DNA of 64,000 nt from Desulfobacterium sp. GTDB taxonomy: Bacteria > Desulfobacterota > Desulfobacteria > Desulfobacterales > Desulfobacteraceae. The notes beneath the pieces were generated by a model. The model was not told the origin of the DNA and searched no databases. It was given only the letters and a program-made list of their open reading frames with translations. How positions within the stretch are numbered: position 1 is the first letter of the stretch; every line of letters begins with the position of its first letter. A program made the translations under genes and the position numbers. The stretch covers positions 118,531-182,530 of the forward strand of contig JAVEQI010000001.1 of assembly GCA_034007745.1 (NCBI GenBank). Direction: 5' to 3'. Below are positions 1 through 64,000 of this stretch, piece by piece.

Positions 1-473
1 TCAAGTCAGCCACCTGCACACCTGCCGACAAGAAGGCCTGTGAGGCCCTTGCAGCTGCTGCCGGAATCGCAGACACCCAGGCCCTGGGAATGGAGATGTT
101 CAAGGTGAAGTCGGCTGTTGACGGAACCCCTGTTCGTGAACTTGTTCTCCGTGACTACAAGGATTTTAACATGAACGGCAAAAAGGTCGGGATCGGCCAG
201 CTCGAGGTTGTAGATCTGTCCATACTTGACAAGGTCAAGGCAGATCTTGCAAAGGACATAATTGCCCTCAAAAAAGAAGGAAATCGCCACAGCGTTTTTC
301 TCCTCCTTACCGATATCATCCAGGAAGGATCTGAGGTTCTCATCGCATCCGACGACGAGTCTGTTATTAAAAAGGCATTTGGCGAGACCCCCAAGGACGG
401 CAAAGTATGGCTTAAAGGCGTCATGAGCCGCAAAAAACAGGTCGTTCCCAACCTTGAGAAAGCCTTTGCCTAA
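1..473 (+). CDS. 3' end of a CDS that begins upstream of the window; function not recognised
   Basis: The frame of ORF 90..473 stays open back to nt 3 (KSATCTPADKKACEALAAAAG...). Stop TAA is at 471-473, followed by a hairpin plus T-run. Confidence 0.4.
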   Translation, partial: KSATCTPADKKACEALAAAAGIADTQALGMEMFKVKSAVDGTPVRELVLRDYKDFNMNGKKVGIGQLEVVDLSILDKVKADLAKDIIALKKEGNRHSVFLLLTDIIQEGSEVLIASDDESVIKKAFGETPKDGKVWLKGVMSRKKQVVPNLEKAFA

Positions 474-500
474 GCTGTAATTAAACCATAAAAAATTAAA

Positions 501-540
501 GAGCCCGGCAAAGTTCATCTTTCCGGGCTCTGTTTATTTA
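501..540 (+). terminator. Rho-independent terminator
   Basis: GAGCCCGG (501-508) pairs with CCGGGCTC (523-530), followed by TGTTTATTT. Confidence 0.6.
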
Positions 541-606
541 AAAAAGAATAATGTTGGATATCATACCAAGGGTTTGCCACGAAAACAAAAGGGATCAGGT
601 ATCAAA

Positions 607-2685
607 TCACTCAACAAGCTCTTTCACCTCCTCCAGCTTAGATCGTTCATAGCAAATCAATCCACATCTCAGACAGCGCTCTGCCTCCTTAACCGCTGTT
701 TCATCGCTGAACCCCTTATACATCTCTTGATCGCTTCTCTTGGAGACGCTGAACGTATCCACCGCTGGCATAATATTTCGGGGTGAAATATGAACCCCCT
801 CCAGGTGATTGACGCCCTGGAGTATGCTCTGCCTGGTTATGAGATTTGGAGGATAGTCGGGCAGGTTTCCGTAAAGAAGATGATGGATGGATGCTGCGGC
901 CTTACGCCCCCCGTTTATGGCTTCTATTGCGGAACTATAACCGCTGATCACATCCCCCTTGGAAAGCAACCCCTTTTCCCGACGATTTGCAGGCTCCTTA
1001 TAAATCTCAATTCCTTCCCACCTTAAAATTCCTGACTGGGATTCATCCTTTTTCTCTCCAGCGTTCAAAATTTCAGATCGGACAAACACAAGCTCTGGAA
1101 AACGACCGGACGACAGAAAAAGAGTGTCTGTAGGCAGAATATGGGGTTTCCCAGTATCAAGCTCAGTGTATTCGATATGGGTTAAGCGATCCTGCTCCCC
1201 GTAGAGCCTTGTAATACCGGTATTGTACTTTACCGTTGCACCCCTTGACTCTATGGCCGCCAGGGTTTTGGCGTCATAGGAGGATCTTTCCGGAGGTTTT
1301 CTGGAGATAACGGTAATGGTTTCAGCCCCAAGTTCCTTGCATATTTTGACAGCGCCGGGAATCATAACACCACCGCCTGCAATCACTACATTGCGCCCAC
1401 AGGGAACTCTTTCTCCTCTTTTAATGTCCGTACGAAGAAGGTCGATCAGCAAATAACCTCCGGGAAAAACAGTTGCAAGATCTGCCACATCACCCCTTGC
1501 GAGCCTGTTGTCCCAACCGCCGGTTGCCGTAAATACGGCCTCAAAGCCCTCCCTGAGGAGGGAGGGGATTGTAAAGTCACGACCTGCCTTTGTGCTCATC
1601 CGGGTTTTAACCCCCATCTCAAGCACCCCTTCTATGTCCCAGTCAAGAACGCTCTGGGGCAGACGACCTTCAGCGATAGCTACACGGAGAAGGCCTCCCA
1701 GGATTGCTGTTGATTCAAACACGACTGGAGAATGACCAAGCCTTGCCGTAAAAAATGCAGCGGAAAGGCCCTCTACCCCACCACCAATAACGGCCACCCG
1801 TTTCCCCGTTGCAGGCGCCTTACAGGGCTGAACCCGTTCACCAAGGTTCATTTCAATATCACAGGCATAACGCTTCAAGTGATTGATGGCTACGGGTTCA
1901 TCAAGATACCTGCGGCGGCATGCCACCTCACAAAGGGCTGGACATATACGACCGATAACAGTTGGGAAGGGGTTTCTCTCTTTAATCACCCGGACGGCTC
2001 CCTGGGGATCGTTGTGCCGGATCAAGCGCACGTACTCCCGGATATCTATACCTGCGGGACAGGCCCGCTGGCAGGGTGTCACACACTCATCTTCTGTATA
2101 TTCGCTGATTATTCTACGGGTCACCGAAGAGAGCCGGATTATATTTTTAGGGCAGACACGCTCACAGGCCCCGCAGCCGGTACACTTTTCGAGATCCACC
2201 TTGGGAAGGGAGTCCTCACCCATGGACAAGGCCCCGAACTGACAGGCCGCAACACAACTCCCAAGACCTAGGCAGCCTATATTACACACCTTCATGCCAC
2301 CCGATAGAAGGGCCGCGGCCCTGCAATCAGAAAGCCCGTCATAAATATACTTTATATCCGTATCTTCAATGCTGTAATGACAACCGGGAAGGGCAAGATC
2401 AGGCTCCTTAGCCTCGATGGAGACGCCCAGAAGGGAGGCTATGGCATCGGCCACTTCAGGACCTGCTGCAACGCAGGAATCCGGCGAAGATTTACCATCG
2501 ACAATGGCCTGGGCGTTTGGTGCACAGCCTGGAAATCCGCATCCTCCGCAGTTGGCTCCAGGAAGAGCATCATCAATTGCCTCCACTAGGGGGTCCACAT
2601 ACACATAAAACATTTTTGATGCAAAGGCCAGACCGCTGCCGATAACTACTCCCAAACCACCCATCACAAGAACAGCTTCAATCAT
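607..2685 (-). CDS. Membrane-anchored RnfB-like Fe-S / polyferredoxin / GltD-like NAD(P)H flavin oxidoreductase fusion
   Basis: N-terminus MIEAVLVMGGLGVVIGSGLAFASKMFYV is a TM helix like RnfB. CGGCGFPGC is an RnfB-type Fe-S motif. There are several CxxCxxCxxxCP motifs. Rossmann motifs VAVIGGGVEGLSAA and VVIAGGGVMIPG are typical of the glutamate synthase small-subunit family. I moved the start to ATG 2685 (GGAGG 6 nt upstream) because the longer ORF would read through a REP-like repeat. Confidence 0.8.
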   Translation of the reverse strand: MIEAVLVMGGLGVVIGSGLAFASKMFYVYVDPLVEAIDDALPGANCGGCGFPGCAPNAQAIVDGKSSPDSCVAAGPEVADAIASLLGVSIEAKEPDLALPGCHYSIEDTDIKYIYDGLSDCRAAALLSGGMKVCNIGCLGLGSCVAACQFGALSMGEDSLPKVDLEKCTGCGACERVCPKNIIRLSSVTRRIISEYTEDECVTPCQRACPAGIDIREYVRLIRHNDPQGAVRVIKERNPFPTVIGRICPALCEVACRRRYLDEPVAINHLKRYACDIEMNLGERVQPCKAPATGKRVAVIGGGVEGLSAAFFTARLGHSPVVFESTAILGGLLRVAIAEGRLPQSVLDWDIEGVLEMGVKTRMSTKAGRDFTIPSLLREGFEAVFTATGGWDNRLARGDVADLATVFPGGYLLIDLLRTDIKRGERVPCGRNVVIAGGGVMIPGAVKICKELGAETITVISRKPPERSSYDAKTLAAIESRGATVKYNTGITRLYGEQDRLTHIEYTELDTGKPHILPTDTLFLSSGRFPELVFVRSEILNAGEKKDESQSGILRWEGIEIYKEPANRREKGLLSKGDVISGYSSAIEAINGGRKAAASIHHLLYGNLPDYPPNLITRQSILQGVNHLEGVHISPRNIMPAVDTFSVSKRSDQEMYKGFSDETAVKEAERCLRCGLICYERSKLEEVKELVE

Positions 2686-2745
2686 GGCTACCTCCGTATT
2701 TTTTTTATGTGAAACGCGATATGAACTTCCATACGGCGACCGACA

Positions 2746-2770
2746 AGGGCAATTCACGAATTACCCCTAC
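2746..2770. repeat. REP-like palindromic repeat, family B (AGGGCAATTCACGAATTACCCCTAC)
   Basis: One of four related intergenic copies; the others are at 10841, 24673 and 42371. Confidence 0.6.
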
Positions 2771-2788
2771 AACCATCCACCACTTAAA

Positions 2789-2806
2789 AGCTGTTAGCTT
2801 TTAGGT
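2789..2806. repeat. AGCTGTTAGCTTTTA motif, family C
   Basis: The 15-nt core is identical to 28913-28927 and near-identical to the core of the 50544..50578 copy. Confidence 0.5.
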
Positions 2807-2996
2807 TACGCCTAAAGCATAACTCCTAAGTAGCTATGCACCCCTCGGCTTTTATAATAAGGCAATCAGAAAATGTCAACGATATCATTAAAAAAACGAA
2901 GATGATCGTGTTGACATTCCCCTGGTAATCCTGTACCTATAAACAATTATTTTTTCATCATTTTTTTTGAGACAACCCCTCTGGTGAGGACATATA

Positions 2997-5780
2997 ATGA
3001 AGAACATGACCCACGTAGATAGTAAGCACAAAATGGTTATCGACAACAAGCCCTCTGCGTTTGAACCCGGCGAAACCATTCTGGACGTTGCCCTTCGCAA
3101 CAGCATTTATATCCCGACCCTGTGCCACCTCAAGGGGGCCACCCCAACCGGCGCATGCAGGATCTGTGTTGTCGAGGTTACGGGAGCACCCAACCTTGTT
3201 CCGGCATGTGCAACACCTGCGGCAGACGGTATGGTCGTCCTGAGCGAATCCCGGGAGGTAATTGAAGCCAGAAGATCCATAATACGCCTCATGCTTTCGT
3301 CCGGCCACCACAACTGTGCCATTCGGGACTTTGACACCAAGGATTGGACCCAGTTTCAGCTGAAGGTGTTAGAGGAGGATGGTGAACAGGATCTCTGCCC
3401 CGTCTGGGGGGACTGCAAACTTCAGGATCTTGCCTACAGATACCAGGTAAAAGCAAGGGGGCTTCCCCAGTCCCGGAGCAAATACCCCATGGAAAGGGTC
3501 AATCCTTTTATTATAAGGGATTTTTCCCGCTGTATCCTCTGCGGCCGCTGTGTCCAGGCATGCAGGGAGATCCAGGTGAACAATGCCATTGATTTTGGAT
3601 ACCGGGGTACCGACACCAAGATCATTGCAGGTACAGATGTGGCCCTCAAGGATTCAGACTGTGTCTTTTGCGGTGAATGCGTGGATGCCTGCCCGGTTGG
3701 AGCCATTATAACCGACCGTGCCATGAAACCAGAACGCTTTGTTGCAACCCGGAAGGTTCGCTCCACCTGCTCCTATTGCGGAGTCGGCTGCCAGATTGAA
3801 ATGAGCGTTCAGAAAAACCGGATTATCAGGATTACCGGGGCAGGCCGTATCCCCCCCAACTACGGCAGCCTGTGCGTCAAGGGCAGATTCGGGTTTGACT
3901 TTGTGGCTTCACCCGAGCGGCTAACCTCACCCATGATACGAAAAAACGGGGTCCTGGAAGGGACGACCTGGGATGAGGCTATTAATTTTATTGCTAAAAA
4001 TCTCACCCAAACTAAGAACGATCATGGGGCAGACTCCATCGGAGTCCTTACCTCGGCCCGCACTACCAACGAGGAGAACTACATAGCCCAGAAATTTACC
4101 CGGGCCGTGCTCAAGACAAACAACATCGACCATTGCGCCCGTCTGTGACATTCTTCAACCGTAGCCGGTCTGGCTGCAGCTTTTGGTTCAGGCGCAATGA
4201 CAAACACCATTGCAGATATTGAAACGGCAGACGTGATCCTTGTAACCGGGTCCAACACCACCGAAAACCATCCAGTTCTTTCCGCCTCTGTAAAGAGGGC
4301 AGCCCTCAAGGGGAAAACACTCATCGTCATAGACCCGAGAAGGATCAAGCTTACCGAACATGCCAGTATCTGGTTAAGACCCGGGCTTGGCACCGACATT
4401 GCCTGGATCAACGGTCTCATGAACGTTATTATCAGTGAAAATCTTTACGACAGGGCCTTTGTTGAGAACCGATGTGAGGGTTTTGAAGAGTTCAAACAAA
4501 CCGTTGAGACTTACACACCGGACTATGTTGAAGCCATAACAGGCATCAATGCCGACGATATCGTCAAGACGGCAAGAATCTTTGCAAAAGCCAAGTGTGC
4601 AAGCATTATTTACTGCATGGGCATCACCCAGCACACAACAGGAACCGACAACGTTAAATCCCTTGCCAACCTTTCCATGCTCTGTGGTTTTATCGGCATC
4701 CCCGGCGGCGGTGTCAACCCATTGAGGGGCCAAAACAACGTCCAGGGTGCCTGCGACATGGGCGGTCTTCCAAACGTGTTCACAGCCTACCAGAGCGTTG
4801 CCGATGGTGCCGCCCGATCAAAGCTTGAAACCGCCTGGGGGGTAAGCAGCCTCAGCCCCACCCCGGGGTTAACGGCAACGGACATGATTGAAAAGGCTGG
4901 AACAGGTGAACTCAAAGCCCTGTACGTGATTGGTGAGAATCCCATGGTTTCAGATCCAGACCTTAACCATGCGGAAAAGGCCCTTGGACGACTCGACCTA
5001 CTTGTGGTACAGGACATTTTCTTGACGGAAACAGCCCAAATGGCCGACGTGGTTTTGCCGGCCTTCTGCTTTGCCGAAAAAGAGGGCACGTTTTCCAACA
5101 CGGAAAGAAGGGTACAGAGGGTAAGAAAAGCGGTAGAGGCTCCTGGATTTGCAAGGGAAGACTGGAGAATCATCTGTGCGATCGCAACCCGCATGGGTTA
5201 CCCCATGAACTACTCCGACAGTGAGGCCATCTTTGAAGAAATCAGGACGGTCACCCCCTCCTATGCCGGCATTACCTATGATCGTATAAAACGGAAGGGG
5301 ATTCACTGGCCATGCCCCACAGAGGAACATCCTGGCACCCCTATACTGCACACCCGGCAGTTTACCCGGGGCAAGGGGCTCTTTCACGCCATCGACCACA
5401 GGCCGTCTGCAGAACTTCCAGACAGTGAATATCCGTTCATGCTCACCACCGGCAGGGTATTATACCACTACCACACGGGAACAATGACCATGAAGAGCCA
5501 GGGACTCAACACCCTTTCACCCGACTGTTTTGTGGAAATATCCGCCAATGATGCGGCAAGGCTGAACCTTACTAACGGCACCATGGTGGATGTTCTCTCC
5601 CGCAGGGGAAAGATCACGGCAAGGATTGCCATATCTACCAAGGCGGTTGACGGAACCCTTTTCATTCCGTTCCACTTTGCAAAGGCCGCAGCCAACAGGC
5701 TCACCAATGCTGCATTGGACCCGGTTGCAAAAATTCCAGAATTCAAGGTTTGTGCCATCAATATACGTAAGGCTGCCTGA
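2997..5780 (+). CDS. fdhA: Formate dehydrogenase catalytic subunit, selenocysteine-containing, cytoplasmic NuoG-like type (N-terminal 2Fe-2S and 4Fe-4S domains plus Mo/W-bisPGD domain)
   Basis: ORFs 2997..4148 and 4197..5780 are in the same frame and separated only by TGA 4146-4148. The context is [29 protein letters not shown], the FDH active-site Sec motif. The N-terminus has CHLKG..GACRICVVEV (2Fe-2S) and CILCGRCVQAC / CVFCGECVDACP. RBS GGTGAGGA is present. Confidence 0.9.
4146..4180 (+). promoter_or_regulatory. UGA-Sec codon plus putative bacterial SECIS hairpin
   Basis: GTAGCC-GGTCT-GGCTGC (4161-4177) lies 13 nt after the UGA. The GGUCU apical loop resembles the E. coli fdhF SECIS. Confidence 0.6.
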
Positions 5781-5821
5781 TTTACGTATATACGCCCAAT
5801 TGAGGAGATGCCCAACTAACT

Positions 5822-5847
5822 GAGACGCCCAGATTGGGCGTCTCTAC
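5822..5847. repeat. REP-like palindromic repeat, family A (GAGACGCCCAGATTGGGCGTCTCTAC)
   Basis: Perfect 10-bp arms GAGACGCCCA / TGGGCGTCTC. Related copies are at 5952 and 42462. Confidence 0.65.
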
Positions 5848-5951
5848 AATAGCCTTCGTGGAACCCTGTTTCGAAATTACGAATTTTATTTTATGAATTT
5901 GCGATGTTGTGACCTGATTATTACAAAACAGATTCCGACCTTTAAAACGCA

Positions 5952-5980
5952 GTAGAGACACCCAATATGGACGCCTCTAC
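5952..5980. repeat. REP-like palindromic repeat, family A (GTAGAGACACCCAATATGGACGCCTCTAC)
   Basis: Imperfect palindrome with a GTAG...CTAC frame, followed by the same AATA tail as copy 5822. Confidence 0.6.
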
Positions 5981-6020
5981 AATATAGTCGTGTCTAATTC
6001 AAAGTCACCGTTGACCCTTA

Positions 6021-7646
6021 TTAATCCATGAAAGGATATCGATAATCCGTGGGGGGCACAAAGGTTTCTTTTACCGTACGTGCGCTGACCCAGCGATAGA
6101 GGTTCAACGGACTTCCTGCCTTGTCGTTGGTGCCGGAGGCCCTGGCACCGCCAAAGGGCTGCTGACCGACAACCGCCCCGGTTGGCTTATCATTAATGTA
6201 AAAGTTGCCCGCCGCATGGGTCAAAACCTTTCTCGCCTTGAGAACGGCAGCTCTATCCGTTGCAAAGATAGCACCGGTCAGGGCGTACTCCGAGGTAGAA
6301 TCGCAAAGCTCAAGGGTCATGTCGTAATCTGCATCCTCATACACATAAATTGTGAGGACCGGCCCGAAAATTTCTTCTTTCATGGTCTTAAAGTCAGGTT
6401 TTTTCGCCACTACTACTGTAGGTTCGACAAAATAACCAACAGAATCGTCAAATCCTCCGCCAGCAATAATTTCGGCATCATCGCTGTTCTTTGCAAACTC
6501 AATATAACCTGTGATGGTGTCAAAGGCGCTCTTATCAATAACGGCATTGACAAAGTTTGAAAAATCCTCTGGCGGCCCCATCTTGATGGTTGCCATTGTC
6601 CCTGTCAGAGTCTCCTTTAATTCCTTCCACATGGAGGCAGGCACATAGGCCCTGGATGCGGCGGAACACTTCTGGCCCTGGTATTCAAAGGCACCTCTTA
6701 TCATTGCGGTGGATACGGCGTCCACGTCTGCCGACTCATGAACAAAGATGAAATCCTTGCCCCCCGTCTCACCGACAATCCTGGGATAACTGCCGTAAAG
6801 TTCAAGGTTGTTTGCCGCAGCCGTCCAGATGTTTCTGAACACCCGGGTTGAACCTGTGAAGTGAACCCCTGCAAAGTCAGGATGATTGATCGCAGGTGTC
6901 CCCACATCAGCTCCCGAACCTGGAATAAAGTTTATAATTCCATCGGGAACACCCGCCTTTCTAAAAATTTCCATGATCAGATGACCGGAATAAACGGCCG
7001 TAGATGCCGGCTTCCAAAGAACCGTATTACCCATCATGGCGGGTGCGGAACAGAGGTTGCCTGCAATGGCGGTAAAGTTGAACGGTGAAATGGCAAATAC
7101 AAACCCCTCAAGGGGCCTGTACTCAAGCTGGTTCCAGATGCCGGGATCGGAAACGGGCTGATCCCTATAAATCTGGGTCGCATAATATGTATTGAATCGC
7201 AAAAAATCGATCAATTCACAGGCAGCGTCAATCTCAGCCTGCATGGCATTCTTTCCCTGACCAAGCATTGTTGCGGCGTTGATCCGCATGCGATAGGGTC
7301 CTGAAATAAGGTCGGCCACCTTTTTAAAGATGGCAAGCCTGTCCTGCCAGGGCATGTGCAGCCATTGCTTTGCGGCGCTCTTTGCCGCATCGGCTGCCAT
7401 TTCCACTTCTTTTTCACCTGCCATGTGATAGGTGGCAAGGGTATGATTGTGGTCATGGGGAACCCGGCAGACGCCCATCTTACCGGTTTTAACCTCTTTA
7501 CCTCCAATTATCAGGGGGATCTCGATTCTATCTGCCCTCATCGTCTCAAGGGCTATTTTTAGTTCTTTACGCTCCAGGCTGCCCGGTCCATAGGCGAGAA
7601 CCTGTTCGTTTTTCGGGGTGTCGATACTGAAAATTGCATTGCTCAT
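6021..7646 (-). CDS. pruA: L-glutamate gamma-semialdehyde (1-pyrroline-5-carboxylate) dehydrogenase
   Basis: 541-aa ALDH-family protein with FEYQGQKCSAASR and VGETGGKDF. The N-terminus is typical of stand-alone P5CDH. Confidence 0.8.
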   Translation of the reverse strand: MSNAIFSIDTPKNEQVLAYGPGSLERKELKIALETMRADRIEIPLIIGGKEVKTGKMGVCRVPHDHNHTLATYHMAGEKEVEMAADAAKSAAKQWLHMPWQDRLAIFKKVADLISGPYRMRINAATMLGQGKNAMQAEIDAACELIDFLRFNTYYATQIYRDQPVSDPGIWNQLEYRPLEGFVFAISPFNFTAIAGNLCSAPAMMGNTVLWKPASTAVYSGHLIMEIFRKAGVPDGIINFIPGSGADVGTPAINHPDFAGVHFTGSTRVFRNIWTAAANNLELYGSYPRIVGETGGKDFIFVHESADVDAVSTAMIRGAFEYQGQKCSAASRAYVPASMWKELKETLTGTMATIKMGPPEDFSNFVNAVIDKSAFDTITGYIEFAKNSDDAEIIAGGGFDDSVGYFVEPTVVVAKKPDFKTMKEEIFGPVLTIYVYEDADYDMTLELCDSTSEYALTGAIFATDRAAVLKARKVLTHAAGNFYINDKPTGAVVGQQPFGGARASGTNDKAGSPLNLYRWVSARTVKETFVPPTDYRYPFMD

Positions 7647-7687
7647 AGGATATACCTTTCTTTAAATTCAAGTAAACATTCGTATTT

Positions 7688-10450
7688 TTATACCTTTTCA
7701 AGGCGCACTGCGCAAGCCTTATACTCTGCAGTAAGTGTAAAGGGATCAAAAACAGGGTTGGTCAACCAGTTTGCACAACCCTCCCTGAAATGAAACCCCA
7801 TCCACACCAATCCCGGAGGAACCTCTTCGGTAACCCTGGCCTTGACCGTAACCTTTCCCCTTCTTGAGGCGACAACGATTTTTTCACCATGGACAACACC
7901 TAACTCCTGGGCATCGGCAAACGAGATGTCGGCTGTCTCTTCGCCCAGAAGATCGTTCAGGCCTTCACACCGCCCTGTCTGGGTTCTGGTATGATAGTGG
8001 TAGAGGCGTCGTCCTGTACTCAAGACAAAGGGATACTCATCGTCGGGCACCTCGGCGGCCGGTGTCCATGTGACGGGGGTGAACGCCCCCCTGCCCGAGG
8101 TAAACATATTTATATGGAGAACTGGGGTTCCTGGATGTTCAACCGTGGGACAGGGCCACTGAAGACCGTCCCTTTCAATGCGGCTGTACTTTATCCCTGC
8201 AAGGGCGGGAGCAAGGGCTGTGACCTCATGGTCCCAGATTTCTCTTGCGTCCATTGACGGCCATGTCTGTCCCATGCGTTTTGCTATCTCCCGGAAAATC
8301 CACCAGTTAGGCATGGCTTTTCCAGGGGCAGCGCTTGCCGTTCTCACCCGGCTCACCCTTCGTTCACTGTTTGTGAATGTTCCGTCATTTTCGCTCCAGG
8401 CGGCTGCGGGTAGTACCACATGGGCAAAACGTGTGGTCTCGTTAAGGAAGATATCCTGGACAACCAGAAACTCGGCCGAACCAAGCTCATGCTCGACCTT
8501 TCTAATATCGGGTTCCGTATTGGCAAGGTTCTCGCCAAAAATATAAAATCCCCGGATAGAACCATCCACAAGACCGTCCATCATCTGGGGAATCATGAGT
8601 CCATTTTTGTCGGGCAGGGAATCTACATTCCAGAACTTCATGAACTTCTCCCTGGCAACTGCGCTTGTCACCGGTTGATACCCGGGAAAAACATTGGGAA
8701 GAGCTCCCATGTCGCAGGCACCCTGGACGTTATTTTGCCCCCTCAGGGGATTTACTCCGCCGCATTCGACCCCCATATTGCCGAGGAGCATCTGGAGATT
8801 GGCCGTGGAGACAACGTTGTTTCGTCCTGAGGTATGTTCCGTTATTCCAAGGGTATAGCATAGCATCAAGGGTTTTACCGATGCAAGCATCCGGGCTGTC
8901 TGAACGATGATATCAGGGTCAATACCACAGATGGCAGCCATCTCTTCGACCGTTGATGCAAGGACAACCCTTTTTAGCTCTTCAAAATTAACGGTTCTTC
9001 CTTCCACAAACGACCGGTCGTAGAGATCCTCCCGGATCAGCACGTTCATCACACCGTTGAGAAAGGCAATGTCACTGCCCACCTGAATGGGAACATGGAG
9101 ATCGGCAAACTCGGTCAATTTATGCTTTCTAGGATCCACCACAATGAGTTTTGCCCCGTTCATCACAGCGTTTTTGAGGAAGGTTGCGGCAACGGGGTGT
9201 GCCTCGGTCATGTTTGACCCTATAACGAGAAACATCTTTGCACGACCAAATTCTTCAAAGGAATTTGTCATGGCGCCTGAACCAAATGCTGTCGCAAGAC
9301 CTGCGACGGTTGGAGCATGTCAGGTCCTGGCGCAGTGGTCGATGTTGTTCGTCTTAAACACCGCCCGAAAGAGCTTCTGCATCTGATAGGAGTCTTCGTT
9401 GATGCTCCTTGCGCAACTCACCCCGGCAAGGGCATCTGGTCCGTCGGTTTCAATAATTTGTGTAAATCGTTCAACAACAAGGTTCAGCGCCTCATCCCAG
9501 GAGGCCTCCCTGAAGTTTTCGCCCTCCCGGATTAGAGGTGTCTTGATCCTCTCCTCGGAATATATGAAGTCATAACCGAATCTTCCCTTTACGCAGAGTC
9601 GTCCCTGGTTTGGCTCAGCATTTTCGGCCCCGGTAACCTTGACGATGGTTCCGTCTTTGACGTGGAGGATCTGCTGGCAACCCACCCCGCAATAGGGGCA
9701 GGTGGTTCTTATCTGCCGCATCTCCCATGGCCGCCCCTTATTTCCGACCTTTTTTTCAAAAAGAGCGCCCACAGGGCAGGCCTGGATACATTCACCGCAA
9801 AATACACACTCGGAATCCTTGAGGGGCACATCGGTTCCAGCTATAATTTTTGCATCAGACCCCCGGTAACCGAAGTCGATGGCATTGTTCACCTGAACCT
9901 CCCGGCAGGCCTGAACACAGCGACCGCAGAGGATGCAGCGGGAAAAATCCCTGACAATAAGAGGGTTTTCCGTCTCCATGGGAAACCTGCACTCGGCAAG
10001 GGGAATCCCCTTTGCCTTAACCTGATACTTGAAGGCAATTTCCTGGAGTCGACAATCTCCCCAGGCAGGGCAAAGGGCCTGGTTCTCGTCTTGCTCCAAC
10101 TGCCTGAGCTGGTTCTCGGTCCAATTTTTTGTATCAAAATCCTTGATCTCACAATTGTGGTTTCCCGATGACAGCATCAACCTGAGGATGGTTCTGCGAG
10201 CCTCTACCACCTCGAATGATTCCGTTTCAACAACCATTCCCGACCTTGCAGGCTCGGCACAGGAAGGAAGAAGGTTCTTTGCCCCCTTAACCTCCACCAC
10301 ACAAATCCTGCAGGCACCCGTGGGGATGGTACCCTTGAGATGGCACAAGGTGGGAATATCAATGCCATTGGCTATTGCCACCTCAAGAATTGTCTGGCCC
10401 GTTTCAAAGGTCACATCCCGGTTATTAATGACCATTCGATTATCTGTCAT
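7688..10450 (-). CDS. fdhA: Formate dehydrogenase catalytic subunit, selenocysteine-containing; paralogue of 2997..5780
   Basis: ORFs 9320..10450 and 7688..9271 are in the same frame and joined by TGA (plus-strand tca 9320-9322). The context is [29 protein letters not shown]. Domain order matches the first copy and similarity by eye is high. RBS GGGAGG is present. Confidence 0.9.
9285..9322 (-). promoter_or_regulatory. UGA-Sec codon plus putative SECIS hairpin
   Basis: On the minus strand GTCGCA-GGTCT-TGCGAC (9307..9291) forms a perfect 6-bp stem with a GGUCU loop, 13 nt after the UGA. Confidence 0.65.
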
Positions 10451-10483
10451 TCAAAATACCTCCCTGTATTTTTTTGCGAGAAA

Positions 10484-10525
10484 CTCCTTCCAGAGCCTCA
10501 CCATCGGTAGAGTTTCACTGTTCTA
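10484..10525 (-). promoter_or_regulatory. Conserved leader motif upstream of fdhA copy 2 (hairpin GTAGA..TCTAC then CCGATGG-N7-CTGGAAGGAG); possible Moco/Tuco-riboswitch 3' half
   Basis: It shares CCGATGG...C(T/A)GG(G)AA(A)GG(G)AG with the leader of the divergent Tat-FDH at 10962-10984. Confidence 0.3.
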
Positions 10526-10840
10526 CGCAACCAAAAGCCATCCATCGTTCCGGCCTTGCCGACTATAATCAAAAACATACCATCCTTCGGCATGTAATTT
10601 ATAAGCTGTATTAGTTATAAAAAAAAGACTTTAAAAACCAAACAAGAAAAAAACAACTAAAATACCATATACAAACCATATCAAACACTAACAACCTTGC
10701 TCTTATTTATTGTCTGCCCGAAATGGTGTCAAGGAAAAACCTAATGAAAAATTAAAATGCCCCATGATTTTGAATAACGCCATATTAAGGAACTTGTTTT
10801 GGCAGATCAATATATATCAGGCAGTGGATGGATGGCAGCA

Positions 10841-10865
10841 GTAGGGGCAATTCATGAATTGCCTC
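10841..10865. repeat. REP-like palindromic repeat, family B (GTAGGGGCAATTCATGAATTGCCTC)
   Basis: Palindrome core GGCAATTC-AT-GAATTGCC with a GTAG head. Confidence 0.6.
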
Positions 10866-10985
10866 GGGTGTCAGTACAGCAACGTTATCTAAAGTTATCC
10901 ACCGTAACCCAGGGCAAGCATCTGAGAAAGTGTATGGCAGAGTTATACGCATAGCTTCCCCCCGATGGACCCAGGGAAAGGGAGC
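10866..10985 (+). ncRNA. Candidate molybdenum/tungsten-cofactor (Moco-type) riboswitch-like leader of the periplasmic FDH operon
   Basis: CCACC..CCCAGGGC, then hairpin AAGC...(GUGUAU/AUACGC)...GCUU, then CCCCCCGAUGGACCCAGGGAAAGGGAG. From memory this resembles the E. coli moaA leader 3' half (..CCAGGGC-hairpin-GCCUCCCGUAUCUGGAAAGG..). Not verified with a covariance model. Confidence 0.3.
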
Positions 10986-11097
10986 CCATGTGTTAAAGAT
11001 AACATATCGATTTTATTAGTTTTTTCAACAAAACACCTTGCATTAAGATTTATTTGGTGGTTAACTATTATGATAAATATGCAACGTTTTGGCATTC

Positions 11098-11143
11098 ACA
11101 GGTGGTTACTACAAAAGACAAAGACCGACACCACCGTTTTTTT
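11098..11143 (+). terminator. Terminator/attenuator-like hairpin in the FDH leader
   Basis: GGTGGT (11101-06) pairs with ACCACC (11130-35), followed by a T7 run that ends 10 nt before the RBS AGGAGG. The stem is short and the loop long. Confidence 0.3.
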
Positions 11144-11170
11144 ATCACAACCTTTAGGAGGTCAATAAAA

Positions 11171-14100
11171 ATGAAATTTACACGTCGTCATTTTTTAAAG
11201 CTTGCCGGGATGGGTGCTGCAATGGTGCCCCTCGGTCAGTTAGGAATAGATCTCAAACCTGTCCAGGCATTTGCAGCAGGTATGAAGATCGACGGGGCAA
11301 AAGAGGTAATTTCCATCTGCCCGTTCTGCGCTGTTACCTGTCACTATATCGCCCATGTCAAGGATGGTAAGATCATAAGCACCGAGGGTGATCCTGATTA
11401 CCCGGTAAGCGAAGGTAGCCTTTGCGCCAAGGGAGCGGCCCAGCTCTCCATGGTCAACAGTAAACACCGATTGTTAAAACCACTTTACAGGGCTCCCTTC
11501 AGCAACAAATGGGAGGAAAAATCCTGGGACTGGACCCTGGACCGACTGGCCAAAAACATCAAACAGACCCGGGATAAAGACTTTAAAGAAACCAATGCCC
11601 GGGGCGAGCGGGTCAACCGTGTGGAATCCATATTCCACCTTGGCTGTTCCATCATGGACAACGAAGAGTGCGCCATAGTTCACCAGGCGGCAAGGGGGCT
11701 TGGACTGGTCCATTTCGACCACCAAGCCAGGATCTGACACAGCGCAACTGTTGCGGCTCTGGGAGAGTCGTTTGGACGCGGTGCAATGACCAACCACTGG
11801 ATTGATCTTAAAAACTCAGACTGTATTTTTATCATGGGAAGCAATGCTGCAGAGCATCATCCCATCAGCTTTAAATGGATTTTGCGAGCCAAGGACAACG
11901 GCGCCAAAATCATGCATGTGGATCCGAAATTTTCAAGAACATCGGCAAGAAGTGATTTCCATGTACCCCTTCGATCGGGTACTGATCTCGCCTTTCTTGG
12001 CGGTATGCTCAAGTACATCATTGAGAATAAAAAATATTTTGAAGAGTATGTCGTTGAATACACCAACGCATCATTTATCATAGAAAAAGAGTTCACGTTT
12101 TCCAACGGTATGTTTTCAGGGTATAATGCAAATACCAGGGTCTATGACAAGAGTTCGTGGGCGTTCAAGAAAGACGCAAACGGCGTGCCCCTGCGGGACA
12201 AGACACTCCAGGACAAACGCTGCGTGTTTCAGCTCATGAAAGAGCACTATTCCCGATACAACATTGAGGACGTTTCAAAAATAACAGGCGTTTCTAAAGA
12301 AAATCTTCTCAAGGTGTGGGAGACATTTGCTGCGACCGGAGAAAAAGGCAAGGCAGGAGCGATCTGCTACGCACTTGGCTGGACTCAGCACACGGTGGGC
12401 GTTCAGAACATCCGTGCAAGCGCATTGATTCAGCTCCTTCTTGGAAATATAGGCGTTGCCGGCGGCGGCATTGAGGCCCTCAGGGGTGAGCCCAATGTCC
12501 AGGGTTCCACAGACCATGCAGTCCTCTGGCATATCATGCCAGGTTACCTGCCGGTGCCCCAGTCCCAGTTGACCACACTTGCCGACTACAACAAGGCAAA
12601 TACTCCTGTAAGCAATGACCCCCAAAGCGTCAACTGGTGGCAAAACAGGCCGAAATATGTGGCAAGCCTTCTCAAGGGCTGGTATGGAGACAAGGGAACA
12701 GAGGAGAACGGATTCGGGTACAACTGGCTACCCAAGGTCGATGCGGGTGAAGACTACTCTTATCTCTTCATTTTTGACCGCATGTACAACAACCAGATAA
12801 AGGGCGGCTTTATCTGGGGAACCAATCCGGCCCAGACCGTTCCCAACTCCAACAAGGTAAGAAAGGCCATGGAGAATCTGGATTGGGTCTGTTTTGCCGA
12901 AGTCCACAACACGGAAACCACAGATTTCTGGCATCGTCCCGGTGTAGATACGGCAAAGGTAAAAACTGAATGTTTTCTTTTGCCATCTGCCAACCGTGCT
13001 GAAAAAGAAGGCTCCATATCCAACAGTGGACGTTGGCAGCTGTGGCACTATCAAGCCACTAAGCCCCAGGGTGAGTGTCTTTCACTGGGTGACATGTGCG
13101 TCAAAATTACCAACAAGGTACGCGAACTCTACAAGAAGGATGGTGGAACCTATCCTGAGCCCCTCTTGAACCTTGATTTCCCAACAAGCTTTGAACCTGA
13201 AACAATCGCCCAGAAATGTAATGGGTGGTTCACAAAGGACACCGAAATCAACGGCAAACTCTACAAAAAAGGGCAGCAGGTACCGAGCTTCACCGCCCTC
13301 AAGGACGACGGTTCTACAGTTTCCCTGAACTGGCTCTACGCAGGCGGTTATACCGAAGAGGAGCTTGGTAAAAAGGAAAACAAGTCCAAACGCAGGGATT
13401 TCTCCCAGACTCCGGAGCAGGCGGCAATCGGCCTTTACCCCAACTACTCCTGGGCTTGGCCAGTCAACAGGCGCATCCTTTACAACCGGGCATCAGTAGA
13501 TCTTAACGGACAACCTTGGGCACCGGACAAGGCTGTTATTCGCTGGGACGGCAGCAAATGGATAGGCGATGTTCCCGACGGCGGCGCGCCTCCCCTTGCA
13601 ACGGGTAAGGGCACATATCCCTTTATCATGGAACAGGAAGGTCATGGCAAATTGTTTGGTCCCGGCCGCATGGAAGGACCGTTCCCCGAACACTACGAAC
13701 CTATTGAGACGCCGGTTACTACCCACCCGTTCTCAGACCAGCTCAGCAACCCCTGTGCGATCATTTTCCACGGTGAAATGGACAAACTTGCGGAACCTGC
13801 CGACAAACGATTCCCCATCGTCCTTACCACCTACAGCATGACCGAACACTGGTGCGGTGGCGGTGAAACCAGATACACGGAATCCCTTCTTGAGGCAGAA
13901 CCTCAACTCTACGTTGAGATGAGTCCAGAACTTGCCAAGGAAAAGGGTATTGAAAATGGCGACCCGGTAATTGTTGAAAGCATTAGAGGCCGGGTGGAGG
14001 CAATTGCCATGGTCACCGTCCGCCTGAGACCCTTCACCATCCAGGGCAAGACTGTTCATTTAGTCGGTATGCCATTTTGTTTCGGCTGGATCACAAAGGG

Positions 14101-14230
14101 CTGCGGTGATGCCACCAACCGACTCACCCCGTCCGTGGCAGATCCCAATGTAACCATTCCCGAGTATAAGGCCTGTCTTGTGAACATCAAAAAAGCTGAC
14201 AGGCTTAAACTTACGGAAATTGAAATGTAA
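11171..14230 (+). CDS. fdhA: Periplasmic (Tat-exported) formate dehydrogenase catalytic subunit, selenocysteine-containing
   Basis: Twin-arginine signal MKFTRRHFLKLAGMGAAMVPLG..VQAFA. ORFs 11054..11737 and 11786..14230 are in the same frame and joined by TGA 11735-11737 in the context HFDHQARI-U-HSATVAALGESFGRGAMTN. The start is set at ATG 11171 (AGGAGG 8 nt upstream). Confidence 0.9.
11735..11765 (+). promoter_or_regulatory. UGA-Sec codon plus possible SECIS hairpin
   Basis: CGCAA-CTG-TTGCG (11743-11755), extended by CAG/CTG with a bulge. The loop differs from the GGUCU type, so this is less certain. Confidence 0.4.
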
Positions 14231-14311
14231 CAGGGATTGGAATACCACTTTAGCGTGGGGGAACTTAAGAACCAAAAGCAGTTCCCCCATCCAAAACTAA
14301 GGAGCAAAAAA

Positions 14312-15064
14312 ATGGCTAAAGCTTTTTTTATAGATACATCACGATGCACCGCCTGTCGAGGATGCCAGGTTGCCTGCAAGGAATGGCACGGCCTGGCCCC
14401 TGTCAAAACCAAGCAGTTGGGAACTCATCAAAACCCCCCTGACTTGAACCCTTTTAACTATAAATTAGTGCGTTTTAACGAGCGTTGTGTGGATAACAAC
14501 CGTGAGCATGTAGTCTGGAATTTCTTCCCGGATCAATGCAGACACTGCATTGAGCCGCCATGCAAGTACGTTGCGGACGACTACCTGGAAGGTGCCGTGC
14601 TTCATGATGAAGCAACCGGTGCAGTTCTCTACACGGATCTTACCCGGAAACTATCCAAGGATGCCTTCCAGGAAATCCGAGACTCCTGTCCCTATGATAT
14701 TCCCCGGAGGAACGAGGAAACCGGAGCTATTGTCAAGTGCGACATGTGCATCGACCGGGTCCAAAGTGGACTCCTTCCCATGTGTGTCGCCACCTGTCCC
14801 ACAGGCACCATGAGCTTTGGTGAACGAAAAGAGATGCTCAAGCTTGCCCATGATAGACTTAATGTGGTAAAGCAAGAGTTTCCTAAAGCTCAGCTTGTGG
14901 ATGAAAATGATATTAATGTCATCTATCTGATAGCTGATGAACCCAAATTTTACGCTGATTTTGTGGTTGCAGACGCACACAAAGGACCGGTCAACATGAC
15001 CCGGAAAGCCTTTTTTGCAAAAATTGCAAGGCCCCTTATGGGTGCAGCAAAACTAAAGGTTTAG
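14312..15064 (+). CDS. fdhB: Formate dehydrogenase iron-sulfur (beta) subunit, 4x[4Fe-4S] type
   Basis: MAKAFFIDTSRCTACRGCQVACKEWH, CRHCIEPPC, CDMCIDRV...CVATCPTG. Start ATG 14312 follows AAGGAG. I saw no C-terminal TM helix. Confidence 0.85.
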   Translation: MAKAFFIDTSRCTACRGCQVACKEWHGLAPVKTKQLGTHQNPPDLNPFNYKLVRFNERCVDNNREHVVWNFFPDQCRHCIEPPCKYVADDYLEGAVLHDEATGAVLYTDLTRKLSKDAFQEIRDSCPYDIPRRNEETGAIVKCDMCIDRVQSGLLPMCVATCPTGTMSFGERKEMLKLAHDRLNVVKQEFPKAQLVDENDINVIYLIADEPKFYADFVVADAHKGPVNMTRKAFFAKIARPLMGAAKLKV

Positions 15065-15112
15065 AAATCAAGGTGTAAAACCTGGGACAGATATACTGAA
15101 AATACCCGCACA

Positions 15113-15145
15113 AAAGCCGCTTCAACAGGTGTGAAGCGGCTTTTT
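15113..15145 (+). terminator. Rho-independent terminator
   Basis: AAAGCCGCTTCA pairs with TGAAGCGGCTTT (12 bp), followed by TTTTT. Confidence 0.75.
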
Positions 15146-15186
15146 ACGATAAGGCCCATGATCAAAAAAAGGAAGGAGTAAAAAAC

Positions 15187-16101
15187 ATGCTCAATGAGCA
15201 AATCCGACACGAGAAATCACCCATGGGAATAGAAAAAGCCCTGGAGAACCTGTGCAAGACCAAACCACAACTGGAAAACATAGCGAGGGCCTTTGGGCCA
15301 CTTCTTCTTGCAAAGGCGGCCTTTAAAGAAGAGTGCCACCAACTCCAAAGGTTGGAGAAAGAGGAACTTACCATGGACGCCCACCGTTTTTCCCAGGGTG
15401 AACCCCTTTTCGCCCATATGGGACTGATTGATTTTAATGAAGACCTACCGGCCGCTGCCAAATGTCTATTGCCCCCAATGAAGCAGGCATTCAAGGGAAT
15501 CGTGAAAGAGATTGAAAAAATGGACCAATATCTTTCAACAACCAGTATAGATACAGGCGAATCCATCCACGCCCTTGTAAATGACAATCAGAAAATTTTA
15601 AATGAACAGGCGGAAAAAATAGGAATATCTGCGCCGGTCTTTACATTTATTCTCGGGCAGCTGGCCAAACCGTTCCTGGAGATGCAATCCCCTATATTCG
15701 CCCCGTTAACCGAGGGTCATCAATGGCTCCACGGGTATTGCCCCGTGTGCGGCTCCCATGCAGCCATGGCAGGACTTGTTGGCGAAGGAGGAAAACGCTG
15801 GCTCCAATGCTCCCTCTGCAATCATGAGTGGAGGTTTAACCGCAACACCTGTCCCAGGTGCAATGACAGCAACCATGAGAACCAGGAATATTTTTTTGAT
15901 AAGGACAGTCCCCTTGGGGCGGCAGAGCGTGTGGATCTTTGCAACAAATGCAAGTCCTATCTTTTGACCATAGACCTGCGCCAGAAAACAGACCCGGTGA
16001 ACATGGAAATTGCAGCCATGGGAATGATCCCCCTGGATATTCTTGCCCAGGAAAAAGGGTACACTCCCACCGCTGCTACGCCCTGGAATTCATTATCCTA
16101 G
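15187..16101 (+). CDS. fdhE: FdhE-like formate dehydrogenase accessory protein
   Basis: Four CxxC pairs: CPVCGS..., CSLCNHEW, CPRCND, CNKCKSY. The size and spacing are typical of FdhE and the gene sits next to the Tat-FDH. Confidence 0.75.
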   Translation: MLNEQIRHEKSPMGIEKALENLCKTKPQLENIARAFGPLLLAKAAFKEECHQLQRLEKEELTMDAHRFSQGEPLFAHMGLIDFNEDLPAAAKCLLPPMKQAFKGIVKEIEKMDQYLSTTSIDTGESIHALVNDNQKILNEQAEKIGISAPVFTFILGQLAKPFLEMQSPIFAPLTEGHQWLHGYCPVCGSHAAMAGLVGEGGKRWLQCSLCNHEWRFNRNTCPRCNDSNHENQEYFFDKDSPLGAAERVDLCNKCKSYLLTIDLRQKTDPVNMEIAAMGMIPLDILAQEKGYTPTAATPWNSLS

Positions 16102-16148
16102 AGCCTGCACGGCCGAAGCGAAAAATGGCTCCTGCCACAACAAAGGTT

Positions 16149-16191
16149 GAAACTTGAACAAGGCCGCACCTTGTTTCTTGTCTCAAGTTTC
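16149..16191. terminator. Composite hairpin between convergent genes (possible bidirectional terminator)
   Basis: GAAACTTGA pairs with TCAAGTTTC and encloses ACAAGG-CCGCA-CCTTGT. Confidence 0.4.
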
Positions 16192-16202
16192 TTGACAGCC
16201 GG

Positions 16203-17927
16203 CTATCGCCCAAAGGTGCACCGGGGATACTTGCACTCTTTACAATCAAGGCAAAACGCCCCATGACCCATGCGGGCAAGATCCCGGCGTGTGATGGGAA
16301 CGTCTGCCAGTATGCGGGGCAGCAAAAGATCCAGGCTTGTGGTCTTGAAATAGAGGGCGCAGGCCGGAACTCCGATCACCGGTATTTTATTGATGCTTGC
16401 CAGAAGCGTCATGGCACCAGGCAAAATGGGAGCACCATAAAGCAGGTTTGTTGCGCCCGCATCCACAAGCCCCTGACGGGTAACATCATCAGGGTCAACG
16501 GAAAGCCCTGCAGTGGTGATCAGAAGATCTGCTCCGTCAGCCAGGAGACTTTCCACACCTTTCTTGATCGCACCTCTATCGTCAGGAACAATCACAGAGC
16601 CCACCACCTTGCAGCCGAGACGCTCGACCTTTGACCTTATTACGGCATCGAACCCATCTTTTATCAAACCCTGGAACACCTCAGTACCGGTGATCAGTAT
16701 GCCCACATTGGCCTTACGCATGGGAAGCACATCCATGAGGGGTTCATCACCAATAACAGCCATTGCCTTATTGTAATTAGCAAGGGAGAGGTAAAGGGGG
16801 ATTGCCCTGGTTCCTCCTATCTCATGATCCTTTGACACCACAGAATAACTCTGGCGGGTAGCGCACATAACACCCGATACAAGGTTAAAACCCTCCAGCC
16901 TGTCTTCATGAATCGTCAAAAGCCCATCCCGGGCAGCAACAAAGGTAACCTTTCCCTCCCTAGGATTTTCGCCAAAGGCTACCCCACTTCCTGCCATGGC
17001 CTTTGCAAAGGCAAGGGCCGCCTTGTCTTCATGCACCCATTCTTCACCCGGACCATCCTGACCTTCAAGATAAAGATTGCTTCGCCCCATCTGCTGGAGG
17101 CGGCAGACATCCCCTGGTGTAATCACCTGGCCCCGGTGAAAGGCTGCACCCTTTTTTTTGCCGGGAATTATTTTTGTCATATCATGGAGTATGACTCGCC
17201 CCTCAGCCTCTTTCACAGGAACAGAGTTAAGTTTTGGGGACAGGGAATCAGGGTCAAAAGCGTCGTTAACAAAGGGAGCTTCCCCCTGGCATCCCCTGCA
17301 GATTGTGCCGTGTTTTGACGGGAAAGCCTCGCCACAGATGGGACAGTCCATAGTTGGCCCAAGGGATCTTTTTTTCATAAAAACAGGCGCCACCTGAACA
17401 GCCTCAATTGAAAAAAGATCTGCTCCGGCATTTTTAATCTGCTCACGTAAAAAAGGGGTATCCTGCTCGGCCTTGGGTTTTAACTTGTAAAACCAGGTCA
17501 TGAGCTCCTGCCAGGGTTTCATCTTTACAGGATCAAGAAAAACCCTGACACCGGCTCCTTCAAATTTATCGTACAGGGTAAGGGCAAATTTTCCAAGGTT
17601 GACAACCTTCATCCAATCATTGCCGGTGGTGCATAATGTCAGCATTTGCACAGCATCTGGAAGGCAGTAGGAGGTTTCACAAATGGCTTCAAACAATACT
17701 TCCCTTGGAAGCATCTGTTCAAGGGCAAGATCAACCATTTTTCCCCCAATGATCAACCCAGGTGCCGGGTATCCATGGAAGGAGGTTATAAATTCAATAT
17801 ATTCCTCATAGGTATACACATTCCCCTGATGGTCCCGGCACCAGAGAGTATGATGTATATCCAGGCTGTGATTTACATCTTTTGTCTCTGTTTTTATGGG
17901 ATCCTTACCTGCACTTTTATTCAGCAT
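16203..17927 (-). CDS. FmdE-domain / zinc-ribbon / MoeA-N-like / MoCF-biosynthesis-domain fusion protein (molybdopterin or tungstopterin cofactor handling)
   Basis: N-terminus HGYPAPGLIIGGKMVDLALEQM matches the FmdE family. CPICGEAF...CRGCQG is a Zn ribbon. The C-terminus NVGILITGTEVFQG...ADLLITTAGLSVDPDDVT matches the MoaB/MogA/MoeA cofactor-binding fold. Confidence 0.65.
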   Translation of the reverse strand: MLNKSAGKDPIKTETKDVNHSLDIHHTLWCRDHQGNVYTYEEYIEFITSFHGYPAPGLIIGGKMVDLALEQMLPREVLFEAICETSYCLPDAVQMLTLCTTGNDWMKVVNLGKFALTLYDKFEGAGVRVFLDPVKMKPWQELMTWFYKLKPKAEQDTPFLREQIKNAGADLFSIEAVQVAPVFMKKRSLGPTMDCPICGEAFPSKHGTICRGCQGEAPFVNDAFDPDSLSPKLNSVPVKEAEGRVILHDMTKIIPGKKKGAAFHRGQVITPGDVCRLQQMGRSNLYLEGQDGPGEEWVHEDKAALAFAKAMAGSGVAFGENPREGKVTFVAARDGLLTIHEDRLEGFNLVSGVMCATRQSYSVVSKDHEIGGTRAIPLYLSLANYNKAMAVIGDEPLMDVLPMRKANVGILITGTEVFQGLIKDGFDAVIRSKVERLGCKVVGSVIVPDDRGAIKKGVESLLADGADLLITTAGLSVDPDDVTRQGLVDAGATNLLYGAPILPGAMTLLASINKIPVIGVPACALYFKTTSLDLLLPRILADVPITRRDLARMGHGAFCLDCKECKYPRCTFGR

Positions 17928-17946
17928 CTATGACTCCTCTCTTTTT

Positions 17947-18327
17947 TTATACACTATCATCCCTGACTGGTCTAATATCGATCACTTTTTCAAAAAGCTG
18001 ATCTGCGTCAATCACCACATTTTTATGAAGTTGCCTGAACTGTTCGACAAACTCCAGAGCCGCAGGCATCAGCTCAGAACCGCCGCCTGCGGCACCTCCT
18101 TTGCTTCTCACAAGCAGAGGAAAACCAAGTCTCTCTTCCGTTGCTTTCACCCTTCCCCACAAGGCGCGGTAACTCATTTTCAACTCCTTGGCAGCAGCCT
18201 GAAGTGAGCCGAGACGATGTACTGCCTCAAGGATTTTAAGACGACCAAGTCCAAACACCACCTTTCCATCTTCGTCCTCTATCCATATTTTTGATCGAAT
18301 AAAGAACCGTTCTGATTTTTTATCCAT
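17947..18327 (-). CDS. ModE-N-terminal-like winged-helix regulator (no TOBE/Mop domain)
   Basis: ILEAVHRLGSLQAAAKELKMSYRALWGRVKATEERLG matches the ModE/LysR-type HTH. The start is uncertain (ATG 18327 or 18369). Confidence 0.6.
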   Translation of the reverse strand: MDKKSERFFIRSKIWIEDEDGKVVFGLGRLKILEAVHRLGSLQAAAKELKMSYRALWGRVKATEERLGFPLLVRSKGGAAGGGSELMPAALEFVEQFRQLHKNVVIDADQLFEKVIDIRPVRDDSV

Positions 18328-18571
18328 ATTAATTCTATCTAACCTCAATCGATATGTCACAAATAACATAGGAGTTTAAAATGCTTGATACCCCAGGATA
18401 TGCAAAAAGTCAACTCCAATGACAAAACCTGACCAGCAAGGTTGAAATCCCTCCTGAAAAAGGATATCATCCACATGTCCTGGTGAACATAACGAATATT
18501 GAAACTAGGCCAACGGTGTCCCTTTGACGTGAGTTTCCTAAAAAAAATAATAAAAACGGATTGAAAGCATT

Positions 18572-19003
18572 ATGAATCAACAGGTTCAAGAACTTCTTAA
18601 ACGAATCAATTATATAGAAGCAGACATGGAAATCCAACGACAGATCCTCTGTTCAATTCCCTCTTCTGACAAAAAAGAAATGGAAAAGACTATCCAGCTA
18701 ATTGCCCAGAAAAAGACCATGGTAGAAGGGCTGAGGAAGGAGATAAAAGATACTGATCCCCTGGTCTTTCAACAAATTATGGCCTTTGAAAAGGCAACAA
18801 ACAAGTTTAAGCAACTTGCCGCAGAAAAAAACTTCATTGAGATCAAAACCCCAAATGAAAATGAACCGTGCAATTTAAATATTAAAAAGGGTAATCAAAC
18901 GATTGAATGCCTTGTAAAGGCGAAGGATGAATCAGGGGGGTATACCGTAATCAACTACAATGGTGAGATTCTTGAATTTTTAAATGACGAAGTTATGGTC
19001 TGA
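18572..19003 (+). CDS. Hypothetical protein (helical N-terminal half, Cys-containing C-terminal half)
   Basis: Clean 143-aa ORF in an otherwise empty interval. I recognised no family. Confidence 0.4.
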   Translation: MNQQVQELLKRINYIEADMEIQRQILCSIPSSDKKEMEKTIQLIAQKKTMVEGLRKEIKDTDPLVFQQIMAFEKATNKFKQLAAEKNFIEIKTPNENEPCNLNIKKGNQTIECLVKAKDESGGYTVINYNGEILEFLNDEVMV

Positions 19004-19051
19004 GGCCATCAGTACAGCTCATGCACTGTCCCTTACTTATTTTATCGAGCT

Positions 19052-20014
19052 TCATGCTTTGCTGTGTCCGCCAGAACATGTGGATTGTTCAGAATGTGAA
19101 TTGCTGCTGAGCTCTATCATCTCAAGCATGTCTCCTGGAACAGGGGTGAAGAACTCAACTCTTTTACCTGACCAGGGGTGCCTGAAACCTAATGAAACTG
19201 CATGGAGCATCTGCCGCGGCGTTTGAATTTGTTTGTCTTTACGAGGTCCATACACCCTGTCCCCTACAAGGGGATAACCTAGGGCACTGAAATGAACCCG
19301 GATCTGATGGGTTCGGCCGGTTTTCAAACCAACCTCTACAAGGGTATATCCATGTATCTGTTCCAGAACACGCCACCTGGTTTCTGCTGGCCTTGCACTT
19401 TTACTATTGATTGACATGCGCTTTCTATGGATTGGATGTCTACCAATGGGAAGGACGATTCGACCTTGATTCTCATTTATCAATCCTGTAACCAGGGCAA
19501 GATATAATTTTCTAACCCGCCGATGCTTAAATTCCTTTTGCAGAAACTCATAGGACCTTTTGGTCTTTGCTACGAGAATAGCTCCGCTTGTATCCTTATC
19601 TAACCTGTGTACAATTCCACTCCGTGGCGGGGCATCACAATTTGCTCCATTAAGATCGGGGAAACGATGAATCAAGGCGTTTAAAAGGGTTCCGCTGGAA
19701 TTCCCAACTCCTGGGAGGACTACCAGTCCCGGGGGTTTGTTGATCACAACAATCCAGGGGTCCTCATAAATCAAATCAAGGGAAATGGATTCTCCAAGGG
19801 GAAGCAGTTCTGTTTCAGGCTCAACGCTTCCTTCAACAACCTCACCCGGCTTCACCCGGTAAGCTGCCTTTTTCCGACGACCCGAAACAAGGATGTCACC
19901 CCGTTCTATGGCCCTGGCCACTGCGCCCCGGGTGACATCATTTGCAGTTGTGGTAACAAGAACATCCAGGCGCTGCCCCATGAGCATTTCTGATACTTCA
20001 ATTTTAATCTTCAT
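19052..20014 (-). CDS. rluD: RluA-family 23S rRNA pseudouridine synthase (RluD-like, with S4 domain)
   Basis: HRLDKDTSGAILVAKT catalytic motif, an S4-like N-terminus, and GRTHQIRVH. Confidence 0.85.
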   Translation of the reverse strand: MKIKIEVSEMLMGQRLDVLVTTTANDVTRGAVARAIERGDILVSGRRKKAAYRVKPGEVVEGSVEPETELLPLGESISLDLIYEDPWIVVINKPPGLVVLPGVGNSSGTLLNALIHRFPDLNGANCDAPPRSGIVHRLDKDTSGAILVAKTKRSYEFLQKEFKHRRVRKLYLALVTGLINENQGRIVLPIGRHPIHRKRMSINSKSARPAETRWRVLEQIHGYTLVEVGLKTGRTHQIRVHFSALGYPLVGDRVYGPRKDKQIQTPRQMLHAVSLGFRHPWSGKRVEFFTPVPGDMLEMIELSSNSHSEQSTCSGGHSKA

Positions 20015-20102
20015 CTTTCTCCAAAATAAAAGACCGATGGGCTACAATAGCTTCATCGGTCTTTACGAACCATGGCCTTTTTCCGTGTGGTCACCCAAAA
20101 CC

Positions 20103-20630
20103 TTAATCGAACAGCTGCTCAATCTCCGTCATCATGGCTGTTTCATCCATATTTTTTGCCATGGAGAGTTCCTGTACCAGAAGGTTTTGAGCAGTATCGA
20201 GAAGTTTTCTCTCACCAAACGAAAGATCCTTTTCGAGTTTGAGCTGAAAAAGATCGCGAAACACCTCTGCAATGTCATATATAGACCCGGTCTTGATCTT
20301 ATCCATATATTCACGATATCTTCGATTCCAAGTCTGCTTGTCTGTATCAGGACCCTTTGACTTCATTATCCTGTAAACTTCGGGGACATCCTTTTGTTTG
20401 ATGACCTCCCTCAGGCCTACGGATTCGACATTGGCGGTTGGTATCATTATAACCATACCATTATCAACGATCTTCATCATATAAAAGTTCATGTTTTCGC
20501 CATTTATCTCTTTTGACTCAATGGACTCGATACAACCGACTCCATGGGCCGGATAAACAGCCATATCACCCTTGAGAAACTCTTTTTTCCTGATCTTACT
20601 ACCTGAATCGCACTTTTCTTTTTCCGACAT
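20103..20630 (-). CDS. carD: CarD/CdnL-family RNA-polymerase-binding regulator
   Basis: GDMAVYPAHGVGCIESIESKEI.G....FYMMKI is the CarD_TRCF domain. The start is set at ATG 20630. Confidence 0.8.
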   Translation of the reverse strand: MSEKEKCDSGSKIRKKEFLKGDMAVYPAHGVGCIESIESKEINGENMNFYMMKIVDNGMVIMIPTANVESVGLREVIKQKDVPEVYRIMKSKGPDTDKQTWNRRYREYMDKIKTGSIYDIAEVFRDLFQLKLEKDLSFGERKLLDTAQNLLVQELSMAKNMDETAMMTEIEQLFD

Positions 20631-20734
20631 AGAAACCACCACTCTTTTTTTAAATTGTTTCAGAAACAATACGGCCATGGTTGAGTAATATAGCATATAC
20701 TCACATCAGAATCAAATCAAAATCCAAAAGAGTG

Positions 20735-21316
20735 CTATTCACGGGAATTATAAAGGTTCATGGCAGCCGTAACACCTTTTTCAATAATGGATTCACAGGC
20801 GTCTGCCCCCAGGGTTACAACCTTGCATAGCTCAATGGTCTCAGACGGGGTAAAGCGCCCCAGGACATGGCCTGTAACCCCCTGCTCGCCATGGGGCCTG
20901 CCCACACCTAACCTGACCCGATTAAACTCCTTTGTACCAAGAGCTTGGATCGTCGATCGAATACCGTTATGGCCACCGTGTCCCCGGTTAAAGGCAACGA
21001 GAAGCCTGCCAAATTCAAGATCCAGATCATCGTGAACAACAATAATGTTTGCGGGTAATATTTTAAAGTATGCTGCAAGTTGCTGAAGAGGTGGACCGCT
21101 TCTGTTCATGTAGGCCTGGGGTCTTGCTATTACAACATTGAAGCCGCTGATCAACCCCTTTGTATAAGCGGTATTTGAACGATATTTTTCAGGCGGGAAC
21201 CCATGGGTGGCAATGAGGGCCTGGGCAACAAAAAAACCAATATTGTGACGAGTCTGGGCGTATTCTCTACCGGGATTTCCCAGACCCGCCACCATGAAAA
21301 TTTGATTATCAGCCAT
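20735..21316 (-). CDS. pth: Peptidyl-tRNA hydrolase
   Basis: VAGLGNPGREYAQTRHNIGF, VVHDDLDL, GHGGHNG. Confidence 0.9.
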   Translation of the reverse strand: MADNQIFMVAGLGNPGREYAQTRHNIGFFVAQALIATHGFPPEKYRSNTAYTKGLISGFNVVIARPQAYMNRSGPPLQQLAAYFKILPANIIVVHDDLDLEFGRLLVAFNRGHGGHNGIRSTIQALGTKEFNRVRLGVGRPHGEQGVTGHVLGRFTPSETIELCKVVTLGADACESIIEKGVTAAMNLYNSRE

Positions 21317-21326
21317 AACCTTAGGC

Positions 21327-21974
21327 CTACTCTTCGACAGCCTCTTCTTCTTCTGCTGCTGCTGCTACTTCTTCTTCTTCGAGGTCTTCCTCACCTTCTT
21401 CCTCTACCTCAGCTGTAGGCGCTACAATGGTGAGAATGGTGAAATTAACCTCATGGGGAATTTCAACGTCCGGGCCCAGATCTATCTCCTCAACATGGAC
21501 GGCATCGCCAATCTCAAGGTTTGTGGTATCAATCTGAATAACCTCGGGCATGTCGCCGGGGCGGCAGATAACATCGAGCTCACGACGAATAAGCTGAAGA
21601 ATACCGCCGGCTTCTACACCGATAGACTCACCGATCGCCTCGATGGGAACAGCAATGGTGATCTTTTCATCCACGTTTATTGCCTGAAAATCTGCATGGA
21701 GATATTTGAGATCAAAGGCATCCATCTGAATCTCTTTGAGCATCACGGTTCTTGACGGCACGGTATCTCCGTTAACGGCAAGATTGATAAACAGACCTGA
21801 CTCTCCATTTATCCTTATCATGGTCGTAAGATCCAGGGTTGAAACCGAAATGGGCATGGGATCAATCTTCGGACCATAAAGAACCGCCGGAACGGCCTGA
21901 TTCTGCCTAAGATGACGGGCGGCACTTTTTCCTCTGCCCTGCCTGAGTTCAGCTTTTAAATTTACAAGTTCCAA
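21327..21974 (-). CDS. ctc: Ribosomal protein L25 / general stress protein Ctc, with an acidic tail
   Basis: RQGRGKSAARHLRQNQAVPAVLYG. TTG start with GGAGG 8 nt upstream. The position between prs and pth is the conserved one. Confidence 0.85.
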   Translation of the reverse strand: MELVNLKAELRQGRGKSAARHLRQNQAVPAVLYGPKIDPMPISVSTLDLTTMIRINGESGLFINLAVNGDTVPSRTVMLKEIQMDAFDLKYLHADFQAINVDEKITIAVPIEAIGESIGVEAGGILQLIRRELDVICRPGDMPEVIQIDTTNLEIGDAVHVEEIDLGPDVEIPHEVNFTILTIVAPTAEVEEEGEEDLEEEEVAAAAEEEEAVEE

Positions 21975-22111
21975 ATTTCTAACCTCCGTATCTGCACAAT
22001 AATGCAGCTTGATAACTATGGTTTTTTATGAAAAACTCCAACTCAAGAGTTAGGGAACTGGAAGAAAACAATAAACACACATCGTGCAGGACTTTTGTTC
22101 GTTTTTAAGGC

Positions 22112-22151
22112 GTGATGACAGGTGCATAGTGAACTATGTGCCTGTTATCAC
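22112..22151 (+). other. 18-bp hairpin with strand-specific G:U pairs (possible plus-strand structured RNA)
   Basis: GTGATGACAGGTGCATAG-TGAA-CTATGTGCCTGTTATCAC. There are 15 Watson-Crick pairs plus 3 G:U pairs if read as plus-strand RNA. The same three positions are A:C mismatches on the minus strand. Confidence 0.35.
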
Positions 22152-22278
22152 AACACAAAAAACTGATAAAAGGGCAAGCAGGATGTACATAATATTTTTT
22201 GGAGGTTCCCTTATATCCTTTGGGGAGCTTCATCGTTCGTTATGGCCGGAGTCCATCCTTCATTCCGACCGTGCCTGA

Positions 22279-23226
22279 CTATACAAAAAGAGAATTTACA
22301 GAATCCCCCCTGTAACCGCGTATGATAGCTTCACCCACAAGCCTTGCAATGCTGACGGTATGAATCTTTTCACAGAGCCCCGCCTCTTCAGACAGGGGAA
22401 TCGTATCCGTTACCACAAGTGTACCCAGTGAAGAGTTCTTTATTCTTTCAACGGCCGGCCCGGAAAGGACTGGATGGGTGCAGCAGGCGTGAACTTCCTT
22501 TGCCCCTTTGGCCAGAAGGACTCCGGCCGCCTCGGTAAGGGTTCCAGCCGTATCAACCATGTCGTCGAGAATAATGGCTGTTTTTCCCTGGACGTCTCCG
22601 ATTACTGCCATTGCCTTTGCCTGGTTAGGAGCACTCCTTCGTTTATCCACAATGGCAAGCTCGGCATGAAGACGTTTTGCAAAGGCCCTGGCGCGTTCCA
22701 CACCGCCTGCATCCGGCGAGACAACCACAAGATCTCCATTGTAGTTGTTTCTGATATACTCAAGCAGTACGGGTGCGGCATACAGGTTGTCAACTGGGAT
22801 ATTGAAAAATCCCTGAATCTGACCCGCATGCAAATCCATAGTGATAACCCGGTGAACACCACTGGTGGTAAGAAGATCTGCAATTAGCTTGGCACTGATG
22901 GGAACTCGCGGCCGCACCTTTTTATCCTGACGGGAATAGCCGAAATAAGGTATAACCGCCGTTATAGAACTGGCTGACGACCGTTTCAGGGCATCCACCA
23001 TGAGCAGAAGCTCCATCAAATTATCGTTTACCGGAGCACAGGTGGATTGAACGATAAAGATATCCTGCTTTCTGACATTTTCATTGATTTCCACCTGAAT
23101 TTCACCGTCGCTGAACCGGTTCAGCTTGATTTTTCCAAGGGGCCTTGCAAGGTATTCAGAGATCTTTTGTGAAAGAGCAGGATTTGAATTCCCTGAAAAA
23201 ACCGATATACCGTTCATAGTAAGCAT
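22279..23226 (-). CDS. prs: Ribose-phosphate pyrophosphokinase
   Basis: Full-length PRPP synthetase ([30 protein letters not shown]). The true start may be ATG 23217. Confidence 0.9.
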
Positions 23227-23333
23227 CTCTTTATTTATTTAGGAAAAGCTTCCGCCGAAGTATTACAGACAAAAAAACTTCACCCTTAGTTGTGGCCGCA
23301 GCCATCATTTGTTCTGACAGTGCCGATGATTGC

Positions 23334-23408
23334 TGGCTGGGGCGGGAGGATTCGAACCTCCGAATGCAGGAATCAAAATCCTGTGTCTTACCGCTTGACG
23401 ACGCCCCA
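23334..23408 (-). tRNA. tRNA-Gln (anticodon UUG)
   Basis: The minus strand reads TGGGGCGTCGTCAAGCGGTAAGACACAGGATTTTGATTCCTGCATTCGGAGGTTCGAATCCTCCCGCCCCAGCCA. The cloverleaf is colinear with E. coli tRNA-Gln and CCA is encoded. Confidence 0.9.
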
Positions 23409-23412
23409 TCAT

Positions 23413-24309
23413 TTAAATATTACCATTAAAAAAAGATGTCAAAAATAGACGTCCTTGATCAGCCTTTACTTCTCTGCTCAACCCCTTGAAGGCCTCATTC
23501 GCCTTTGACTCCTCAGAAAAAAGTGCAAAATAAGACGAACCGCTGCCGGCCATAAGCAACCCGTCCGGCTCAAAACCTGCCATAATTTCCCTTACCCGGA
23601 TAACATCCGGACAAACTTTCAAGGCCGCCAATTCAAGATCATTGTGCAAAAGCCCCTTGACATCAAGGGCCTGGTCAATTCCAGACATATTTAACAGAGC
23701 ATTATTATTAGTTTTTTTCTTTTTTGTCAATGCAAAATTGACATTTTCATAAACCAAAGGTGTTCGGACACTAAACCCTGGAAAACAAACGACCACGTGG
23801 TAGGGCATGAGGGGTGGACAAGGGGAGAGTACCTCGCCCACCCCCCGGGCAAAGGCGGGCCCCCCATGGATAAAAAATGGTACATCAGACCCAAGAGTTA
23901 AACCCATATCCATGAGTTCCTGCTTGGAAAAAGGATGGCCGAACTGTCGATTTAGCACCTGCAGGGTAGTTGCGGCATTTGAGCTTCCGCCCCCGAGACC
24001 TGCTCCCACCGGAGTTTTTTTATTAATTGTAACACTGACCCCGATTTTTTTTCTACCCGAAGGTTCAACCGTGATGTATCGGTCGATAAACAGCACGATG
24101 GCCCGGTAAACCAGATTGGATCCGTCGTCTGGAACTTCTGGGTGATCACAGACAACGGTCACACCTGACCCTATAAAATCAAACTCAAGAAGATCACCAA
24201 AGGCAAGACAGGTCATTAAGGAATAAAGTTCATGAAACCCGTCGCTTCTTTTGCCTGTCACATAGAGAAAAAGATTGATCTTTGCCGGTGAAAACGCCTC
24301 TACTATCAC
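23413..24309 (-). CDS. ispE: 4-diphosphocytidyl-2-C-methyl-D-erythritol kinase
   Basis: PAKINLFLYVTGKRSDGFHEL and PVGAGLGGGSSNAA (GHMP kinase motif). Confidence 0.9.
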   Translation of the reverse strand: MIVEAFSPAKINLFLYVTGKRSDGFHELYSLMTCLAFGDLLEFDFIGSGVTVVCDHPEVPDDGSNLVYRAIVLFIDRYITVEPSGRKKIGVSVTINKKTPVGAGLGGGSSNAATTLQVLNRQFGHPFSKQELMDMGLTLGSDVPFFIHGGPAFARGVGEVLSPCPPLMPYHVVVCFPGFSVRTPLVYENVNFALTKKKKTNNNALLNMSGIDQALDVKGLLHNDLELAALKVCPDVIRVREIMAGFEPDGLLMAGSGSSYFALFSEESKANEAFKGLSREVKADQGRLFLTSFFNGNI

Positions 24310-24614
24310 CCCTTGGCCCTTACATAGGCCAAGCGGACCTCGTGGACAAGACTCTTGACAAGATTTGCCTCATCATTGTCAAGGTTGCCACGGGTTTTCT
24401 TTTCAAGCATAACTATCATGTCAATGGTTTGTCGTCCAAGATCAAGATTTTTACCCTTTGCGCCGGTGGCCGGATCCTCGATCTCACCCAACTGCACAAG
24501 GGCTGTTGAGTAGAGAGAGAGAATAAAGGTGGAAAAATCCACCGCCGGCATTTTTCTATCACCACCCGATGCCCCATGGTCGTCCTGCATGATAAACCCT
24601 TTTCCTTCACACAT
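24306..24614 (-). CDS. DUF1844-like small protein
   Basis: FSTFILSLYSTALVQLGEI..P.TG......L..A.Q.ID.I.ML..KT.GNL. The stop overlaps the ispE start (ATGA). The start is uncertain (24614 or 24590). Confidence 0.55.
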   Translation of the reverse strand: MCEGKGFIMQDDHGASGGDRKMPAVDFSTFILSLYSTALVQLGEIEDPATGAKGKNLDLGRQTIDMIVMLEKKTRGNLDNDEANLVKSLVHEVRLAYVRAKG

Positions 24615-24672
24615 AACATTTCTCCTTGATGTTTAGGGGTTCTCAGGGCTGCCCCTGCTCCCGCCTGCCTCC

Positions 24673-24700
24673 AGGGCAATTCGTGAATTATACCCACTAC
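24673..24700. repeat. REP-like palindromic repeat, family B (AGGGCAATTCGTGAATTATACCCACTAC)
   Basis: Related to the copies at 2746, 10841 and 42371. It overlaps the stop codon of the PPTase gene. Confidence 0.55.
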
Positions 24701-25365
24701 CCACTGTCTACTGTCTCCCAAACAACCTCGCCCCCTCCCCTTACCACCGACGCAAGGTGATCGTCCACCCAGAAATGATCGACAGTGTAACTGTTCACGC
24801 CATCATCAACAAGGGTGGTATTTGTTTGGGGTGCGCCAACTACCCTGACCCTGGCGAGACCGGCGAGCCCAACCCCCATAGTCTTGAGAACAGCCTCTTT
24901 TGAAGTAAAGGTCCTGAAAAATATCTCTACCCGATCATTGCCCCCAAAACAATCCAGCTCTTCTGGGGTCAAGATCCGTTTAAAAAGAGAGTCAGACACG
25001 GGCCGTGGTCGCTCTAAGTCAATGCCGGCAGGAGAGCTTGACACCACCCCTGCCACAAAATAGGGCTTATGGGCGATTGACCAGTGAACCCCCTGGCTGG
25101 CCAGAGGCTCACCAGCTTCGCCCTTTAACAAAACCCGGGGATAACTGCCGGTTCTTTCCCCCGAGATCCTGAGGGCCTGCCTTGCAAAACGACTTAAAGT
25201 CTTTACCGCCGATGCTCCGCCAGGCGATGTATCTGCCCTGGGAACCCTCAGGATTACGGGATAGAGGTTTAGATCTTTATTTTTTTCTAGGTTCAAACTT
25301 GATGATAACGTCTGCAACCGTTGTTCCTTCACCCGCTTCATGGACAAATAGAGGGTTGATGTCAA
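24697..25365 (-). CDS. 4'-phosphopantetheinyl transferase (Sfp-type)
   Basis: HWSIAHKPYF, AGIDLE and FTSKEAVLKTMG motifs. The only ATG starts (25365, 25341) overlap the upstream acd gene by 65-89 nt. Confidence 0.65.
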   Translation of the reverse strand: MTSTLYLSMKRVKEQRLQTLSSSLNLEKNKDLNLYPVILRVPRADTSPGGASAVKTLSRFARQALRISGERTGSYPRVLLKGEAGEPLASQGVHWSIAHKPYFVAGVVSSSPAGIDLERPRPVSDSLFKRILTPEELDCFGGNDRVEIFFRTFTSKEAVLKTMGVGLAGLARVRVVGAPQTNTTLVDDGVNSYTVDHFWVDDHLASVVRGGGEVVWETVDSG

Positions 25366-27403
25366 GCTCCTTGATCTCCGGGTGGTTGGTTACCATCTCC
25401 CGCAGACTCACAAGATTTTTCTCAAGGGCCTCAATGTCCGAGGGGGCTTCCCCCCGGATTCCGGCGAGGAGAGGGTATCCCTTGATTCCCCTGACCATCC
25501 GCCTTGCCACATTTCGTCCCATGGGAGCCATCCTAAAGACAACATCCTTGTATACCTCCACAAAGATACCCCCAAGGCCGAACATGACCGCATGACCGAA
25601 CACGTCATCACGACTCACCCCGAGGATCACCTCCCGACCCTTCTTGGCCGACTCCTGCACAAGGACCCCGTCAAGCTTAGCCATGGAGTTGTACTCCTTG
25701 GCGCTTTCCAGGATCTCTTCAAAGACCTCTTTCACCTCTTCAGGAGTTTTGATGCCCACCCTTACCCCCTTAGCGTCGGACTTGTGGAGAATCTGTTTGG
25801 AAACTATCTTCATTACAATCGGATAACCGATCCTGTCGGCAATAGCCACGGCCTCTTCGCCAGTTCTGGCAAGGGCCATATCAAGTGTGTGAAACCCGTA
25901 GCAGGCAAGGAGCCTGCTGCCGTCAAGCTCACCCATGGTGGTCTCTCCCCTGTCGAGGCAATCCTTTACAATCTGCCCTGCCTTTGCAGCGTCAAAGGAG
26001 ATATCATACTGGGGCAGAATCTTTCTTGAAAGCCACTGTTTGTTGCGGTAAAGAACCCCCATGGCCCGAGCAGCACTTTCCGGGAACTGGTACACAGGCA
26101 CACGGTTCTTCTGAAGAAGCTTAACTCCGTCGGATACGTCCACCACCCCCATGAACGCACATACAATGGGCTTAATGGCGTTCCTTGCAATATTGACAAT
26201 GGCCTCTGCCGTTCCCATGGCATCGGTCATGGACTGGGGTGTCAGTATGATCAAAACTCCGTCCACCCCTGAATCACTTAAGACGGTGGCAAGGGTATTT
26301 TCATAGCGATCCCGTGCTGCATCTCCAATCACGTCCACCGGGTTATGAAAATTTGCCGTGGGCGGCAGATATTTATGCAGTTCGGCAATGGTCTCATCTG
26401 TAAAACTTGCAAGGGACAATCCGGAGTTTTCGCTCATATCTGTGGCAATGATTCCCGGTCCGCCAGCATTGGTAACAATGGCGATCCTGTCACCTGTGGG
26501 GATTTTCTTTGCGGCAAGGGCCTGGGCATAATCAAAGAGTTCGTTGACCGTATGGCAGCGGATAATTCCGGCCTGGGAAAAAATGGCGTCATAGATGGCA
26601 TCAGAACCTGCAAGGGCACCCGTGTGGGAGGCGGCAGCCGCAGCTCCAGCAACAGATGTGCCCGACTTTATGGCGATGACCGGGGTTGGATTGATCCCGG
26701 AGGTCATCTCCCGGACCTCTGAGATAAACTCCTCAGCCCCCCGAGAGAGTTCTTCCATGTAAATCATGACCACATCGGTATTGGGATCCTTGTGATAATA
26801 GCGCAAAAGATCAAGCTCATCCACATCAGCCTTGTTGCCAATGGAGATGAACTTTGAAAACCCAAAACCCTTGTCAGCGGCAAAGTCAAGGACCGCTGTG
26901 CATAAAGCGCCACTCTGGGAGATAAACGATACGTTTCCAGCCGCTGGCATCCGGCTGGAGAAACTGGCATTAAGGGAAACCTCGGGCGCTGGGTTAATAA
27001 CCCCAAGGCAGTTGGGACCGACCAGGCGAATGTTGGCCTTACGGCACATCTCCTTGATCTCTTCCTCAATTTCAGCACCCTCACCCCTAACCTCCTTAAA
27101 CCCTGCCGACACGATCACCACCCCTTTGACTCCCTTGGCAATGCAGTCTTTCACAGCCTGAAGGGCAAGCTTCGGAGGGAGAATCACCATGGCAAGGTCG
27201 ATGGGGTCCGGGATGTTGGTCACCGAGGTGTAGCATTTTACACCTATGATGGACTTGGCCTTGGGATTAACGGGATAGATGGTCCCCTTATAACCACCAA
27301 ACAGAATATTGGCAAAAATATCATGACCCACCTTGCCCTTTTGGGTGGATGCACCGATTACGGCTATGGATTCCGGGGCAAAAATCGCATCTAACTTGTC
27401 CAT
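25277..27403 (-). CDS. acd: Acetyl-CoA synthetase (ADP-forming), fused alpha/beta (NDP-forming acyl-CoA synthetase family)
   Basis: FAPESIAVIGAS... is a CoA-binding domain. SHTGALAG is the phosphohistidine loop. An ATP-grasp C-terminal half is present. Start ATG 27403 follows AAGGAG. Confidence 0.85.
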   Translation of the reverse strand: MDKLDAIFAPESIAVIGASTQKGKVGHDIFANILFGGYKGTIYPVNPKAKSIIGVKCYTSVTNIPDPIDLAMVILPPKLALQAVKDCIAKGVKGVVIVSAGFKEVRGEGAEIEEEIKEMCRKANIRLVGPNCLGVINPAPEVSLNASFSSRMPAAGNVSFISQSGALCTAVLDFAADKGFGFSKFISIGNKADVDELDLLRYYHKDPNTDVVMIYMEELSRGAEEFISEVREMTSGINPTPVIAIKSGTSVAGAAAAASHTGALAGSDAIYDAIFSQAGIIRCHTVNELFDYAQALAAKKIPTGDRIAIVTNAGGPGIIATDMSENSGLSLASFTDETIAELHKYLPPTANFHNPVDVIGDAARDRYENTLATVLSDSGVDGVLIILTPQSMTDAMGTAEAIVNIARNAIKPIVCAFMGVVDVSDGVKLLQKNRVPVYQFPESAARAMGVLYRNKQWLSRKILPQYDISFDAAKAGQIVKDCLDRGETTMGELDGSRLLACYGFHTLDMALARTGEEAVAIADRIGYPIVMKIVSKQILHKSDAKGVRVGIKTPEEVKEVFEEILESAKEYNSMAKLDGVLVQESAKKGREVILGVSRDDVFGHAVMFGLGGIFVEVYKDVVFRMAPMGRNVARRMVRGIKGYPLLAGIRGEAPSDIEALEKNLVSLREMVTNHPEIKELDINPLFVHEAGEGTTVADVIIKFEPRKK

Positions 27404-27433
27404 TGTTTCTCCTTGCATGTTTCTCCTACCTTC

Positions 27434-28198
27434 CTAATTCAGCTTTTTGACGACATGTTCCATTAATTCATCCACAGCCTTAACCGCCACAGAATCATCG
27501 GGCAACTCCATCAACGAACGCCTCTCCATATCAAAATCAAGAAGTGCGGTATCATCTGGAATAGTGCAGATTATTGGAACTCCGATTTTTTCACACTCGT
27601 CCAGAAATTTCTGTCCAAGCTTGGCCGGTGCACGATTGACAACGAGGCCCACATTTTTGACGTTCAGCTTCAGGTCGGGCAGCATGGATTTAATCCTGCC
27701 AACGGCCCTTAACCCCCGCAGGGCATAGTCTGTGATGAGCAGCAGCATGTCCACATTGCCCCTGGTCCTCCGGCTCAAGTGCTCCATACCTGCCTCATTG
27801 TCCACCATGAGGTACTTATAATTTTTCTCAAGTTCTTCTGTAAAGCGGTTGAGAATGTTGTTGACCATGCAGTAGCACCCCTGGCCCTCCTGACGGCCCA
27901 TCACGAGAAGATCGTACTTCTCCTCTTCGATTATCACCTGATTTATGAGCATCTCAAGGTATACTATCTTGTCCATCCCCGAAGGAACCCCCTGGGGATC
28001 TCTCATGAAATCTTCCCTAACATCCCCCACGGTTTTATCGACCTTTATGCCAAGAGTTTCTCCGAGGTTGCTGTTGGGGTCGGCGTCAACCGCAAGCACG
28101 GGGGATTCCCCCCTGTTTGTCAATTGACGCAAAATCAGAGCCGCCACAGTAGTTTTACCAACACCTCCCTTTCCGGCCAGTGCAATTACCTTACTCAT
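27434..28198 (-). CDS. cooC: CooC-type Ni-insertion ATPase for CODH/ACS
   Basis: P-loop AGKGGVGKTT and the CXC motif GCYCMV. MinD/ParA fold. Confidence 0.85.
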   Translation of the reverse strand: MSKVIALAGKGGVGKTTVAALILRQLTNRGESPVLAVDADPNSNLGETLGIKVDKTVGDVREDFMRDPQGVPSGMDKIVYLEMLINQVIIEEEKYDLLVMGRQEGQGCYCMVNNILNRFTEELEKNYKYLMVDNEAGMEHLSRRTRGNVDMLLLITDYALRGLRAVGRIKSMLPDLKLNVKNVGLVVNRAPAKLGQKFLDECEKIGVPIICTIPDDTALLDFDMERRSLMELPDDSVAVKAVDELMEHVVKKLN

Positions 28199-28227
28199 AC
28201 CGTCTCCCTGGGCAAAACCTGCCCCCT

Positions 28228-28446
28228 TTATTTATAATTTTCCAAATTCTGTGCAAACCCCTGAAAATCTGCCTTAAGGAGAAAACGTGAAATCATCTCT
28301 CCAAGCTTGTCTGCCGTGTCCACCCGGTAAATACCGCTGTCGTCTTTGCCGGCAACGGCCTTGGCGTTTGCGACCACACTTTTCAAGGCCTCAACGCCTA
28401 TATCCAGATTGACCTGAACGGTCACCATATCCTGTTCATTTTCCAT
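28228..28446 (-). CDS. Small hypothetical protein (72 aa), translationally coupled to the NifU-like gene
   Basis: TGATG stop/start overlap at 28444-28448. I recognised no family. Confidence 0.45.
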   Translation of the reverse strand: MENEQDMVTVQVNLDIGVEALKSVVANAKAVAGKDDSGIYRVDTADKLGEMISRFLLKADFQGFAQNLENYK

Positions 28447-28895
28447 CAGGCTCTGCCCTTGCTTTCATTGGAACCTGTCATATAAACCCTTAATGCCTCC
28501 TGCACGGTTCCGGCTGCAAGAAAGGCACAATGCCTGTCATCTTCCGGCATACTGCCAAGCTTAGACAGTATCAGATCTCCTGTGATGTCTGCAAGCTCTT
28601 CAACACGCATGCCAATGGCCAGCTCTGCGGCAAAAGATCCACACACATTACTTGATCCGCAACCATCGGTAATATAGGAAGCCCCTATCACCCGGTCCCT
28701 TTCAAACTTGAGGTAAATATCCATGGAATCCCCGCAATCTCCCAGGGCGTGGCCATGGACATCAAAATCTTCCAGCCTGCCCCGGAATCTGGGGTTCTGC
28801 CATCGTTTAAACCCCTCTTCGCCAAGGGAAGCTCTTGCCTCTTCAAAAATTTTATCCTGGAGTTCGTCAAGGAATACATCCAGCTTATCTGTCAT
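28446..28895 (-). CDS. IscU/NifU-N-terminal-like Fe-S cluster scaffold protein
   Basis: GDCGDSM, DGCGSS and HCAFLA are the three-Cys IscU signature. I prefer ATG 28895 (GGAG 6 nt upstream) to ATG 28907, which has no SD. Confidence 0.75.
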   Translation of the reverse strand: MTDKLDVFLDELQDKIFEEARASLGEEGFKRWQNPRFRGRLEDFDVHGHALGDCGDSMDIYLKFERDRVIGASYITDGCGSSNVCGSFAAELAIGMRVEELADITGDLILSKLGSMPEDDRHCAFLAAGTVQEALRVYMTGSNESKGRA

Positions 28896-28908
28896 CTTTA
28901 TCTCCATT

Positions 28909-28936
28909 GTTAGCTGTTAGCTTTTAACTGTTAGCT
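28909..28936. repeat. GTTAGCT heptamer array, family C (GTTAGCTGTTAGCTTTTAACTGTTAGCT)
   Basis: Three direct GTTAGCT copies. The core AGCTGTTAGCTTTTA is identical to 2789-2803. Confidence 0.55.
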
Positions 28937-29080
28937 ACTACCTACTGACTACAAACAAATATGCATAAGGTAGAACAAAATCTGAAAATTGCAATAATAT
29001 TAACCAAAAAACATCAATTCTAATTTTGGATATCAGTATCAAAAGGGAGGGCGACAGTCGGTATCCCCCTGCTGAACATA

Positions 29081-29126
29081 AAAAACAAAAAAAGCCGGAA
29101 AGCAGCGGGCGCTGCTTTCCGGCTTT
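29081..29126 (-). terminator. Rho-independent terminator of folD
   Basis: 16-bp stem AAAGCCGGAAAGCAGC / GCTGCTTTCCGGCTTT with a T-run on the minus strand. Confidence 0.8.
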
Positions 29127-29143
29127 GTCAAATCTGATTAAAT

Positions 29144-30037
29144 CTATTTACCTAGGGCAAACTGAGCTGATTTCAAGGTGTTCTTCATGAGCATGGCAAT
29201 GGTCATGGGTCCGACACCGCCGGGAACTGGCGTTATCTTACCGGCAATTTCCTTTGCCTTGTCAAAGTCAACATCACCCTTGAGGATGGCCTTGCCGGTC
29301 TTTTCGTTCATACCGACCCTGTTGACCCCCACATCAATGACCGTGGAACCCGGTTTAATCCATTCGGGTTTTACGAGATCAGGCACACCTGCCGCAACAA
29401 TCAGGATATCGGCCCGCTTGCAATGGGCTGCAAGGTCCTTGGTGCGGGTATGAACGATGGTGACGGTTGCGTTTGCACCCACACCCTTCTGGGCCATCAT
29501 CATGGCAATGGGTTTTCCAACGATGTTAGAACGGCCCACCACAACGACCTCGGCACCTGAAGTTTCTGTACCCGACCGAATAATCATCTCCTGGATGCCG
29601 GCCGGGGTGCAGGGCAGAAACTTCGCCTCGTCCCCGCCGATCATGAGACGACCTACATTAACCGGATGAAAGGCGTCCACGTCCTTGTCAGGATTGATGG
29701 CGTTGAGAACCTTTTTCTCATCAATGTGCTTGGGAAGGGGAAGCTGAACAAGGATACCGTGAATCTCAGGATCCTTGTTGTATTTATCGATCAGGGCAAG
29801 AAGATCGGCCTCAGGTATATCATCTGGCTGATCGTCCTGGATCTCTTTAAAGCCGACGCTAAGGGCCGTCTTCACCTTGAGGGTAACATAACTTATGGAA
29901 GCAGGACTGCTGCCGACAAGGATAGTCACAAGACCTGGAACCTTGCCGTGTTTTGCCTTCATCTCCTCTACGTCCTTCTTTACCTCTTCAAGAATCTGCT
30001 TGCGTATTTCAGTTCCACTGATAATTTCTGCACTCAT
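29144..30037 (-). CDS. folD: Bifunctional methylene-THF dehydrogenase / methenyl-THF cyclohydrolase
   Basis: Full-length FolD (PGLVTILVG, ILVQLPLP, VVVGRSNIVGKP, TPVPGGVGPMT). Confidence 0.92.
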   Translation of the reverse strand: MSAEIISGTEIRKQILEEVKKDVEEMKAKHGKVPGLVTILVGSSPASISYVTLKVKTALSVGFKEIQDDQPDDIPEADLLALIDKYNKDPEIHGILVQLPLPKHIDEKKVLNAINPDKDVDAFHPVNVGRLMIGGDEAKFLPCTPAGIQEMIIRSGTETSGAEVVVVGRSNIVGKPIAMMMAQKGVGANATVTIVHTRTKDLAAHCKRADILIVAAGVPDLVKPEWIKPGSTVIDVGVNRVGMNEKTGKAILKGDVDFDKAKEIAGKITPVPGGVGPMTIAMLMKNTLKSAQFALGK

Positions 30038-30075
30038 TTTTTTCTCCTTTTGAATTAAGGAAACTTAACCTCCGG

Positions 30076-31851
30076 CTAGAATACGCCCTGGACCTTTCCT
30101 GTTTCCACATCAACATCAACACGTTTGAAAGCGGGGTTTGACCCTGTTCCAGGCATGAGGCTTATGGCTCCGGCAACGGGCACGATGAATCCCGCACCGC
30201 CGTAAGTCAAGACCTCCCTGATGGCGAGTCTCCAGTTTGTGGGAACACCCTTGAGCGCAGGGTTGTCCGAAAGGGAAAGATGGGTTTTTACCATGCACAT
30301 ACCAAGCTTTGCCAGCTCGGGGTCTGCCTGGATTCTGGCAAGGGAGACATTTGCCGCATTAGAGTAGTCAACACCGTCTGCCCCATAAACCTCCTTGGCA
30401 ATAAGTTCGATTCTCTCCTTAAGGGGCATATCAAGCTCATAAAGGAACTTGAAATCTGTCTTATCTTCACATGCCTCGATAACGGTTTTTGCAAACTCGA
30501 TTGCGCCGTCACCACCCTTTTCCCAATGGCGGGAAAGGGCTACTCTTGCACCGCCCGCTTCTGCGAGTTCACGAACCTTGGCGATCTCAGCATCGGTATC
30601 CGTGTAAAAAGCGTTGATGCAGACAACCGGGCTGATGCCGGCCTTTTTCACGTTTTTAATGTGATGGACGAGGTTGGCGCATCCCTTTGCAACCCACTCT
30701 ACGTTCTCTGAGCTATACTCTTCCGGCATGGGCTTACCAGGAACCGGAACAGGCGCCCCGCCATGGCATTTAAGGGCACGGATGGTAGCGACGATAACGG
30801 CACAGTTGGGCACCAACCCTGAAAAACGGCACTTTAAGTTCCAGAACTTCTCAAAACCGATATCGGCACCGAATCCAGATTCCGTGACGTGGTAGTCGGC
30901 AAGTTTAAGCCCCACCCTGTCTGCAATGATCGAGCTCTGACCGATGGCGATGTTGGCGAACGGTCCTGCATGGACGAAAACCGGCTGGCCTTCGAGGGTC
31001 TGAATGAGCGAGGGATTAAGCGCGTCAACCATCCATGCCGTCATGGCACCCGCAACCTGAAGGTCTTCGGTGGTAACGGGCTTACCCTTTTTAGTGTAGG
31101 CAACAACGATCTTGCCCATTCTCTCGCGCATGTCTTTAAGATCCGTGGCAACGGCGAGTATGGCCATGACTTCAGACGAAACTGCGATACCAAACTTGGA
31201 TTTCATCATGAAGCCGTCGGATTTTCCATTTACTCCATCGATGCCGATGATGATGTTTCTCAAGGCCTGGCAGCAAAAATCCATGATCCAGCCCATCTCC
31301 ACGTTGGTTGGATCGATGTCGAGGCGCTTCATGCCGGAAAGACGTTCCAACTGCTCGTCCGTATAGTTTCTCTCGTGCTGGAGACGGGATGTCAAGGCTA
31401 CCATTGCAAGGTTGTGGGCGTTCATGATGGCGTTGATGTCGCCGGTAAAGCCAAGGGAAAAAGGAGTCAGGGGGATGCACTGGGCAAGACCGCCGCCTGC
31501 GGCAGAACCCTTGATATTCATGGTGGGGCCGCCCGAAGGCTGACGAATGGCCGCAGATACACTTTTACCAAGCTTGCCAAGCCCCTGTACAAGCCCCATG
31601 GAAGATGTGGATTTTCCTTCACCAAGGGGAGTGGGAGTGATAGCGGTTACATTAATGTATTTACCATCGGGCTTGTCCTTTAGGCGCTCGAGGACCGCAC
31701 GGAAATCAACCTTTGCGATGTAATGGCCCTGGGGAAGCAGCTCCTCCTTGGTCAATCCAAGTTTTTCGCCAATTTCGTAAATCGTGAGCATGTCTTTTTC
31801 TGCGTCCTGGGCAATTTCCCAGTCTGCATGCTTGGTTGGATCTAATGCCAT
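30076..31851 (-). CDS. fhs: Formate--tetrahydrofolate ligase
   Basis: Full-length FTHFS ([27 protein letters not shown]). Confidence 0.92.
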
Positions 31852-32042
31852 GGTTAACTCCTTTTTAATTGTTGGGGCTCAGGGAACCGAGCCCGTTAGG
31901 TCTTAAACACATGATCTAAATTACCATTAATTTTCAAATGATCATATTCCAATAATAGAGCATATGAGTCAAGCACTATTTAGGAATTTCGAAAAAAACA
32001 GATCACATATTTTGACCTGATTCACAACCCGAACAATAATGA

Positions 32043-32079
32043 TTTCCCATTAAATAAATTGAATTTATTTAATGGGAAA
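32043..32079. promoter_or_regulatory. 37-nt perfect palindrome in the fhs / acs divergent control region
   Basis: TTTCCCATTAAATAAATT-G-AATTTATTTAATGGGAAA with 18-nt arms and no mismatch. Confidence 0.5.
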
Positions 32080-32151
32080 ATCGCATCTATTTCGCCCCTG
32101 TTTTTTTGCTCTGTTTTTTCAATACCCTGCAACAATTAATTTATTCCACTA

Positions 32152-32179
32152 TTGACAAAAGCAGATCCGGGTTATAAAT
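32152..32179 (+). promoter_or_regulatory. Possible sigma70-type promoter of the acs operon
   Basis: TTGACA (32152-57), N15, TATAAAT. This would give a leader of about 235 nt. Spacing is ambiguous. Confidence 0.3.
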
Positions 32180-32419
32180 CATGATACTATAGAAACCAAA
32201 GGTCACCTTGGTTTAACGAGCACAACAACCTTTTTTTGGGGAAGGGAGGAATGACTGTTATCAAATCATCCATACAACCGGCTGACTCAATTGTCGTTCC
32301 ATGCCGTCCCACAGGTCCTGGCTTTTTGCCTTTTGTGTTTCCTATGATCTTATCTACATTTGATCATTTTTTTTATATCCAATCTGCAACCAATAACTAT
32401 CACTTATAAGGAGGTAAAA

Positions 32420-33703
32420 GTGGGATTTGAAATCACGAAAGAATCCTATGCCGGAGCGATAAAGGGAATAACAATCGGTAAGGGAGATACTGCCATTACC
32501 GTGGGAGGTCAGACCAGCTATCCCTTTTATCAGTTTGAAGGAAAGATGCCCCACAAGCCCGTTATTGCCATGGAGATCTGGGACATGGAACCCGAAGAGT
32601 GGCCAGCTTCAATTGTCGCACCCTTTAAGGACGTTTTAAACGACCCTGCAGCCTGGGCAAAAAAATGCGTGGAGGAGTACGGAGCAGACATCATCGTTCT
32701 TCAGCTCAAGAGCATTGATCCAAACGACAAGAATGCAACGCCTGACGAGGCTGCGGCAACGGTAAAAAAAGTACTGGCTGCCATCGAGGTACCCCTGATT
32801 ATATGGGGATGCACCTCCCCGGCTAAAGATGAAGAGGTCCTTAAAAAAATTGCAGCTGAGTGTGATGGAGAAAACCTGATTCTGGGTCCTGTGGAGGAAA
32901 AGAACCATAAGGGCATCGGTGCAGCGGCAATGGGCTACAAACACACCATCGTCTCCTCATCCCCCATTGACGTAAACCTTGCGAAACAGGTCAACATCCT
33001 CCTTGAGAATCTTGGCATGCCCCTTGACAGGGTCCTTGTGGACCCGACCACAGGTGGTCTTGGATACGGCCTGGAGTACACCTACTCGGTAATGGAGCGC
33101 CTAAACATGGCAGCCCTGACCCAGGGGGACGACAAGCTTCAACTGCCCATGATCAACAACCTTGCCAACGAAATCTGGAAGTGCAAAGAGGCAAAACAAC
33201 CCGTTGAAGAGGCACCAACACTCGGAGATCCAGAGCGCCGGGGCATCCTCATGGAGGCCGTCGGTGCCGTAACCTACCTCATGGCAGGCTCCAGCATCCT
33301 TATCATGCGTCATCCAGAGTCGATCAAGCTGGTTAAATCCTTTATAGATCTCATCTCGGACGGTGGCTCAGCCATGAACGTGGCTCCCATTACAAAACGG
33401 CTGGATGACGTTGAGATTGACTTTGCAGAACTTGCCCCTGCACCAGATCTCACCATGGAGGAAGAGAAAAAAGCCGCCCCTGCAAAGGCTGCTGCTGCTC
33501 CTAAGAAAGAAGCTGCTGTTCCGGCCGCATCTCCGGCTCCCGCCGCTGCCACAGAAGATCCCATCGAGGCCGCAGCAAAGAGCCTTGGAATCGACCTTGC
33601 CGCTCTCTTGACAAAAAGAGGCTGCACCAAACAAGACATTCAGCATACGGCAGATCAGCACAAAATGACCGTTGCCCAAGTCATTGAGAAACTAAACGCT
33701 TAA
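32420..33703 (+). CDS. acsD: Corrinoid iron-sulfur protein small subunit (AcsD/CdhD) with a C-terminal Ala/Pro-rich linker and an extra ~45-aa helical domain
   Basis: The N-terminal ~340 aa match the CdhD/AcsD TIM-barrel family (ITVGGQTSYPF, IVLQL, DPTTGGLGYGLEY). GTG 32420 follows AAGGAGG. The tail is EEEKKAAPAKAAAAPKKEAAVPAASPAPAAATEDP plus IEAAAKSLGIDLAALLTKRG... Confidence 0.8.
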   Translation: MGFEITKESYAGAIKGITIGKGDTAITVGGQTSYPFYQFEGKMPHKPVIAMEIWDMEPEEWPASIVAPFKDVLNDPAAWAKKCVEEYGADIIVLQLKSIDPNDKNATPDEAAATVKKVLAAIEVPLIIWGCTSPAKDEEVLKKIAAECDGENLILGPVEEKNHKGIGAAAMGYKHTIVSSSPIDVNLAKQVNILLENLGMPLDRVLVDPTTGGLGYGLEYTYSVMERLNMAALTQGDDKLQLPMINNLANEIWKCKEAKQPVEEAPTLGDPERRGILMEAVGAVTYLMAGSSILIMRHPESIKLVKSFIDLISDGGSAMNVAPITKRLDDVEIDFAELAPAPDLTMEEEKKAAPAKAAAAPKKEAAVPAASPAPAAATEDPIEAAAKSLGIDLAALLTKRGCTKQDIQHTADQHKMTVAQVIEKLNA

Positions 33704-33724
33704 TTTCAGGGGAGAATAATCACA

Positions 33725-34117
33725 ATGGCAATAGATCTTTTTGCAAACGAACCTAAGGCACCCAAGGATCTTTTTGGAGCAGAGCCTGCCGTGGATCCAG
33801 CTGCTGAGGCAAAGGCTGCGGCAGATGCCGAGGCTGAAAAGGCTGCAAAGGCAAAGGCAGCAGCAGATGCCGCTGCAAAGGCTGAGGCTGAGATAAAAGC
33901 CAAGGCAAAAGCCGAAGCAGATGCCATAGATAAGTTAGAGGCAGAAGAGCAGGCTTTAAGGGACAAAAGAGCCCAGGAAAGGGCTGAGAATGCGGCAAAA
34001 CGAGCAACTGAACCAAAGAAAAAACAGGTCTCCATGACAGCGGCCAGTGTACAGCTGTCAGAACTTGACAAGATACTTGAAAGCCTGAATAGGACACACA
34101 GAAGGCATACTGCCTAG
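33725..34117 (+). CDS. Ala/Lys/Glu-rich low-complexity (coiled-coil-like) protein encoded inside the acs operon
   Basis: RBS AGGGGAG lies 9 nt before the ATG. Sequence: AEAKAAADAEAEKAAKAKAAADAAAKAEAEIKAKAKAEADAIDKLEAEEQALRDKRAQERAENAAKRA. It fills the acsD-cooS gap exactly. Coding status is plausible but unproven. Confidence 0.5.
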   Translation: MAIDLFANEPKAPKDLFGAEPAVDPAAEAKAAADAEAEKAAKAKAAADAAAKAEAEIKAKAKAEADAIDKLEAEEQALRDKRAQERAENAAKRATEPKKKQVSMTAASVQLSELDKILESLNRTHRRHTA

Positions 34118-34183
34118 GTTCATTAAAACGGCTGTCATATTTTATGTACATGGAATTACACACAATAGGAGGAGGAACCTCTA

Positions 34184-36220
34184 ATGGCAGAAGCAAAGAA
34201 AGCAACGGTTGCCAAGAAAGAAAAGGCAACCAAACTCGCAAATCCCATGGAAGCAACCATTGACGTAGCATCCCAGCAGTTGATTGCCCGGGCCCAGGAA
34301 CTTGGCATAGACACCATCTTTGACAGAGCTGTTACCATGAAGGCCTGTAACATCGGTACCCAGGGAATTTGCTGCAAAAATTGTTCAATGGGTCCCTGCA
34401 GGCTGCCCCTTCCCAAGGCTGGCATTGAAGGCAAAGACACGCGAAAGGGCCTTTGCGGTGCAACACCCAATACAATTGCGGCACGTAACTTCATCAGAAT
34501 GATTGCAGGCGGTGCAGCCGCCCACTCAGACCACGGCAGGGGCGTTGCTGAAGTTTTCCTTGCCGCAGCCCGCCAGGAAACCGATGCCTACAAGATCAAA
34601 GATACGGTAAAACTCATGGCCCTTGCCCCCACCCTTGGCGTGGCAACCACCGTTGAAGTTGACGGTGAGACAAAGGACAGGGATATTTATGAAATTGCCG
34701 TTGAAGTTGGCGAGATAGCCCTTGCGGAGTGGGGAAAACCTGAGGGAGAGCTTCTCAACCTAAAACGGGCCCCAAAACCACTCTATGAAAAATGGAAAAA
34801 ACTGGGTGTTCTTCCCAGAAACATTGACCGCGAGATCGTCGAAATCATGCACCGGACCCACATGGGTGTTGACCAGGACTACAAGAACCTCATGAAACAG
34901 GGAACCCGTGCAGCCCTTGCAGACGGATGGGGCGGCTCAATGCTCGCAACCGATCTCCAGGACGTTCTGTTCGGAACCCCCTTCCCCCTCCAGAGCGAGG
35001 CAAACCTCGGTATCATGAAGGAGGATCATGTCAACATCATCGTCCACGGTCATGAGCCCATTCTTTCCGAAATTATCGTTGCCGTTGCCCAGAGCCAGGA
35101 GATGATCGACTATGCCAAGAGCAAGGGCGCCAAGGGCATCCAGCTTGGAGGCATCTGCTGCACGGCCAATGAGCTTCTCCAGCGCCACGGCATTCCAACT
35201 GCGGCCACCTTCCTCCAGCAGGAACTCGCCATCATCACTGGTGCCTGTGATGCCATGGTTGTTGATATCCAGTGCATCATGGAAAACATCGCCAACGTAG
35301 CAGAATGTTTCCATACAAAGATCATCACCACCCACCCCATCGCAAGAATGGAGGAGAAGAGCGTTCTCCACATCGAGTTTGACGAGCACCATGCCCTTGA
35401 AGATGCAACACGCATCGTTAAAATCGCCATAGACAACTTTGAAAACCGCAACCGTGAAGTGATGATACCCCAGCAGAAAGCAACCCAGATTGCAGGATTC
35501 GGAGTTGAATCCATTCAATACCATCTGGGCGGAACCTTCAGGGGTACCTACTACACCTTGAACGACAACATAATCAACGGCCGCATCCGCGGTATAGCAG
35601 GCGTCGTAGGCTGCAACAATGCAAGAACCAAGCACAATGACGGTCATGTAAGGGTTGTTAAGGAGCTGATCAAAAACGACGTGATCGTTCTCACCACCGG
35701 CTGTAATGCAATAGCCTGCGCCATGGCGGGTCTCCTGACCCCAGAAGCTGCCGCTGTCCATTGCGGACCGGGGCTTGCCGAGGTGTGTGAGGTTGTGGGT
35801 ATTCCGCCGGTCCTTCACCTAGGATCCTGCGTTGACAACTCAAGAATTCTGCTTGCCGCAACAGAAGTTGTAAAGGCAGGCGGCCTTGGCCACGATATCT
35901 GTGATCTTCCGGTTGCAGGCAGCGCCCCTGAGTGGATGAGCGAAAAGGCGATTTCCATTGGTCACTATTTTGTGGCATCCGGCGTTTACACCGTATTCGG
36001 AGTAACCCTGCCCACATCCGGAGCACCTGTGTTCCACGACTACCTGACCAAGGGATTTGAAGGCATTACAGGCGGAATGTGGGACCTTGAGATTGATCCC
36101 ATCAAGCACGCCCATAAGATGATTGCCCACATTGACAAGAAACGTAAGGAACTTGGCATTGACAAGGCAAGGGAAAGGGTCCTCATGGATATGGCTGATC
36201 GCCAGGCCCTGGAGGCGTAA
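34184..36220 (+). CDS. acsA: Ni-Fe carbon monoxide dehydrogenase catalytic subunit
   Basis: CooS/AcsA family: CNIGTQGICCKNCSMGPCRL (B/D-cluster Cys), HGHEP, GICCTANE, LGSCVDNSR. Confidence 0.92.
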   Translation: MAEAKKATVAKKEKATKLANPMEATIDVASQQLIARAQELGIDTIFDRAVTMKACNIGTQGICCKNCSMGPCRLPLPKAGIEGKDTRKGLCGATPNTIAARNFIRMIAGGAAAHSDHGRGVAEVFLAAARQETDAYKIKDTVKLMALAPTLGVATTVEVDGETKDRDIYEIAVEVGEIALAEWGKPEGELLNLKRAPKPLYEKWKKLGVLPRNIDREIVEIMHRTHMGVDQDYKNLMKQGTRAALADGWGGSMLATDLQDVLFGTPFPLQSEANLGIMKEDHVNIIVHGHEPILSEIIVAVAQSQEMIDYAKSKGAKGIQLGGICCTANELLQRHGIPTAATFLQQELAIITGACDAMVVDIQCIMENIANVAECFHTKIITTHPIARMEEKSVLHIEFDEHHALEDATRIVKIAIDNFENRNREVMIPQQKATQIAGFGVESIQYHLGGTFRGTYYTLNDNIINGRIRGIAGVVGCNNARTKHNDGHVRVVKELIKNDVIVLTTGCNAIACAMAGLLTPEAAAVHCGPGLAEVCEVVGIPPVLHLGSCVDNSRILLAATEVVKAGGLGHDICDLPVAGSAPEWMSEKAISIGHYFVASGVYTVFGVTLPTSGAPVFHDYLTKGFEGITGGMWDLEIDPIKHAHKMIAHIDKKRKELGIDKARERVLMDMADRQALEA

Positions 36221-36289
36221 CCTCAAAAAGGTCATAAAGATAAAGCTTAATATAAATATAATGATAAATCCTCAAAGAAGGAGGAACGA

Positions 36290-38503
36290 ATGTCAAAATT
36301 AATAGCATTTGCAGCTATTCAGGGTGGATATAAAGTAGTGTCAGAGGTTGAAGGCCTCTATAATAAAGCCCTTGCCACCTTTAGTGCAGATACAAAAGTT
36401 GAATTCCCCAACACGGCCTATTACCTTCCTGTCATCTACTCCCTGACTGGAATGAAGGTCGAAACTCTGGAAGATATCAAAAAACCCCTTGCCTTTGCAA
36501 GGGGCCTTCTCCCCCCCCATGTAAAGGGCACGAACCACCTTCCCTACCTTGGACCACTCCTTGACGCTGGAATGGCCGGCATCATCGCCTACGAGATCAA
36601 AGAGGCATTAAGGATCGTGAATGAGCCTGATTTCTACGTACCCCAGGAAGATCCAGATATCGAGGCCGGTAAGCTCTGGACAGGCCCTGCGGATGATACA
36701 ATCCTCAGGAAAAGGGGCGTTGAATTTGTTGACGGCTCTGCACCTGGATTTGCAGCCATTGTAGGAGCGGCTCCAACTTCTCAAATTGCAAAGATGATTG
36801 TGGAAGATTACCAGAAAAAGAGTCTCTACATCTTCTGCGCCGCCAACCACAATGGTAAAACCGTGATTGAGCAGCTGATTGAAGAAGGTGTTCAGATAGG
36901 GTGGAATACCCGAATCGTGCCCTTTGGACCGGACATCTCTTCCGCCGTATTTGCCCTTGGTTTTGCTAACAGGGCGGCCATGGCCTTTGGCGGGGTTCAG
37001 CCTGGAGATTACAGAAAGATCCTCATGTACAACAAGGAGAGAATCTTTGCCTTTGTAAACGCCCTTGGTGACATTGGAACTGAATGGGGTGTTGCTGCGG
37101 CCGGCTGCGTAAACTGGGGTTTCCCCACCATCGCTGACACGGATATTCCTCAAATCCTTCCCACGGGTATCTGCACCTACGAGCATGTGGTTACAAACGT
37201 ACCCCATGACGAGATCTGCCAGAAATCCATTGAGGTAAGGGGTCTCAAGGTAACGGTATCTGAGATAGATATCCCCCTGGCCTTTGGTCCGGCCTTTGAG
37301 GGAGAAAGGGTTCGTGGAGCCGATCTCCACGCCCAGTGCGGCGGTGGAAAGACCCAGTGTACCGAGCTTGTCAAGATGGCCCAGATGAACGAGATAGAAG
37401 ATGGAAAGGTAATTCTTGTGGGACCGGACGTAACAGACCTCAAGGTCGGAGACACCTTCCCCCTTGGAATCTTTGTCCAGATCGCAGGTCGGGAATTCCA
37501 GGAAGATTTCGAACCGATCATGGAGCGCCAGATCCATCACCTGGTAAACTACATCCAGGGTATCATGCATATAGGCCAGAGGGATATCTCCTGGATTCGT
37601 GTATCCAAGGCAGCCATGGAAAAGGGATTTAGCCTCAAGGATATAGGTGTGGTTCTCCATGCCAAGTTCCACCAGGATTTCACCAAGATCCTGGACAAGG
37701 TCCAGGTCACCCTCTATACAAAGGCAGAGGATGTTAAGAAACTTACGGAAACGGCCAGGGCCGAGTACCAGACCCGTGATTCCAGGGTAGACAACATGAA
37801 GGACGAGGATGTAGAGATCTACTACTCCTGCTCCCTGTGCCAGAGTTTTGCCCCAAACCATGTATGCTCTGTGAGCCCTGAGAGAACAGGGCTATGCGGT
37901 GCCTACAACTGGATGGACTGTAAGGCCGCCTTTGAGATCAACCCCACAGGCCCCAACCAGCCCATTGAAAAGGGCGAATGCATTGATCCAGTACTTGGTC
38001 AGTGGAAGGGCGTCAACGACTTTGTCTACAAGGCTTCAAGGGGTGCTGTTACCCATTACAACTTTTATTCCCTAGTTCATGACCCCATGACAACCTGCGG
38101 GTGCTGCGAGTGTATCGCTGCAATGCTTCCATCGTGCAACGGGGTAATGACCGTTGGCCGTGAGTATCCCGGAGAAACCCCCTGCGGCATGAAGTTCACC
38201 ACCCTTGCCGGTGTCATGGGCGGTGGTGCTTCTTCCCCCGGATTTGTGGGCCATTCCAAGCACAACATCACCCAGGGCAAGTTCATCCTGGGCGACGGCG
38301 GGCTCTTAAGAATGGTCTGGATGCCCAAGGCGCTCAAGGAAGAACTGAAAGATCGTATAGAAAAAAGAGGGGCTGAAATGGGTTGTCCCGACCTCTACGA
38401 CATGATCGCCGATGAGACTGTGGGCATAACTGAAGAGGAGATTCTTCCATTTCTCCAGGAAAAAGGGCATCCAGCTCTTACCATGGAATCTCTCATTGGA
38501 TAG
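36290..38503 (+). CDS. acsB: CO-methylating acetyl-CoA synthase
   Basis: AcsB/CdhC family: FPNTAYYLPVIY and the A-cluster motifs CSLCQSFAPNHVC and CGCCEC. Confidence 0.92.
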   Translation: MSKLIAFAAIQGGYKVVSEVEGLYNKALATFSADTKVEFPNTAYYLPVIYSLTGMKVETLEDIKKPLAFARGLLPPHVKGTNHLPYLGPLLDAGMAGIIAYEIKEALRIVNEPDFYVPQEDPDIEAGKLWTGPADDTILRKRGVEFVDGSAPGFAAIVGAAPTSQIAKMIVEDYQKKSLYIFCAANHNGKTVIEQLIEEGVQIGWNTRIVPFGPDISSAVFALGFANRAAMAFGGVQPGDYRKILMYNKERIFAFVNALGDIGTEWGVAAAGCVNWGFPTIADTDIPQILPTGICTYEHVVTNVPHDEICQKSIEVRGLKVTVSEIDIPLAFGPAFEGERVRGADLHAQCGGGKTQCTELVKMAQMNEIEDGKVILVGPDVTDLKVGDTFPLGIFVQIAGREFQEDFEPIMERQIHHLVNYIQGIMHIGQRDISWIRVSKAAMEKGFSLKDIGVVLHAKFHQDFTKILDKVQVTLYTKAEDVKKLTETARAEYQTRDSRVDNMKDEDVEIYYSCSLCQSFAPNHVCSVSPERTGLCGAYNWMDCKAAFEINPTGPNQPIEKGECIDPVLGQWKGVNDFVYKASRGAVTHYNFYSLVHDPMTTCGCCECIAAMLPSCNGVMTVGREYPGETPCGMKFTTLAGVMGGGASSPGFVGHSKHNITQGKFILGDGGLLRMVWMPKALKEELKDRIEKRGAEMGCPDLYDMIADETVGITEEEILPFLQEKGHPALTMESLIG

Positions 38504-38535
38504 TTGACGGATAATATAAACTATTAGAAAAAAAA

Positions 38536-38579
38536 TGACAGGCCCAGGCAGCACCAGAACCATTGCCAGGGGCCTGTCA
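38536..38579 (+). other. Intra-operon hairpin between acsB and acsC (no T-run)
   Basis: TGACAGGCCC pairs with GGGCCTGTCA (10 bp). Confidence 0.4.
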
Positions 38580-38606
38580 TCTTAAACAAACATACGAGGT
38601 GAAAAA

Positions 38607-39950
38607 ATGGCGTTAACCGGTATACAGATTTTCAAACTCCTTCCCAAAACCAACTGCAAGGAGTGCGGCGTGCCAACCTGCCTTGCCTTTGCCATGAACC
38701 TGGCATCGGGCAAAGCAGAGCTTGATTCATGCCCCTATGTATCTGACGAAGCACGGGAGAAACTTGCCGAAGCATCGGCCCCCCCCATTCGTCCCGTGGT
38801 CGTTGGCAGGGGTGTAAGAAAATGCACTACAGGCGGTGAGACAGTTCTCCATCGCCATGAAAAGACCTTTTTCAACCCCACCCTTCTTGCTGGCACGGTG
38901 AAAAGCGATACAGATGCCGCTACCCTTGAGAAAAATCTTAAAATCTTCAATGCCTTCCAGTACGAGCGGGTGGGCTTCAACCTGAGACCGGAACTTATCG
39001 CCCTCAAGGATACTGGTGCTGGCAAAGATGCCTTTGCGGCCTGCGCCAAGACTATAGCAGAGACATCTGAATTCAACCTCATCCTGATGACCGAAGATGT
39101 GGATGTGATGGCCGCAGGTGTGGAAGCGGCAGGCTTCAAGCGCCCCCTTCTCTATGGGGCAACCGAGTCCAATCTTGATGCCATGGGTACCCTTGCCAAG
39201 GAAAACAACCTTCCCCTGGCCGTCAAGGCAGATTCGGTGGATGCTCTTATGCCGTTGACGGCAAAGCTAACGGCAATGGGGCTCAAAGACCTTGTGATTG
39301 ATTCCGGCGCCAGAGAGATAAAGCAGGCCCTGGAAGATCAGGTGGGCATAAGGCGTGCGGCCCTCAAGGCTGGAAACAAGGCCCTTGGGTTCCCCACCAT
39401 CACCTTCCCCAGTGAAATGGCTTCAAACCTTGATATGGAAACCCTCATCGCAAGCATGTTTGTAGCTAAATACGGCGGAATCGTGGTTTTGTCAGACTTT
39501 TCTGCTGAATCTTTGTTTCCGCTCCTGCTTGAGCGTCTCAACATTTTTACCGATCCCCAGAGACCCATGACTGTAGTTGAAGGAATCTATCCAATTGGTA
39601 ACCCAGATGAGAACTCACCCGTGATTGTCACCACCAACTTTGCCCTGACCTACTTTATCGTATCCGGTGAAGTCGAGGCAAGCAGGGTTCCCACATGGCT
39701 TCTCATCAAGGATTCCGAAGGACTTTCAGTTCTCACGGCCTGGGCCGCTGGAAAATTCGGCGGAGATGATGTGGGGCTTTTCATCAAAAAATCCGGTATT
39801 ATGGACAAGGTAAAACATACTGAGGTTATCATCCCCGGTTATGCCGCAGCCATTGCAGGCGATGTTGAAGAGGAACTCCCGGGCTGGACCATCACCGTAG
39901 GACCCAGGGAAGCAGCCCATCTTCCTGCTTTTCTTAAAACAAAAATATAA
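38607..39950 (+). CDS. acsC: Corrinoid iron-sulfur protein large subunit
   Basis: MALTGIQIFKLLPKTNCKECGVPTCLAFAMNLASGKAELDSCPYV is the [4Fe-4S] N-terminal motif of AcsC/CdhE. Confidence 0.9.
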   Translation: MALTGIQIFKLLPKTNCKECGVPTCLAFAMNLASGKAELDSCPYVSDEAREKLAEASAPPIRPVVVGRGVRKCTTGGETVLHRHEKTFFNPTLLAGTVKSDTDAATLEKNLKIFNAFQYERVGFNLRPELIALKDTGAGKDAFAACAKTIAETSEFNLILMTEDVDVMAAGVEAAGFKRPLLYGATESNLDAMGTLAKENNLPLAVKADSVDALMPLTAKLTAMGLKDLVIDSGAREIKQALEDQVGIRRAALKAGNKALGFPTITFPSEMASNLDMETLIASMFVAKYGGIVVLSDFSAESLFPLLLERLNIFTDPQRPMTVVEGIYPIGNPDENSPVIVTTNFALTYFIVSGEVEASRVPTWLLIKDSEGLSVLTAWAAGKFGGDDVGLFIKKSGIMDKVKHTEVIIPGYAAAIAGDVEEELPGWTITVGPREAAHLPAFLKTKI

Positions 39951-40139
39951 CCGGCATGACCCTGCAAGGTCTTATTGTCCGGCCATAAACAGATTGGGAT
40001 CTCCCCCTAAAAAGAACATCCTGAAGGGGAGTTTCCCTAGTAATTAGGAATCAAGCAATCCCAACGGGGCGGACATCTCGCCCCCGGGGTTATAGTTCAT
40101 CCTAGGATGAACCCAATTTTTAATGTAAAGGGAGATGAA

Positions 40140-41045
40140 ATGATACTTTTTGGAGAAAGCTTGAACGTTATTTCCAATGTGATTGGAAAAGAATTTAAGC
40201 AAGCAGATCCTGCCAAAAGAAATCCTGAGCCTATCCAGAAAGAGGTTCTTATGCAGAAAGAGAAAGGCATGGATTACATCGATATCAACCTGGGACCTGC
40301 CAAGAAATTCGGTACAGAGCTCATGCCATGGGTGGTCAATGTGGTTCAGGAGGCTGTTCCGGGAATGCCTCTGCTTCTTGACTCTTCGAACATAGATGCA
40401 ATTGAGGCGGGCCTCAAGGTTGCAAAACCTGCTGACAAGCCCCATATTGTGAACTCCATCATGGCAAGGGCTGAACGGTATGAATCAATGGTTCCCATGA
40501 CAAAGAAGTATGATGCCGATTTTGTCGCCCTCATGTGGGGACCAGAAGGTCTTCCACGGGACGAGAACGAGCGTGCTGCACTTGCCGTAGAGCTTCTCTA
40601 CTATGCCAACGAGGCAGGCATTCCCAACGAAAAAATCTGGGTGGACGGCATTGTAACCCCGGTCAACATCCAGCAGCCCCAGGCCATAAGTCTGATGCTG
40701 TTCCAGGAGATGCTCCAGGACATAGCCCCCGGTGCTATGAGCACCTGCGGTCTTTCCAACATCTCCAACGGTCCCCCGAATCACCTTCGGCCGATCCTGA
40801 ACCAAACTTACATGGTTATGCTTCAAAAATACGGAATGGCATCTGTGATCTCAGATCCCCTTGACACCCAGCTCACAGCAATTGCAAAGGGCAAACGCCC
40901 GGACATCGTAGAGCTTATCTACGCCATTCAGGACGGAAACCAGCCGGATATGGCATCACTTTCCGACGAGTTAAAGGGCTATGCCAAAACGGTTAATGTA
41001 ATCCTTGGCAATACCCTGTACTCAGATTCATGGCTTGAGCTATAG
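40140..41045 (+). CDS. acsE: Methyl-THF:corrinoid/iron-sulfur protein methyltransferase
   Basis: Pterin-binding TIM-barrel family (MILFGESLNVIS..., IDINLGP, LLLDSSN). I prefer ATG 40140 (GGGAG upstream) because ATG 40107 lies inside an 18-nt perfect palindrome. Confidence 0.85.
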   Translation: MILFGESLNVISNVIGKEFKQADPAKRNPEPIQKEVLMQKEKGMDYIDINLGPAKKFGTELMPWVVNVVQEAVPGMPLLLDSSNIDAIEAGLKVAKPADKPHIVNSIMARAERYESMVPMTKKYDADFVALMWGPEGLPRDENERAALAVELLYYANEAGIPNEKIWVDGIVTPVNIQQPQAISLMLFQEMLQDIAPGAMSTCGLSNISNGPPNHLRPILNQTYMVMLQKYGMASVISDPLDTQLTAIAKGKRPDIVELIYAIQDGNQPDMASLSDELKGYAKTVNVILGNTLYSDSWLEL

Positions 41046-41068
41046 ATAAAAAAATTCACCCGAGTTAC

Positions 41069-41107
41069 AACCCCTTTTCGGCCATGGCCCTAAAGGGGTT
41101 TTTTTTT
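41069..41107 (+). terminator. Rho-independent terminator of the acs operon
   Basis: AACCCCTTT pairs with AAAGGGGTT, followed by a T9 run. Confidence 0.8.
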
Positions 41108-41215
41108 GGATAATGGAAAATGACAATTGGGGATTTTATTTGCAATTGGTCGCTTTATGAATATATTAGAAGTTAATTCCAATTGATAATTTTTTAATCT
41201 TAATGGGGACGCAAC

Positions 41216-41524
41216 ATGGAAACCAATCAGCAACCCGACAGCACGGTCAAAGACCAGTGGCTGTTTATTGTTGTTCAGAACCCTGGGACAGGATCTGAGC
41301 AATTCATGGGATTCAAGACCAGGGACGATGAACAGGAGTTCATCCCGGCTTTTGAATCACGGCAGGAGGCCGAGCAATGCTTTCTGATTATGCCAAAGGA
41401 TGTGATGAAAAACAAGTACGAGGTCCAGGCCATCCACAGGGACGACCTTATTTTAACAGCCAGAGACAACGGGTTTAACCTGTTTTTGATGGATGATAAG
41501 AGCCGAATCAAGAAAAAACTATAG
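41216..41524 (+). CDS. Small acidic hypothetical protein (102 aa)
   Basis: ORF located between the acs terminator and the second cooC. I recognised no family. Confidence 0.4.
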   Translation: METNQQPDSTVKDQWLFIVVQNPGTGSEQFMGFKTRDDEQEFIPAFESRQEAEQCFLIMPKDVMKNKYEVQAIHRDDLILTARDNGFNLFLMDDKSRIKKKL

Positions 41525-41552
41525 ATCCAAACAATAAAACAGGAGTATAAAA

Positions 41553-42335
41553 GTGAGCTTAAAATTAGCCATCGGCGGTAAGGGAGGCGTTGGAAAGACC
41601 ACCATCACCTCACTCCTTGCAAGAACCATTGCACAGATTGACAACACAAGGGTCATAGCCATAGATGCAGATCCAGTTGCTAACCTTGCGGCAGGCCTTG
41701 GAATAGATGAGACAACTCCCATAACTCCCATTGCTGAGCTGTCCGATCTCATAGCCGAACGAACCGGTGCCAAACCCGGTACCATGGGCGGTTTTTTCAC
41801 CCTAAACCCAAAGGTCGACGATATCCCCGACCGATTCTCCCTTGAACGCGACGGAGTAAAACTTCTGGTAATGGGAACGGTTCAGAGTGGAGGATCAGGC
41901 TGCATCTGCCCTGAAAGCACCATCTTAAAGGCTTTGATGAATCATCTTGTGCTTGCAAGAAACGAAGTTGTTATCATGGACATGGAAGCCGGGGTAGAAC
42001 ACCTTGGCAGGGCTACATCTGGATCTGTGGACGCCCTTGTGGCAGTTGTCAATCCGGGTAAAAGAAGCCGGGTTGCGGCGGAACGAATCAGAAAACTCGG
42101 CCAGGATATCGGCATAAAAAAAATCGTTGTCCTTGGGAACCGGGTTAAAAACAAAGAGGATGAAGATCTGATCCGCAATTCTTTGTCCGATTTTGAGATC
42201 ATTGGATTTCTTCCGGAAATGGACGAGATCATAAATGCGGACAGAAAGGGAGTTCGGCCGTTTGAAGACCCTGCAACCATACCCGAGACTCTCAAAACCA
42301 TTGCCCGGCGTTTTCTGGATTTAAATGCAAAATAA
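41553..42335 (+). CDS. cooC: CooC/AcsF-type Ni-insertion ATPase, second copy
   Basis: GTG start after AGGAG. P-loop GGKGGVGKTT and CXC motif GCICPES. Confidence 0.85.
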   Translation: MSLKLAIGGKGGVGKTTITSLLARTIAQIDNTRVIAIDADPVANLAAGLGIDETTPITPIAELSDLIAERTGAKPGTMGGFFTLNPKVDDIPDRFSLERDGVKLLVMGTVQSGGSGCICPESTILKALMNHLVLARNEVVIMDMEAGVEHLGRATSGSVDALVAVVNPGKRSRVAAERIRKLGQDIGIKKIVVLGNRVKNKEDEDLIRNSLSDFEIIGFLPEMDEIINADRKGVRPFEDPATIPETLKTIARRFLDLNAK

Positions 42336-42370
42336 CCACCCTGGCTCATTCTCGTTTCTAAGGGCCGAGT

Positions 42371-42395
42371 TAGGGCAGTGCACGAATTGACCCCT
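42371..42395. repeat. REP-like repeat, family B (TAGGGCAGTGCACGAATTGACCCCT), degenerate
   Basis: Related to the copies at 2746, 10841 and 24673. Confidence 0.45.
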
Positions 42396-42461
42396 GGCGT
42401 CGGCCATATTCCATATTATCCTCATTCATCGCACAATCAAACAAATCGACCAGCCATGATT

Positions 42462-42491
42462 GGTAGAGACGCCCAATATGGGTGTCCTACC
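42462..42491. repeat. REP-like repeat, family A (GGTAGAGACGCCCAATATGGGTGTCCTACC)
   Basis: Related to the copies at 5822 and 5952. Confidence 0.6.
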
Positions 42492-42497
42492 AACCAA

Positions 42498-43196
42498 CTA
42501 CCCCTTGAGTTTAAGCTTGATCCCTGAACCTGTCTCCCTCACGGTAAACCCAAAGGGTTCGAGCAGTTGAAATAATGGCCGCCCGAAATAAAAGAGCTCC
42601 TGTGCAACCGAAAGGTGAAATTCACCAACGGATTCGAACCTGTGGTCGAGATCCCTGTTGACAATCTTTTCAAGATTTTTCAAGGCTTTTTTAGACATCC
42701 GCCCCAAGGGGCCCAGGAGGGCCTTAACATCGGAGAAAGGAAAAAGAGACTCATGCTGGATCAGTCTTTTGCCAAGCTCAGTTTCTGGTCCAACCAGATC
42801 AAGCCTTGACAAAAGGTCATTCCCCGCCAGCTTGAGAATTTCCCCGGTATCCCAGCACTTGAGGGTTTTACACGCCAGGGGACGACTGTCATAAATGGAA
42901 CATCCCCTTTTACCTTTGTCATAGAACAGGCAGGTCCAGGTGCCGTTTGATCCCGATATTTTCAGCAGCTCGGTTTTTGAAGGTACAACGGTGTTTGTCA
43001 CGGGGTCATGGACAAACTCACCCCGCCTGATGGTGATGATGCTTTCAAACGGTAGCGTACCATTTTTAACCAACAAAACATCCTGAAGATGCAATGCGGG
43101 ACCTCCCCTTTCACAGCAGGTTCCACACTGCTTGCACACTATCTGGGTAGGATTTTTCAATCTGTCCCCTGGCTCACCGCCCATCTGGTCGGTCAT
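42498..43196 (-). CDS. YkgJ-family (CxxCxxCC) zinc/iron-chelating cysteine-cluster protein
   Basis: CKQCGTCCERGGP ... CSIYDSRPLACK. It lies 25 nt downstream of the nuoF-like gene on the same strand. Confidence 0.65.
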   Translation of the reverse strand: MTDQMGGEPGDRLKNPTQIVCKQCGTCCERGGPALHLQDVLLVKNGTLPFESIITIRRGEFVHDPVTNTVVPSKTELLKISGSNGTWTCLFYDKGKRGCSIYDSRPLACKTLKCWDTGEILKLAGNDLLSRLDLVGPETELGKRLIQHESLFPFSDVKALLGPLGRMSKKALKNLEKIVNRDLDHRFESVGEFHLSVAQELFYFGRPLFQLLEPFGFTVRETGSGIKLKLKG

Positions 43197-43220
43197 ATAC
43201 TCCTTGTGTAACAGATTCTT

Positions 43221-45008
43221 TTAAAAAATAGAATTAAACGGGCACCGGGCATAACAGGTCATGCACTTTATGCACTTATCCTTGTCAATGACGGCCACCT
43301 GTTTTTTCTCCCAGATGATGGCACCGGCAGGACAGGCCTTGTAGCAAATCCCGCAGCGCTTGCAAAGTTCCGGATCAACTTCAAACTTGACCAGATTCGG
43401 GCAGATCTTTGCCGGGCATCTTTTTTCCTCGATGTGGGCCTCATACTCTTCTCTAAAATAGCGAAGGGTGGAAAGAACCGGGTTGGATGCAGTCTGACCC
43501 AGACCGCACAGGCTGGCCTTGCCAACTACATGGGCAAGGCCTTCCAGACGTTCGATATCTCCGGTCTTGCCGTTGCCAAGGCAGATCTCTTCCAGAATAT
43601 CAAGCATCTGCTTGGTGCCTTCCCGGCACGGGGTACATTTGCCGCAGGACTCGTCCTGAATGAAATCCATGAAATAACGCGCCATGTCCACCATGCAGGT
43701 GTGATCGTCCATGACAATGGCACCCCCCGACCCCATTATGGCTCCTACCTTGACAATCTCCTCGTAGTCGATACGGGTGTCAAGGTGCTCTTCGGGAACA
43801 CATCCGCCTGAAGGGCCGCCAAGTTGAAGGGCCTTGAATTTTCGTTTGTTGGGAACGCCTCCCCCTATTTCATATACCAAGGATCTCAGGGTCGTTCCCA
43901 TGGGAATTTCCACAAGGCCTATGTTGGACACGTCTCCTGACAGGGCAAACACCTTAGTACCCTTGCTCTTTTCCGTTCCAACACCTGCATACCACTTTCC
44001 CCCTTTGAGTATGATCTGGGGGACATTGACAAGGGTCTCGACATTATTGAGGATGGTGGGTTTTTCCCAGAGTCCCTTGTGGGCCGGAAACGGAGGACGG
44101 GGCCTTGGCATACCCCGGTTCCCCTCAATGGATCGCATAAGGGCCGTTTCTTCACCGCACACAAAAGCACCCGCCCCCTGATACACTTCGATATCAAAAT
44201 CAAATCCCGAGCCCAGGATATCCTCACCCAGGAGCCCGTAATCCCTGGCCTGGGCAATGGCAATGCCAAGACGCCTGATGGCAAGGGGATATTCGCTCCT
44301 GCAGTAGATATATCCCTTGTGGGCATTTATGGCCTTGGCGGCAATGGTCATACCCTCAAGAACGGCGTGGGGGTCAGACTCTAAAAGACTTCTGTCCATA
44401 AAGGCCCCTGGATCTCCCTCGTCTGCGTTACAGAGAACATACTTTTCATCTCCCTCGGCCCCTTTGGCAAACTTCCACTTCATGCCAGCGGGAAAGCCCG
44501 CACCTCCCCTGCCCCTCAACCCCGAAGCAAGCATCTCTTCAATGATACCGTCCGCCGTCATCTCGTTGAGAGCCTTTGCAAGGCCGAAATAGCCGTCCCT
44601 TGCAATATACTCATCTATCACCTCTGGATCAATGAGCCCCTTGTTTCGCATGGCCCGGAACATCTGGCTTGCAAAAAAAGGAATGTCATCCATCCTGGGA
44701 ATAATGTTTTTTGAGGCTGGTTCCTTGTAAAAAAGACGTTTGAGCGGCCTGCCCTTGAGGAAATGTTCCTCCACGAGCTCAGCTGCATCCTCCGGCTTAA
44801 TTTTTTGATAAAATATACCTTCCGGCTGAACCACCATTACAGGACCCACGGCACAGAAGCCGTTACACCCGGTTATGATGATTTCCACCTCATCCTTGAG
44901 GCCCTGATCTTCGATCTCCCGGGATAGCGCCTCTCTTACCCGCTCACTCCCGGTTGCATGGCATCCGGTTCCGCCGCAGAGCATGAGCTGTAATCTGATT
45001 TTATTCAT
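43221..45008 (-). CDS. NuoF-like NAD(P)H-binding flavoprotein (HydB/HndC/FdhB type) with an N-terminal thioredoxin-like 2Fe-2S domain and C-terminal 2x[4Fe-4S]
   Basis: GRGGAGFPAGMKW (FMN/NADH site), ESCGKCTPCREG, C-terminal CxxCxxCxxxCP twice, N-terminal CGGTGCHA...GCNGFC. Confidence 0.88.
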   Translation of the reverse strand: MNKIRLQLMLCGGTGCHATGSERVREALSREIEDQGLKDEVEIIITGCNGFCAVGPVMVVQPEGIFYQKIKPEDAAELVEEHFLKGRPLKRLFYKEPASKNIIPRMDDIPFFASQMFRAMRNKGLIDPEVIDEYIARDGYFGLAKALNEMTADGIIEEMLASGLRGRGGAGFPAGMKWKFAKGAEGDEKYVLCNADEGDPGAFMDRSLLESDPHAVLEGMTIAAKAINAHKGYIYCRSEYPLAIRRLGIAIAQARDYGLLGEDILGSGFDFDIEVYQGAGAFVCGEETALMRSIEGNRGMPRPRPPFPAHKGLWEKPTILNNVETLVNVPQIILKGGKWYAGVGTEKSKGTKVFALSGDVSNIGLVEIPMGTTLRSLVYEIGGGVPNKRKFKALQLGGPSGGCVPEEHLDTRIDYEEIVKVGAIMGSGGAIVMDDHTCMVDMARYFMDFIQDESCGKCTPCREGTKQMLDILEEICLGNGKTGDIERLEGLAHVVGKASLCGLGQTASNPVLSTLRYFREEYEAHIEEKRCPAKICPNLVKFEVDPELCKRCGICYKACPAGAIIWEKKQVAVIDKDKCIKCMTCYARCPFNSIF

Positions 45009-45028
45009 GAAATTCTCCCATGTATGGC

Positions 45029-45523
45029 CTATTCGTATTTTTCCAGAATATTGATCACCTTATCCGAGGTCACCTCACCGTAAATATCCTTATCAACGAT
45101 CATTACAGGTGCAAGGCCGCAGGCGCCAAGACACCTGACCCCCTCAAGGGAAAACTTTCGATCTTCACTTGTCTCTCCCTCCTTGATCCCATAGGTGTTG
45201 CTGATACGCCCCATAGCCTCTTTTATGCCCTTGACATAGCAGGCCGTACCCGTGCATACCTTAACTGTATGGCGACCCTTTGGGGTAAGGGAAAAAAAAG
45301 AATAAAAGGTTACCACTCCAAACACCTGGCTTGTGGGCAAAACAAGCCCCTGGCTTATGTGACGGATAAGTTCAGCCGGCAAATACCCCACGACTTCCTG
45401 GCTTTCACGAAGAACGGCTATCACGGAACCCGGCTTGCCCTTGCCGTTTGCAATGATTTTATTTATTTTTCCCCACATCTCCTCTGAAATGTCTGGATGA
45501 ACGGGATGTCTGGTTTGATTCAT
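45029..45523 (-). CDS. NuoE-like 2Fe-2S subunit (HydC/HndA type)
   Basis: VCTGTACYVKG...CLGACGLAPV is the thioredoxin-like 2Fe-2S motif. Confidence 0.88.
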   Translation of the reverse strand: MNQTRHPVHPDISEEMWGKINKIIANGKGKPGSVIAVLRESQEVVGYLPAELIRHISQGLVLPTSQVFGVVTFYSFFSLTPKGRHTVKVCTGTACYVKGIKEAMGRISNTYGIKEGETSEDRKFSLEGVRCLGACGLAPVMIVDKDIYGEVTSDKVINILEKYE

Positions 45524-45571
45524 AGTTTCTCCTGTACTCGATAAACGTCTATCCGGCTTAGAACAGCTAAT

Positions 45572-45589
45572 TTTACAAACAGTTGTAAA
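45572..45589. promoter_or_regulatory. Perfect 7-N4-7 palindrome TTTACAA-ACAG-TTGTAAA, 49 nt upstream of nuoE
   Basis: Seen directly. Half-site order is opposite to the Rex consensus (TTGTGAA-N4-TTCACAA). Confidence 0.3.
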
Positions 45590-45621
45590 CCTTTATTTTC
45601 ACAGTCAAGTCAAATTGTCAA

Positions 45622-46296
45622 TCATCGTTCAAAATTTTCCAGAACCGGTACTCTGTCCATGGAGGCAAGACGCTCCAGTACAGCATCGTACTCTTTGAAC
45701 CTTGACTGCCAGACGTACTGCCCCATGGCATGCAAGTTTTTACACCAAGTCACTATAACTCGTATACAAAATGGACCCATGGTGCTCCAGGGGCATGATC
45801 TCAGGATACGCAAGCCTTTGGGGCAAAAGGGGAATGCACCCCATACCCACGGCCTCCACCACCGAGATACCGAAATTTTCCTGAATTGCGCAGCTCACAA
45901 CCACGTGGCCCTGACTGAGCCATTCAAAGTACTCCTGCTTGGATTCGACATGGCCGAATACCACAATCTCCCTATGGAACACCTCTTTTGCGGCAACAAA
46001 AGCCTTGGAAACTTTTGAGACTCCCTCACCAAGAAGTGCCAGCCTGAAAGGAATCCCCCTCTGTTTGATCTCACCCAGGGCCCTGAAAAACCGTTGTGGC
46101 TTTTTATCATACTCCCAGCGATGGTTCCAGATGATCAGGGGGAAGAAGCTTTCTTTCCTGCCTGGGTTTAACCTGCATGGCTTGAATGTTCTTTCAAACC
46201 CAGGGCAAAATCCCTGTAGGACCCCCCAAAATATGATTCCAGAAAAAGAAACTTCACCAGCTCCTCCCTGCCTGTCTGCCTGTTACTGTTTTCCAT
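45622..46296 (-). pseudogene. Decayed DUF3524-type family-1 glycosyltransferase (internal deletion plus frameshifts)
   Basis: An N-terminal piece MENSNRQTGREELVKFLFLESYFGGSYRDFALGLKEHSSH runs into a stop. A second frame gives FFPLIIWNHRWEYDKKPQRFF...QENFGISVVEAVGMGCIPLLP...YTSYSDLV*. A third frame gives KNLHAMGQYVWQSRFKEYDAVLERL... About 220 codons remain of an expected roughly 370. Confidence 0.6.
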
Positions 46297-46335
46297 AGGC
46301 ATTGCATCTGTAACAGCAGATTCCATGCCTTTTTT
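46297..46335 (+). terminator. Orphan plus-strand terminator-like hairpin
   Basis: AGGCAT-TGC-ATCTG-TAACAG-CAGAT-TCC-ATGCCT plus T6. No plus-strand gene lies upstream. Confidence 0.35.
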
Positions 46336-46372
46336 CATTGACTTGCAAGGCACGATACTCTAAGAATTATTC

Positions 46373-46726
46373 ATGATACTTTCAGAAATAGCCGTCATAC
46401 TAAATGCCAAATTTCTTTTTGGCGAGGAAATGGGCGCAAAAAAGATTCTCAAGATTGGAGCAAGCGACCTGATGAGCGATCTTCTGACCGCTGATTCGGC
46501 AGGCTCACTTATTCTGACAGGCCTTGCCACACAGCAGGCTGTTAGGGCTGCCTCCATAGCCGGGGCAAGCGCCATTGTTCTGATCAGGGGAAAAAATCCT
46601 CCCCAGGAGATCATTGATCTTGCAAGGGAGGAGAATATTCCCCTTCTTACCACCCCCCTGTCAATGTTTGTCGCAAGCGGACGTCTCTATATGCATGAAC
46701 TCAAAGGCCTTAACAACGGGCGGTAA
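46373..46726 (+). CDS. DRTGG-domain protein
   Basis: GASDLMSDLL...GSLILTGLATQQAVRAASIAGASAIVL..GK.PPQEIIDLAREENIPLL matches the DRTGG family pattern. Confidence 0.7.
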   Translation: MILSEIAVILNAKFLFGEEMGAKKILKIGASDLMSDLLTADSAGSLILTGLATQQAVRAASIAGASAIVLIRGKNPPQEIIDLAREENIPLLTTPLSMFVASGRLYMHELKGLNNGR

Positions 46727-46738
46727 TCCGGAGGTCCC

Positions 46739-47167
46739 ATGGAAAACCTGGTAAAAACATTTCTCATCAAGCACAGAGATTTTGTCCATGCCGGAAAGCC
46801 GTCCATCGAAATAAAGAACATACTAAAATCCCTTAACACATCACCCGACATTATCCGCAGGGTTGCCGTCTGCGGCTACGAGGGAGAAATGAACGTTGTC
46901 ATGCATGCGTGCAACGGCCGCATGGACCTTGAGCTGTCTGCCACAAGAATAAAGCTGCGCATCAGGGATAAAGGACCGGGCATCAAAGATATCGACCAGG
47001 CCATGCAGGTGGGTTTTTCAACGGCCCCTGACGAGTTCAGGGAGCTGGGGTTTGGTGCGGGCATGGGGCTGCCAAACATGAAAAAAAATGCCGACCAGTT
47101 TGAAATAATCTCCGGCCCTGGAGAGGGAACAACCATTACGATGGAATTTAAAACCGGAGGGGGCTGA
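46739..47167 (+). CDS. RsbW/SpoIIAB-like HATPase_c protein (anti-sigma-type Ser/Thr kinase fold)
   Basis: EMNVVMHA..., IRDKGPGI, GFGAGMGLPNMKK, GEGTTI (N, G1 and G2 boxes). Confidence 0.7.
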   Translation: MENLVKTFLIKHRDFVHAGKPSIEIKNILKSLNTSPDIIRRVAVCGYEGEMNVVMHACNGRMDLELSATRIKLRIRDKGPGIKDIDQAMQVGFSTAPDEFRELGFGAGMGLPNMKKNADQFEIISGPGEGTTITMEFKTGGG

Positions 47168-48825
47168 TGAATAAGGCGGGAAGCCTTCCATGCTATGTCT
47201 CCTTTAACAGCCGGGACTGCACCGGATGCGGAGCCTGCGTCAAGGTCTGTCCCACAAAAGCCATCCGCATCAAAGACGGCAAGAGTATTCTCCTTGTAGA
47301 CAGCTGCATAGGAGGCGGGGAATGCATAGGCGTATGTCCCCGAGAATGCATCACCCCGATCACCTATCCCTACGGACAATTCAAAAAAGCCCGTTTACCA
47401 GTCGTGCTTGTGCCTCCGGTTCTCTACTCCCAGTTCGCCCATGTCCCCCCGAAAAAGGTACTTGCAGGACTCAAACGAATGGGGTTTAAACACACAGTGG
47501 ACATGTCCTACTTCCTGACCATGTTTAAAAAGGCCACAGAACAGCACATACAAAGCCTTGGCACACCCGGAGAGGGGCGTCCGGTCATCTCCACTCTCTG
47601 CCCTGTGGTGCTGCGACTGATCGCCTTCAGGTTCCCAAGCCTCATGGGCCTTCTCCACCCGGTGCTCAGACCCGTATCCCTCATGGTCAAGGATGTGGCC
47701 ACCTTTCTCGCCAGACACCATGGCGTCGCTATCGGGGAGATTTCCATCTTCTACTTAAACCCATGCTCCACCAAGATGACGCCGGAAAGCTCGACCCACC
47801 ACCACACCACACCCTACCCTTCCAGAACCATCGGAATCAACCAGATCTATGCAGAGCTAAAGCATGAGATAAAATCCCTGGAAAGCTTGCCCCTTAACTC
47901 ACCCCTGGCCTCGGAACACGAATTCGAGTTTGAAGAACCACCAACGGGCAGCAGCCTTTTATGGGCCATTTCAGGAGGAGAGACGGCCGGAACCACCATC
48001 CAGAACTCAATCGCAATATCCGGCATGGATCAGACCATTGAGTATCTTGAGAAATTAGAACTCGGTCTTTTCAAGGAGTATGACTTTATTGAATTCAGGA
48101 CATGCCGGGAGGGGTGTGTGGGCGGTCCTTTGTGCGCCGTTGACAAGTATGGGGCAAAAAACAACCTGCTCCAGCACATTGCAAGGCTTGAGATAAAGGA
48201 TCGCCATGAAAAAAGTCCCATTAAGAATGTCTATGCAAAAGAGCGGTTTTTTGACCGTTTGACCTCCGCAAAGATGGAAAAAATTTTTGGTCAGAAAAAA
48301 GAACCTCTCTCCATTGCAGACCTCACCAATATCAACCAGATATATGATCAACTGCCCGGGTTCAACTGTTCGGCCTGCGGAGCACCCGACTGCCGCACCT
48401 TTGCCGAGGATGTTGTCAGGGGGAGGGCCGCTCTGGGAGAATGCAGAATACTTGGACAGAAAATTTCACCCGATAAAAGGAGCAAAATGTTGAAAGTAAA
48501 GGATTTAAAGGACAGGTTGAACCTTGTCCTCGCAGCTGGAGAAGAGGGGCTTGACCGCTCCTTTTCAGGCGGGTACTGCGGGGACCTTTTAAGCGATGTC
48601 ATGGCAAATGCTTTGGAACATAACGTCTGGCTGACGGTCCAGGCCCACCAGAACATTGTTGCCGTGGCCGTGCTAAAGGAGATCTCCTGCATCATCATAA
48701 CCTGCGGCAACCGACCGGACCAGGCTACCTGCCGCAAGGCCGACGAAGAAAAGATCCCCCTGTTTTTATCGGACCGGACGGCCTTTGACCTTGCAGCAGA
48801 AGTTGGTCTGCTTCAGGCGGAGTGA
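47167..48825 (+). CDS. [FeFe]-hydrogenase-like (H-domain) protein with an N-terminal ferredoxin domain and C-terminal 4-Cys Fe-S and DRTGG domains; putative sensory type
   Basis: CTGCGACVKVCP plus a degenerate CIGGGECIGVCP. H-cluster motifs: L1 STLCP (canonical TSCCP, first Cys is Leu144), L2 NPCSTKMTPE, L3 EFRTCREGCVGGP. Then CSACGAPDCRTFAEDVVRG...C (RnfB-type Fe-S domain) and a DRTGG-like tail. Confidence 0.75.
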   Translation: MNKAGSLPCYVSFNSRDCTGCGACVKVCPTKAIRIKDGKSILLVDSCIGGGECIGVCPRECITPITYPYGQFKKARLPVVLVPPVLYSQFAHVPPKKVLAGLKRMGFKHTVDMSYFLTMFKKATEQHIQSLGTPGEGRPVISTLCPVVLRLIAFRFPSLMGLLHPVLRPVSLMVKDVATFLARHHGVAIGEISIFYLNPCSTKMTPESSTHHHTTPYPSRTIGINQIYAELKHEIKSLESLPLNSPLASEHEFEFEEPPTGSSLLWAISGGETAGTTIQNSIAISGMDQTIEYLEKLELGLFKEYDFIEFRTCREGCVGGPLCAVDKYGAKNNLLQHIARLEIKDRHEKSPIKNVYAKERFFDRLTSAKMEKIFGQKKEPLSIADLTNINQIYDQLPGFNCSACGAPDCRTFAEDVVRGRAALGECRILGQKISPDKRSKMLKVKDLKDRLNLVLAAGEEGLDRSFSGGYCGDLLSDVMANALEHNVWLTVQAHQNIVAVAVLKEISCIIITCGNRPDQATCRKADEEKIPLFLSDRTAFDLAAEVGLLQAE

Positions 48826-49585
48826 TCCCTTGCCCCGGGCAGACAAACAATGCTTCAGGGCAGATCTCCACATCCACACCTGTCTCTCCCCCTGTGGAGA
48901 ATGGGAGATGACCCCGCAACGAATAATCAAACGGGCCAGGGACCTTAATCTGGACATCCTGGCAATCTGTGATCACAACTCATCAAAAAATGCCAGACCC
49001 ATTGTAGAGCTTGGTAAAATTGCAGGCATCCTTGTTCTGCCGGGCCTTGAAATCTGCACACGAGAGGAGGTTCACCTGCTTGGTATCCACAAACGGGTTC
49101 ACCAGGCAGAGGCCGTGGCAGATGAGATTTACCGGGGACTTACTCAGGACAACGCCCCCGATATTTTTGGTTTTCAGGTCATTGCCGACGAACAGGACAT
49201 GGTGATCGGACAGGAGCCAAAACTACTGATCCAGGCTTGTCACCTCACGGTCCAGGAGGCTGTGGATCTCATTCACCGGGAACAGGGCCTTGCCATTGCC
49301 GCCCACATCGACCGACCAAGCTACAGCATCCTTGGCCAGCTTGGCTTCATCCCTCATGATCTCAGCCTTGACGGCATCGAAATAACGGCCAGAACAATGG
49401 CCCAAAGACAGGAACACTATTTTCTTGACAAAACTTCACTGCCCTGTTTAGTATCATCCGACGCCCACCGCCTGGCTGAAATAGGACAGGGAATCACCCT
49501 GTTTAACATGACCGGCAAAACATTTGAAGCCATGGCATCAGCGCTGAAAAAGGGCAATACCGATTTCCAGACAAGAGGATTTTAA
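48785..49585 (+). CDS. PHP-domain phosphoesterase
   Basis: ADLHIHTCLSPCG and ICDHNS metal-binding motifs. The start is uncertain; TTG candidates are at 48785, 48803 and 48830, and the last lies just after the upstream stop. Confidence 0.7.
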   Translation: MTLQQKLVCFRRSDPLPRADKQCFRADLHIHTCLSPCGEWEMTPQRIIKRARDLNLDILAICDHNSSKNARPIVELGKIAGILVLPGLEICTREEVHLLGIHKRVHQAEAVADEIYRGLTQDNAPDIFGFQVIADEQDMVIGQEPKLLIQACHLTVQEAVDLIHREQGLAIAAHIDRPSYSILGQLGFIPHDLSLDGIEITARTMAQRQEHYFLDKTSLPCLVSSDAHRLAEIGQGITLFNMTGKTFEAMASALKKGNTDFQTRGF

Positions 49586-49593
49586 ACGATAAG

Positions 49594-50127
49594 TTGAAAG
49601 AGCTGTCACTGCACATCCTGGACCTTGCTGAGAACAGCATTCAGGCAGGGGCAAGTAAGGTGGGTATTGCAATAGACGAGACTCATCTTGACACCCACAT
49701 CAAGATCACGGTCACGGACAACGGCAGGGGCATTGATCCCGAAAGGCTTGCGGTTATTTCTAATCCCTTTGTCACCTCCAGGACCACAAGAAGGGTGGGA
49801 CTGGGAATTTCTCTTTTCAAGGCGGCATCCCAAAGGTGCGATGGGGAGTTCTCCATTCAAAGCCGGGAAGGCAAAGGAACGACGATCTCGGCCACCTTTG
49901 CCATCGACCACCTGGACAGAGCCCCGGTGGGTGATATGGGCGCCACCATCACAAATCTTATTGCGGGTTACCCCGACATAGGTATAAAATACCATCATAG
50001 GCTTTATGGCGACAGCTTTACAATGGACACGACCGAACTTGCAGCAGGCCTGGATACAGTGGAACTCAACGACCCGGCCATCCTGTCCAGGATAAAAGAG
50101 ATGGTAAACGACTTTTGCAGACAATAA
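49594..50127 (+). CDS. Stand-alone HATPase_c (GHKL) protein
   Basis: HILDLAENSIQAGA, DNGRGI and GLGISL motifs. TTG start. Confidence 0.65.
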   Translation: MKELSLHILDLAENSIQAGASKVGIAIDETHLDTHIKITVTDNGRGIDPERLAVISNPFVTSRTTRRVGLGISLFKAASQRCDGEFSIQSREGKGTTISATFAIDHLDRAPVGDMGATITNLIAGYPDIGIKYHHRLYGDSFTMDTTELAAGLDTVELNDPAILSRIKEMVNDFCRQ

Positions 50128-50173
50128 CCGTCACGGCCGTAGCAAAGTTTCTAATTAGAATAAGGATGTAAAA

Positions 50174-50542
50174 ATGGCAAAAATTTCAGTGGAAGATCTA
50201 CGACAAATCAAGGAAAAAACCTCCCAGAATTCATCGCTCAGGGGAGGTACGACAACGGTTAAAATAACAGTCCACATGGGAACCTGCGGCATTGCTGCAG
50301 GGGCAAGGAGTGTCATGGACACCCTTTTGGAAGAAAAGATCAAATCAGATAAAACAGACATCAAAATAGTTGCCGCAGGCTGTCTTGGCATGTGCAACAG
50401 CGAGCCCAACGTCACCGTTGAAATACTTGGGCAGGAAACCATAGTATACAAAAAAATGGACCCCAACAAAACAAGACAGGTATTCAGACGCCACATCCTG
50501 AAGGGGGAAGTCCAGACCGATTTTGCCCTGGCAAAGGGGTAA
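50174..50542 (+). CDS. Thioredoxin-like [2Fe-2S] ferredoxin
   Basis: VHMGTCGIAAGA ... AGCLGMCNSEPNV is the 4-Cys motif. Confidence 0.8.
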   Translation: MAKISVEDLRQIKEKTSQNSSLRGGTTTVKITVHMGTCGIAAGARSVMDTLLEEKIKSDKTDIKIVAAGCLGMCNSEPNVTVEILGQETIVYKKMDPNKTRQVFRRHILKGEVQTDFALAKG

Positions 50543-50543
50543 A

Positions 50544-50578
50544 TAGCTATTAGTAGTTAGCTTTTAGCCGTTAGCTAA
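50544..50578. repeat. GTTAGCT motif array, family C (TAGCTATTAGTAGTTAGCTTTTAGCCGTTAGCTAA)
   Basis: Two GTTAGCT copies, with the core GTTAGCTTTTAG shared with the copies at 2793 and 28916. Confidence 0.5.
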
Positions 50579-50615
50579 GAAGTTAACACCAACCATCTAG
50601 GAGGATAAACCAATT

Positions 50616-52265
50616 ATGGGTGTCAAAATCATTGAGCAAACTGAATCAGCCTATGCCTACCCGCTGCTGATCAAAAACCTTCTGACCAACTCTCTTGTAC
50701 GTTCCCCAGACCAGGAGATTATCTACAGGGATCAGATGCGCTATACCTACCGGGACTTCCACCGGCGGGTGGCCCAGCTTGCCAACGGCCTTGAAGGACT
50801 CGGTGTAAAACAGGGAGACACGGTTGCCGTCATGGATTTTGACAGCCATCGCTACCTTGAGTGTTATTTTGCCGTGCCCATGATGGGAGCCGTGCTTCAC
50901 ACGGTTCATATAAGGCTGTCGCCCGAGCAGATCCTCTACACCATCAACCATGCAGAGGATGACGTTCTCCTTGTGAATTCGGAGCTTCTTCCCCTTTTAG
51001 AGCCCATCTACTCCAAGATTAAAACCGTTAAAAAAATTATTCTGATGAGGGAAACCGATCAAGAGCCCGAAACAGCGATTGAATTTGCAACCGATTATGA
51101 AACCCTGGTAACCGGTTCCAAGGAGACCTATGATTTCCCGGATTTTGACGAAAATGCCATGGCCACGACCTTTTACACCTCCGGCACCACGGGTGACCCC
51201 AAGGGTGTCTACTTCAGCCACCGTCAGATCGTGATGCACACCTTCGGTCTGATGACGGGACTTTGCGCCTATCACTCCCAGGCTGTAATGACCTCAAAGG
51301 ACGTTTATATGCCCCTCACCCCCATGTTCCACGTCCATGCCTGGGGTATGCCGTATCTTTTTACCATGCTCGGCAACCGCCAGGTCTATCCCGGCCGGTA
51401 TGAGCCTGCCATGATCTTGAAACTCGTAGTCACGGAAAAGGTCACCTTTTCCCACTGTGTTCCAACAATAATCCACATGCTTGTCAACTCACCTGTGATC
51501 AAAACCGTGGATCTTTCCGCCTGGAAGGTAGTCATTGGCGGTTCAGCCCTTCCAAAGGGACTCTGTACGGCTGCCATGAAGGCAAACATCAACCTTTATT
51601 CAGCCTATGGCATGTCTGAGACCTGCCCGCTCCTCACAGTTGCGCACATTAAGCCCCACATGGAAGATTGGGACGAAGAACGGCTGATCGACATCCGATG
51701 CAAAACAGGTCTTCCCATTCCCCTTGTGGATCTTGAAATTATAGACCCATTGGGGAACCCGGTGCCCCACGACGGAATTCAGACGGGGGAAGTGGTTGCA
51801 AGAACCCCCTGGCTCACCCAGGGATACCTCAAAAGTCCTGAAAAGAGCGAAGAACTCTGGCAGGGGGGCTGGCTCCACACAGGAGACGTGGGTAACATCG
51901 ATGCCGAAGGCTATCTAAAGATTACCGACCGTGTAAAAGATGTTATCAAGACGGGCGGTGAGTGGGTATCTTCCCTTGAGTTAGAAGACATAGCAAGCCG
52001 TCATCCTGCCGTGAGTGAAGCCGCAGCCATAGGTATCACCGACGAGAAATGGGGAGAGAGACCCATTGTTCTTGTAGTTCTAAAGGAAGAGATGAAAGGC
52101 CAGGACCTTGAGGCCGATATAAAGCAGGCCTTTGTTGACCAGTATGACCTGGGAAATCTTCCTAAGTACGGCATTCCCGACCAGATTCTACTCGTGGATT
52201 CCATTCCAAAAACAGGGGTTGGCAAACTCGATAAAAAGGTGATCCGAAGTCAATACAATGAATAA
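50616..52265 (+). CDS. AMP-forming fatty-acid--CoA ligase
   Basis: YTSGTTGDPKG AMP-binding motif, GWLHTGD and GKLDKK. RBS AGGAGG. Confidence 0.85.
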   Translation: MGVKIIEQTESAYAYPLLIKNLLTNSLVRSPDQEIIYRDQMRYTYRDFHRRVAQLANGLEGLGVKQGDTVAVMDFDSHRYLECYFAVPMMGAVLHTVHIRLSPEQILYTINHAEDDVLLVNSELLPLLEPIYSKIKTVKKIILMRETDQEPETAIEFATDYETLVTGSKETYDFPDFDENAMATTFYTSGTTGDPKGVYFSHRQIVMHTFGLMTGLCAYHSQAVMTSKDVYMPLTPMFHVHAWGMPYLFTMLGNRQVYPGRYEPAMILKLVVTEKVTFSHCVPTIIHMLVNSPVIKTVDLSAWKVVIGGSALPKGLCTAAMKANINLYSAYGMSETCPLLTVAHIKPHMEDWDEERLIDIRCKTGLPIPLVDLEIIDPLGNPVPHDGIQTGEVVARTPWLTQGYLKSPEKSEELWQGGWLHTGDVGNIDAEGYLKITDRVKDVIKTGGEWVSSLELEDIASRHPAVSEAAAIGITDEKWGERPIVLVVLKEEMKGQDLEADIKQAFVDQYDLGNLPKYGIPDQILLVDSIPKTGVGKLDKKVIRSQYNE

Positions 52266-52572
52266 AATATCTAAAAAACTCATTCCCATTGGTTCCATCC
52301 TCGCAAAGGCCCTTGACAGTCTGCGGCCAAGCGAGGACCTTGACATGACACGGATCTGGGACCTTTGGGATGGGACATTGGATCAAAGCGTTGCTGAGAA
52401 CTCAAAGCCCGGGGCTTTTAAGGATGGAACCCTTATCGTTCACGTATCAAGCAGTGTCTGGCTTCAGCATTTACGATTCATGGAAGCCGACCTTAAGACA
52501 CGACTTAACCAGGCCCTTGGCAGGCCCCTTGTAAAAGAGCTTCGATTCAAAATTGCAACACTGCACACCTGA
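52258..52572 (+). CDS. DUF721 / DciA-like protein
   Basis: W..W.......A.NS.P..F.DGTLIVHVSSSVWLQHLRF...L matches the DUF721 pattern. It overlaps the ligase stop by 8 nt. Confidence 0.6.
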   Translation: MNKISKKLIPIGSILAKALDSLRPSEDLDMTRIWDLWDGTLDQSVAENSKPGAFKDGTLIVHVSSSVWLQHLRFMEADLKTRLNQALGRPLVKELRFKIATLHT

Positions 52573-52585
52573 ATTATCATTAAAG

Positions 52586-53212
52586 ATGCTGCAGCCGGAG
52601 ACGGGGTATCGCTTCTCAATTGACCCGATCATCCTTGCAGGCCAAGCAAATCCTTTCCCCAACGACAGGATTGCAGATCTTGGTACCGGCTGCGGCATTG
52701 TTTCCCTTATAATCTCCAAGAAACACCCTGAAACCCGCACCACCGGCGTTGAGATCCAGGCGGCGCTTGCGGCCATTGCAAGAAAAAACGTCGAGGAAAA
52801 CAAATTAACCAACAGGGTCTCCATTCTTTTAAAGGACATAAGAGAGCTTATGCCTGGAGATCTTGGCGGGCGGGTAGACCTTGTTGTCACCAACCCTCCC
52901 TACATTAAACAGGGATGCGGACGAATCAACCCCGACTCCCAGAGAGCCATTGCCCGCCATGAGGTTATGCTCACCCTTGACCAGCTCCTTGCCGCAGCAA
53001 CGAGAATTCTAACCGCCCATGGCCGTTTCATGATCATTTTTCCCATGGAGAGACTCCATGAAGTTGTTGACAAGACAAGACTCCACAACCTGAGACCTTC
53101 CACCATAAGGTTCATACACACGAAAAAAAACAAACCAGCCGAGCTTTTCATCCTCACAGCCGTTAACAACAGCAACCCATTTTTAACCATGCTTCCCGCC
53201 ATGTTTTTATAA
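52586..53212 (+). CDS. SAM-dependent N6-adenine methyltransferase, TrmN6/YfiC-like
   Basis: DLGTGCG SAM motif and the VVTNPPY catalytic motif. Confidence 0.7.
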   Translation: MLQPETGYRFSIDPIILAGQANPFPNDRIADLGTGCGIVSLIISKKHPETRTTGVEIQAALAAIARKNVEENKLTNRVSILLKDIRELMPGDLGGRVDLVVTNPPYIKQGCGRINPDSQRAIARHEVMLTLDQLLAAATRILTAHGRFMIIFPMERLHEVVDKTRLHNLRPSTIRFIHTKKNKPAELFILTAVNNSNPFLTMLPAMFL

Positions 53213-53343
53213 CCCACACGTCCTTACGGACACAACGAAGAGTGAAATTCGACAGCAGAAGGGAGTCAGGATCTTGTTTCAAGTTTCTTGTAGGGAGTTT
53301 CATAAAAAAAACCAAAATTAAAATTGATGAAACCATTACTTAC

Positions 53344-53372
53344 TTGACACAAAAATCAAAACAGGATATTAA
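53344..53372 (+). promoter_or_regulatory. Sigma70-type promoter of tRNA-Ser
   Basis: TTGACA, N17, TATTAA, ending 20 nt before the tRNA 5' end. Confidence 0.5.
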
Positions 53373-53392
53373 CACCGAGTCATTGTTACTGC

Positions 53393-53482
53393 GGAGAGAT
53401 GACCGAGTGGCTGAAGGTGCACGCCTGGAAAGCGTGTGTACTGTTACAGGTACCGAGAGTTCGAATCTCTCTCTCTCCGCCA
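53393..53482 (+). tRNA. tRNA-Ser (anticodon GGA)
   Basis: GGAGAGA/TCTCTCC acceptor stem, CACGC-CTGGAAA-GCGTG anticodon arm, long variable arm, GAGAG-TTCGAAT-CTCTC T arm, CCA encoded. Confidence 0.9.
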
Positions 53483-53513
53483 TCCTCTTTTTTTCAGCTT
53501 TTTTTCGGGTAAA

Positions 53514-55322
53514 ATGTCATACCGTGTTTTAGCTCTTAAATACCGTCCCCAGACCTTTGACAAGGTTGTCGGTCAACCCCAGGTAACGACCACCCTGACC
53601 AATGCCATTCTATCCGGTCGTGTGCCCCATGCCATTCTTCTGACCGGGCCGAGGGGAACCGGCAAGACAACCATTGCCCGTATTCTTGCCAAGGCCATGA
53701 ACTGTGCCAACGGCCCGACCCCGACCCCCTGCAACATCTGTAAATCCTGCACCAGCATCACCGCTGGAAATGATGTCGACGTTTTTGAAATCGACGGGGC
53801 CTCAAACAACAGCGTTGAACAGGTCCGGGAACTGAGGGATAACGTGGCATACATGCCTTCGTCCTCCAAGTTCAAGATCTACATTATCGACGAGGTTCAC
53901 ATGCTGAGCATGGCGGCCTTTAACGCACTATTAAAGACCCTGGAAGAGCCGCCCGATCACGTTATTTTCATCTTTGCCACAACCGAAGTACACAAAATCC
54001 CGGTGACCATCCTTTCCAGATGCCAGCGTCATGATCTTGGAAGAATAACCCTGTCCCAGATCTCGTCACATTTAATGAAGCTTGCAGCAGCCGAGGGCTT
54101 TGCCCTCGCCCGGGAAAGCTGTGACCTGATAGCCAGCGAGGCTGATGGCTCCATGCGGGATTCGTTGAGCCTTCTTGACCGTATACTCGGAAGCCAGACA
54201 CAAATCCCTGAACAAACATCAGATCAGACACCAGACCAATCCCCAGGGGAACCATCCGGAAAACAAGAAGTCAACCATACCGAAATTCTCGCCACCCTTG
54301 GAATTATAGACAAGGCCCTTGTATTTGACCTTGCCGCCGCCGTTCTGGAAAACAGAGCCGCCGACATTCTGGACCTTGTGGACCATATCCACAATCTGGG
54401 ACTTGATCTGAAACGCTTTTACGCCTCCCTCATCCGGCACTTCAGGAACCTGGCTGTTGTAAAAATTTCTAACAACGATAAAAACACCTGCGATGTTTCA
54501 GACCATGACCGCCAGAGAATGGCCGCACTCACAGCCCCCCTGTCCCAGGTATTTTTAAACCAGATACTCAACACCCTTCTGAACGACGAATCCTTGGTAA
54601 AATTTTCTTCCCACACAAGAACAGCCGTTGAGATGGTGCTTTTAAAACTTGTCCAGGTTCGACCCGGAGTTGAGATAGACGAAATAATCAAACGTCTGGA
54701 CGATCTTGCTCAAAGGTTTGATTCCCCCGGCTTTCAAGGGCCGTTCCCTGGGACATCCCCGCCTCCCGGAGCACTCCGGCAGGATTCAGCAGGACAGAGC
54801 ATGCAGATCCCCACAACACAGCAACCGGAAGCACTTGCCCGGGTTGAACCCGGGAGAGCTCCCATTGACGAAAATTCTGCACCCAGACACCCCAGGACCG
54901 ATCTTTCCCAGAACAACCTTCTCCAGACAGATTCATCCCCTGAGGATTTGGCCCGGAAATGGCAACCTTTTTTAAAGGCCCTTACAGGCTCGCTTCCCTC
55001 TGCAGCGGCCATCCTGACCAAAGGCCGGTTGCAAAAAATTTCAAACACTGATATTGTTGTCGAGTTAAATGTAAAACCCTTTGAAAGGGGCAGAATAGAG
55101 TCCAGACAATCGGATATCGAGTCCTTGATTAAGGATTTTTTTGGACGGAAAATGAAACTGATCATGGTTGGGGAATGTGCCCCTGAAGACTATGATACTG
55201 ATGAAAAAAGCCCGGCCAGAAAAAGGCAGGAGATGTTAAACCACCCCCTTGTGGCCGATGCAATAAAAAGGTTTAACGCAAGTGTCGTTGACGTAAAATT
55301 AAAAGAGAGGAACAACCCGTGA
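53514..55322 (+). CDS. dnaX: DNA polymerase III subunits gamma/tau
   Basis: [30 protein letters not shown], Zn module CNICKSC, DEVHML. The ORF-track start 53436 would overlap tRNA-Ser, so ATG 53514 is used. Confidence 0.9.
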
Positions 55323-55630
55323 ACAATATGAGCAGTATGATGAAACAGGCCCAAAAGCTTCAGAAAAAAATGCTCAAGATGCAGGAAGAACTTGCTACGA
55401 AAACAGTCGAAGCTACTGCAGGTGGGGGCATGGTAAAGGTTATTGCCAACGGCAGCCAGAAGATTGAAGCCATCACCCTTGAACCTGAAGTTGTAGACCC
55501 GGAAGATATTGAAATGCTCCAGGACCTTATCCTTGCTGCGACAAACGATGCCCTTAATAAATCCCAGGAGATGGTCTCCGCCCAGATGGGCAAGCTCACC
55601 GGCGGCATGAACATCCCTGGTATGATGTAG
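55319..55630 (+). CDS. ybaB: YbaB/EbfC nucleoid-associated protein
   Basis: [17 protein letters not shown]......[11 protein letters not shown]. The dnaX-ybaB-recR order is conserved. Confidence 0.85.
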
Positions 55631-55635
55631 CGCCT

Positions 55636-56241
55636 GTGGATCTCTATCCCGAATCCATCCTGAACCTTATAAGGAGCCTGTCAACACTTCCAGGGATAGG
55701 AAGGAGAACAGCCGAACGTCTGGCCCTTCACATACTCCACGCCCCCCTCCACGAGGCCCAGGCTATTGCCAAAGATATCCTTGAGCTCAAACAGCGGGTT
55801 ACCCTTTGCCGAACATGCTTCTCCCTGAGCGACCAGGACGAGTGCCAGATATGCAGCAACCCACGGCGGGATGCATCGATCATCTGCGTTGTGGAGAACC
55901 CCACGGACATTGTGGCCATTGAAAAGTCAGGTGCCTTTTTTGGACTTTACCATGTTCTTGGAGGGGCACTTTCGCCCATGGACGGCATCGGACCGGATGA
56001 ACTGAGGATGCAGGAACTTTTTTCAAGGGCTTTCAGGAAAAAGACAGCAGAAGTGATCATTGCCACGGGAACAGATGTGGAGGGCGAAGCAACGGCATCT
56101 TATATTTCAGATCGCCTTCGGAAAAAAGGCGTAAACGTTACAAGAATTGCCTCAGGGGTTCCCATGGGCGGCGATTTTCAATACGTTGACCAGGTAACCA
56201 TGCAGCGGGCAATGGAGGGCAGACACGGATATGGATCCTGA
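55636..56241 (+). CDS. recR: Recombination protein RecR
   Basis: LPGIGRRTAERLA (HhH), C4 Zn finger CRTC...CQIC, Toprim region. GTG start. Confidence 0.9.
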   Translation: MDLYPESILNLIRSLSTLPGIGRRTAERLALHILHAPLHEAQAIAKDILELKQRVTLCRTCFSLSDQDECQICSNPRRDASIICVVENPTDIVAIEKSGAFFGLYHVLGGALSPMDGIGPDELRMQELFSRAFRKKTAEVIIATGTDVEGEATASYISDRLRKKGVNVTRIASGVPMGGDFQYVDQVTMQRAMEGRHGYGS

Positions 56242-56662
56242 AACGATTTCAGGGGCTGAGATCTTCGACTGCACCCAGTGCGGCCAATGCTGCACCGGCT
56301 TCGGCGGGACCTATGTGAACGGGAACGAGATAAAAAGGATAGCCTCATTTATCGCCTGTGACCCTGAAGCCTTTACCCGGCAATACTGTGATAGATCAGG
56401 CTCTAAGTGGGTCATCACCCAGGGGAGCAACGGTTCATGCATCTTTTTTGATAAAAACTGCACCATTCACCCCGTAAAACCCTATATGTGCAGGGCCTGG
56501 CCTTTTTTAAGAACGATCATAAAAAATCCTGAGAACTGGGAAGCCATGGCCAAATCCTGCCCGGGCATGCGAAAGGGCGTGGCTTTAGACCTGCTCAGTA
56601 AAATTGCTGCCCAGGAGGTCGAACGTCTTGATGCCTCTTATCCCTGTTCAACCTCCCAGTAG
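56231..56662 (+). CDS. YkgJ-family (CxxCxxCC) cysteine-cluster protein, second copy
   Basis: CTQCGQCCTGFGG ... CTIHPVKPYMCRAWPF. Confidence 0.65.
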   Translation: MDPETISGAEIFDCTQCGQCCTGFGGTYVNGNEIKRIASFIACDPEAFTRQYCDRSGSKWVITQGSNGSCIFFDKNCTIHPVKPYMCRAWPFLRTIIKNPENWEAMAKSCPGMRKGVALDLLSKIAAQEVERLDASYPCSTSQ

Positions 56663-56767
56663 AGGCATAGGCTATCCCAGGCCTCTACCAGGTGATTAGC
56701 AGTTCCGGCTTTTATGCAACCATTTTTCCAGACACGTGGCTTGAACCCGGCCTAGGACAGGCTTGGC

Positions 56768-56927
56768 TCAAGCCCCTGAAAACATGCCTTCATACAGGCT
56801 CAGCATCCTCTCTTCAACATAGTTCTGTTCCCGGCGTCCCGGCGTCATGGCCGCTGCTGAACCGGCTGCAACACCGAGAAGAACAGATTTTCTGACGGAT
56901 TCCCCCTGGCAATGCTCAAAATAATAC
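56768..56927 (-). pseudogene. Remnant of the 3' end of a pfkB-family kinase gene (duplicate of 62951..63105)
   Basis: Hand alignment to 62951-63105 gives about 20 substitutions and three indels in roughly 155 nt. One indel is a 7-nt tandem duplication, CCCGGCG CCCGGCG reading on the minus strand, that breaks the frame. No upstream remainder of the gene is present. Confidence 0.7.
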
Positions 56928-56990
56928 TTTGAGATTTTTCTGGATGGATATTTCCTGGAGGAAGGCAGTTTTTATTTACTAAACTGGCTT

Positions 56991-57602
56991 TTATCTGCCG
57001 GAAATATTTTTAATCAGTGAAGCTATTTCTATCAGTCTTTTAGCTTGATGCCTGACGGCATCTTTAACATCTTCCACCATTCCATCCTCACCTAGGGTAA
57101 CTGAAGTACCATAAGGATTTCCGCCAGCTTTAAAAATAGATGGGTCTGTATAACCGGTAGGCACTATTATAGCGCCCCAATGCATCATAGTTGTATATAT
57201 TGCCTGAATGGTTTGTTCTTGTCCTCCATGGGGGTTTTGAGCAGAAGCCATTGCCGAAACTGCTTTGTTTATTAATTTTCCTTCTGCCCATATACCACCT
57301 TGCAGATCCATAAAATTTTTAATTTGGCTGGCTACATTCCCAAACCTGGTTGGAGATGAAAAGATTATTGCATCTGCCCAAACTAAATCTGCTGAAGCAG
57401 CTGCAGGAACATCTTTAGTGTCTTCTGTAAATTTTTTCCAAGCAGGATTAGAGTTTACAACTTCAATAGGAGCTAATTCTGGTACTTTCAATACTTTCAC
57501 CTCTGCACCAGCCTCTATCGCTGCTTCTTCTGCCCATTTGGCCAATTGATAATTAGTACCTGTCATACTGTAATAAATTATAGCCAACTTAACTTTTTCC
57601 AT
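56991..57602 (-). CDS. wrbA: WrbA-type flavodoxin-like NAD(P)H:quinone oxidoreductase
   Basis: KLAIIYYSMTGTNYQLAKWA and IIFSSPTRFGN match the flavodoxin-like fold and WrbA length. The DNA is noticeably AT-rich. The start is set at the second ATG (GGAG upstream). Confidence 0.75.
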   Translation of the reverse strand: MEKVKLAIIYYSMTGTNYQLAKWAEEAAIEAGAEVKVLKVPELAPIEVVNSNPAWKKFTEDTKDVPAAASADLVWADAIIFSSPTRFGNVASQIKNFMDLQGGIWAEGKLINKAVSAMASAQNPHGGQEQTIQAIYTTMMHWGAIIVPTGYTDPSIFKAGGNPYGTSVTLGEDGMVEDVKDAVRHQAKRLIEIASLIKNISGR

Positions 57603-57706
57603 TTGAATCATCTCCTCTCTTCATAATGAGTTTATTACTCCTAAAGGAGCTTCCAACCCTGCCGCATGCAAATCATCTAAGCGGGTAGAAATTTATCCAT
57701 CTTTCG

Positions 57707-58420
57707 TCATCCCTTATCGAACATCTCTGGATTCTTTCTAATAAACCTTCGAATCAACTCTTTTACAAAAAATGTCCGTTTCCCTTTAATGTACCACCAG
57801 CCAATAGAGCTGATGATGAATGCTCCGATTGCATTTACAATCATATCCCACATGGTGTCGGTCAGACCGGAAGGATCTCCCAGCATAGGTTTTTGCATGT
57901 TAAAGCCGAATAGCTGATCCATGGAAAACTCAAAAATTTCCCAGAAAGCTCCAATGGCAACTGCAAATAAAAATGCAAACAAGGATATGAAAAAAGGTGT
58001 CATGTGTAGTTCTACCCGCTTGCTTTCATTAAGAATATAGATTAGAAAAAACCCGACTATTCCCATCAGCAAACCCGCCGATGCGTGGAGCACCATATCC
58101 CACCACCAGAACCTGTGATAGAAACCCTGAATTTCACCCAGATACAATGACGCAAATATGAAAATAACAGCAGCAATGTGAAATTCAGCTGGGATTTCCA
58201 TGTCCATTTTATGGCGAAAAATAAGCGGCGAAAGCAGGGTCGCAATAATGAGGGTTGCCAAAAATGCGGAAAGCCAGCGCTGGTCAATCAGAAGGATAAT
58301 CCACTCCACCACCATCAACAAAAGCAGCAGCAGCACAAGGGTGCGGTGGACACGATTTTCTCCGGGGCTTGCAACCCCTGCAACGGGTGCGGCCTCTTTC
58401 TGTTTGTTATTTATTTTCAT
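57707..58420 (-). CDS. Polytopic membrane protein (about 6 TM), possibly YjdF/DUF2238-like
   Basis: Hydrophobic segments with WWWDMVLHASAG and WEIFEFSMD motifs. The family call is from memory only. Confidence 0.5.
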   Translation of the reverse strand: MKINNKQKEAAPVAGVASPGENRVHRTLVLLLLLLMVVEWIILLIDQRWLSAFLATLIIATLLSPLIFRHKMDMEIPAEFHIAAVIFIFASLYLGEIQGFYHRFWWWDMVLHASAGLLMGIVGFFLIYILNESKRVELHMTPFFISLFAFLFAVAIGAFWEIFEFSMDQLFGFNMQKPMLGDPSGLTDTMWDMIVNAIGAFIISSIGWWYIKGKRTFFVKELIRRFIRKNPEMFDKG

Positions 58421-58822
58421 ACTTTGATGATTTTCATCGACAAGGCTTCCAGCCCGTCATCAGACGGATCCTCCTCGACCCAGATCTTCAACGGTGGCCT
58501 TGCCGGCACCCGCAGCTACTCGAAAGTAAGAGGGCAAAACGGCCTCATCCCCCTTTTCCAACAGAAGAGATTCTTCCAGTAGTTGGCCGATTCGTATCTT
58601 GGGACCGGGGAGGCCCACCATGATCAGGCAATGGTGCTGAAGCCTTGCAGCAACGGTTCGGATGCGCCGAATATCCTCCCTGTGCCCCTGTCGGGTGCCG
58701 TGGGCGAAATTGAGCCGCGCCACATGCATGCCCTGCAGCATCAGTTGTTCCATGACGGTCTCCGAACGGGAAGCCGATCCTATGGTGCACACGATCTTGG
58801 TTTTGTGGTTCGGTAACCTCAT
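58421..58822 (-). pseudogene. pyk: Truncated pyruvate kinase (N-terminal ~120 codons plus a frameshifted tail)
   Basis: HKTKIVCTIGSASRS...MHVARLNFAHG...GPKIRIG is the canonical PK N-terminus. The frame stops at 58460. A -1-shifted continuation VEEDPSDDGLEALSMKII still looks PK-like and ends at the start of the membrane-protein gene. Confidence 0.7.
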
Positions 58823-58883
58823 GGTCGTTTCTCCTAGCTGTTCATTAATGGTGTCCCATCATTAATATTTTTAGATGCTATTG

Positions 58884-60035
58884 TCAATAACGTAACACTG
58901 CTGCAACAAAAGCCTGGTCAGGAACTTTTTCCGGTGAAACGGCAAATACCGCACCACCCTTGAGCAAGGTTTGGATGGCCGTAAAATCCAAAAGATCCTC
59001 GTCGCCGGGTTGCGGGGTTTCATGCAGATCTACTCGATTATTTTCTGGATCGAACCGGCCCCACACCTGCACGTCCAGGGCGACAAAGAGCACTGCGATC
59101 CGCCCGTGATGGGCCGCCAGAACCGCCTCTACAAGGTCGTTCGTGGTCTGTCCGGTGCCGGCAAGCTGTCGATACCGAGCGAAACCTGCTTCCCGTTCCC
59201 TGTCAAACACCGGCTCGACGATGGCCCAGGCCGGCGGGAGAAAATCTTCCGGCTTCATTTCATCGGGATTCCCCGGAATCCCTTCCTCCACCAGATGCGG
59301 ATAGGTATTCACTTCTTTATAGAGCGGGAAAAGAGTGTCTACACCAGCCAACACCAGTGGAGATGGCGCATCTGAGAGAAGCTTTACCACCGCTTTATCA
59401 ATTGTGCGAAACCATTGTTGGAGGTGGCTTTTTACGTCTTCGCTGGGGTCGTGTCCATGGAACAGGGGGGCCTGGTTTCCACTCCTCAATGGCTTTCCCG
59501 TATGAAATTGGAGCTGTTTTTCCGGAAAACCGTTCGGAAAGGTTGCGGCAAGTGTTTCAGGCATATCGTCCAGATTGATTTCATCCACCGTATGCTGCGT
59601 TCCCTCCAGCAGTCGAAGCCGGTTCTGGCTGATCGCAAGGATATGGAAAGTGCCGTCACTGGTCAGTAGCGGCAGAAGCGGCTTGACATGAAAACGGTCC
59701 GTGACGACCACAAGCTCTGTAAATTGAATGGGCAGTCTGAAAAGATGAAAGTCATCCTCCGAAAAAAACACCGCCAGCCCGTCGCTTTGATGCCGCCAGA
59801 AACCGTTGTCCTCAAGCAGGCGCCGGGGGTTTTTGAGTCTTTCCTGCACCTCCGGTGTCCGCAGGCCCTTGGCCGACAGCCGTTCTTCCACCTCCTGCAG
59901 CAGATTCTTGAAACGAATAGGATTCTGCTCTGTTTCCCGTCCGGCCCGATGTGTTGGCATAAACAGCGAAATACACCAGCCAAAACGTTTTGTTAAAAAA
60001 GTTTCTTTTAATTTTTCCATGGTAATCAGATCCAT
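58884..60035 (-). CDS. Conserved hypothetical protein (383 aa); possibly a bacterial eRF1/Pelota-like (baeRF) family member
   Basis: N-terminus ...SLFMPTHRAGRETEQNPIRFKNLL..., central FHGHDPSED, C-terminus DLLDFTAIQTLLKGGAVFAV. The assignment is from memory of family hallmarks and is not verified. Confidence 0.55.
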   Translation of the reverse strand: MDLITMEKLKETFLTKRFGWCISLFMPTHRAGRETEQNPIRFKNLLQEVEERLSAKGLRTPEVQERLKNPRRLLEDNGFWRHQSDGLAVFFSEDDFHLFRLPIQFTELVVVTDRFHVKPLLPLLTSDGTFHILAISQNRLRLLEGTQHTVDEINLDDMPETLAATFPNGFPEKQLQFHTGKPLRSGNQAPLFHGHDPSEDVKSHLQQWFRTIDKAVVKLLSDAPSPLVLAGVDTLFPLYKEVNTYPHLVEEGIPGNPDEMKPEDFLPPAWAIVEPVFDREREAGFARYRQLAGTGQTTNDLVEAVLAAHHGRIAVLFVALDVQVWGRFDPENNRVDLHETPQPGDEDLLDFTAIQTLLKGGAVFAVSPEKVPDQAFVAAVLRY

Positions 60036-60110
60036 AACACAACTCTCCTTTAATAATTATTCTGTCGGCATTTATCTCGTATCTTTCCTTTTCAAGAACA
60101 TGTTGATAAC

Positions 60111-62819
60111 TCATTGTTCATGGTTTTTGTGAGAATCGGCACTATCCTCGGAAAAAGACCCCAACGAGATCATAAGTTCGAATTCTCCGGTACCAGGGCC
60201 TGCCTTCACCTGAAAACCCAGTTTTTTCCCCAGGGCAAGCATGCTTTGGTTTTCACGCATAACTATACCCTGCACCTTTTGATAACCCTGCTTTTTGGCG
60301 ATCTTCAGACATTTTTCAAGCAGACTTGAACCAATTCCAATGCCATGCCAGGGATCCCCGACCACAACGGCGAACTCCCCTAACTTCCTATCCGGATCTC
60401 CCATGATCCTGGCCACCCCCAGCATCTGGTCAACTTGAGGATCATCATCCAGGGCCACCAATGCGATTTCCCGGTCGTAATCAATCTGGGTGAACCTGGC
60501 CAGCATTTCAAGGTCAAATTCCTTGATATGGCTGAAGAAGCGGTTATAGATGGTCTCTGGCGATAATACCTTTGCAAAGTTTTGAAAAAGAGAGGCATCC
60601 TCCGGGCGGACAGGGCGTACAAACAGCCGGGTTCCCTCTTCAGTGACCAGGTGGCTCTCATCCTCTTGCGGATAGGGGCTGATCACAAGGTGCAGAGGGT
60701 AAGGGCGTACCGGTTCTGAGACGAGAATGCGGGCATCCACGGCCACAGCCTTTCCGTCCTTGATCATGACAGGGTTCATGTCCAGTTCCGCAATCTGGGG
60801 AAAATCAATCAGCATCTGGGAGAGCCGGATGATCATCTCTTCGAGTGCTTCCATATCCGCCGGTGGGCGGTTCCGATACCCTTGCAACAGGGTCCAGGCC
60901 CGGGTCTTCTGCATCATGCGCCGGGCCAGAAGCTGATTCAGGGGGGGAAGTCCCAAAGCCCGGTCTTTGAGCACCTCAGTAAAGATACCACCCATTCCGA
61001 ACAATATCACCGGCCCGAAATGAACATCTCGTTTGGCACCCAGCAGAATCTCATAATCTGGATTTGCAAAAAGCGGCTGCAGGGTGATGCCCTCGATTTG
61101 CGCATCGGCTTTGTACCGACGGGCGGACTCAACGATTCCGGTAAAGGCCTCCCGGACATCTTCATCCGAGCGCAGATCCAGGCGGATACCGCCGGCCTCG
61201 GTTTTGTGTGAGATGTCCGGGGATAGAAGCTTCATAACCAGGGGGTACCCCATCTCCTGTCCCAGGCGGCTTGCATCGTCTTTGGTTGTGGCCGTTTCCG
61301 TCCGAATCACGGGAAGGCCGTAGGCCGAAAGTACATCCCGAGCATCGGATTCGGCCATGAACTTACCTGCGGCCGCACGAGCCAGCATTTTTTCGGCTTT
61401 TTTTGAATCAACAGAAATCTCACGGGTCAGTTTGGGGGGGATTTCCAGAACGTCTTCCATGTTGCGGGCATATTCAACCATGTACAAAAATGCCCGGATA
61501 GCCCGTTCGGGTGTATCGTAGGTGGGGATACCCGCCTTGTTGAGGATGGTCAAGGCGCCTTCAATGCTTTTCCCGCCCATCCAACAGGCAAATACGGGAT
61601 ACAGGCGGCCCTTCATCATGTCCACCAGGGTTTTGGCCACCACAACAGGATCTGTGAAGGCCTGGGGCGTAAGAATCACACAAACGCCGTCATAATCCTT
61701 TGTATCGCAACAAACCTCCAGCGTTTGCCGAAAACGGTCCGGAGAGGCATCTCCGAGGATATCGATGGGGTTGCTACGGCTCCAGAAGGGCGGCAGAAAA
61801 GCATCGAGCCGTTGGAGGGTGTCAGGGCCAAGGGGGGCCGGTACAAGACCTGAGCGTGCCATGGCGTCCGTGGCCATCACGCCGGGGCCGCCGGCATTGG
61901 TGACAATAGCCAGGCGCGAGCCCCGGGGCCGGGGTTGCTTGGCCATCAGTTCGGCGCAGTCAAAAAGATCCTGGATCGTGTCTACGCGCACGACGCCGGC
62001 GCGCTTGAAGGCGGCGTCATACACCGCATCCTCCCCGGCCATGGCACCGGTGTGGGAAGCGGCGGCCTTGGCGCCAGCCTCACTTCGACCTGCTTTCAGG
62101 ACGATAATGGGTTTGATTCGGGACACCGAGCGTGCTGCGCTCATGAACTTGCGGAAATTCGTCAGGCTTTCGACATAAAGCAGAATGCTTTTAGCCGACG
62201 GGTCATTACCGATATAGTTGATGAGATCACCGAAATCCACATCCAGCATGGAACCGATGCTGACAAAATGGCTGAATCCGATGTTCTCCTTGAATGCCAG
62301 GTCCAGAATGGCAGTGCAGATGGCCCCACTCTGGGAGATAAAAGCCAGGTCTCCGGCAGCGGGCATCCCGGCGGCAAAGCTGGCATTGAGGCTGCTGCCG
62401 GGCCGGATGATACCCAGGCAGTTGGGGCCCACGATGCGAAGCCCGCCTGCATAGGCTGTGGTGCGGATCTGCTCCTCGATTTTACTTCCGGCTTCGCCTA
62501 CCTCCTTTCCGCCGGCCGAAATGATGATGGCCCCGGCGGTTTTATTCTTAACGCACGCCTGTACAATATCGGGGACCGTATGAATGGGGGTGGCAATGAT
62601 CGCCAGGTCCACCCCCGGTTCCAGATCCCGGATGGATTTCACAGTGGCCAATCCATGCACTGTTTCGTATTTCGGATTGACGGGTAATAGAGTCTGGGAG
62701 AATCCGCCCTCAACTAGGTTTTTCATCAGTGCGTTGCCGATGCTGCCGGTTTTTTCACTTGCGCCTATCACCGCCACCCGGCGAGGCTTGAAGATACGCT
62801 CCAGGTTATATTGACTCAT
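60111..62819 (-). CDS. pat: Pat/YfiQ-like protein lysine acetyltransferase (NDP-forming acyl-CoA-synthetase-like domain plus C-terminal GNAT)
   Basis: The N-terminal ~700 aa are colinear with the acd gene at 25277 (PRRVAVIGAS, SHTGAMAG, ATP-grasp). The C-terminus has a GNAT core, VVVGDPWHGIGIGSSLLEKCLKIAKKQGY. Confidence 0.8.
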   Translation of the reverse strand: MSQYNLERIFKPRRVAVIGASEKTGSIGNALMKNLVEGGFSQTLLPVNPKYETVHGLATVKSIRDLEPGVDLAIIATPIHTVPDIVQACVKNKTAGAIIISAGGKEVGEAGSKIEEQIRTTAYAGGLRIVGPNCLGIIRPGSSLNASFAAGMPAAGDLAFISQSGAICTAILDLAFKENIGFSHFVSIGSMLDVDFGDLINYIGNDPSAKSILLYVESLTNFRKFMSAARSVSRIKPIIVLKAGRSEAGAKAAASHTGAMAGEDAVYDAAFKRAGVVRVDTIQDLFDCAELMAKQPRPRGSRLAIVTNAGGPGVMATDAMARSGLVPAPLGPDTLQRLDAFLPPFWSRSNPIDILGDASPDRFRQTLEVCCDTKDYDGVCVILTPQAFTDPVVVAKTLVDMMKGRLYPVFACWMGGKSIEGALTILNKAGIPTYDTPERAIRAFLYMVEYARNMEDVLEIPPKLTREISVDSKKAEKMLARAAAGKFMAESDARDVLSAYGLPVIRTETATTKDDASRLGQEMGYPLVMKLLSPDISHKTEAGGIRLDLRSDEDVREAFTGIVESARRYKADAQIEGITLQPLFANPDYEILLGAKRDVHFGPVILFGMGGIFTEVLKDRALGLPPLNQLLARRMMQKTRAWTLLQGYRNRPPADMEALEEMIIRLSQMLIDFPQIAELDMNPVMIKDGKAVAVDARILVSEPVRPYPLHLVISPYPQEDESHLVTEEGTRLFVRPVRPEDASLFQNFAKVLSPETIYNRFFSHIKEFDLEMLARFTQIDYDREIALVALDDDPQVDQMLGVARIMGDPDRKLGEFAVVVGDPWHGIGIGSSLLEKCLKIAKKQGYQKVQGIVMRENQSMLALGKKLGFQVKAGPGTGEFELMISLGSFSEDSADSHKNHEQ

Positions 62820-62950
62820 GACAATACTCCTCCTTACAGAATGAACTCACATTCCCCACAATTTCGAAACTGCCCACGGATCGATAAAACGGTTCCAAGC
62901 GGATAGAAAATTACCCATGGACCGTCAGCCCTTATTAAAGCTCCCTGGAT

Positions 62951-63886
62951 TCAAGCCCCTGAAATCATGCCTTCATACAACCGTTCAGCATCCTCCCTTC
63001 GGCATAGTTCCGTTCCCGGCGTCATGACCGCTGCTGTACCGGCCGCAACGCCGAAAAGGACAGATTCCCTGAGCGGGTTTCCCCTGGCAAGACTCAAAAC
63101 AATACCGGCCACCATGCTGTCCCCGGCCCCAACCTTGCTGATAATCGGCACGGTAGGCGACAGGATGTGTTCAGCGAGCTTTTCCGAAACCACCAGGACG
63201 CCAGCCGCACCAAGGGAGATCACCAGCACTTCACACTGGCCGCTTTCGACGATCTTCCGGGCGGCGGCCTTGATCTGGGATTCCTCTTTGACCTCCTCGC
63301 CGACCAGCTCCCTGAATTCACGGACATTGGGCTTTAGTAGAAACACCCCTTCTTGAAGCGCCGCATCCAAGGCTTCACCCGAAACGTCGACGATCACTTT
63401 TGCGCCCCTCTTCTTTCCGATACGGGCAACCTGGGCATAAAAGTCCGGAGGCGCACCCGGCGGCAGGCTGCCGCTGGCCACCACATAATCAGGTGAAGGC
63501 TCCATGACCGTCAGCTTATGAATAAATGGCTCCCATTCTTCTTTGCTAAGCTGGGGTCCAGGCATCCCGAAACGATACTGCTGGCCGGTGGATTCCTCCA
63601 AAACAACCAAATTTTCCCGGTTCACGCCTTCAATGGGAAACGGCCGGTGGGTCAAACCTTCTTCGTCCAGGAGTTCCTGGAGCCTCCTTCCCGTAAGACC
63701 GCCTGCAGTATAAAGGAGCAGAGATTCGCCTCCCAGTTTTCTAACGGCCCGGGCGACATTCACCCCGCCTCCTCCGGGCTCGAAACGAGGCGTTTTGCAA
63801 TACAGTTTTCGCTCGGCCACGACATGGGCAACTCTTGAGCTCTTGTCGATCGCCGGATTCAAGGTTATGGTCACAATGATTTTCAT
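62951..63886 (-). CDS. pfkB: PfkB-family 1-phosphofructokinase / 6-phosphofructokinase-2-type sugar kinase
   Basis: TLNPAIDK, GGGGVNVARA and GAGDSMVAG motifs. RBS AAGGAGG. Confidence 0.85.
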   Translation of the reverse strand: MKIIVTITLNPAIDKSSRVAHVVAERKLYCKTPRFEPGGGGVNVARAVRKLGGESLLLYTAGGLTGRRLQELLDEEGLTHRPFPIEGVNRENLVVLEESTGQQYRFGMPGPQLSKEEWEPFIHKLTVMEPSPDYVVASGSLPPGAPPDFYAQVARIGKKRGAKVIVDVSGEALDAALQEGVFLLKPNVREFRELVGEEVKEESQIKAAARKIVESGQCEVLVISLGAAGVLVVSEKLAEHILSPTVPIISKVGAGDSMVAGIVLSLARGNPLRESVLFGVAAGTAAVMTPGTELCRREDAERLYEGMISGA

Positions 63887-64000
63887 TGAAAGGCCTCCTT
63901 GTCACACTCCCTACCAGTTGTGTTTGAAATAAAATTGGCTTATTAGGGTTATGCTTATTCAATCATTTGCATTGCCGTCCTGACCATCTGATTCGCATAC

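Follow-up and report, generated by a model that had tools for sequence, protein, structure and literature searches.

Six successive open reading frames (ORFs) on the + strand, at 46373-50542 of the 64-kb stretch of DNA analysed here (the window), encode an [FeFe]-hydrogenase homologue, HydS, flanked by five smaller proteins. Alignment supports placing HydS in the putatively sensory group D (M2e). We see an even chance that the six genes are an accessory, probably regulatory, group D module, which would serve HydBC-like NuoEF and the selenocysteine formate dehydrogenases (Sec-FDHs) of the Wood-Ljungdahl pathway rather than a bifurcating hydrogenase. All six genes occur together in 46 of 57 non-redundant Desulfobacterota loci having enough flank, and the same set surrounds HydS in other lineages, so that the arrangement is far beyond chance.

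The six genes and their products

ORF calling with Pfam and NCBIfam searches bore out the gene order and domain identities given in the initial annotation. The first gene (46373..46726, +) encodes DRTGG1, a stand-alone DRTGG-domain protein of 117 aa (Pfam DRTGG 5.8e-08, 33 bits; cutoff 25.2 bits), whose most conserved motif is S31-D-L-M-S35-D36 (73 orthologues aligned); the solved structures closest to it are those of a CBS-pyrophosphatase DRTGG domain (3L2B) and the N-domain of HPr kinase. HATP1 (46739..47167, +; 142 aa) is a SpoIIAB/RsbW-like GHKL ATPase with HATPase_c and HATPase_c_2 matches. Its best NCBIfam match is anti-sigma F factor SpoIIAB (TIGR01925 spIIAB, 3.2e-15), SpoIIAB in the PDB is matched at 1e-4, and the N-box, G1 (DxGxG) and G2 are conserved across 78 orthologues; it is a putative Ser kinase or partner-switching protein. 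HydS-DRTGG (47167..48825, +; 552 aa) follows. Its gene shares only 1 nt with that of HATP1 (TGATG), not the 4 nt claimed at 47167, and a second supposed overlap, with the PHP gene at 48785-48825, was an artefact of taking the first TTG of the ORF as the PHP start. Conservation among PHP orthologues begins at about residue 26 of the ORF read from TTG 48785, and TTG 48830 has a GGAG 7 nt upstream and yields 251 aa, compared with 249-251 aa in orthologues; the PHP gene therefore begins 4 nt past the hydS stop.

With this revised start, the fourth gene (48830..49585, +) encodes a PHP-family metal-dependent phosphoesterase (PHP and PHP_C domains) whose ligands HxH (DLHIHT), DHN and SDAH are conserved across 72 orthologues; among solved structures it comes closest to PHP esterases of the RNase AM/TrpH type, which are nucleotide phosphoesterases. 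HATP2 (49594..50127, +; 177 aa) is a free-standing GHKL ATPase (HATPase_c 2.1e-18, HATPase_c_3) with a conserved C-terminal extension (H106, D108, P111, G113, Y133, H135) and no phospho-acceptor (DHp) domain. ATP-binding motifs are conserved in both GHKL proteins. In Foldseek searches with the HATP2 AF2 model (pLDDT 88.4), the CA domains of histidine kinases matched the first ~100 aa, and the full length matched best on ATPase domains of the MutL-N/Topo VI-B type. The phospho-signalling role first proposed, with its kinase and phosphatase activities, is putative; HATP2, lacking DHp and resembling MutL/Topo VI-B, and the PHP protein, with kin among nucleotide esterases, tell against it.

The last gene (50174..50542, +; 122 aa) encodes a HydD-like thioredoxin-like protein scoring 21.5 bits for Pfam 2Fe-2S_thioredx-like (cutoff 24.8). 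It had been described as a thioredoxin-like 2Fe-2S ferredoxin, a label that its cysteine pattern does not support: only three cysteines (C38, C70, C74) are conserved and the second canonical ligand is Gly in 65/65 orthologues. By sequence it is paralogous to the [2Fe-2S] domain at the N-terminus of HydB/NfnB/StnB, and its PDB matches are the N-termini of Bfu B subunits (8oh5_B, 9n5u_B). There are no terminator-like sites on the + strand within the cluster, and no DNA-binding component in the module.

HydS and its Desulfobacterales clade

Pfam places in HydS two Fer4 domains (the F-domain, nt ~47197-47355, with CIGGGEC as its second motif), Fe_hyd_lg_C (the H-domain, residues 85-321, nt ~47419-48129), FeS PF04060 (residues 396-427, nt 48352-48447) and DRTGG2 (residues 477-546, nt ~48487-48822), all on the + strand. 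The residues first named proved exact: C145 lies in STLCP, C200 in NPCSTK and C313/C317 in TCREGC, and CIGGGEC is as described. HydS thus retains 4/4 H-cluster cysteines and has no Cys at the C299 position; the extra four-Cys Fe-S domain is formed by C401/404/409/426 (Cx2Cx4Cx16C), and the domain calls agree that PAS is missing. The protein does carry its own DRTGG domain (23.7 bits, slightly below the Pfam cutoff; confirmed by orthologues), but this is not special to the genome: fusion and fission of DRTGG recur in several lineages, with fusion frequent in the clade and DRTGG2 a separate gene of 111-116 aa at three loci (L002, L087, L088). In the AF2 model of HydS (pLDDT 77.5) the DRTGG domain is placed at low confidence (pLDDT 43-80); the top Foldseek matches are all [FeFe] hydrogenases.

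The reference group D enzyme is the putatively sensory TamHydS of Thermoanaerobacter mathranii (Land et al. 2020, PMC8163306; Cabotaje et al. 2023, PMC10407848; Schumann et al. 2026, PMC13104023), which has low activity and a Km for H2 below those of group A and C enzymes, and whose signalling route has been described, for group D generally, as unknown (PMC8163306, PMC13104023, PMC11216029). HydS is colinear with TamHydS from end to end (30% identity, E 2e-67), and matches group A/B enzymes in the PDB only at E 1e-8 to 1e-13 (16-19% identity). Both proteins have two Fer4 domains, a short H-domain and then Cx2Cx4Cx16C, with four H-cluster cysteines and neither C299 nor PAS; S249/E252/E289 of TamHydS correspond to S269/E272/E309 and E392/D393 to E414/D415. 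The flanking genes also correspond (DRTGG, SpoIIAB-like ATPase, DRTGG, PHP, GHKL ATPase, small thioredoxin-like protein). The TamHydS alignment, the Cx2Cx4Cx16C motif, the missing PAS, the loss of C299, the retained S-G-G-E residues and this neighbourhood argue for group D rather than group A, in line with the sensory rather than catalytic class suggested at the outset. Group C enzymes (M2f; TmHydS, RaHydS, HfsB) similarly combine F-domain, H-domain and C-terminal four-Cys cluster with a small output domain, lack C299 and have kinase/phosphatase genes nearby (PMC8163306, PMC8924675). By published description, however, their output domain is PAS where HydS has DRTGG, and the equivalents of E252/S249, present here, are not conserved in group C (PMC10407848).

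HydS differs from TamHydS in having Leu rather than Ala at the C299 position, Asn rather than Ser/Thr at M353, Arg rather than Leu at M497 and Ser at D265, in its degenerate ferredoxin motif and fused DRTGG, and in its setting: no group A HydA lies nearby, and the divergent NuoEF has Sec-FdhA joined to it in related genomes. Judged by sequence, the Desulfobacterales HydS clade is a new variant: none of the 70 sequences in the published list of group D belongs to it. Its active-site signature is C299 to V/L/M/I, M353 to Asn and M497 to Arg, the Asn and Arg being invariant beside the would-be diiron site, unlike in any characterised group. Both ferredoxin motifs are kept in 20/120 clade members, compared with 120/120 canonical group D proteins, and one is eroded in 98/120. 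The H-cluster cysteines, K203 (equivalent to CpI K358) and S269/E272/E309 are conserved clade-wide. Invariant residues of HydS include C145, C313, C317, G270-G271-E272, E309 and C401/404/409/426. In 48 sequences drawn from both clades, E309 and the S-G-G-E proton-path residues specific to group D never vary.

Linkage to NuoEF and formate dehydrogenases

In Thermoanaerobacter and Caldicellulosiruptor, HydS stands in the series DRTGG, SpoIIAB-like ATPase, HydS, DRTGG, PHP, (HydC), GHKL ATPase, small thioredoxin-like protein, HydB, which marks the module as a known but uncharacterised group D neighbourhood. There, with C. bescii representing Caldicellulosiruptor, and in a third, metagenome lineage, the series sits within hydABC operons. 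Natural fusions of the Rosetta-stone kind, with DRTGG at the N-terminus of HydS (P0370, P0400), HATPase_c_2 joined to HydS (P0433, P0498) or DRTGG following HydS, indicate a physical complex.

In the window, the NuoE/HydC-like [2Fe-2S] subunit (45029..45523, −; PF01257 in orthologous loci) is transcribed divergently from the module and followed by the NuoF/HydB-like flavoprotein subunit (43221..45008, −; 595 aa), which, with Pfam support in orthologous loci, comprises a thioredoxin-like N-domain, a 51K FMN/NADH domain, NADH_4Fe-4S and two Fer4 domains and is 61% identical to Thermoanaerobacter HydB over 591 aa. The module is linked to NuoE in 42/57 loci and to NuoF in 38/57, NuoE being colinear with it in L046, L053 and L074; the NuoE/HydC-like subunit is thus a probable partner or target. 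In at least 13 loci, Sec-FdhA orthologues of the NuoG type are neighbours of both NuoEF and the module. The layouts include fdhA-nuoE-[module]-nuoF with the module inside the operon (L053, L074) and nuoE-nuoF-fdhA divergent from it (L057, L058, L063-65, L072 and others). Eight loci have additional DRTGG genes that separate nuoE from nuoF.

The context first described is present, namely three FDHs, FolD, FTHFS, CODH/ACS genes and divergent NuoE/NuoF, with no catalytic hydrogenase in the 64 kb. FdhA no. 1 (2997..5780, +; in-frame TGA 4146-4148, at HCAR-U-H; Pfam Fer2_4, Fer4_Nqo3, Molybdop_Fe4S4, Molybdopterin, Molydop_binding) is a candidate catalytic partner of NuoEF; FdhA no. 2 lies at 7688..10450 (−; in-frame TGA 9320-9322). 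Both are selenocysteine proteins with NuoG-like N-termini; the FdhA N-terminus is 33-44% identical to the NuoG-like N-terminal domain of HydA. Because nuoEF and the fdhA genes are 35-43 kb apart in the window, support for an FDH link comes from other genomes. The arrangement recalls the Bfu family (HydABC type) of flavin-based electron-bifurcating complexes, to which NuoEF-linked formate dehydrogenases also belong, with a HydB-like NuoF, a HydC-like NuoE, the NuoG-like N-terminus of FdhA as in HydA, and the sixth gene product as a B-subunit N-domain paralogue. The catalytic partner in the clade would, however, be a Sec-FDH and not a hydrogenase, and the likeness, drawn from genes, does not imply bifurcation. 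This linkage strengthens the earlier guess that the output falls on formate- and NADH-linked enzymes.

Possible function of the module

If matured with [2Fe], HydS would, by homology to TamHydS, bind H2 with slow turnover, the C299 proton relay being lost and the group D S-G-G-E/E309 path kept. Judging from the architecture, a change of state might then reach the fused DRTGG, which occupies the place of PAS in group C enzymes, by way of the Cx2Cx4Cx16C cluster domain at the C-terminus. In EPR experiments on TamHydS, however, the C-terminal cluster did not respond to H2 (PMC13104023), a result that speaks against a simple redox relay at this step.

HydS may form a complex with HATP1 and DRTGG1, as the fusions in other lineages suggest. 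If the system works like SpoIIAB-SpoIIAA partner switching, HATP1 would bind or phosphorylate a DRTGG domain according to the state of HydS, and the PHP esterase would reset it. As in SpoIIAB-SpoIIAA-SpoIIE and RsbW-RsbV-RsbU, a small GHKL Ser-kinase-like gene stands beside a gene for a small alpha/beta domain, with a phosphoesterase in the same operon; here, though, the partner is DRTGG rather than STAS and the esterase PHP rather than PP2C, and none of the annotated loci has a sigma factor gene within the cluster or close to it. DRTGG domains are distinct from STAS, and we know of no kinase that phosphorylates them. The strict gene linkage, the placing of HATP2 and the thioredoxin-like protein between the two nuo genes where operons are colinear, and the lack of a DNA-binding component point to post-translational control of NuoEF/HydBC, at which these two proteins may act. 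Poudel et al. 2016 (BBA 1860:1910) reportedly noted regulatory genes adjoining multimeric HydA, with MS evidence for phosphorylation of purified HydABC.

We think it unlikely that the H-domain lacks [2Fe] and was co-opted from a hydrogenase as an Fe-S redox sensor or as one for some other small molecule (CO or O2, for instance), reporting the ferredoxin/NADH state or CO beside CODH/ACS. Such a sensor would suit the invariant Asn and Arg and the Desulfobacterium/Desulforapulum lineage, in which the module directly adjoins acsC-acsE-cooC. Within 10 kb of the module, moreover, catalytic HydA was found at 0/57 clade loci and HydEFG maturases at none, nor were maturases found in the window; since maturases are commonly encoded away from hydrogenases, not finding them close by carries little weight. 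A Desulfobacteraceae genome paper names only [NiFe] hydrogenases (PMC4046663). The conserved H-cluster cysteines, K203 and S269/E272/E309 are nevertheless hard to explain without a diiron site.

Less probable again is that HydS is a low-rate catalytic subunit passing electrons to and from NuoEF and the thioredoxin-like protein. Together with FdhA it would then make up a hydrogenase complex that resembles formate hydrogen lyase or is NAD(P)H/ferredoxin-linked, and the ATPases, DRTGG and PHP proteins would be secondary. HydS is tightly linked to NuoE, NuoF and FdhA, within one operon in L053 and L074, the sixth gene product is a HydB N-domain paralogue, and a HydD of its size is said to have been purified along with the hydrogenase of Thermoanaerobacter tengcongensis (Soboh et al. 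2004). TamHydS interconverts H+ and H2 (PMC8163306). The replacement of C299, the eroded ferredoxin motif (98/120) and the absence of the NuoG-like N-terminal docking domain common to HydA and FdhA argue instead for a sensor, and in Firmicutes the module shares an operon with a genuine HydA, so HydS is not the catalytic subunit there.

Assembly or maintenance of HydBC/NuoEF-type complexes, with the GHKL ATPases as conformational chaperones, the thioredoxin-like protein donating a cluster or serving as a placeholder and PHP acting as an esterase on nucleotides, is very improbable. In its favour, the module travels with NuoEF/HydBC, full-length HATP2 resembles MutL/Topo VI-B clamp ATPases, PHP relatives act on nucleotides and the three-Cys protein might bind a cluster that is labile or shared. 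Yet a conserved H-cluster-type domain with DRTGG or ATPase fusions would be left without reason, the closest relative of HATP1 is SpoIIAB, an anti-sigma Ser kinase, and HydABC structures were solved without module proteins (PDB 7p5h, 8a6t, 7q4w).

Under the preferred reading, a regulatory group D module, the net effect would be that electron flow between formate/CO2, NAD(P)H and ferredoxin is tuned to the level of H2. A module known from hydrogen producers is here tied to formate-dehydrogenase electron-transfer genes in a sulfate reducer, and this FDH-linked form may offer a new handle on the signal output of group D-type sensors.

The HydS module and its conservation

Six consecutive ORFs, all on the plus strand, were called at 46373–50542, and Pfam and NCBIfam searches bore out the domain labels of the initial annotation. 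Gene 1 encodes a 117-aa DRTGG protein (DRTGG1; PF07085, 33 bits against a cutoff of 25.2) and gene 2 a 142-aa GHKL ATPase (HATP1) that, among curated families, matches the anti-sigma F factor SpoIIAB best. The 552-aa product of gene 3 (HydS-DRTGG) combines a pair of ferredoxin-type motifs with the [FeFe]-hydrogenase large-subunit domain, the ‘FeS’ domain PF04060 and, at the C-terminus, a DRTGG domain (DRTGG2), the last scoring 23.7 bits against PF07085 and recognised as DRTGG in orthologues and split genes. Gene 4 encodes a PHP/PHP_C phosphoesterase (Pfam PHP and PHP_C), gene 5 a 177-aa GHKL ATPase (HATP2; HATPase_c/HATPase_c_3) and gene 6 a 122-aa thioredoxin-like protein. Two of the overlaps described earlier need revision: the overlap of genes 2 and 3 is 1 nt rather than 4, and the 41-nt overlap of hydS with the PHP gene (48785–48825) was an artefact of choosing the first TTG as start. 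It is ruled out by conservation in 72 orthologues, which starts at about residue 26; the TTG at 48830 lies 7 nt downstream of a GGAG and yields a product of 251 aa, as in relatives. No regulatory RNA turned up near the cluster in Rfam or tRNA scans.

Scanning a single genome for each species yielded 80 loci, nearly all from Desulfobacterales. All six genes occur together in 46 of the 57 non-redundant loci with sufficient flank. In Thermoanaerobacter and Caldicellulosiruptor bescii, HydS is embedded in the series DRTGG (117 aa), HATPase_c_2 ATPase, HydS, DRTGG (111–116 aa), PHP, HydC, HATPase_c/_3 ATPase, a 121–129 aa protein, HydB and HydA, which contains all six window genes plus hydC, hydB and hydA. 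The full accessory gene set is thus conserved from Firmicutes to Desulfobacterota, and both the identity of the parts and their conservation are direct observations. Group D signalling was still treated as an open question in 2026 (PMC13104023), and a 2024 Cell paper calls the group functionally undefined (PMC11216029), which agrees with the earlier remark that the signalling mechanism has not been worked out. Given this literature and the same series around the Thermoanaerobacter and C. bescii proteins, the module has therefore been known previously solely as a set of unexplained group D neighbours.

HydS and its Desulfobacterales version

The cysteine map of HydS matches exactly the residues named in the initial annotation: C145 (in STLCP), C200, C313, C317 and the CIGGGEC motif; the cysteines of its additional four-Cys domain are C401/C404/C409/C426. 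The first four, the H-cluster cysteines of motifs L1, L2 and L3, are invariant or nearly so in 48 sequences. The C-terminal four form C401-x2-C404-x4-C409-x16-C426, coinciding with the PF04060 match; this is the Cx2Cx4Cx16C motif given for subclasses M2e and M2f (PMC8163306). A Pfam search of HydS found no PAS domain. As reference we used the 435-aa group D enzyme of Thermoanaerobacter mathranii (TamHydS), rebuilt from its coding sequence as given in the PMC13104023 supplement; all residue numbers of the literature fit the rebuilt sequence, which is 96–99% identical to database Thermoanaerobacter proteins. In pairwise comparisons with TamHydS and with group A/B references, HydS aligned to the former at 30% identity (E 2e-67), over a stretch that starts with the first ferredoxin motif and runs through the final cysteine of the C-terminal cluster, and to PDB group A/B enzymes at 16–19% identity (E 1e-8 to 1e-13). 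The top structural matches of its AlphaFold model (pLDDT 77.5) are exclusively [FeFe] hydrogenases; in the full-length model, predicted to find how DRTGG2 docks on HydS, the DRTGG part has a pLDDT of 43–80.

We also tested the proposed group D proton path, in which, by TamHydS numbering, S249, E252 and D265 are group D-specific (the first two reported as such in PMC10407848) and E289 is conserved in other groups too. S249, E252 and E289 correspond to S269, E272 and E309 of HydS, and the counterpart of D265 is Ser285; G270-G271-E272 and E309 are invariant, and S269 nearly so, in 48 sequences from both the Desulfobacterales clade and canonical group D. The position of CpI C299 is Leu144, and thus the proton-relay cysteine is absent, as in group D. 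Judged by its sequence, with no PAS domain, leucine at the C299 position, the TamHydS alignment and the S269/E272/E309 residues, HydS is probably of the group D (M2e) type.

Two features depart from that assignment. The second ferredoxin motif (CIGGGEC...C) keeps three of its four cysteines, whereas group D is expected to have two complete motifs, and the replacement of M353 by a hydroxyl residue (Ser or Thr), described as a well-conserved M2e property, is not seen in HydS, which has Asn198. The Desulfobacterales clade has an active-site signature of its own. Asparagine occupies the M353 position in 113 of 113 clade members, where all 120 of the 120 canonical sequences carry Ser or Thr; at the M497 position 119 of 120 clade members have Arg, and canonical group D has Leu; V, L, M or I stands at the C299 position in the clade, and A or S in canonical group D. 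Both CxxCxxCxxxC motifs are intact in only 20 of 120 clade members, as opposed to all 120 canonical proteins. Many clade members of about 560 aa (the P0024 type, for example L003 10001–11683) have C-x2-H-x2-C-x3-C, in which His stands for the second Cys, as their first ferredoxin motif, and some 526-aa forms miss that motif entirely; motif erosion thus strikes different motifs in different sublineages. Tandem duplicates of hydS lie within the module in two Desulfobacterales genomes (L079 10001–12599 and L083 8587–11260). The 70 group D enzymes listed in PMC13104023 include no Desulfobacterota sequence.

An exhaustive search of 1.84 billion cluster representatives returned 178 HydS relatives at E <= 1e-30, those of odd length including C-terminal DRTGG fusions of the window type, N-terminal DRTGG fusions (P0370, P0400) and N-terminal fusions to a SpoIIAB-like ATPase (P0433, P0498); close relatives (L002) encode the C-terminal DRTGG by a gene of its own. 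Fusion and fission of this kind is classical evidence that the DRTGG, ATPase and HydS parts act together, and it supports the SpoIIAB-like ATPase and the DRTGG domains as probable direct partners of HydS, physically coupled to it. The DRTGG fusion itself was discarded as a distinctive trait, being split in L002 and found also in a Bacillota MAG and in L090, where it occurs together with a normal hydABC operon.

Partner proteins and the formate dehydrogenase neighbourhood

ATP-binding motifs are conserved in both GHKL proteins. HATP1 has a Bergerat fold whose N-box, G1 and G2 are conserved in 78 orthologues, and is nearest to SpoIIAB (PDB match 1e-4); its score against TIGR01925 (56 bits) falls under the 135-bit cutoff, and no annotated neighbourhood contains a STAS or sigma-factor gene of the kind that partners SpoIIAB/RsbW. 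HATP2 lacks the domains of a two-component sensor histidine kinase: Pfam found HATPase_c/HATPase_c_3 only and no DHp/HisKA domain with its phospho-acceptor His; the AF2 model shows one GHKL domain plus an extension, and the full-length protein superposes best on the MutL-N and Topo VI-B ATPase domains. No receiver-domain gene is annotated in the neighbourhoods examined, and none of the six genes encodes a DNA-binding domain.

The metal ligands of the PHP protein (DLHIHT, DHN, SDAH) are conserved in 72 orthologues, and its nearest solved relatives are nucleotide hydrolases. Diadenylate cyclase genes adjoin the module in two unrelated lineages (L001 7565–9010, minus strand; L090 16365–17210, plus strand); together with a nucleotide-type esterase they could indicate a c-di-AMP link, or be coincidence. 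Gene 6, a paralogue of the Bfu B-subunit N-terminal domain, scores under the Pfam cutoff and had been labelled a 2Fe-2S ferredoxin. A standard protein of that kind has four ligands (Cx4C...Cx3C, NuoE/HydB-N type), but gene 6 has three conserved cysteines (C38-GIAA-G43...C70-x3-C74), the second ligand position being Gly in 65 of 65 orthologues, and the label is withdrawn. Gene 6 always adjoins HATP2 and, in colinear loci, is flanked by nuoE on one side of the series and nuoF on the other.

The surroundings agree with the initial description, with three formate dehydrogenases, FolD, FTHFS and CODH/ACS genes and a divergent NuoE/NuoF pair in the window, which indeed holds no catalytic hydrogenase. 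A gene position next to a group A bifurcating HydABC, or upstream of it, is a criterion for group D to which the clade loci do not conform: group A HydA was found within 10 kb in none of the 57, where HydBC-like NuoEF stand instead (NuoE in 42 and NuoF in 38 of the 57 non-redundant loci with sufficient flank). Matches to ‘HydA_A3’ in 18 clade loci were traced to HydS itself or to the NuoG-like N-terminus of FdhA. NuoF of the window shares 61% identity with HydB of Thermoanaerobacter. L053 and L074 have the series fdhA(Sec)-nuoE-DRTGG-ATPase-HydS-DRTGG-PHP-ATPase-Trx-nuoF with rnf genes after it; Desulfoluna and other genera have nuoE-nuoF-fdhA divergent from the module, and in eight loci an additional DRTGG gene separates nuoE from nuoF. 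Desulforapulum autotrophicum HRM2, a cultured organism able to grow on H2 and on formate, shares the layout of the window, next to its acs genes (CP001087.1, about 1.887–1.908 Mb), and carries the formate dehydrogenase-linked version.

Two NuoG-type FdhA genes of the window contain an in-frame TGA. The codon lies at a conserved HCAR-U-H in all three FdhA genes (4146–4148, plus; 9320–9322, minus; 11735–11737, plus), two with NuoG-like N-termini and one of the periplasmic FdhAB type with FdhE; it splits each gene in two in mechanical ORF calling, and all three are presumably selenocysteine enzymes. Adjoining FdhA no. 1, 607–2757 (minus) encodes a 716-aa protein with a PF04060 FeS domain, two ferredoxin motifs, GltD-like Fer4_20 and Pyr_redox_2. 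The same GltD-like module is fused to NuoF in L074 (14392–17418, 1008 aa), and a 635-aa version follows NuoF in L003 (2086–3993); these proteins hint at an NADPH-linked branch of the NuoEF complex.

The 850-bp nuoE/DRTGG spacer holds a QTMAN_N/GT4 glycosyltransferase remnant (45731–46257, minus; residues 1–27 and 182–324 of 379, 70% identity), the gene being intact there in L001, L002 and HRM2. Immediately 3′ of the module is an AMP-binding acyl-CoA synthetase gene (50616–52265, plus), whose conservation beside it (77–97% identity) is confined to the Desulfobacterium/Desulforapulum lineage; the next genes, dciA, a methyltransferase gene, dnaX, ybaB and recR, are also syntenic. Farther on, a bacterial archaeo-eukaryotic release factor-like (baeRF) family protein (58884–60035, minus) adjoins a 902-aa fusion of an ADP-forming acyl-CoA synthetase with a GNAT acetyltransferase domain (60111–62819, minus).

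A proposed role for the module

Our preferred reading is that the cluster is the regulatory module of a group D HydS, acting post-translationally on a HydBC/NuoEF flavoprotein module. That the accessory set tracks HydBC/NuoEF and not a hydrogenase subunit points to NuoEF/HydBC as the target, and in the Desulfobacterales clade NuoEF would serve the selenocysteine formate dehydrogenases of the Wood–Ljungdahl pathway. We infer that HydS binds H2, that the DRTGG domains are phosphorylated and reset by the PHP protein, and that this affects NuoEF-formate dehydrogenase. The initial interpretation as a sensory signalling cluster was largely right, its emphasis on phospho-signalling being over-specific.

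An H-domain that works without a diiron site carries appreciable weight as an alternative. A search of the window and 88 loci for ORFs bearing signatures of radical-SAM or HydF-like proteins gave no candidates for HydE, HydF or HydG, so that none was found near any locus; the 440-aa ORFs there that fit a crude maturase pattern have no Pfam match, and our literature search found no report of maturases in Desulfobacterales or HRM2. A simple redox relay through the C-terminal cluster is disfavoured, since EPR found that of TamHydS to be unresponsive to H2 (PMC13104023). Returning to post-translational control of NuoEF, its most complete form is tentative, and we think it rather unlikely to hold in every part: the Desulfobacterales HydS subclade, with its Asn/Arg signature and eroded relay clusters, would have been rewired to a non-hydrogenase, sensing H2 or, with no diiron site, possibly CO or the redox state, and a previously undescribed partner switch of GHKL ATPases and DRTGG domains, reset by PHP, would gate NuoEF-dependent Sec formate dehydrogenase post-translationally, the same switch being the long-sought output of all group D sensors.

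The interest of the module lies mainly in its formate dehydrogenase-linked, HydA-free context and in the fusions, which make HydS signalling experimentally tractable in a cultured organism. Combined with the wide conservation of the accessory set and its association with HydBC/NuoEF, they allow the loose label ‘putative sensor’ to give way to concrete experiments on binding, phosphorylation and enzyme activity. If the link to formate dehydrogenase is true, H2 would act directly in marine sulfate reducers to tune the Wood–Ljungdahl pathway at its formate step.
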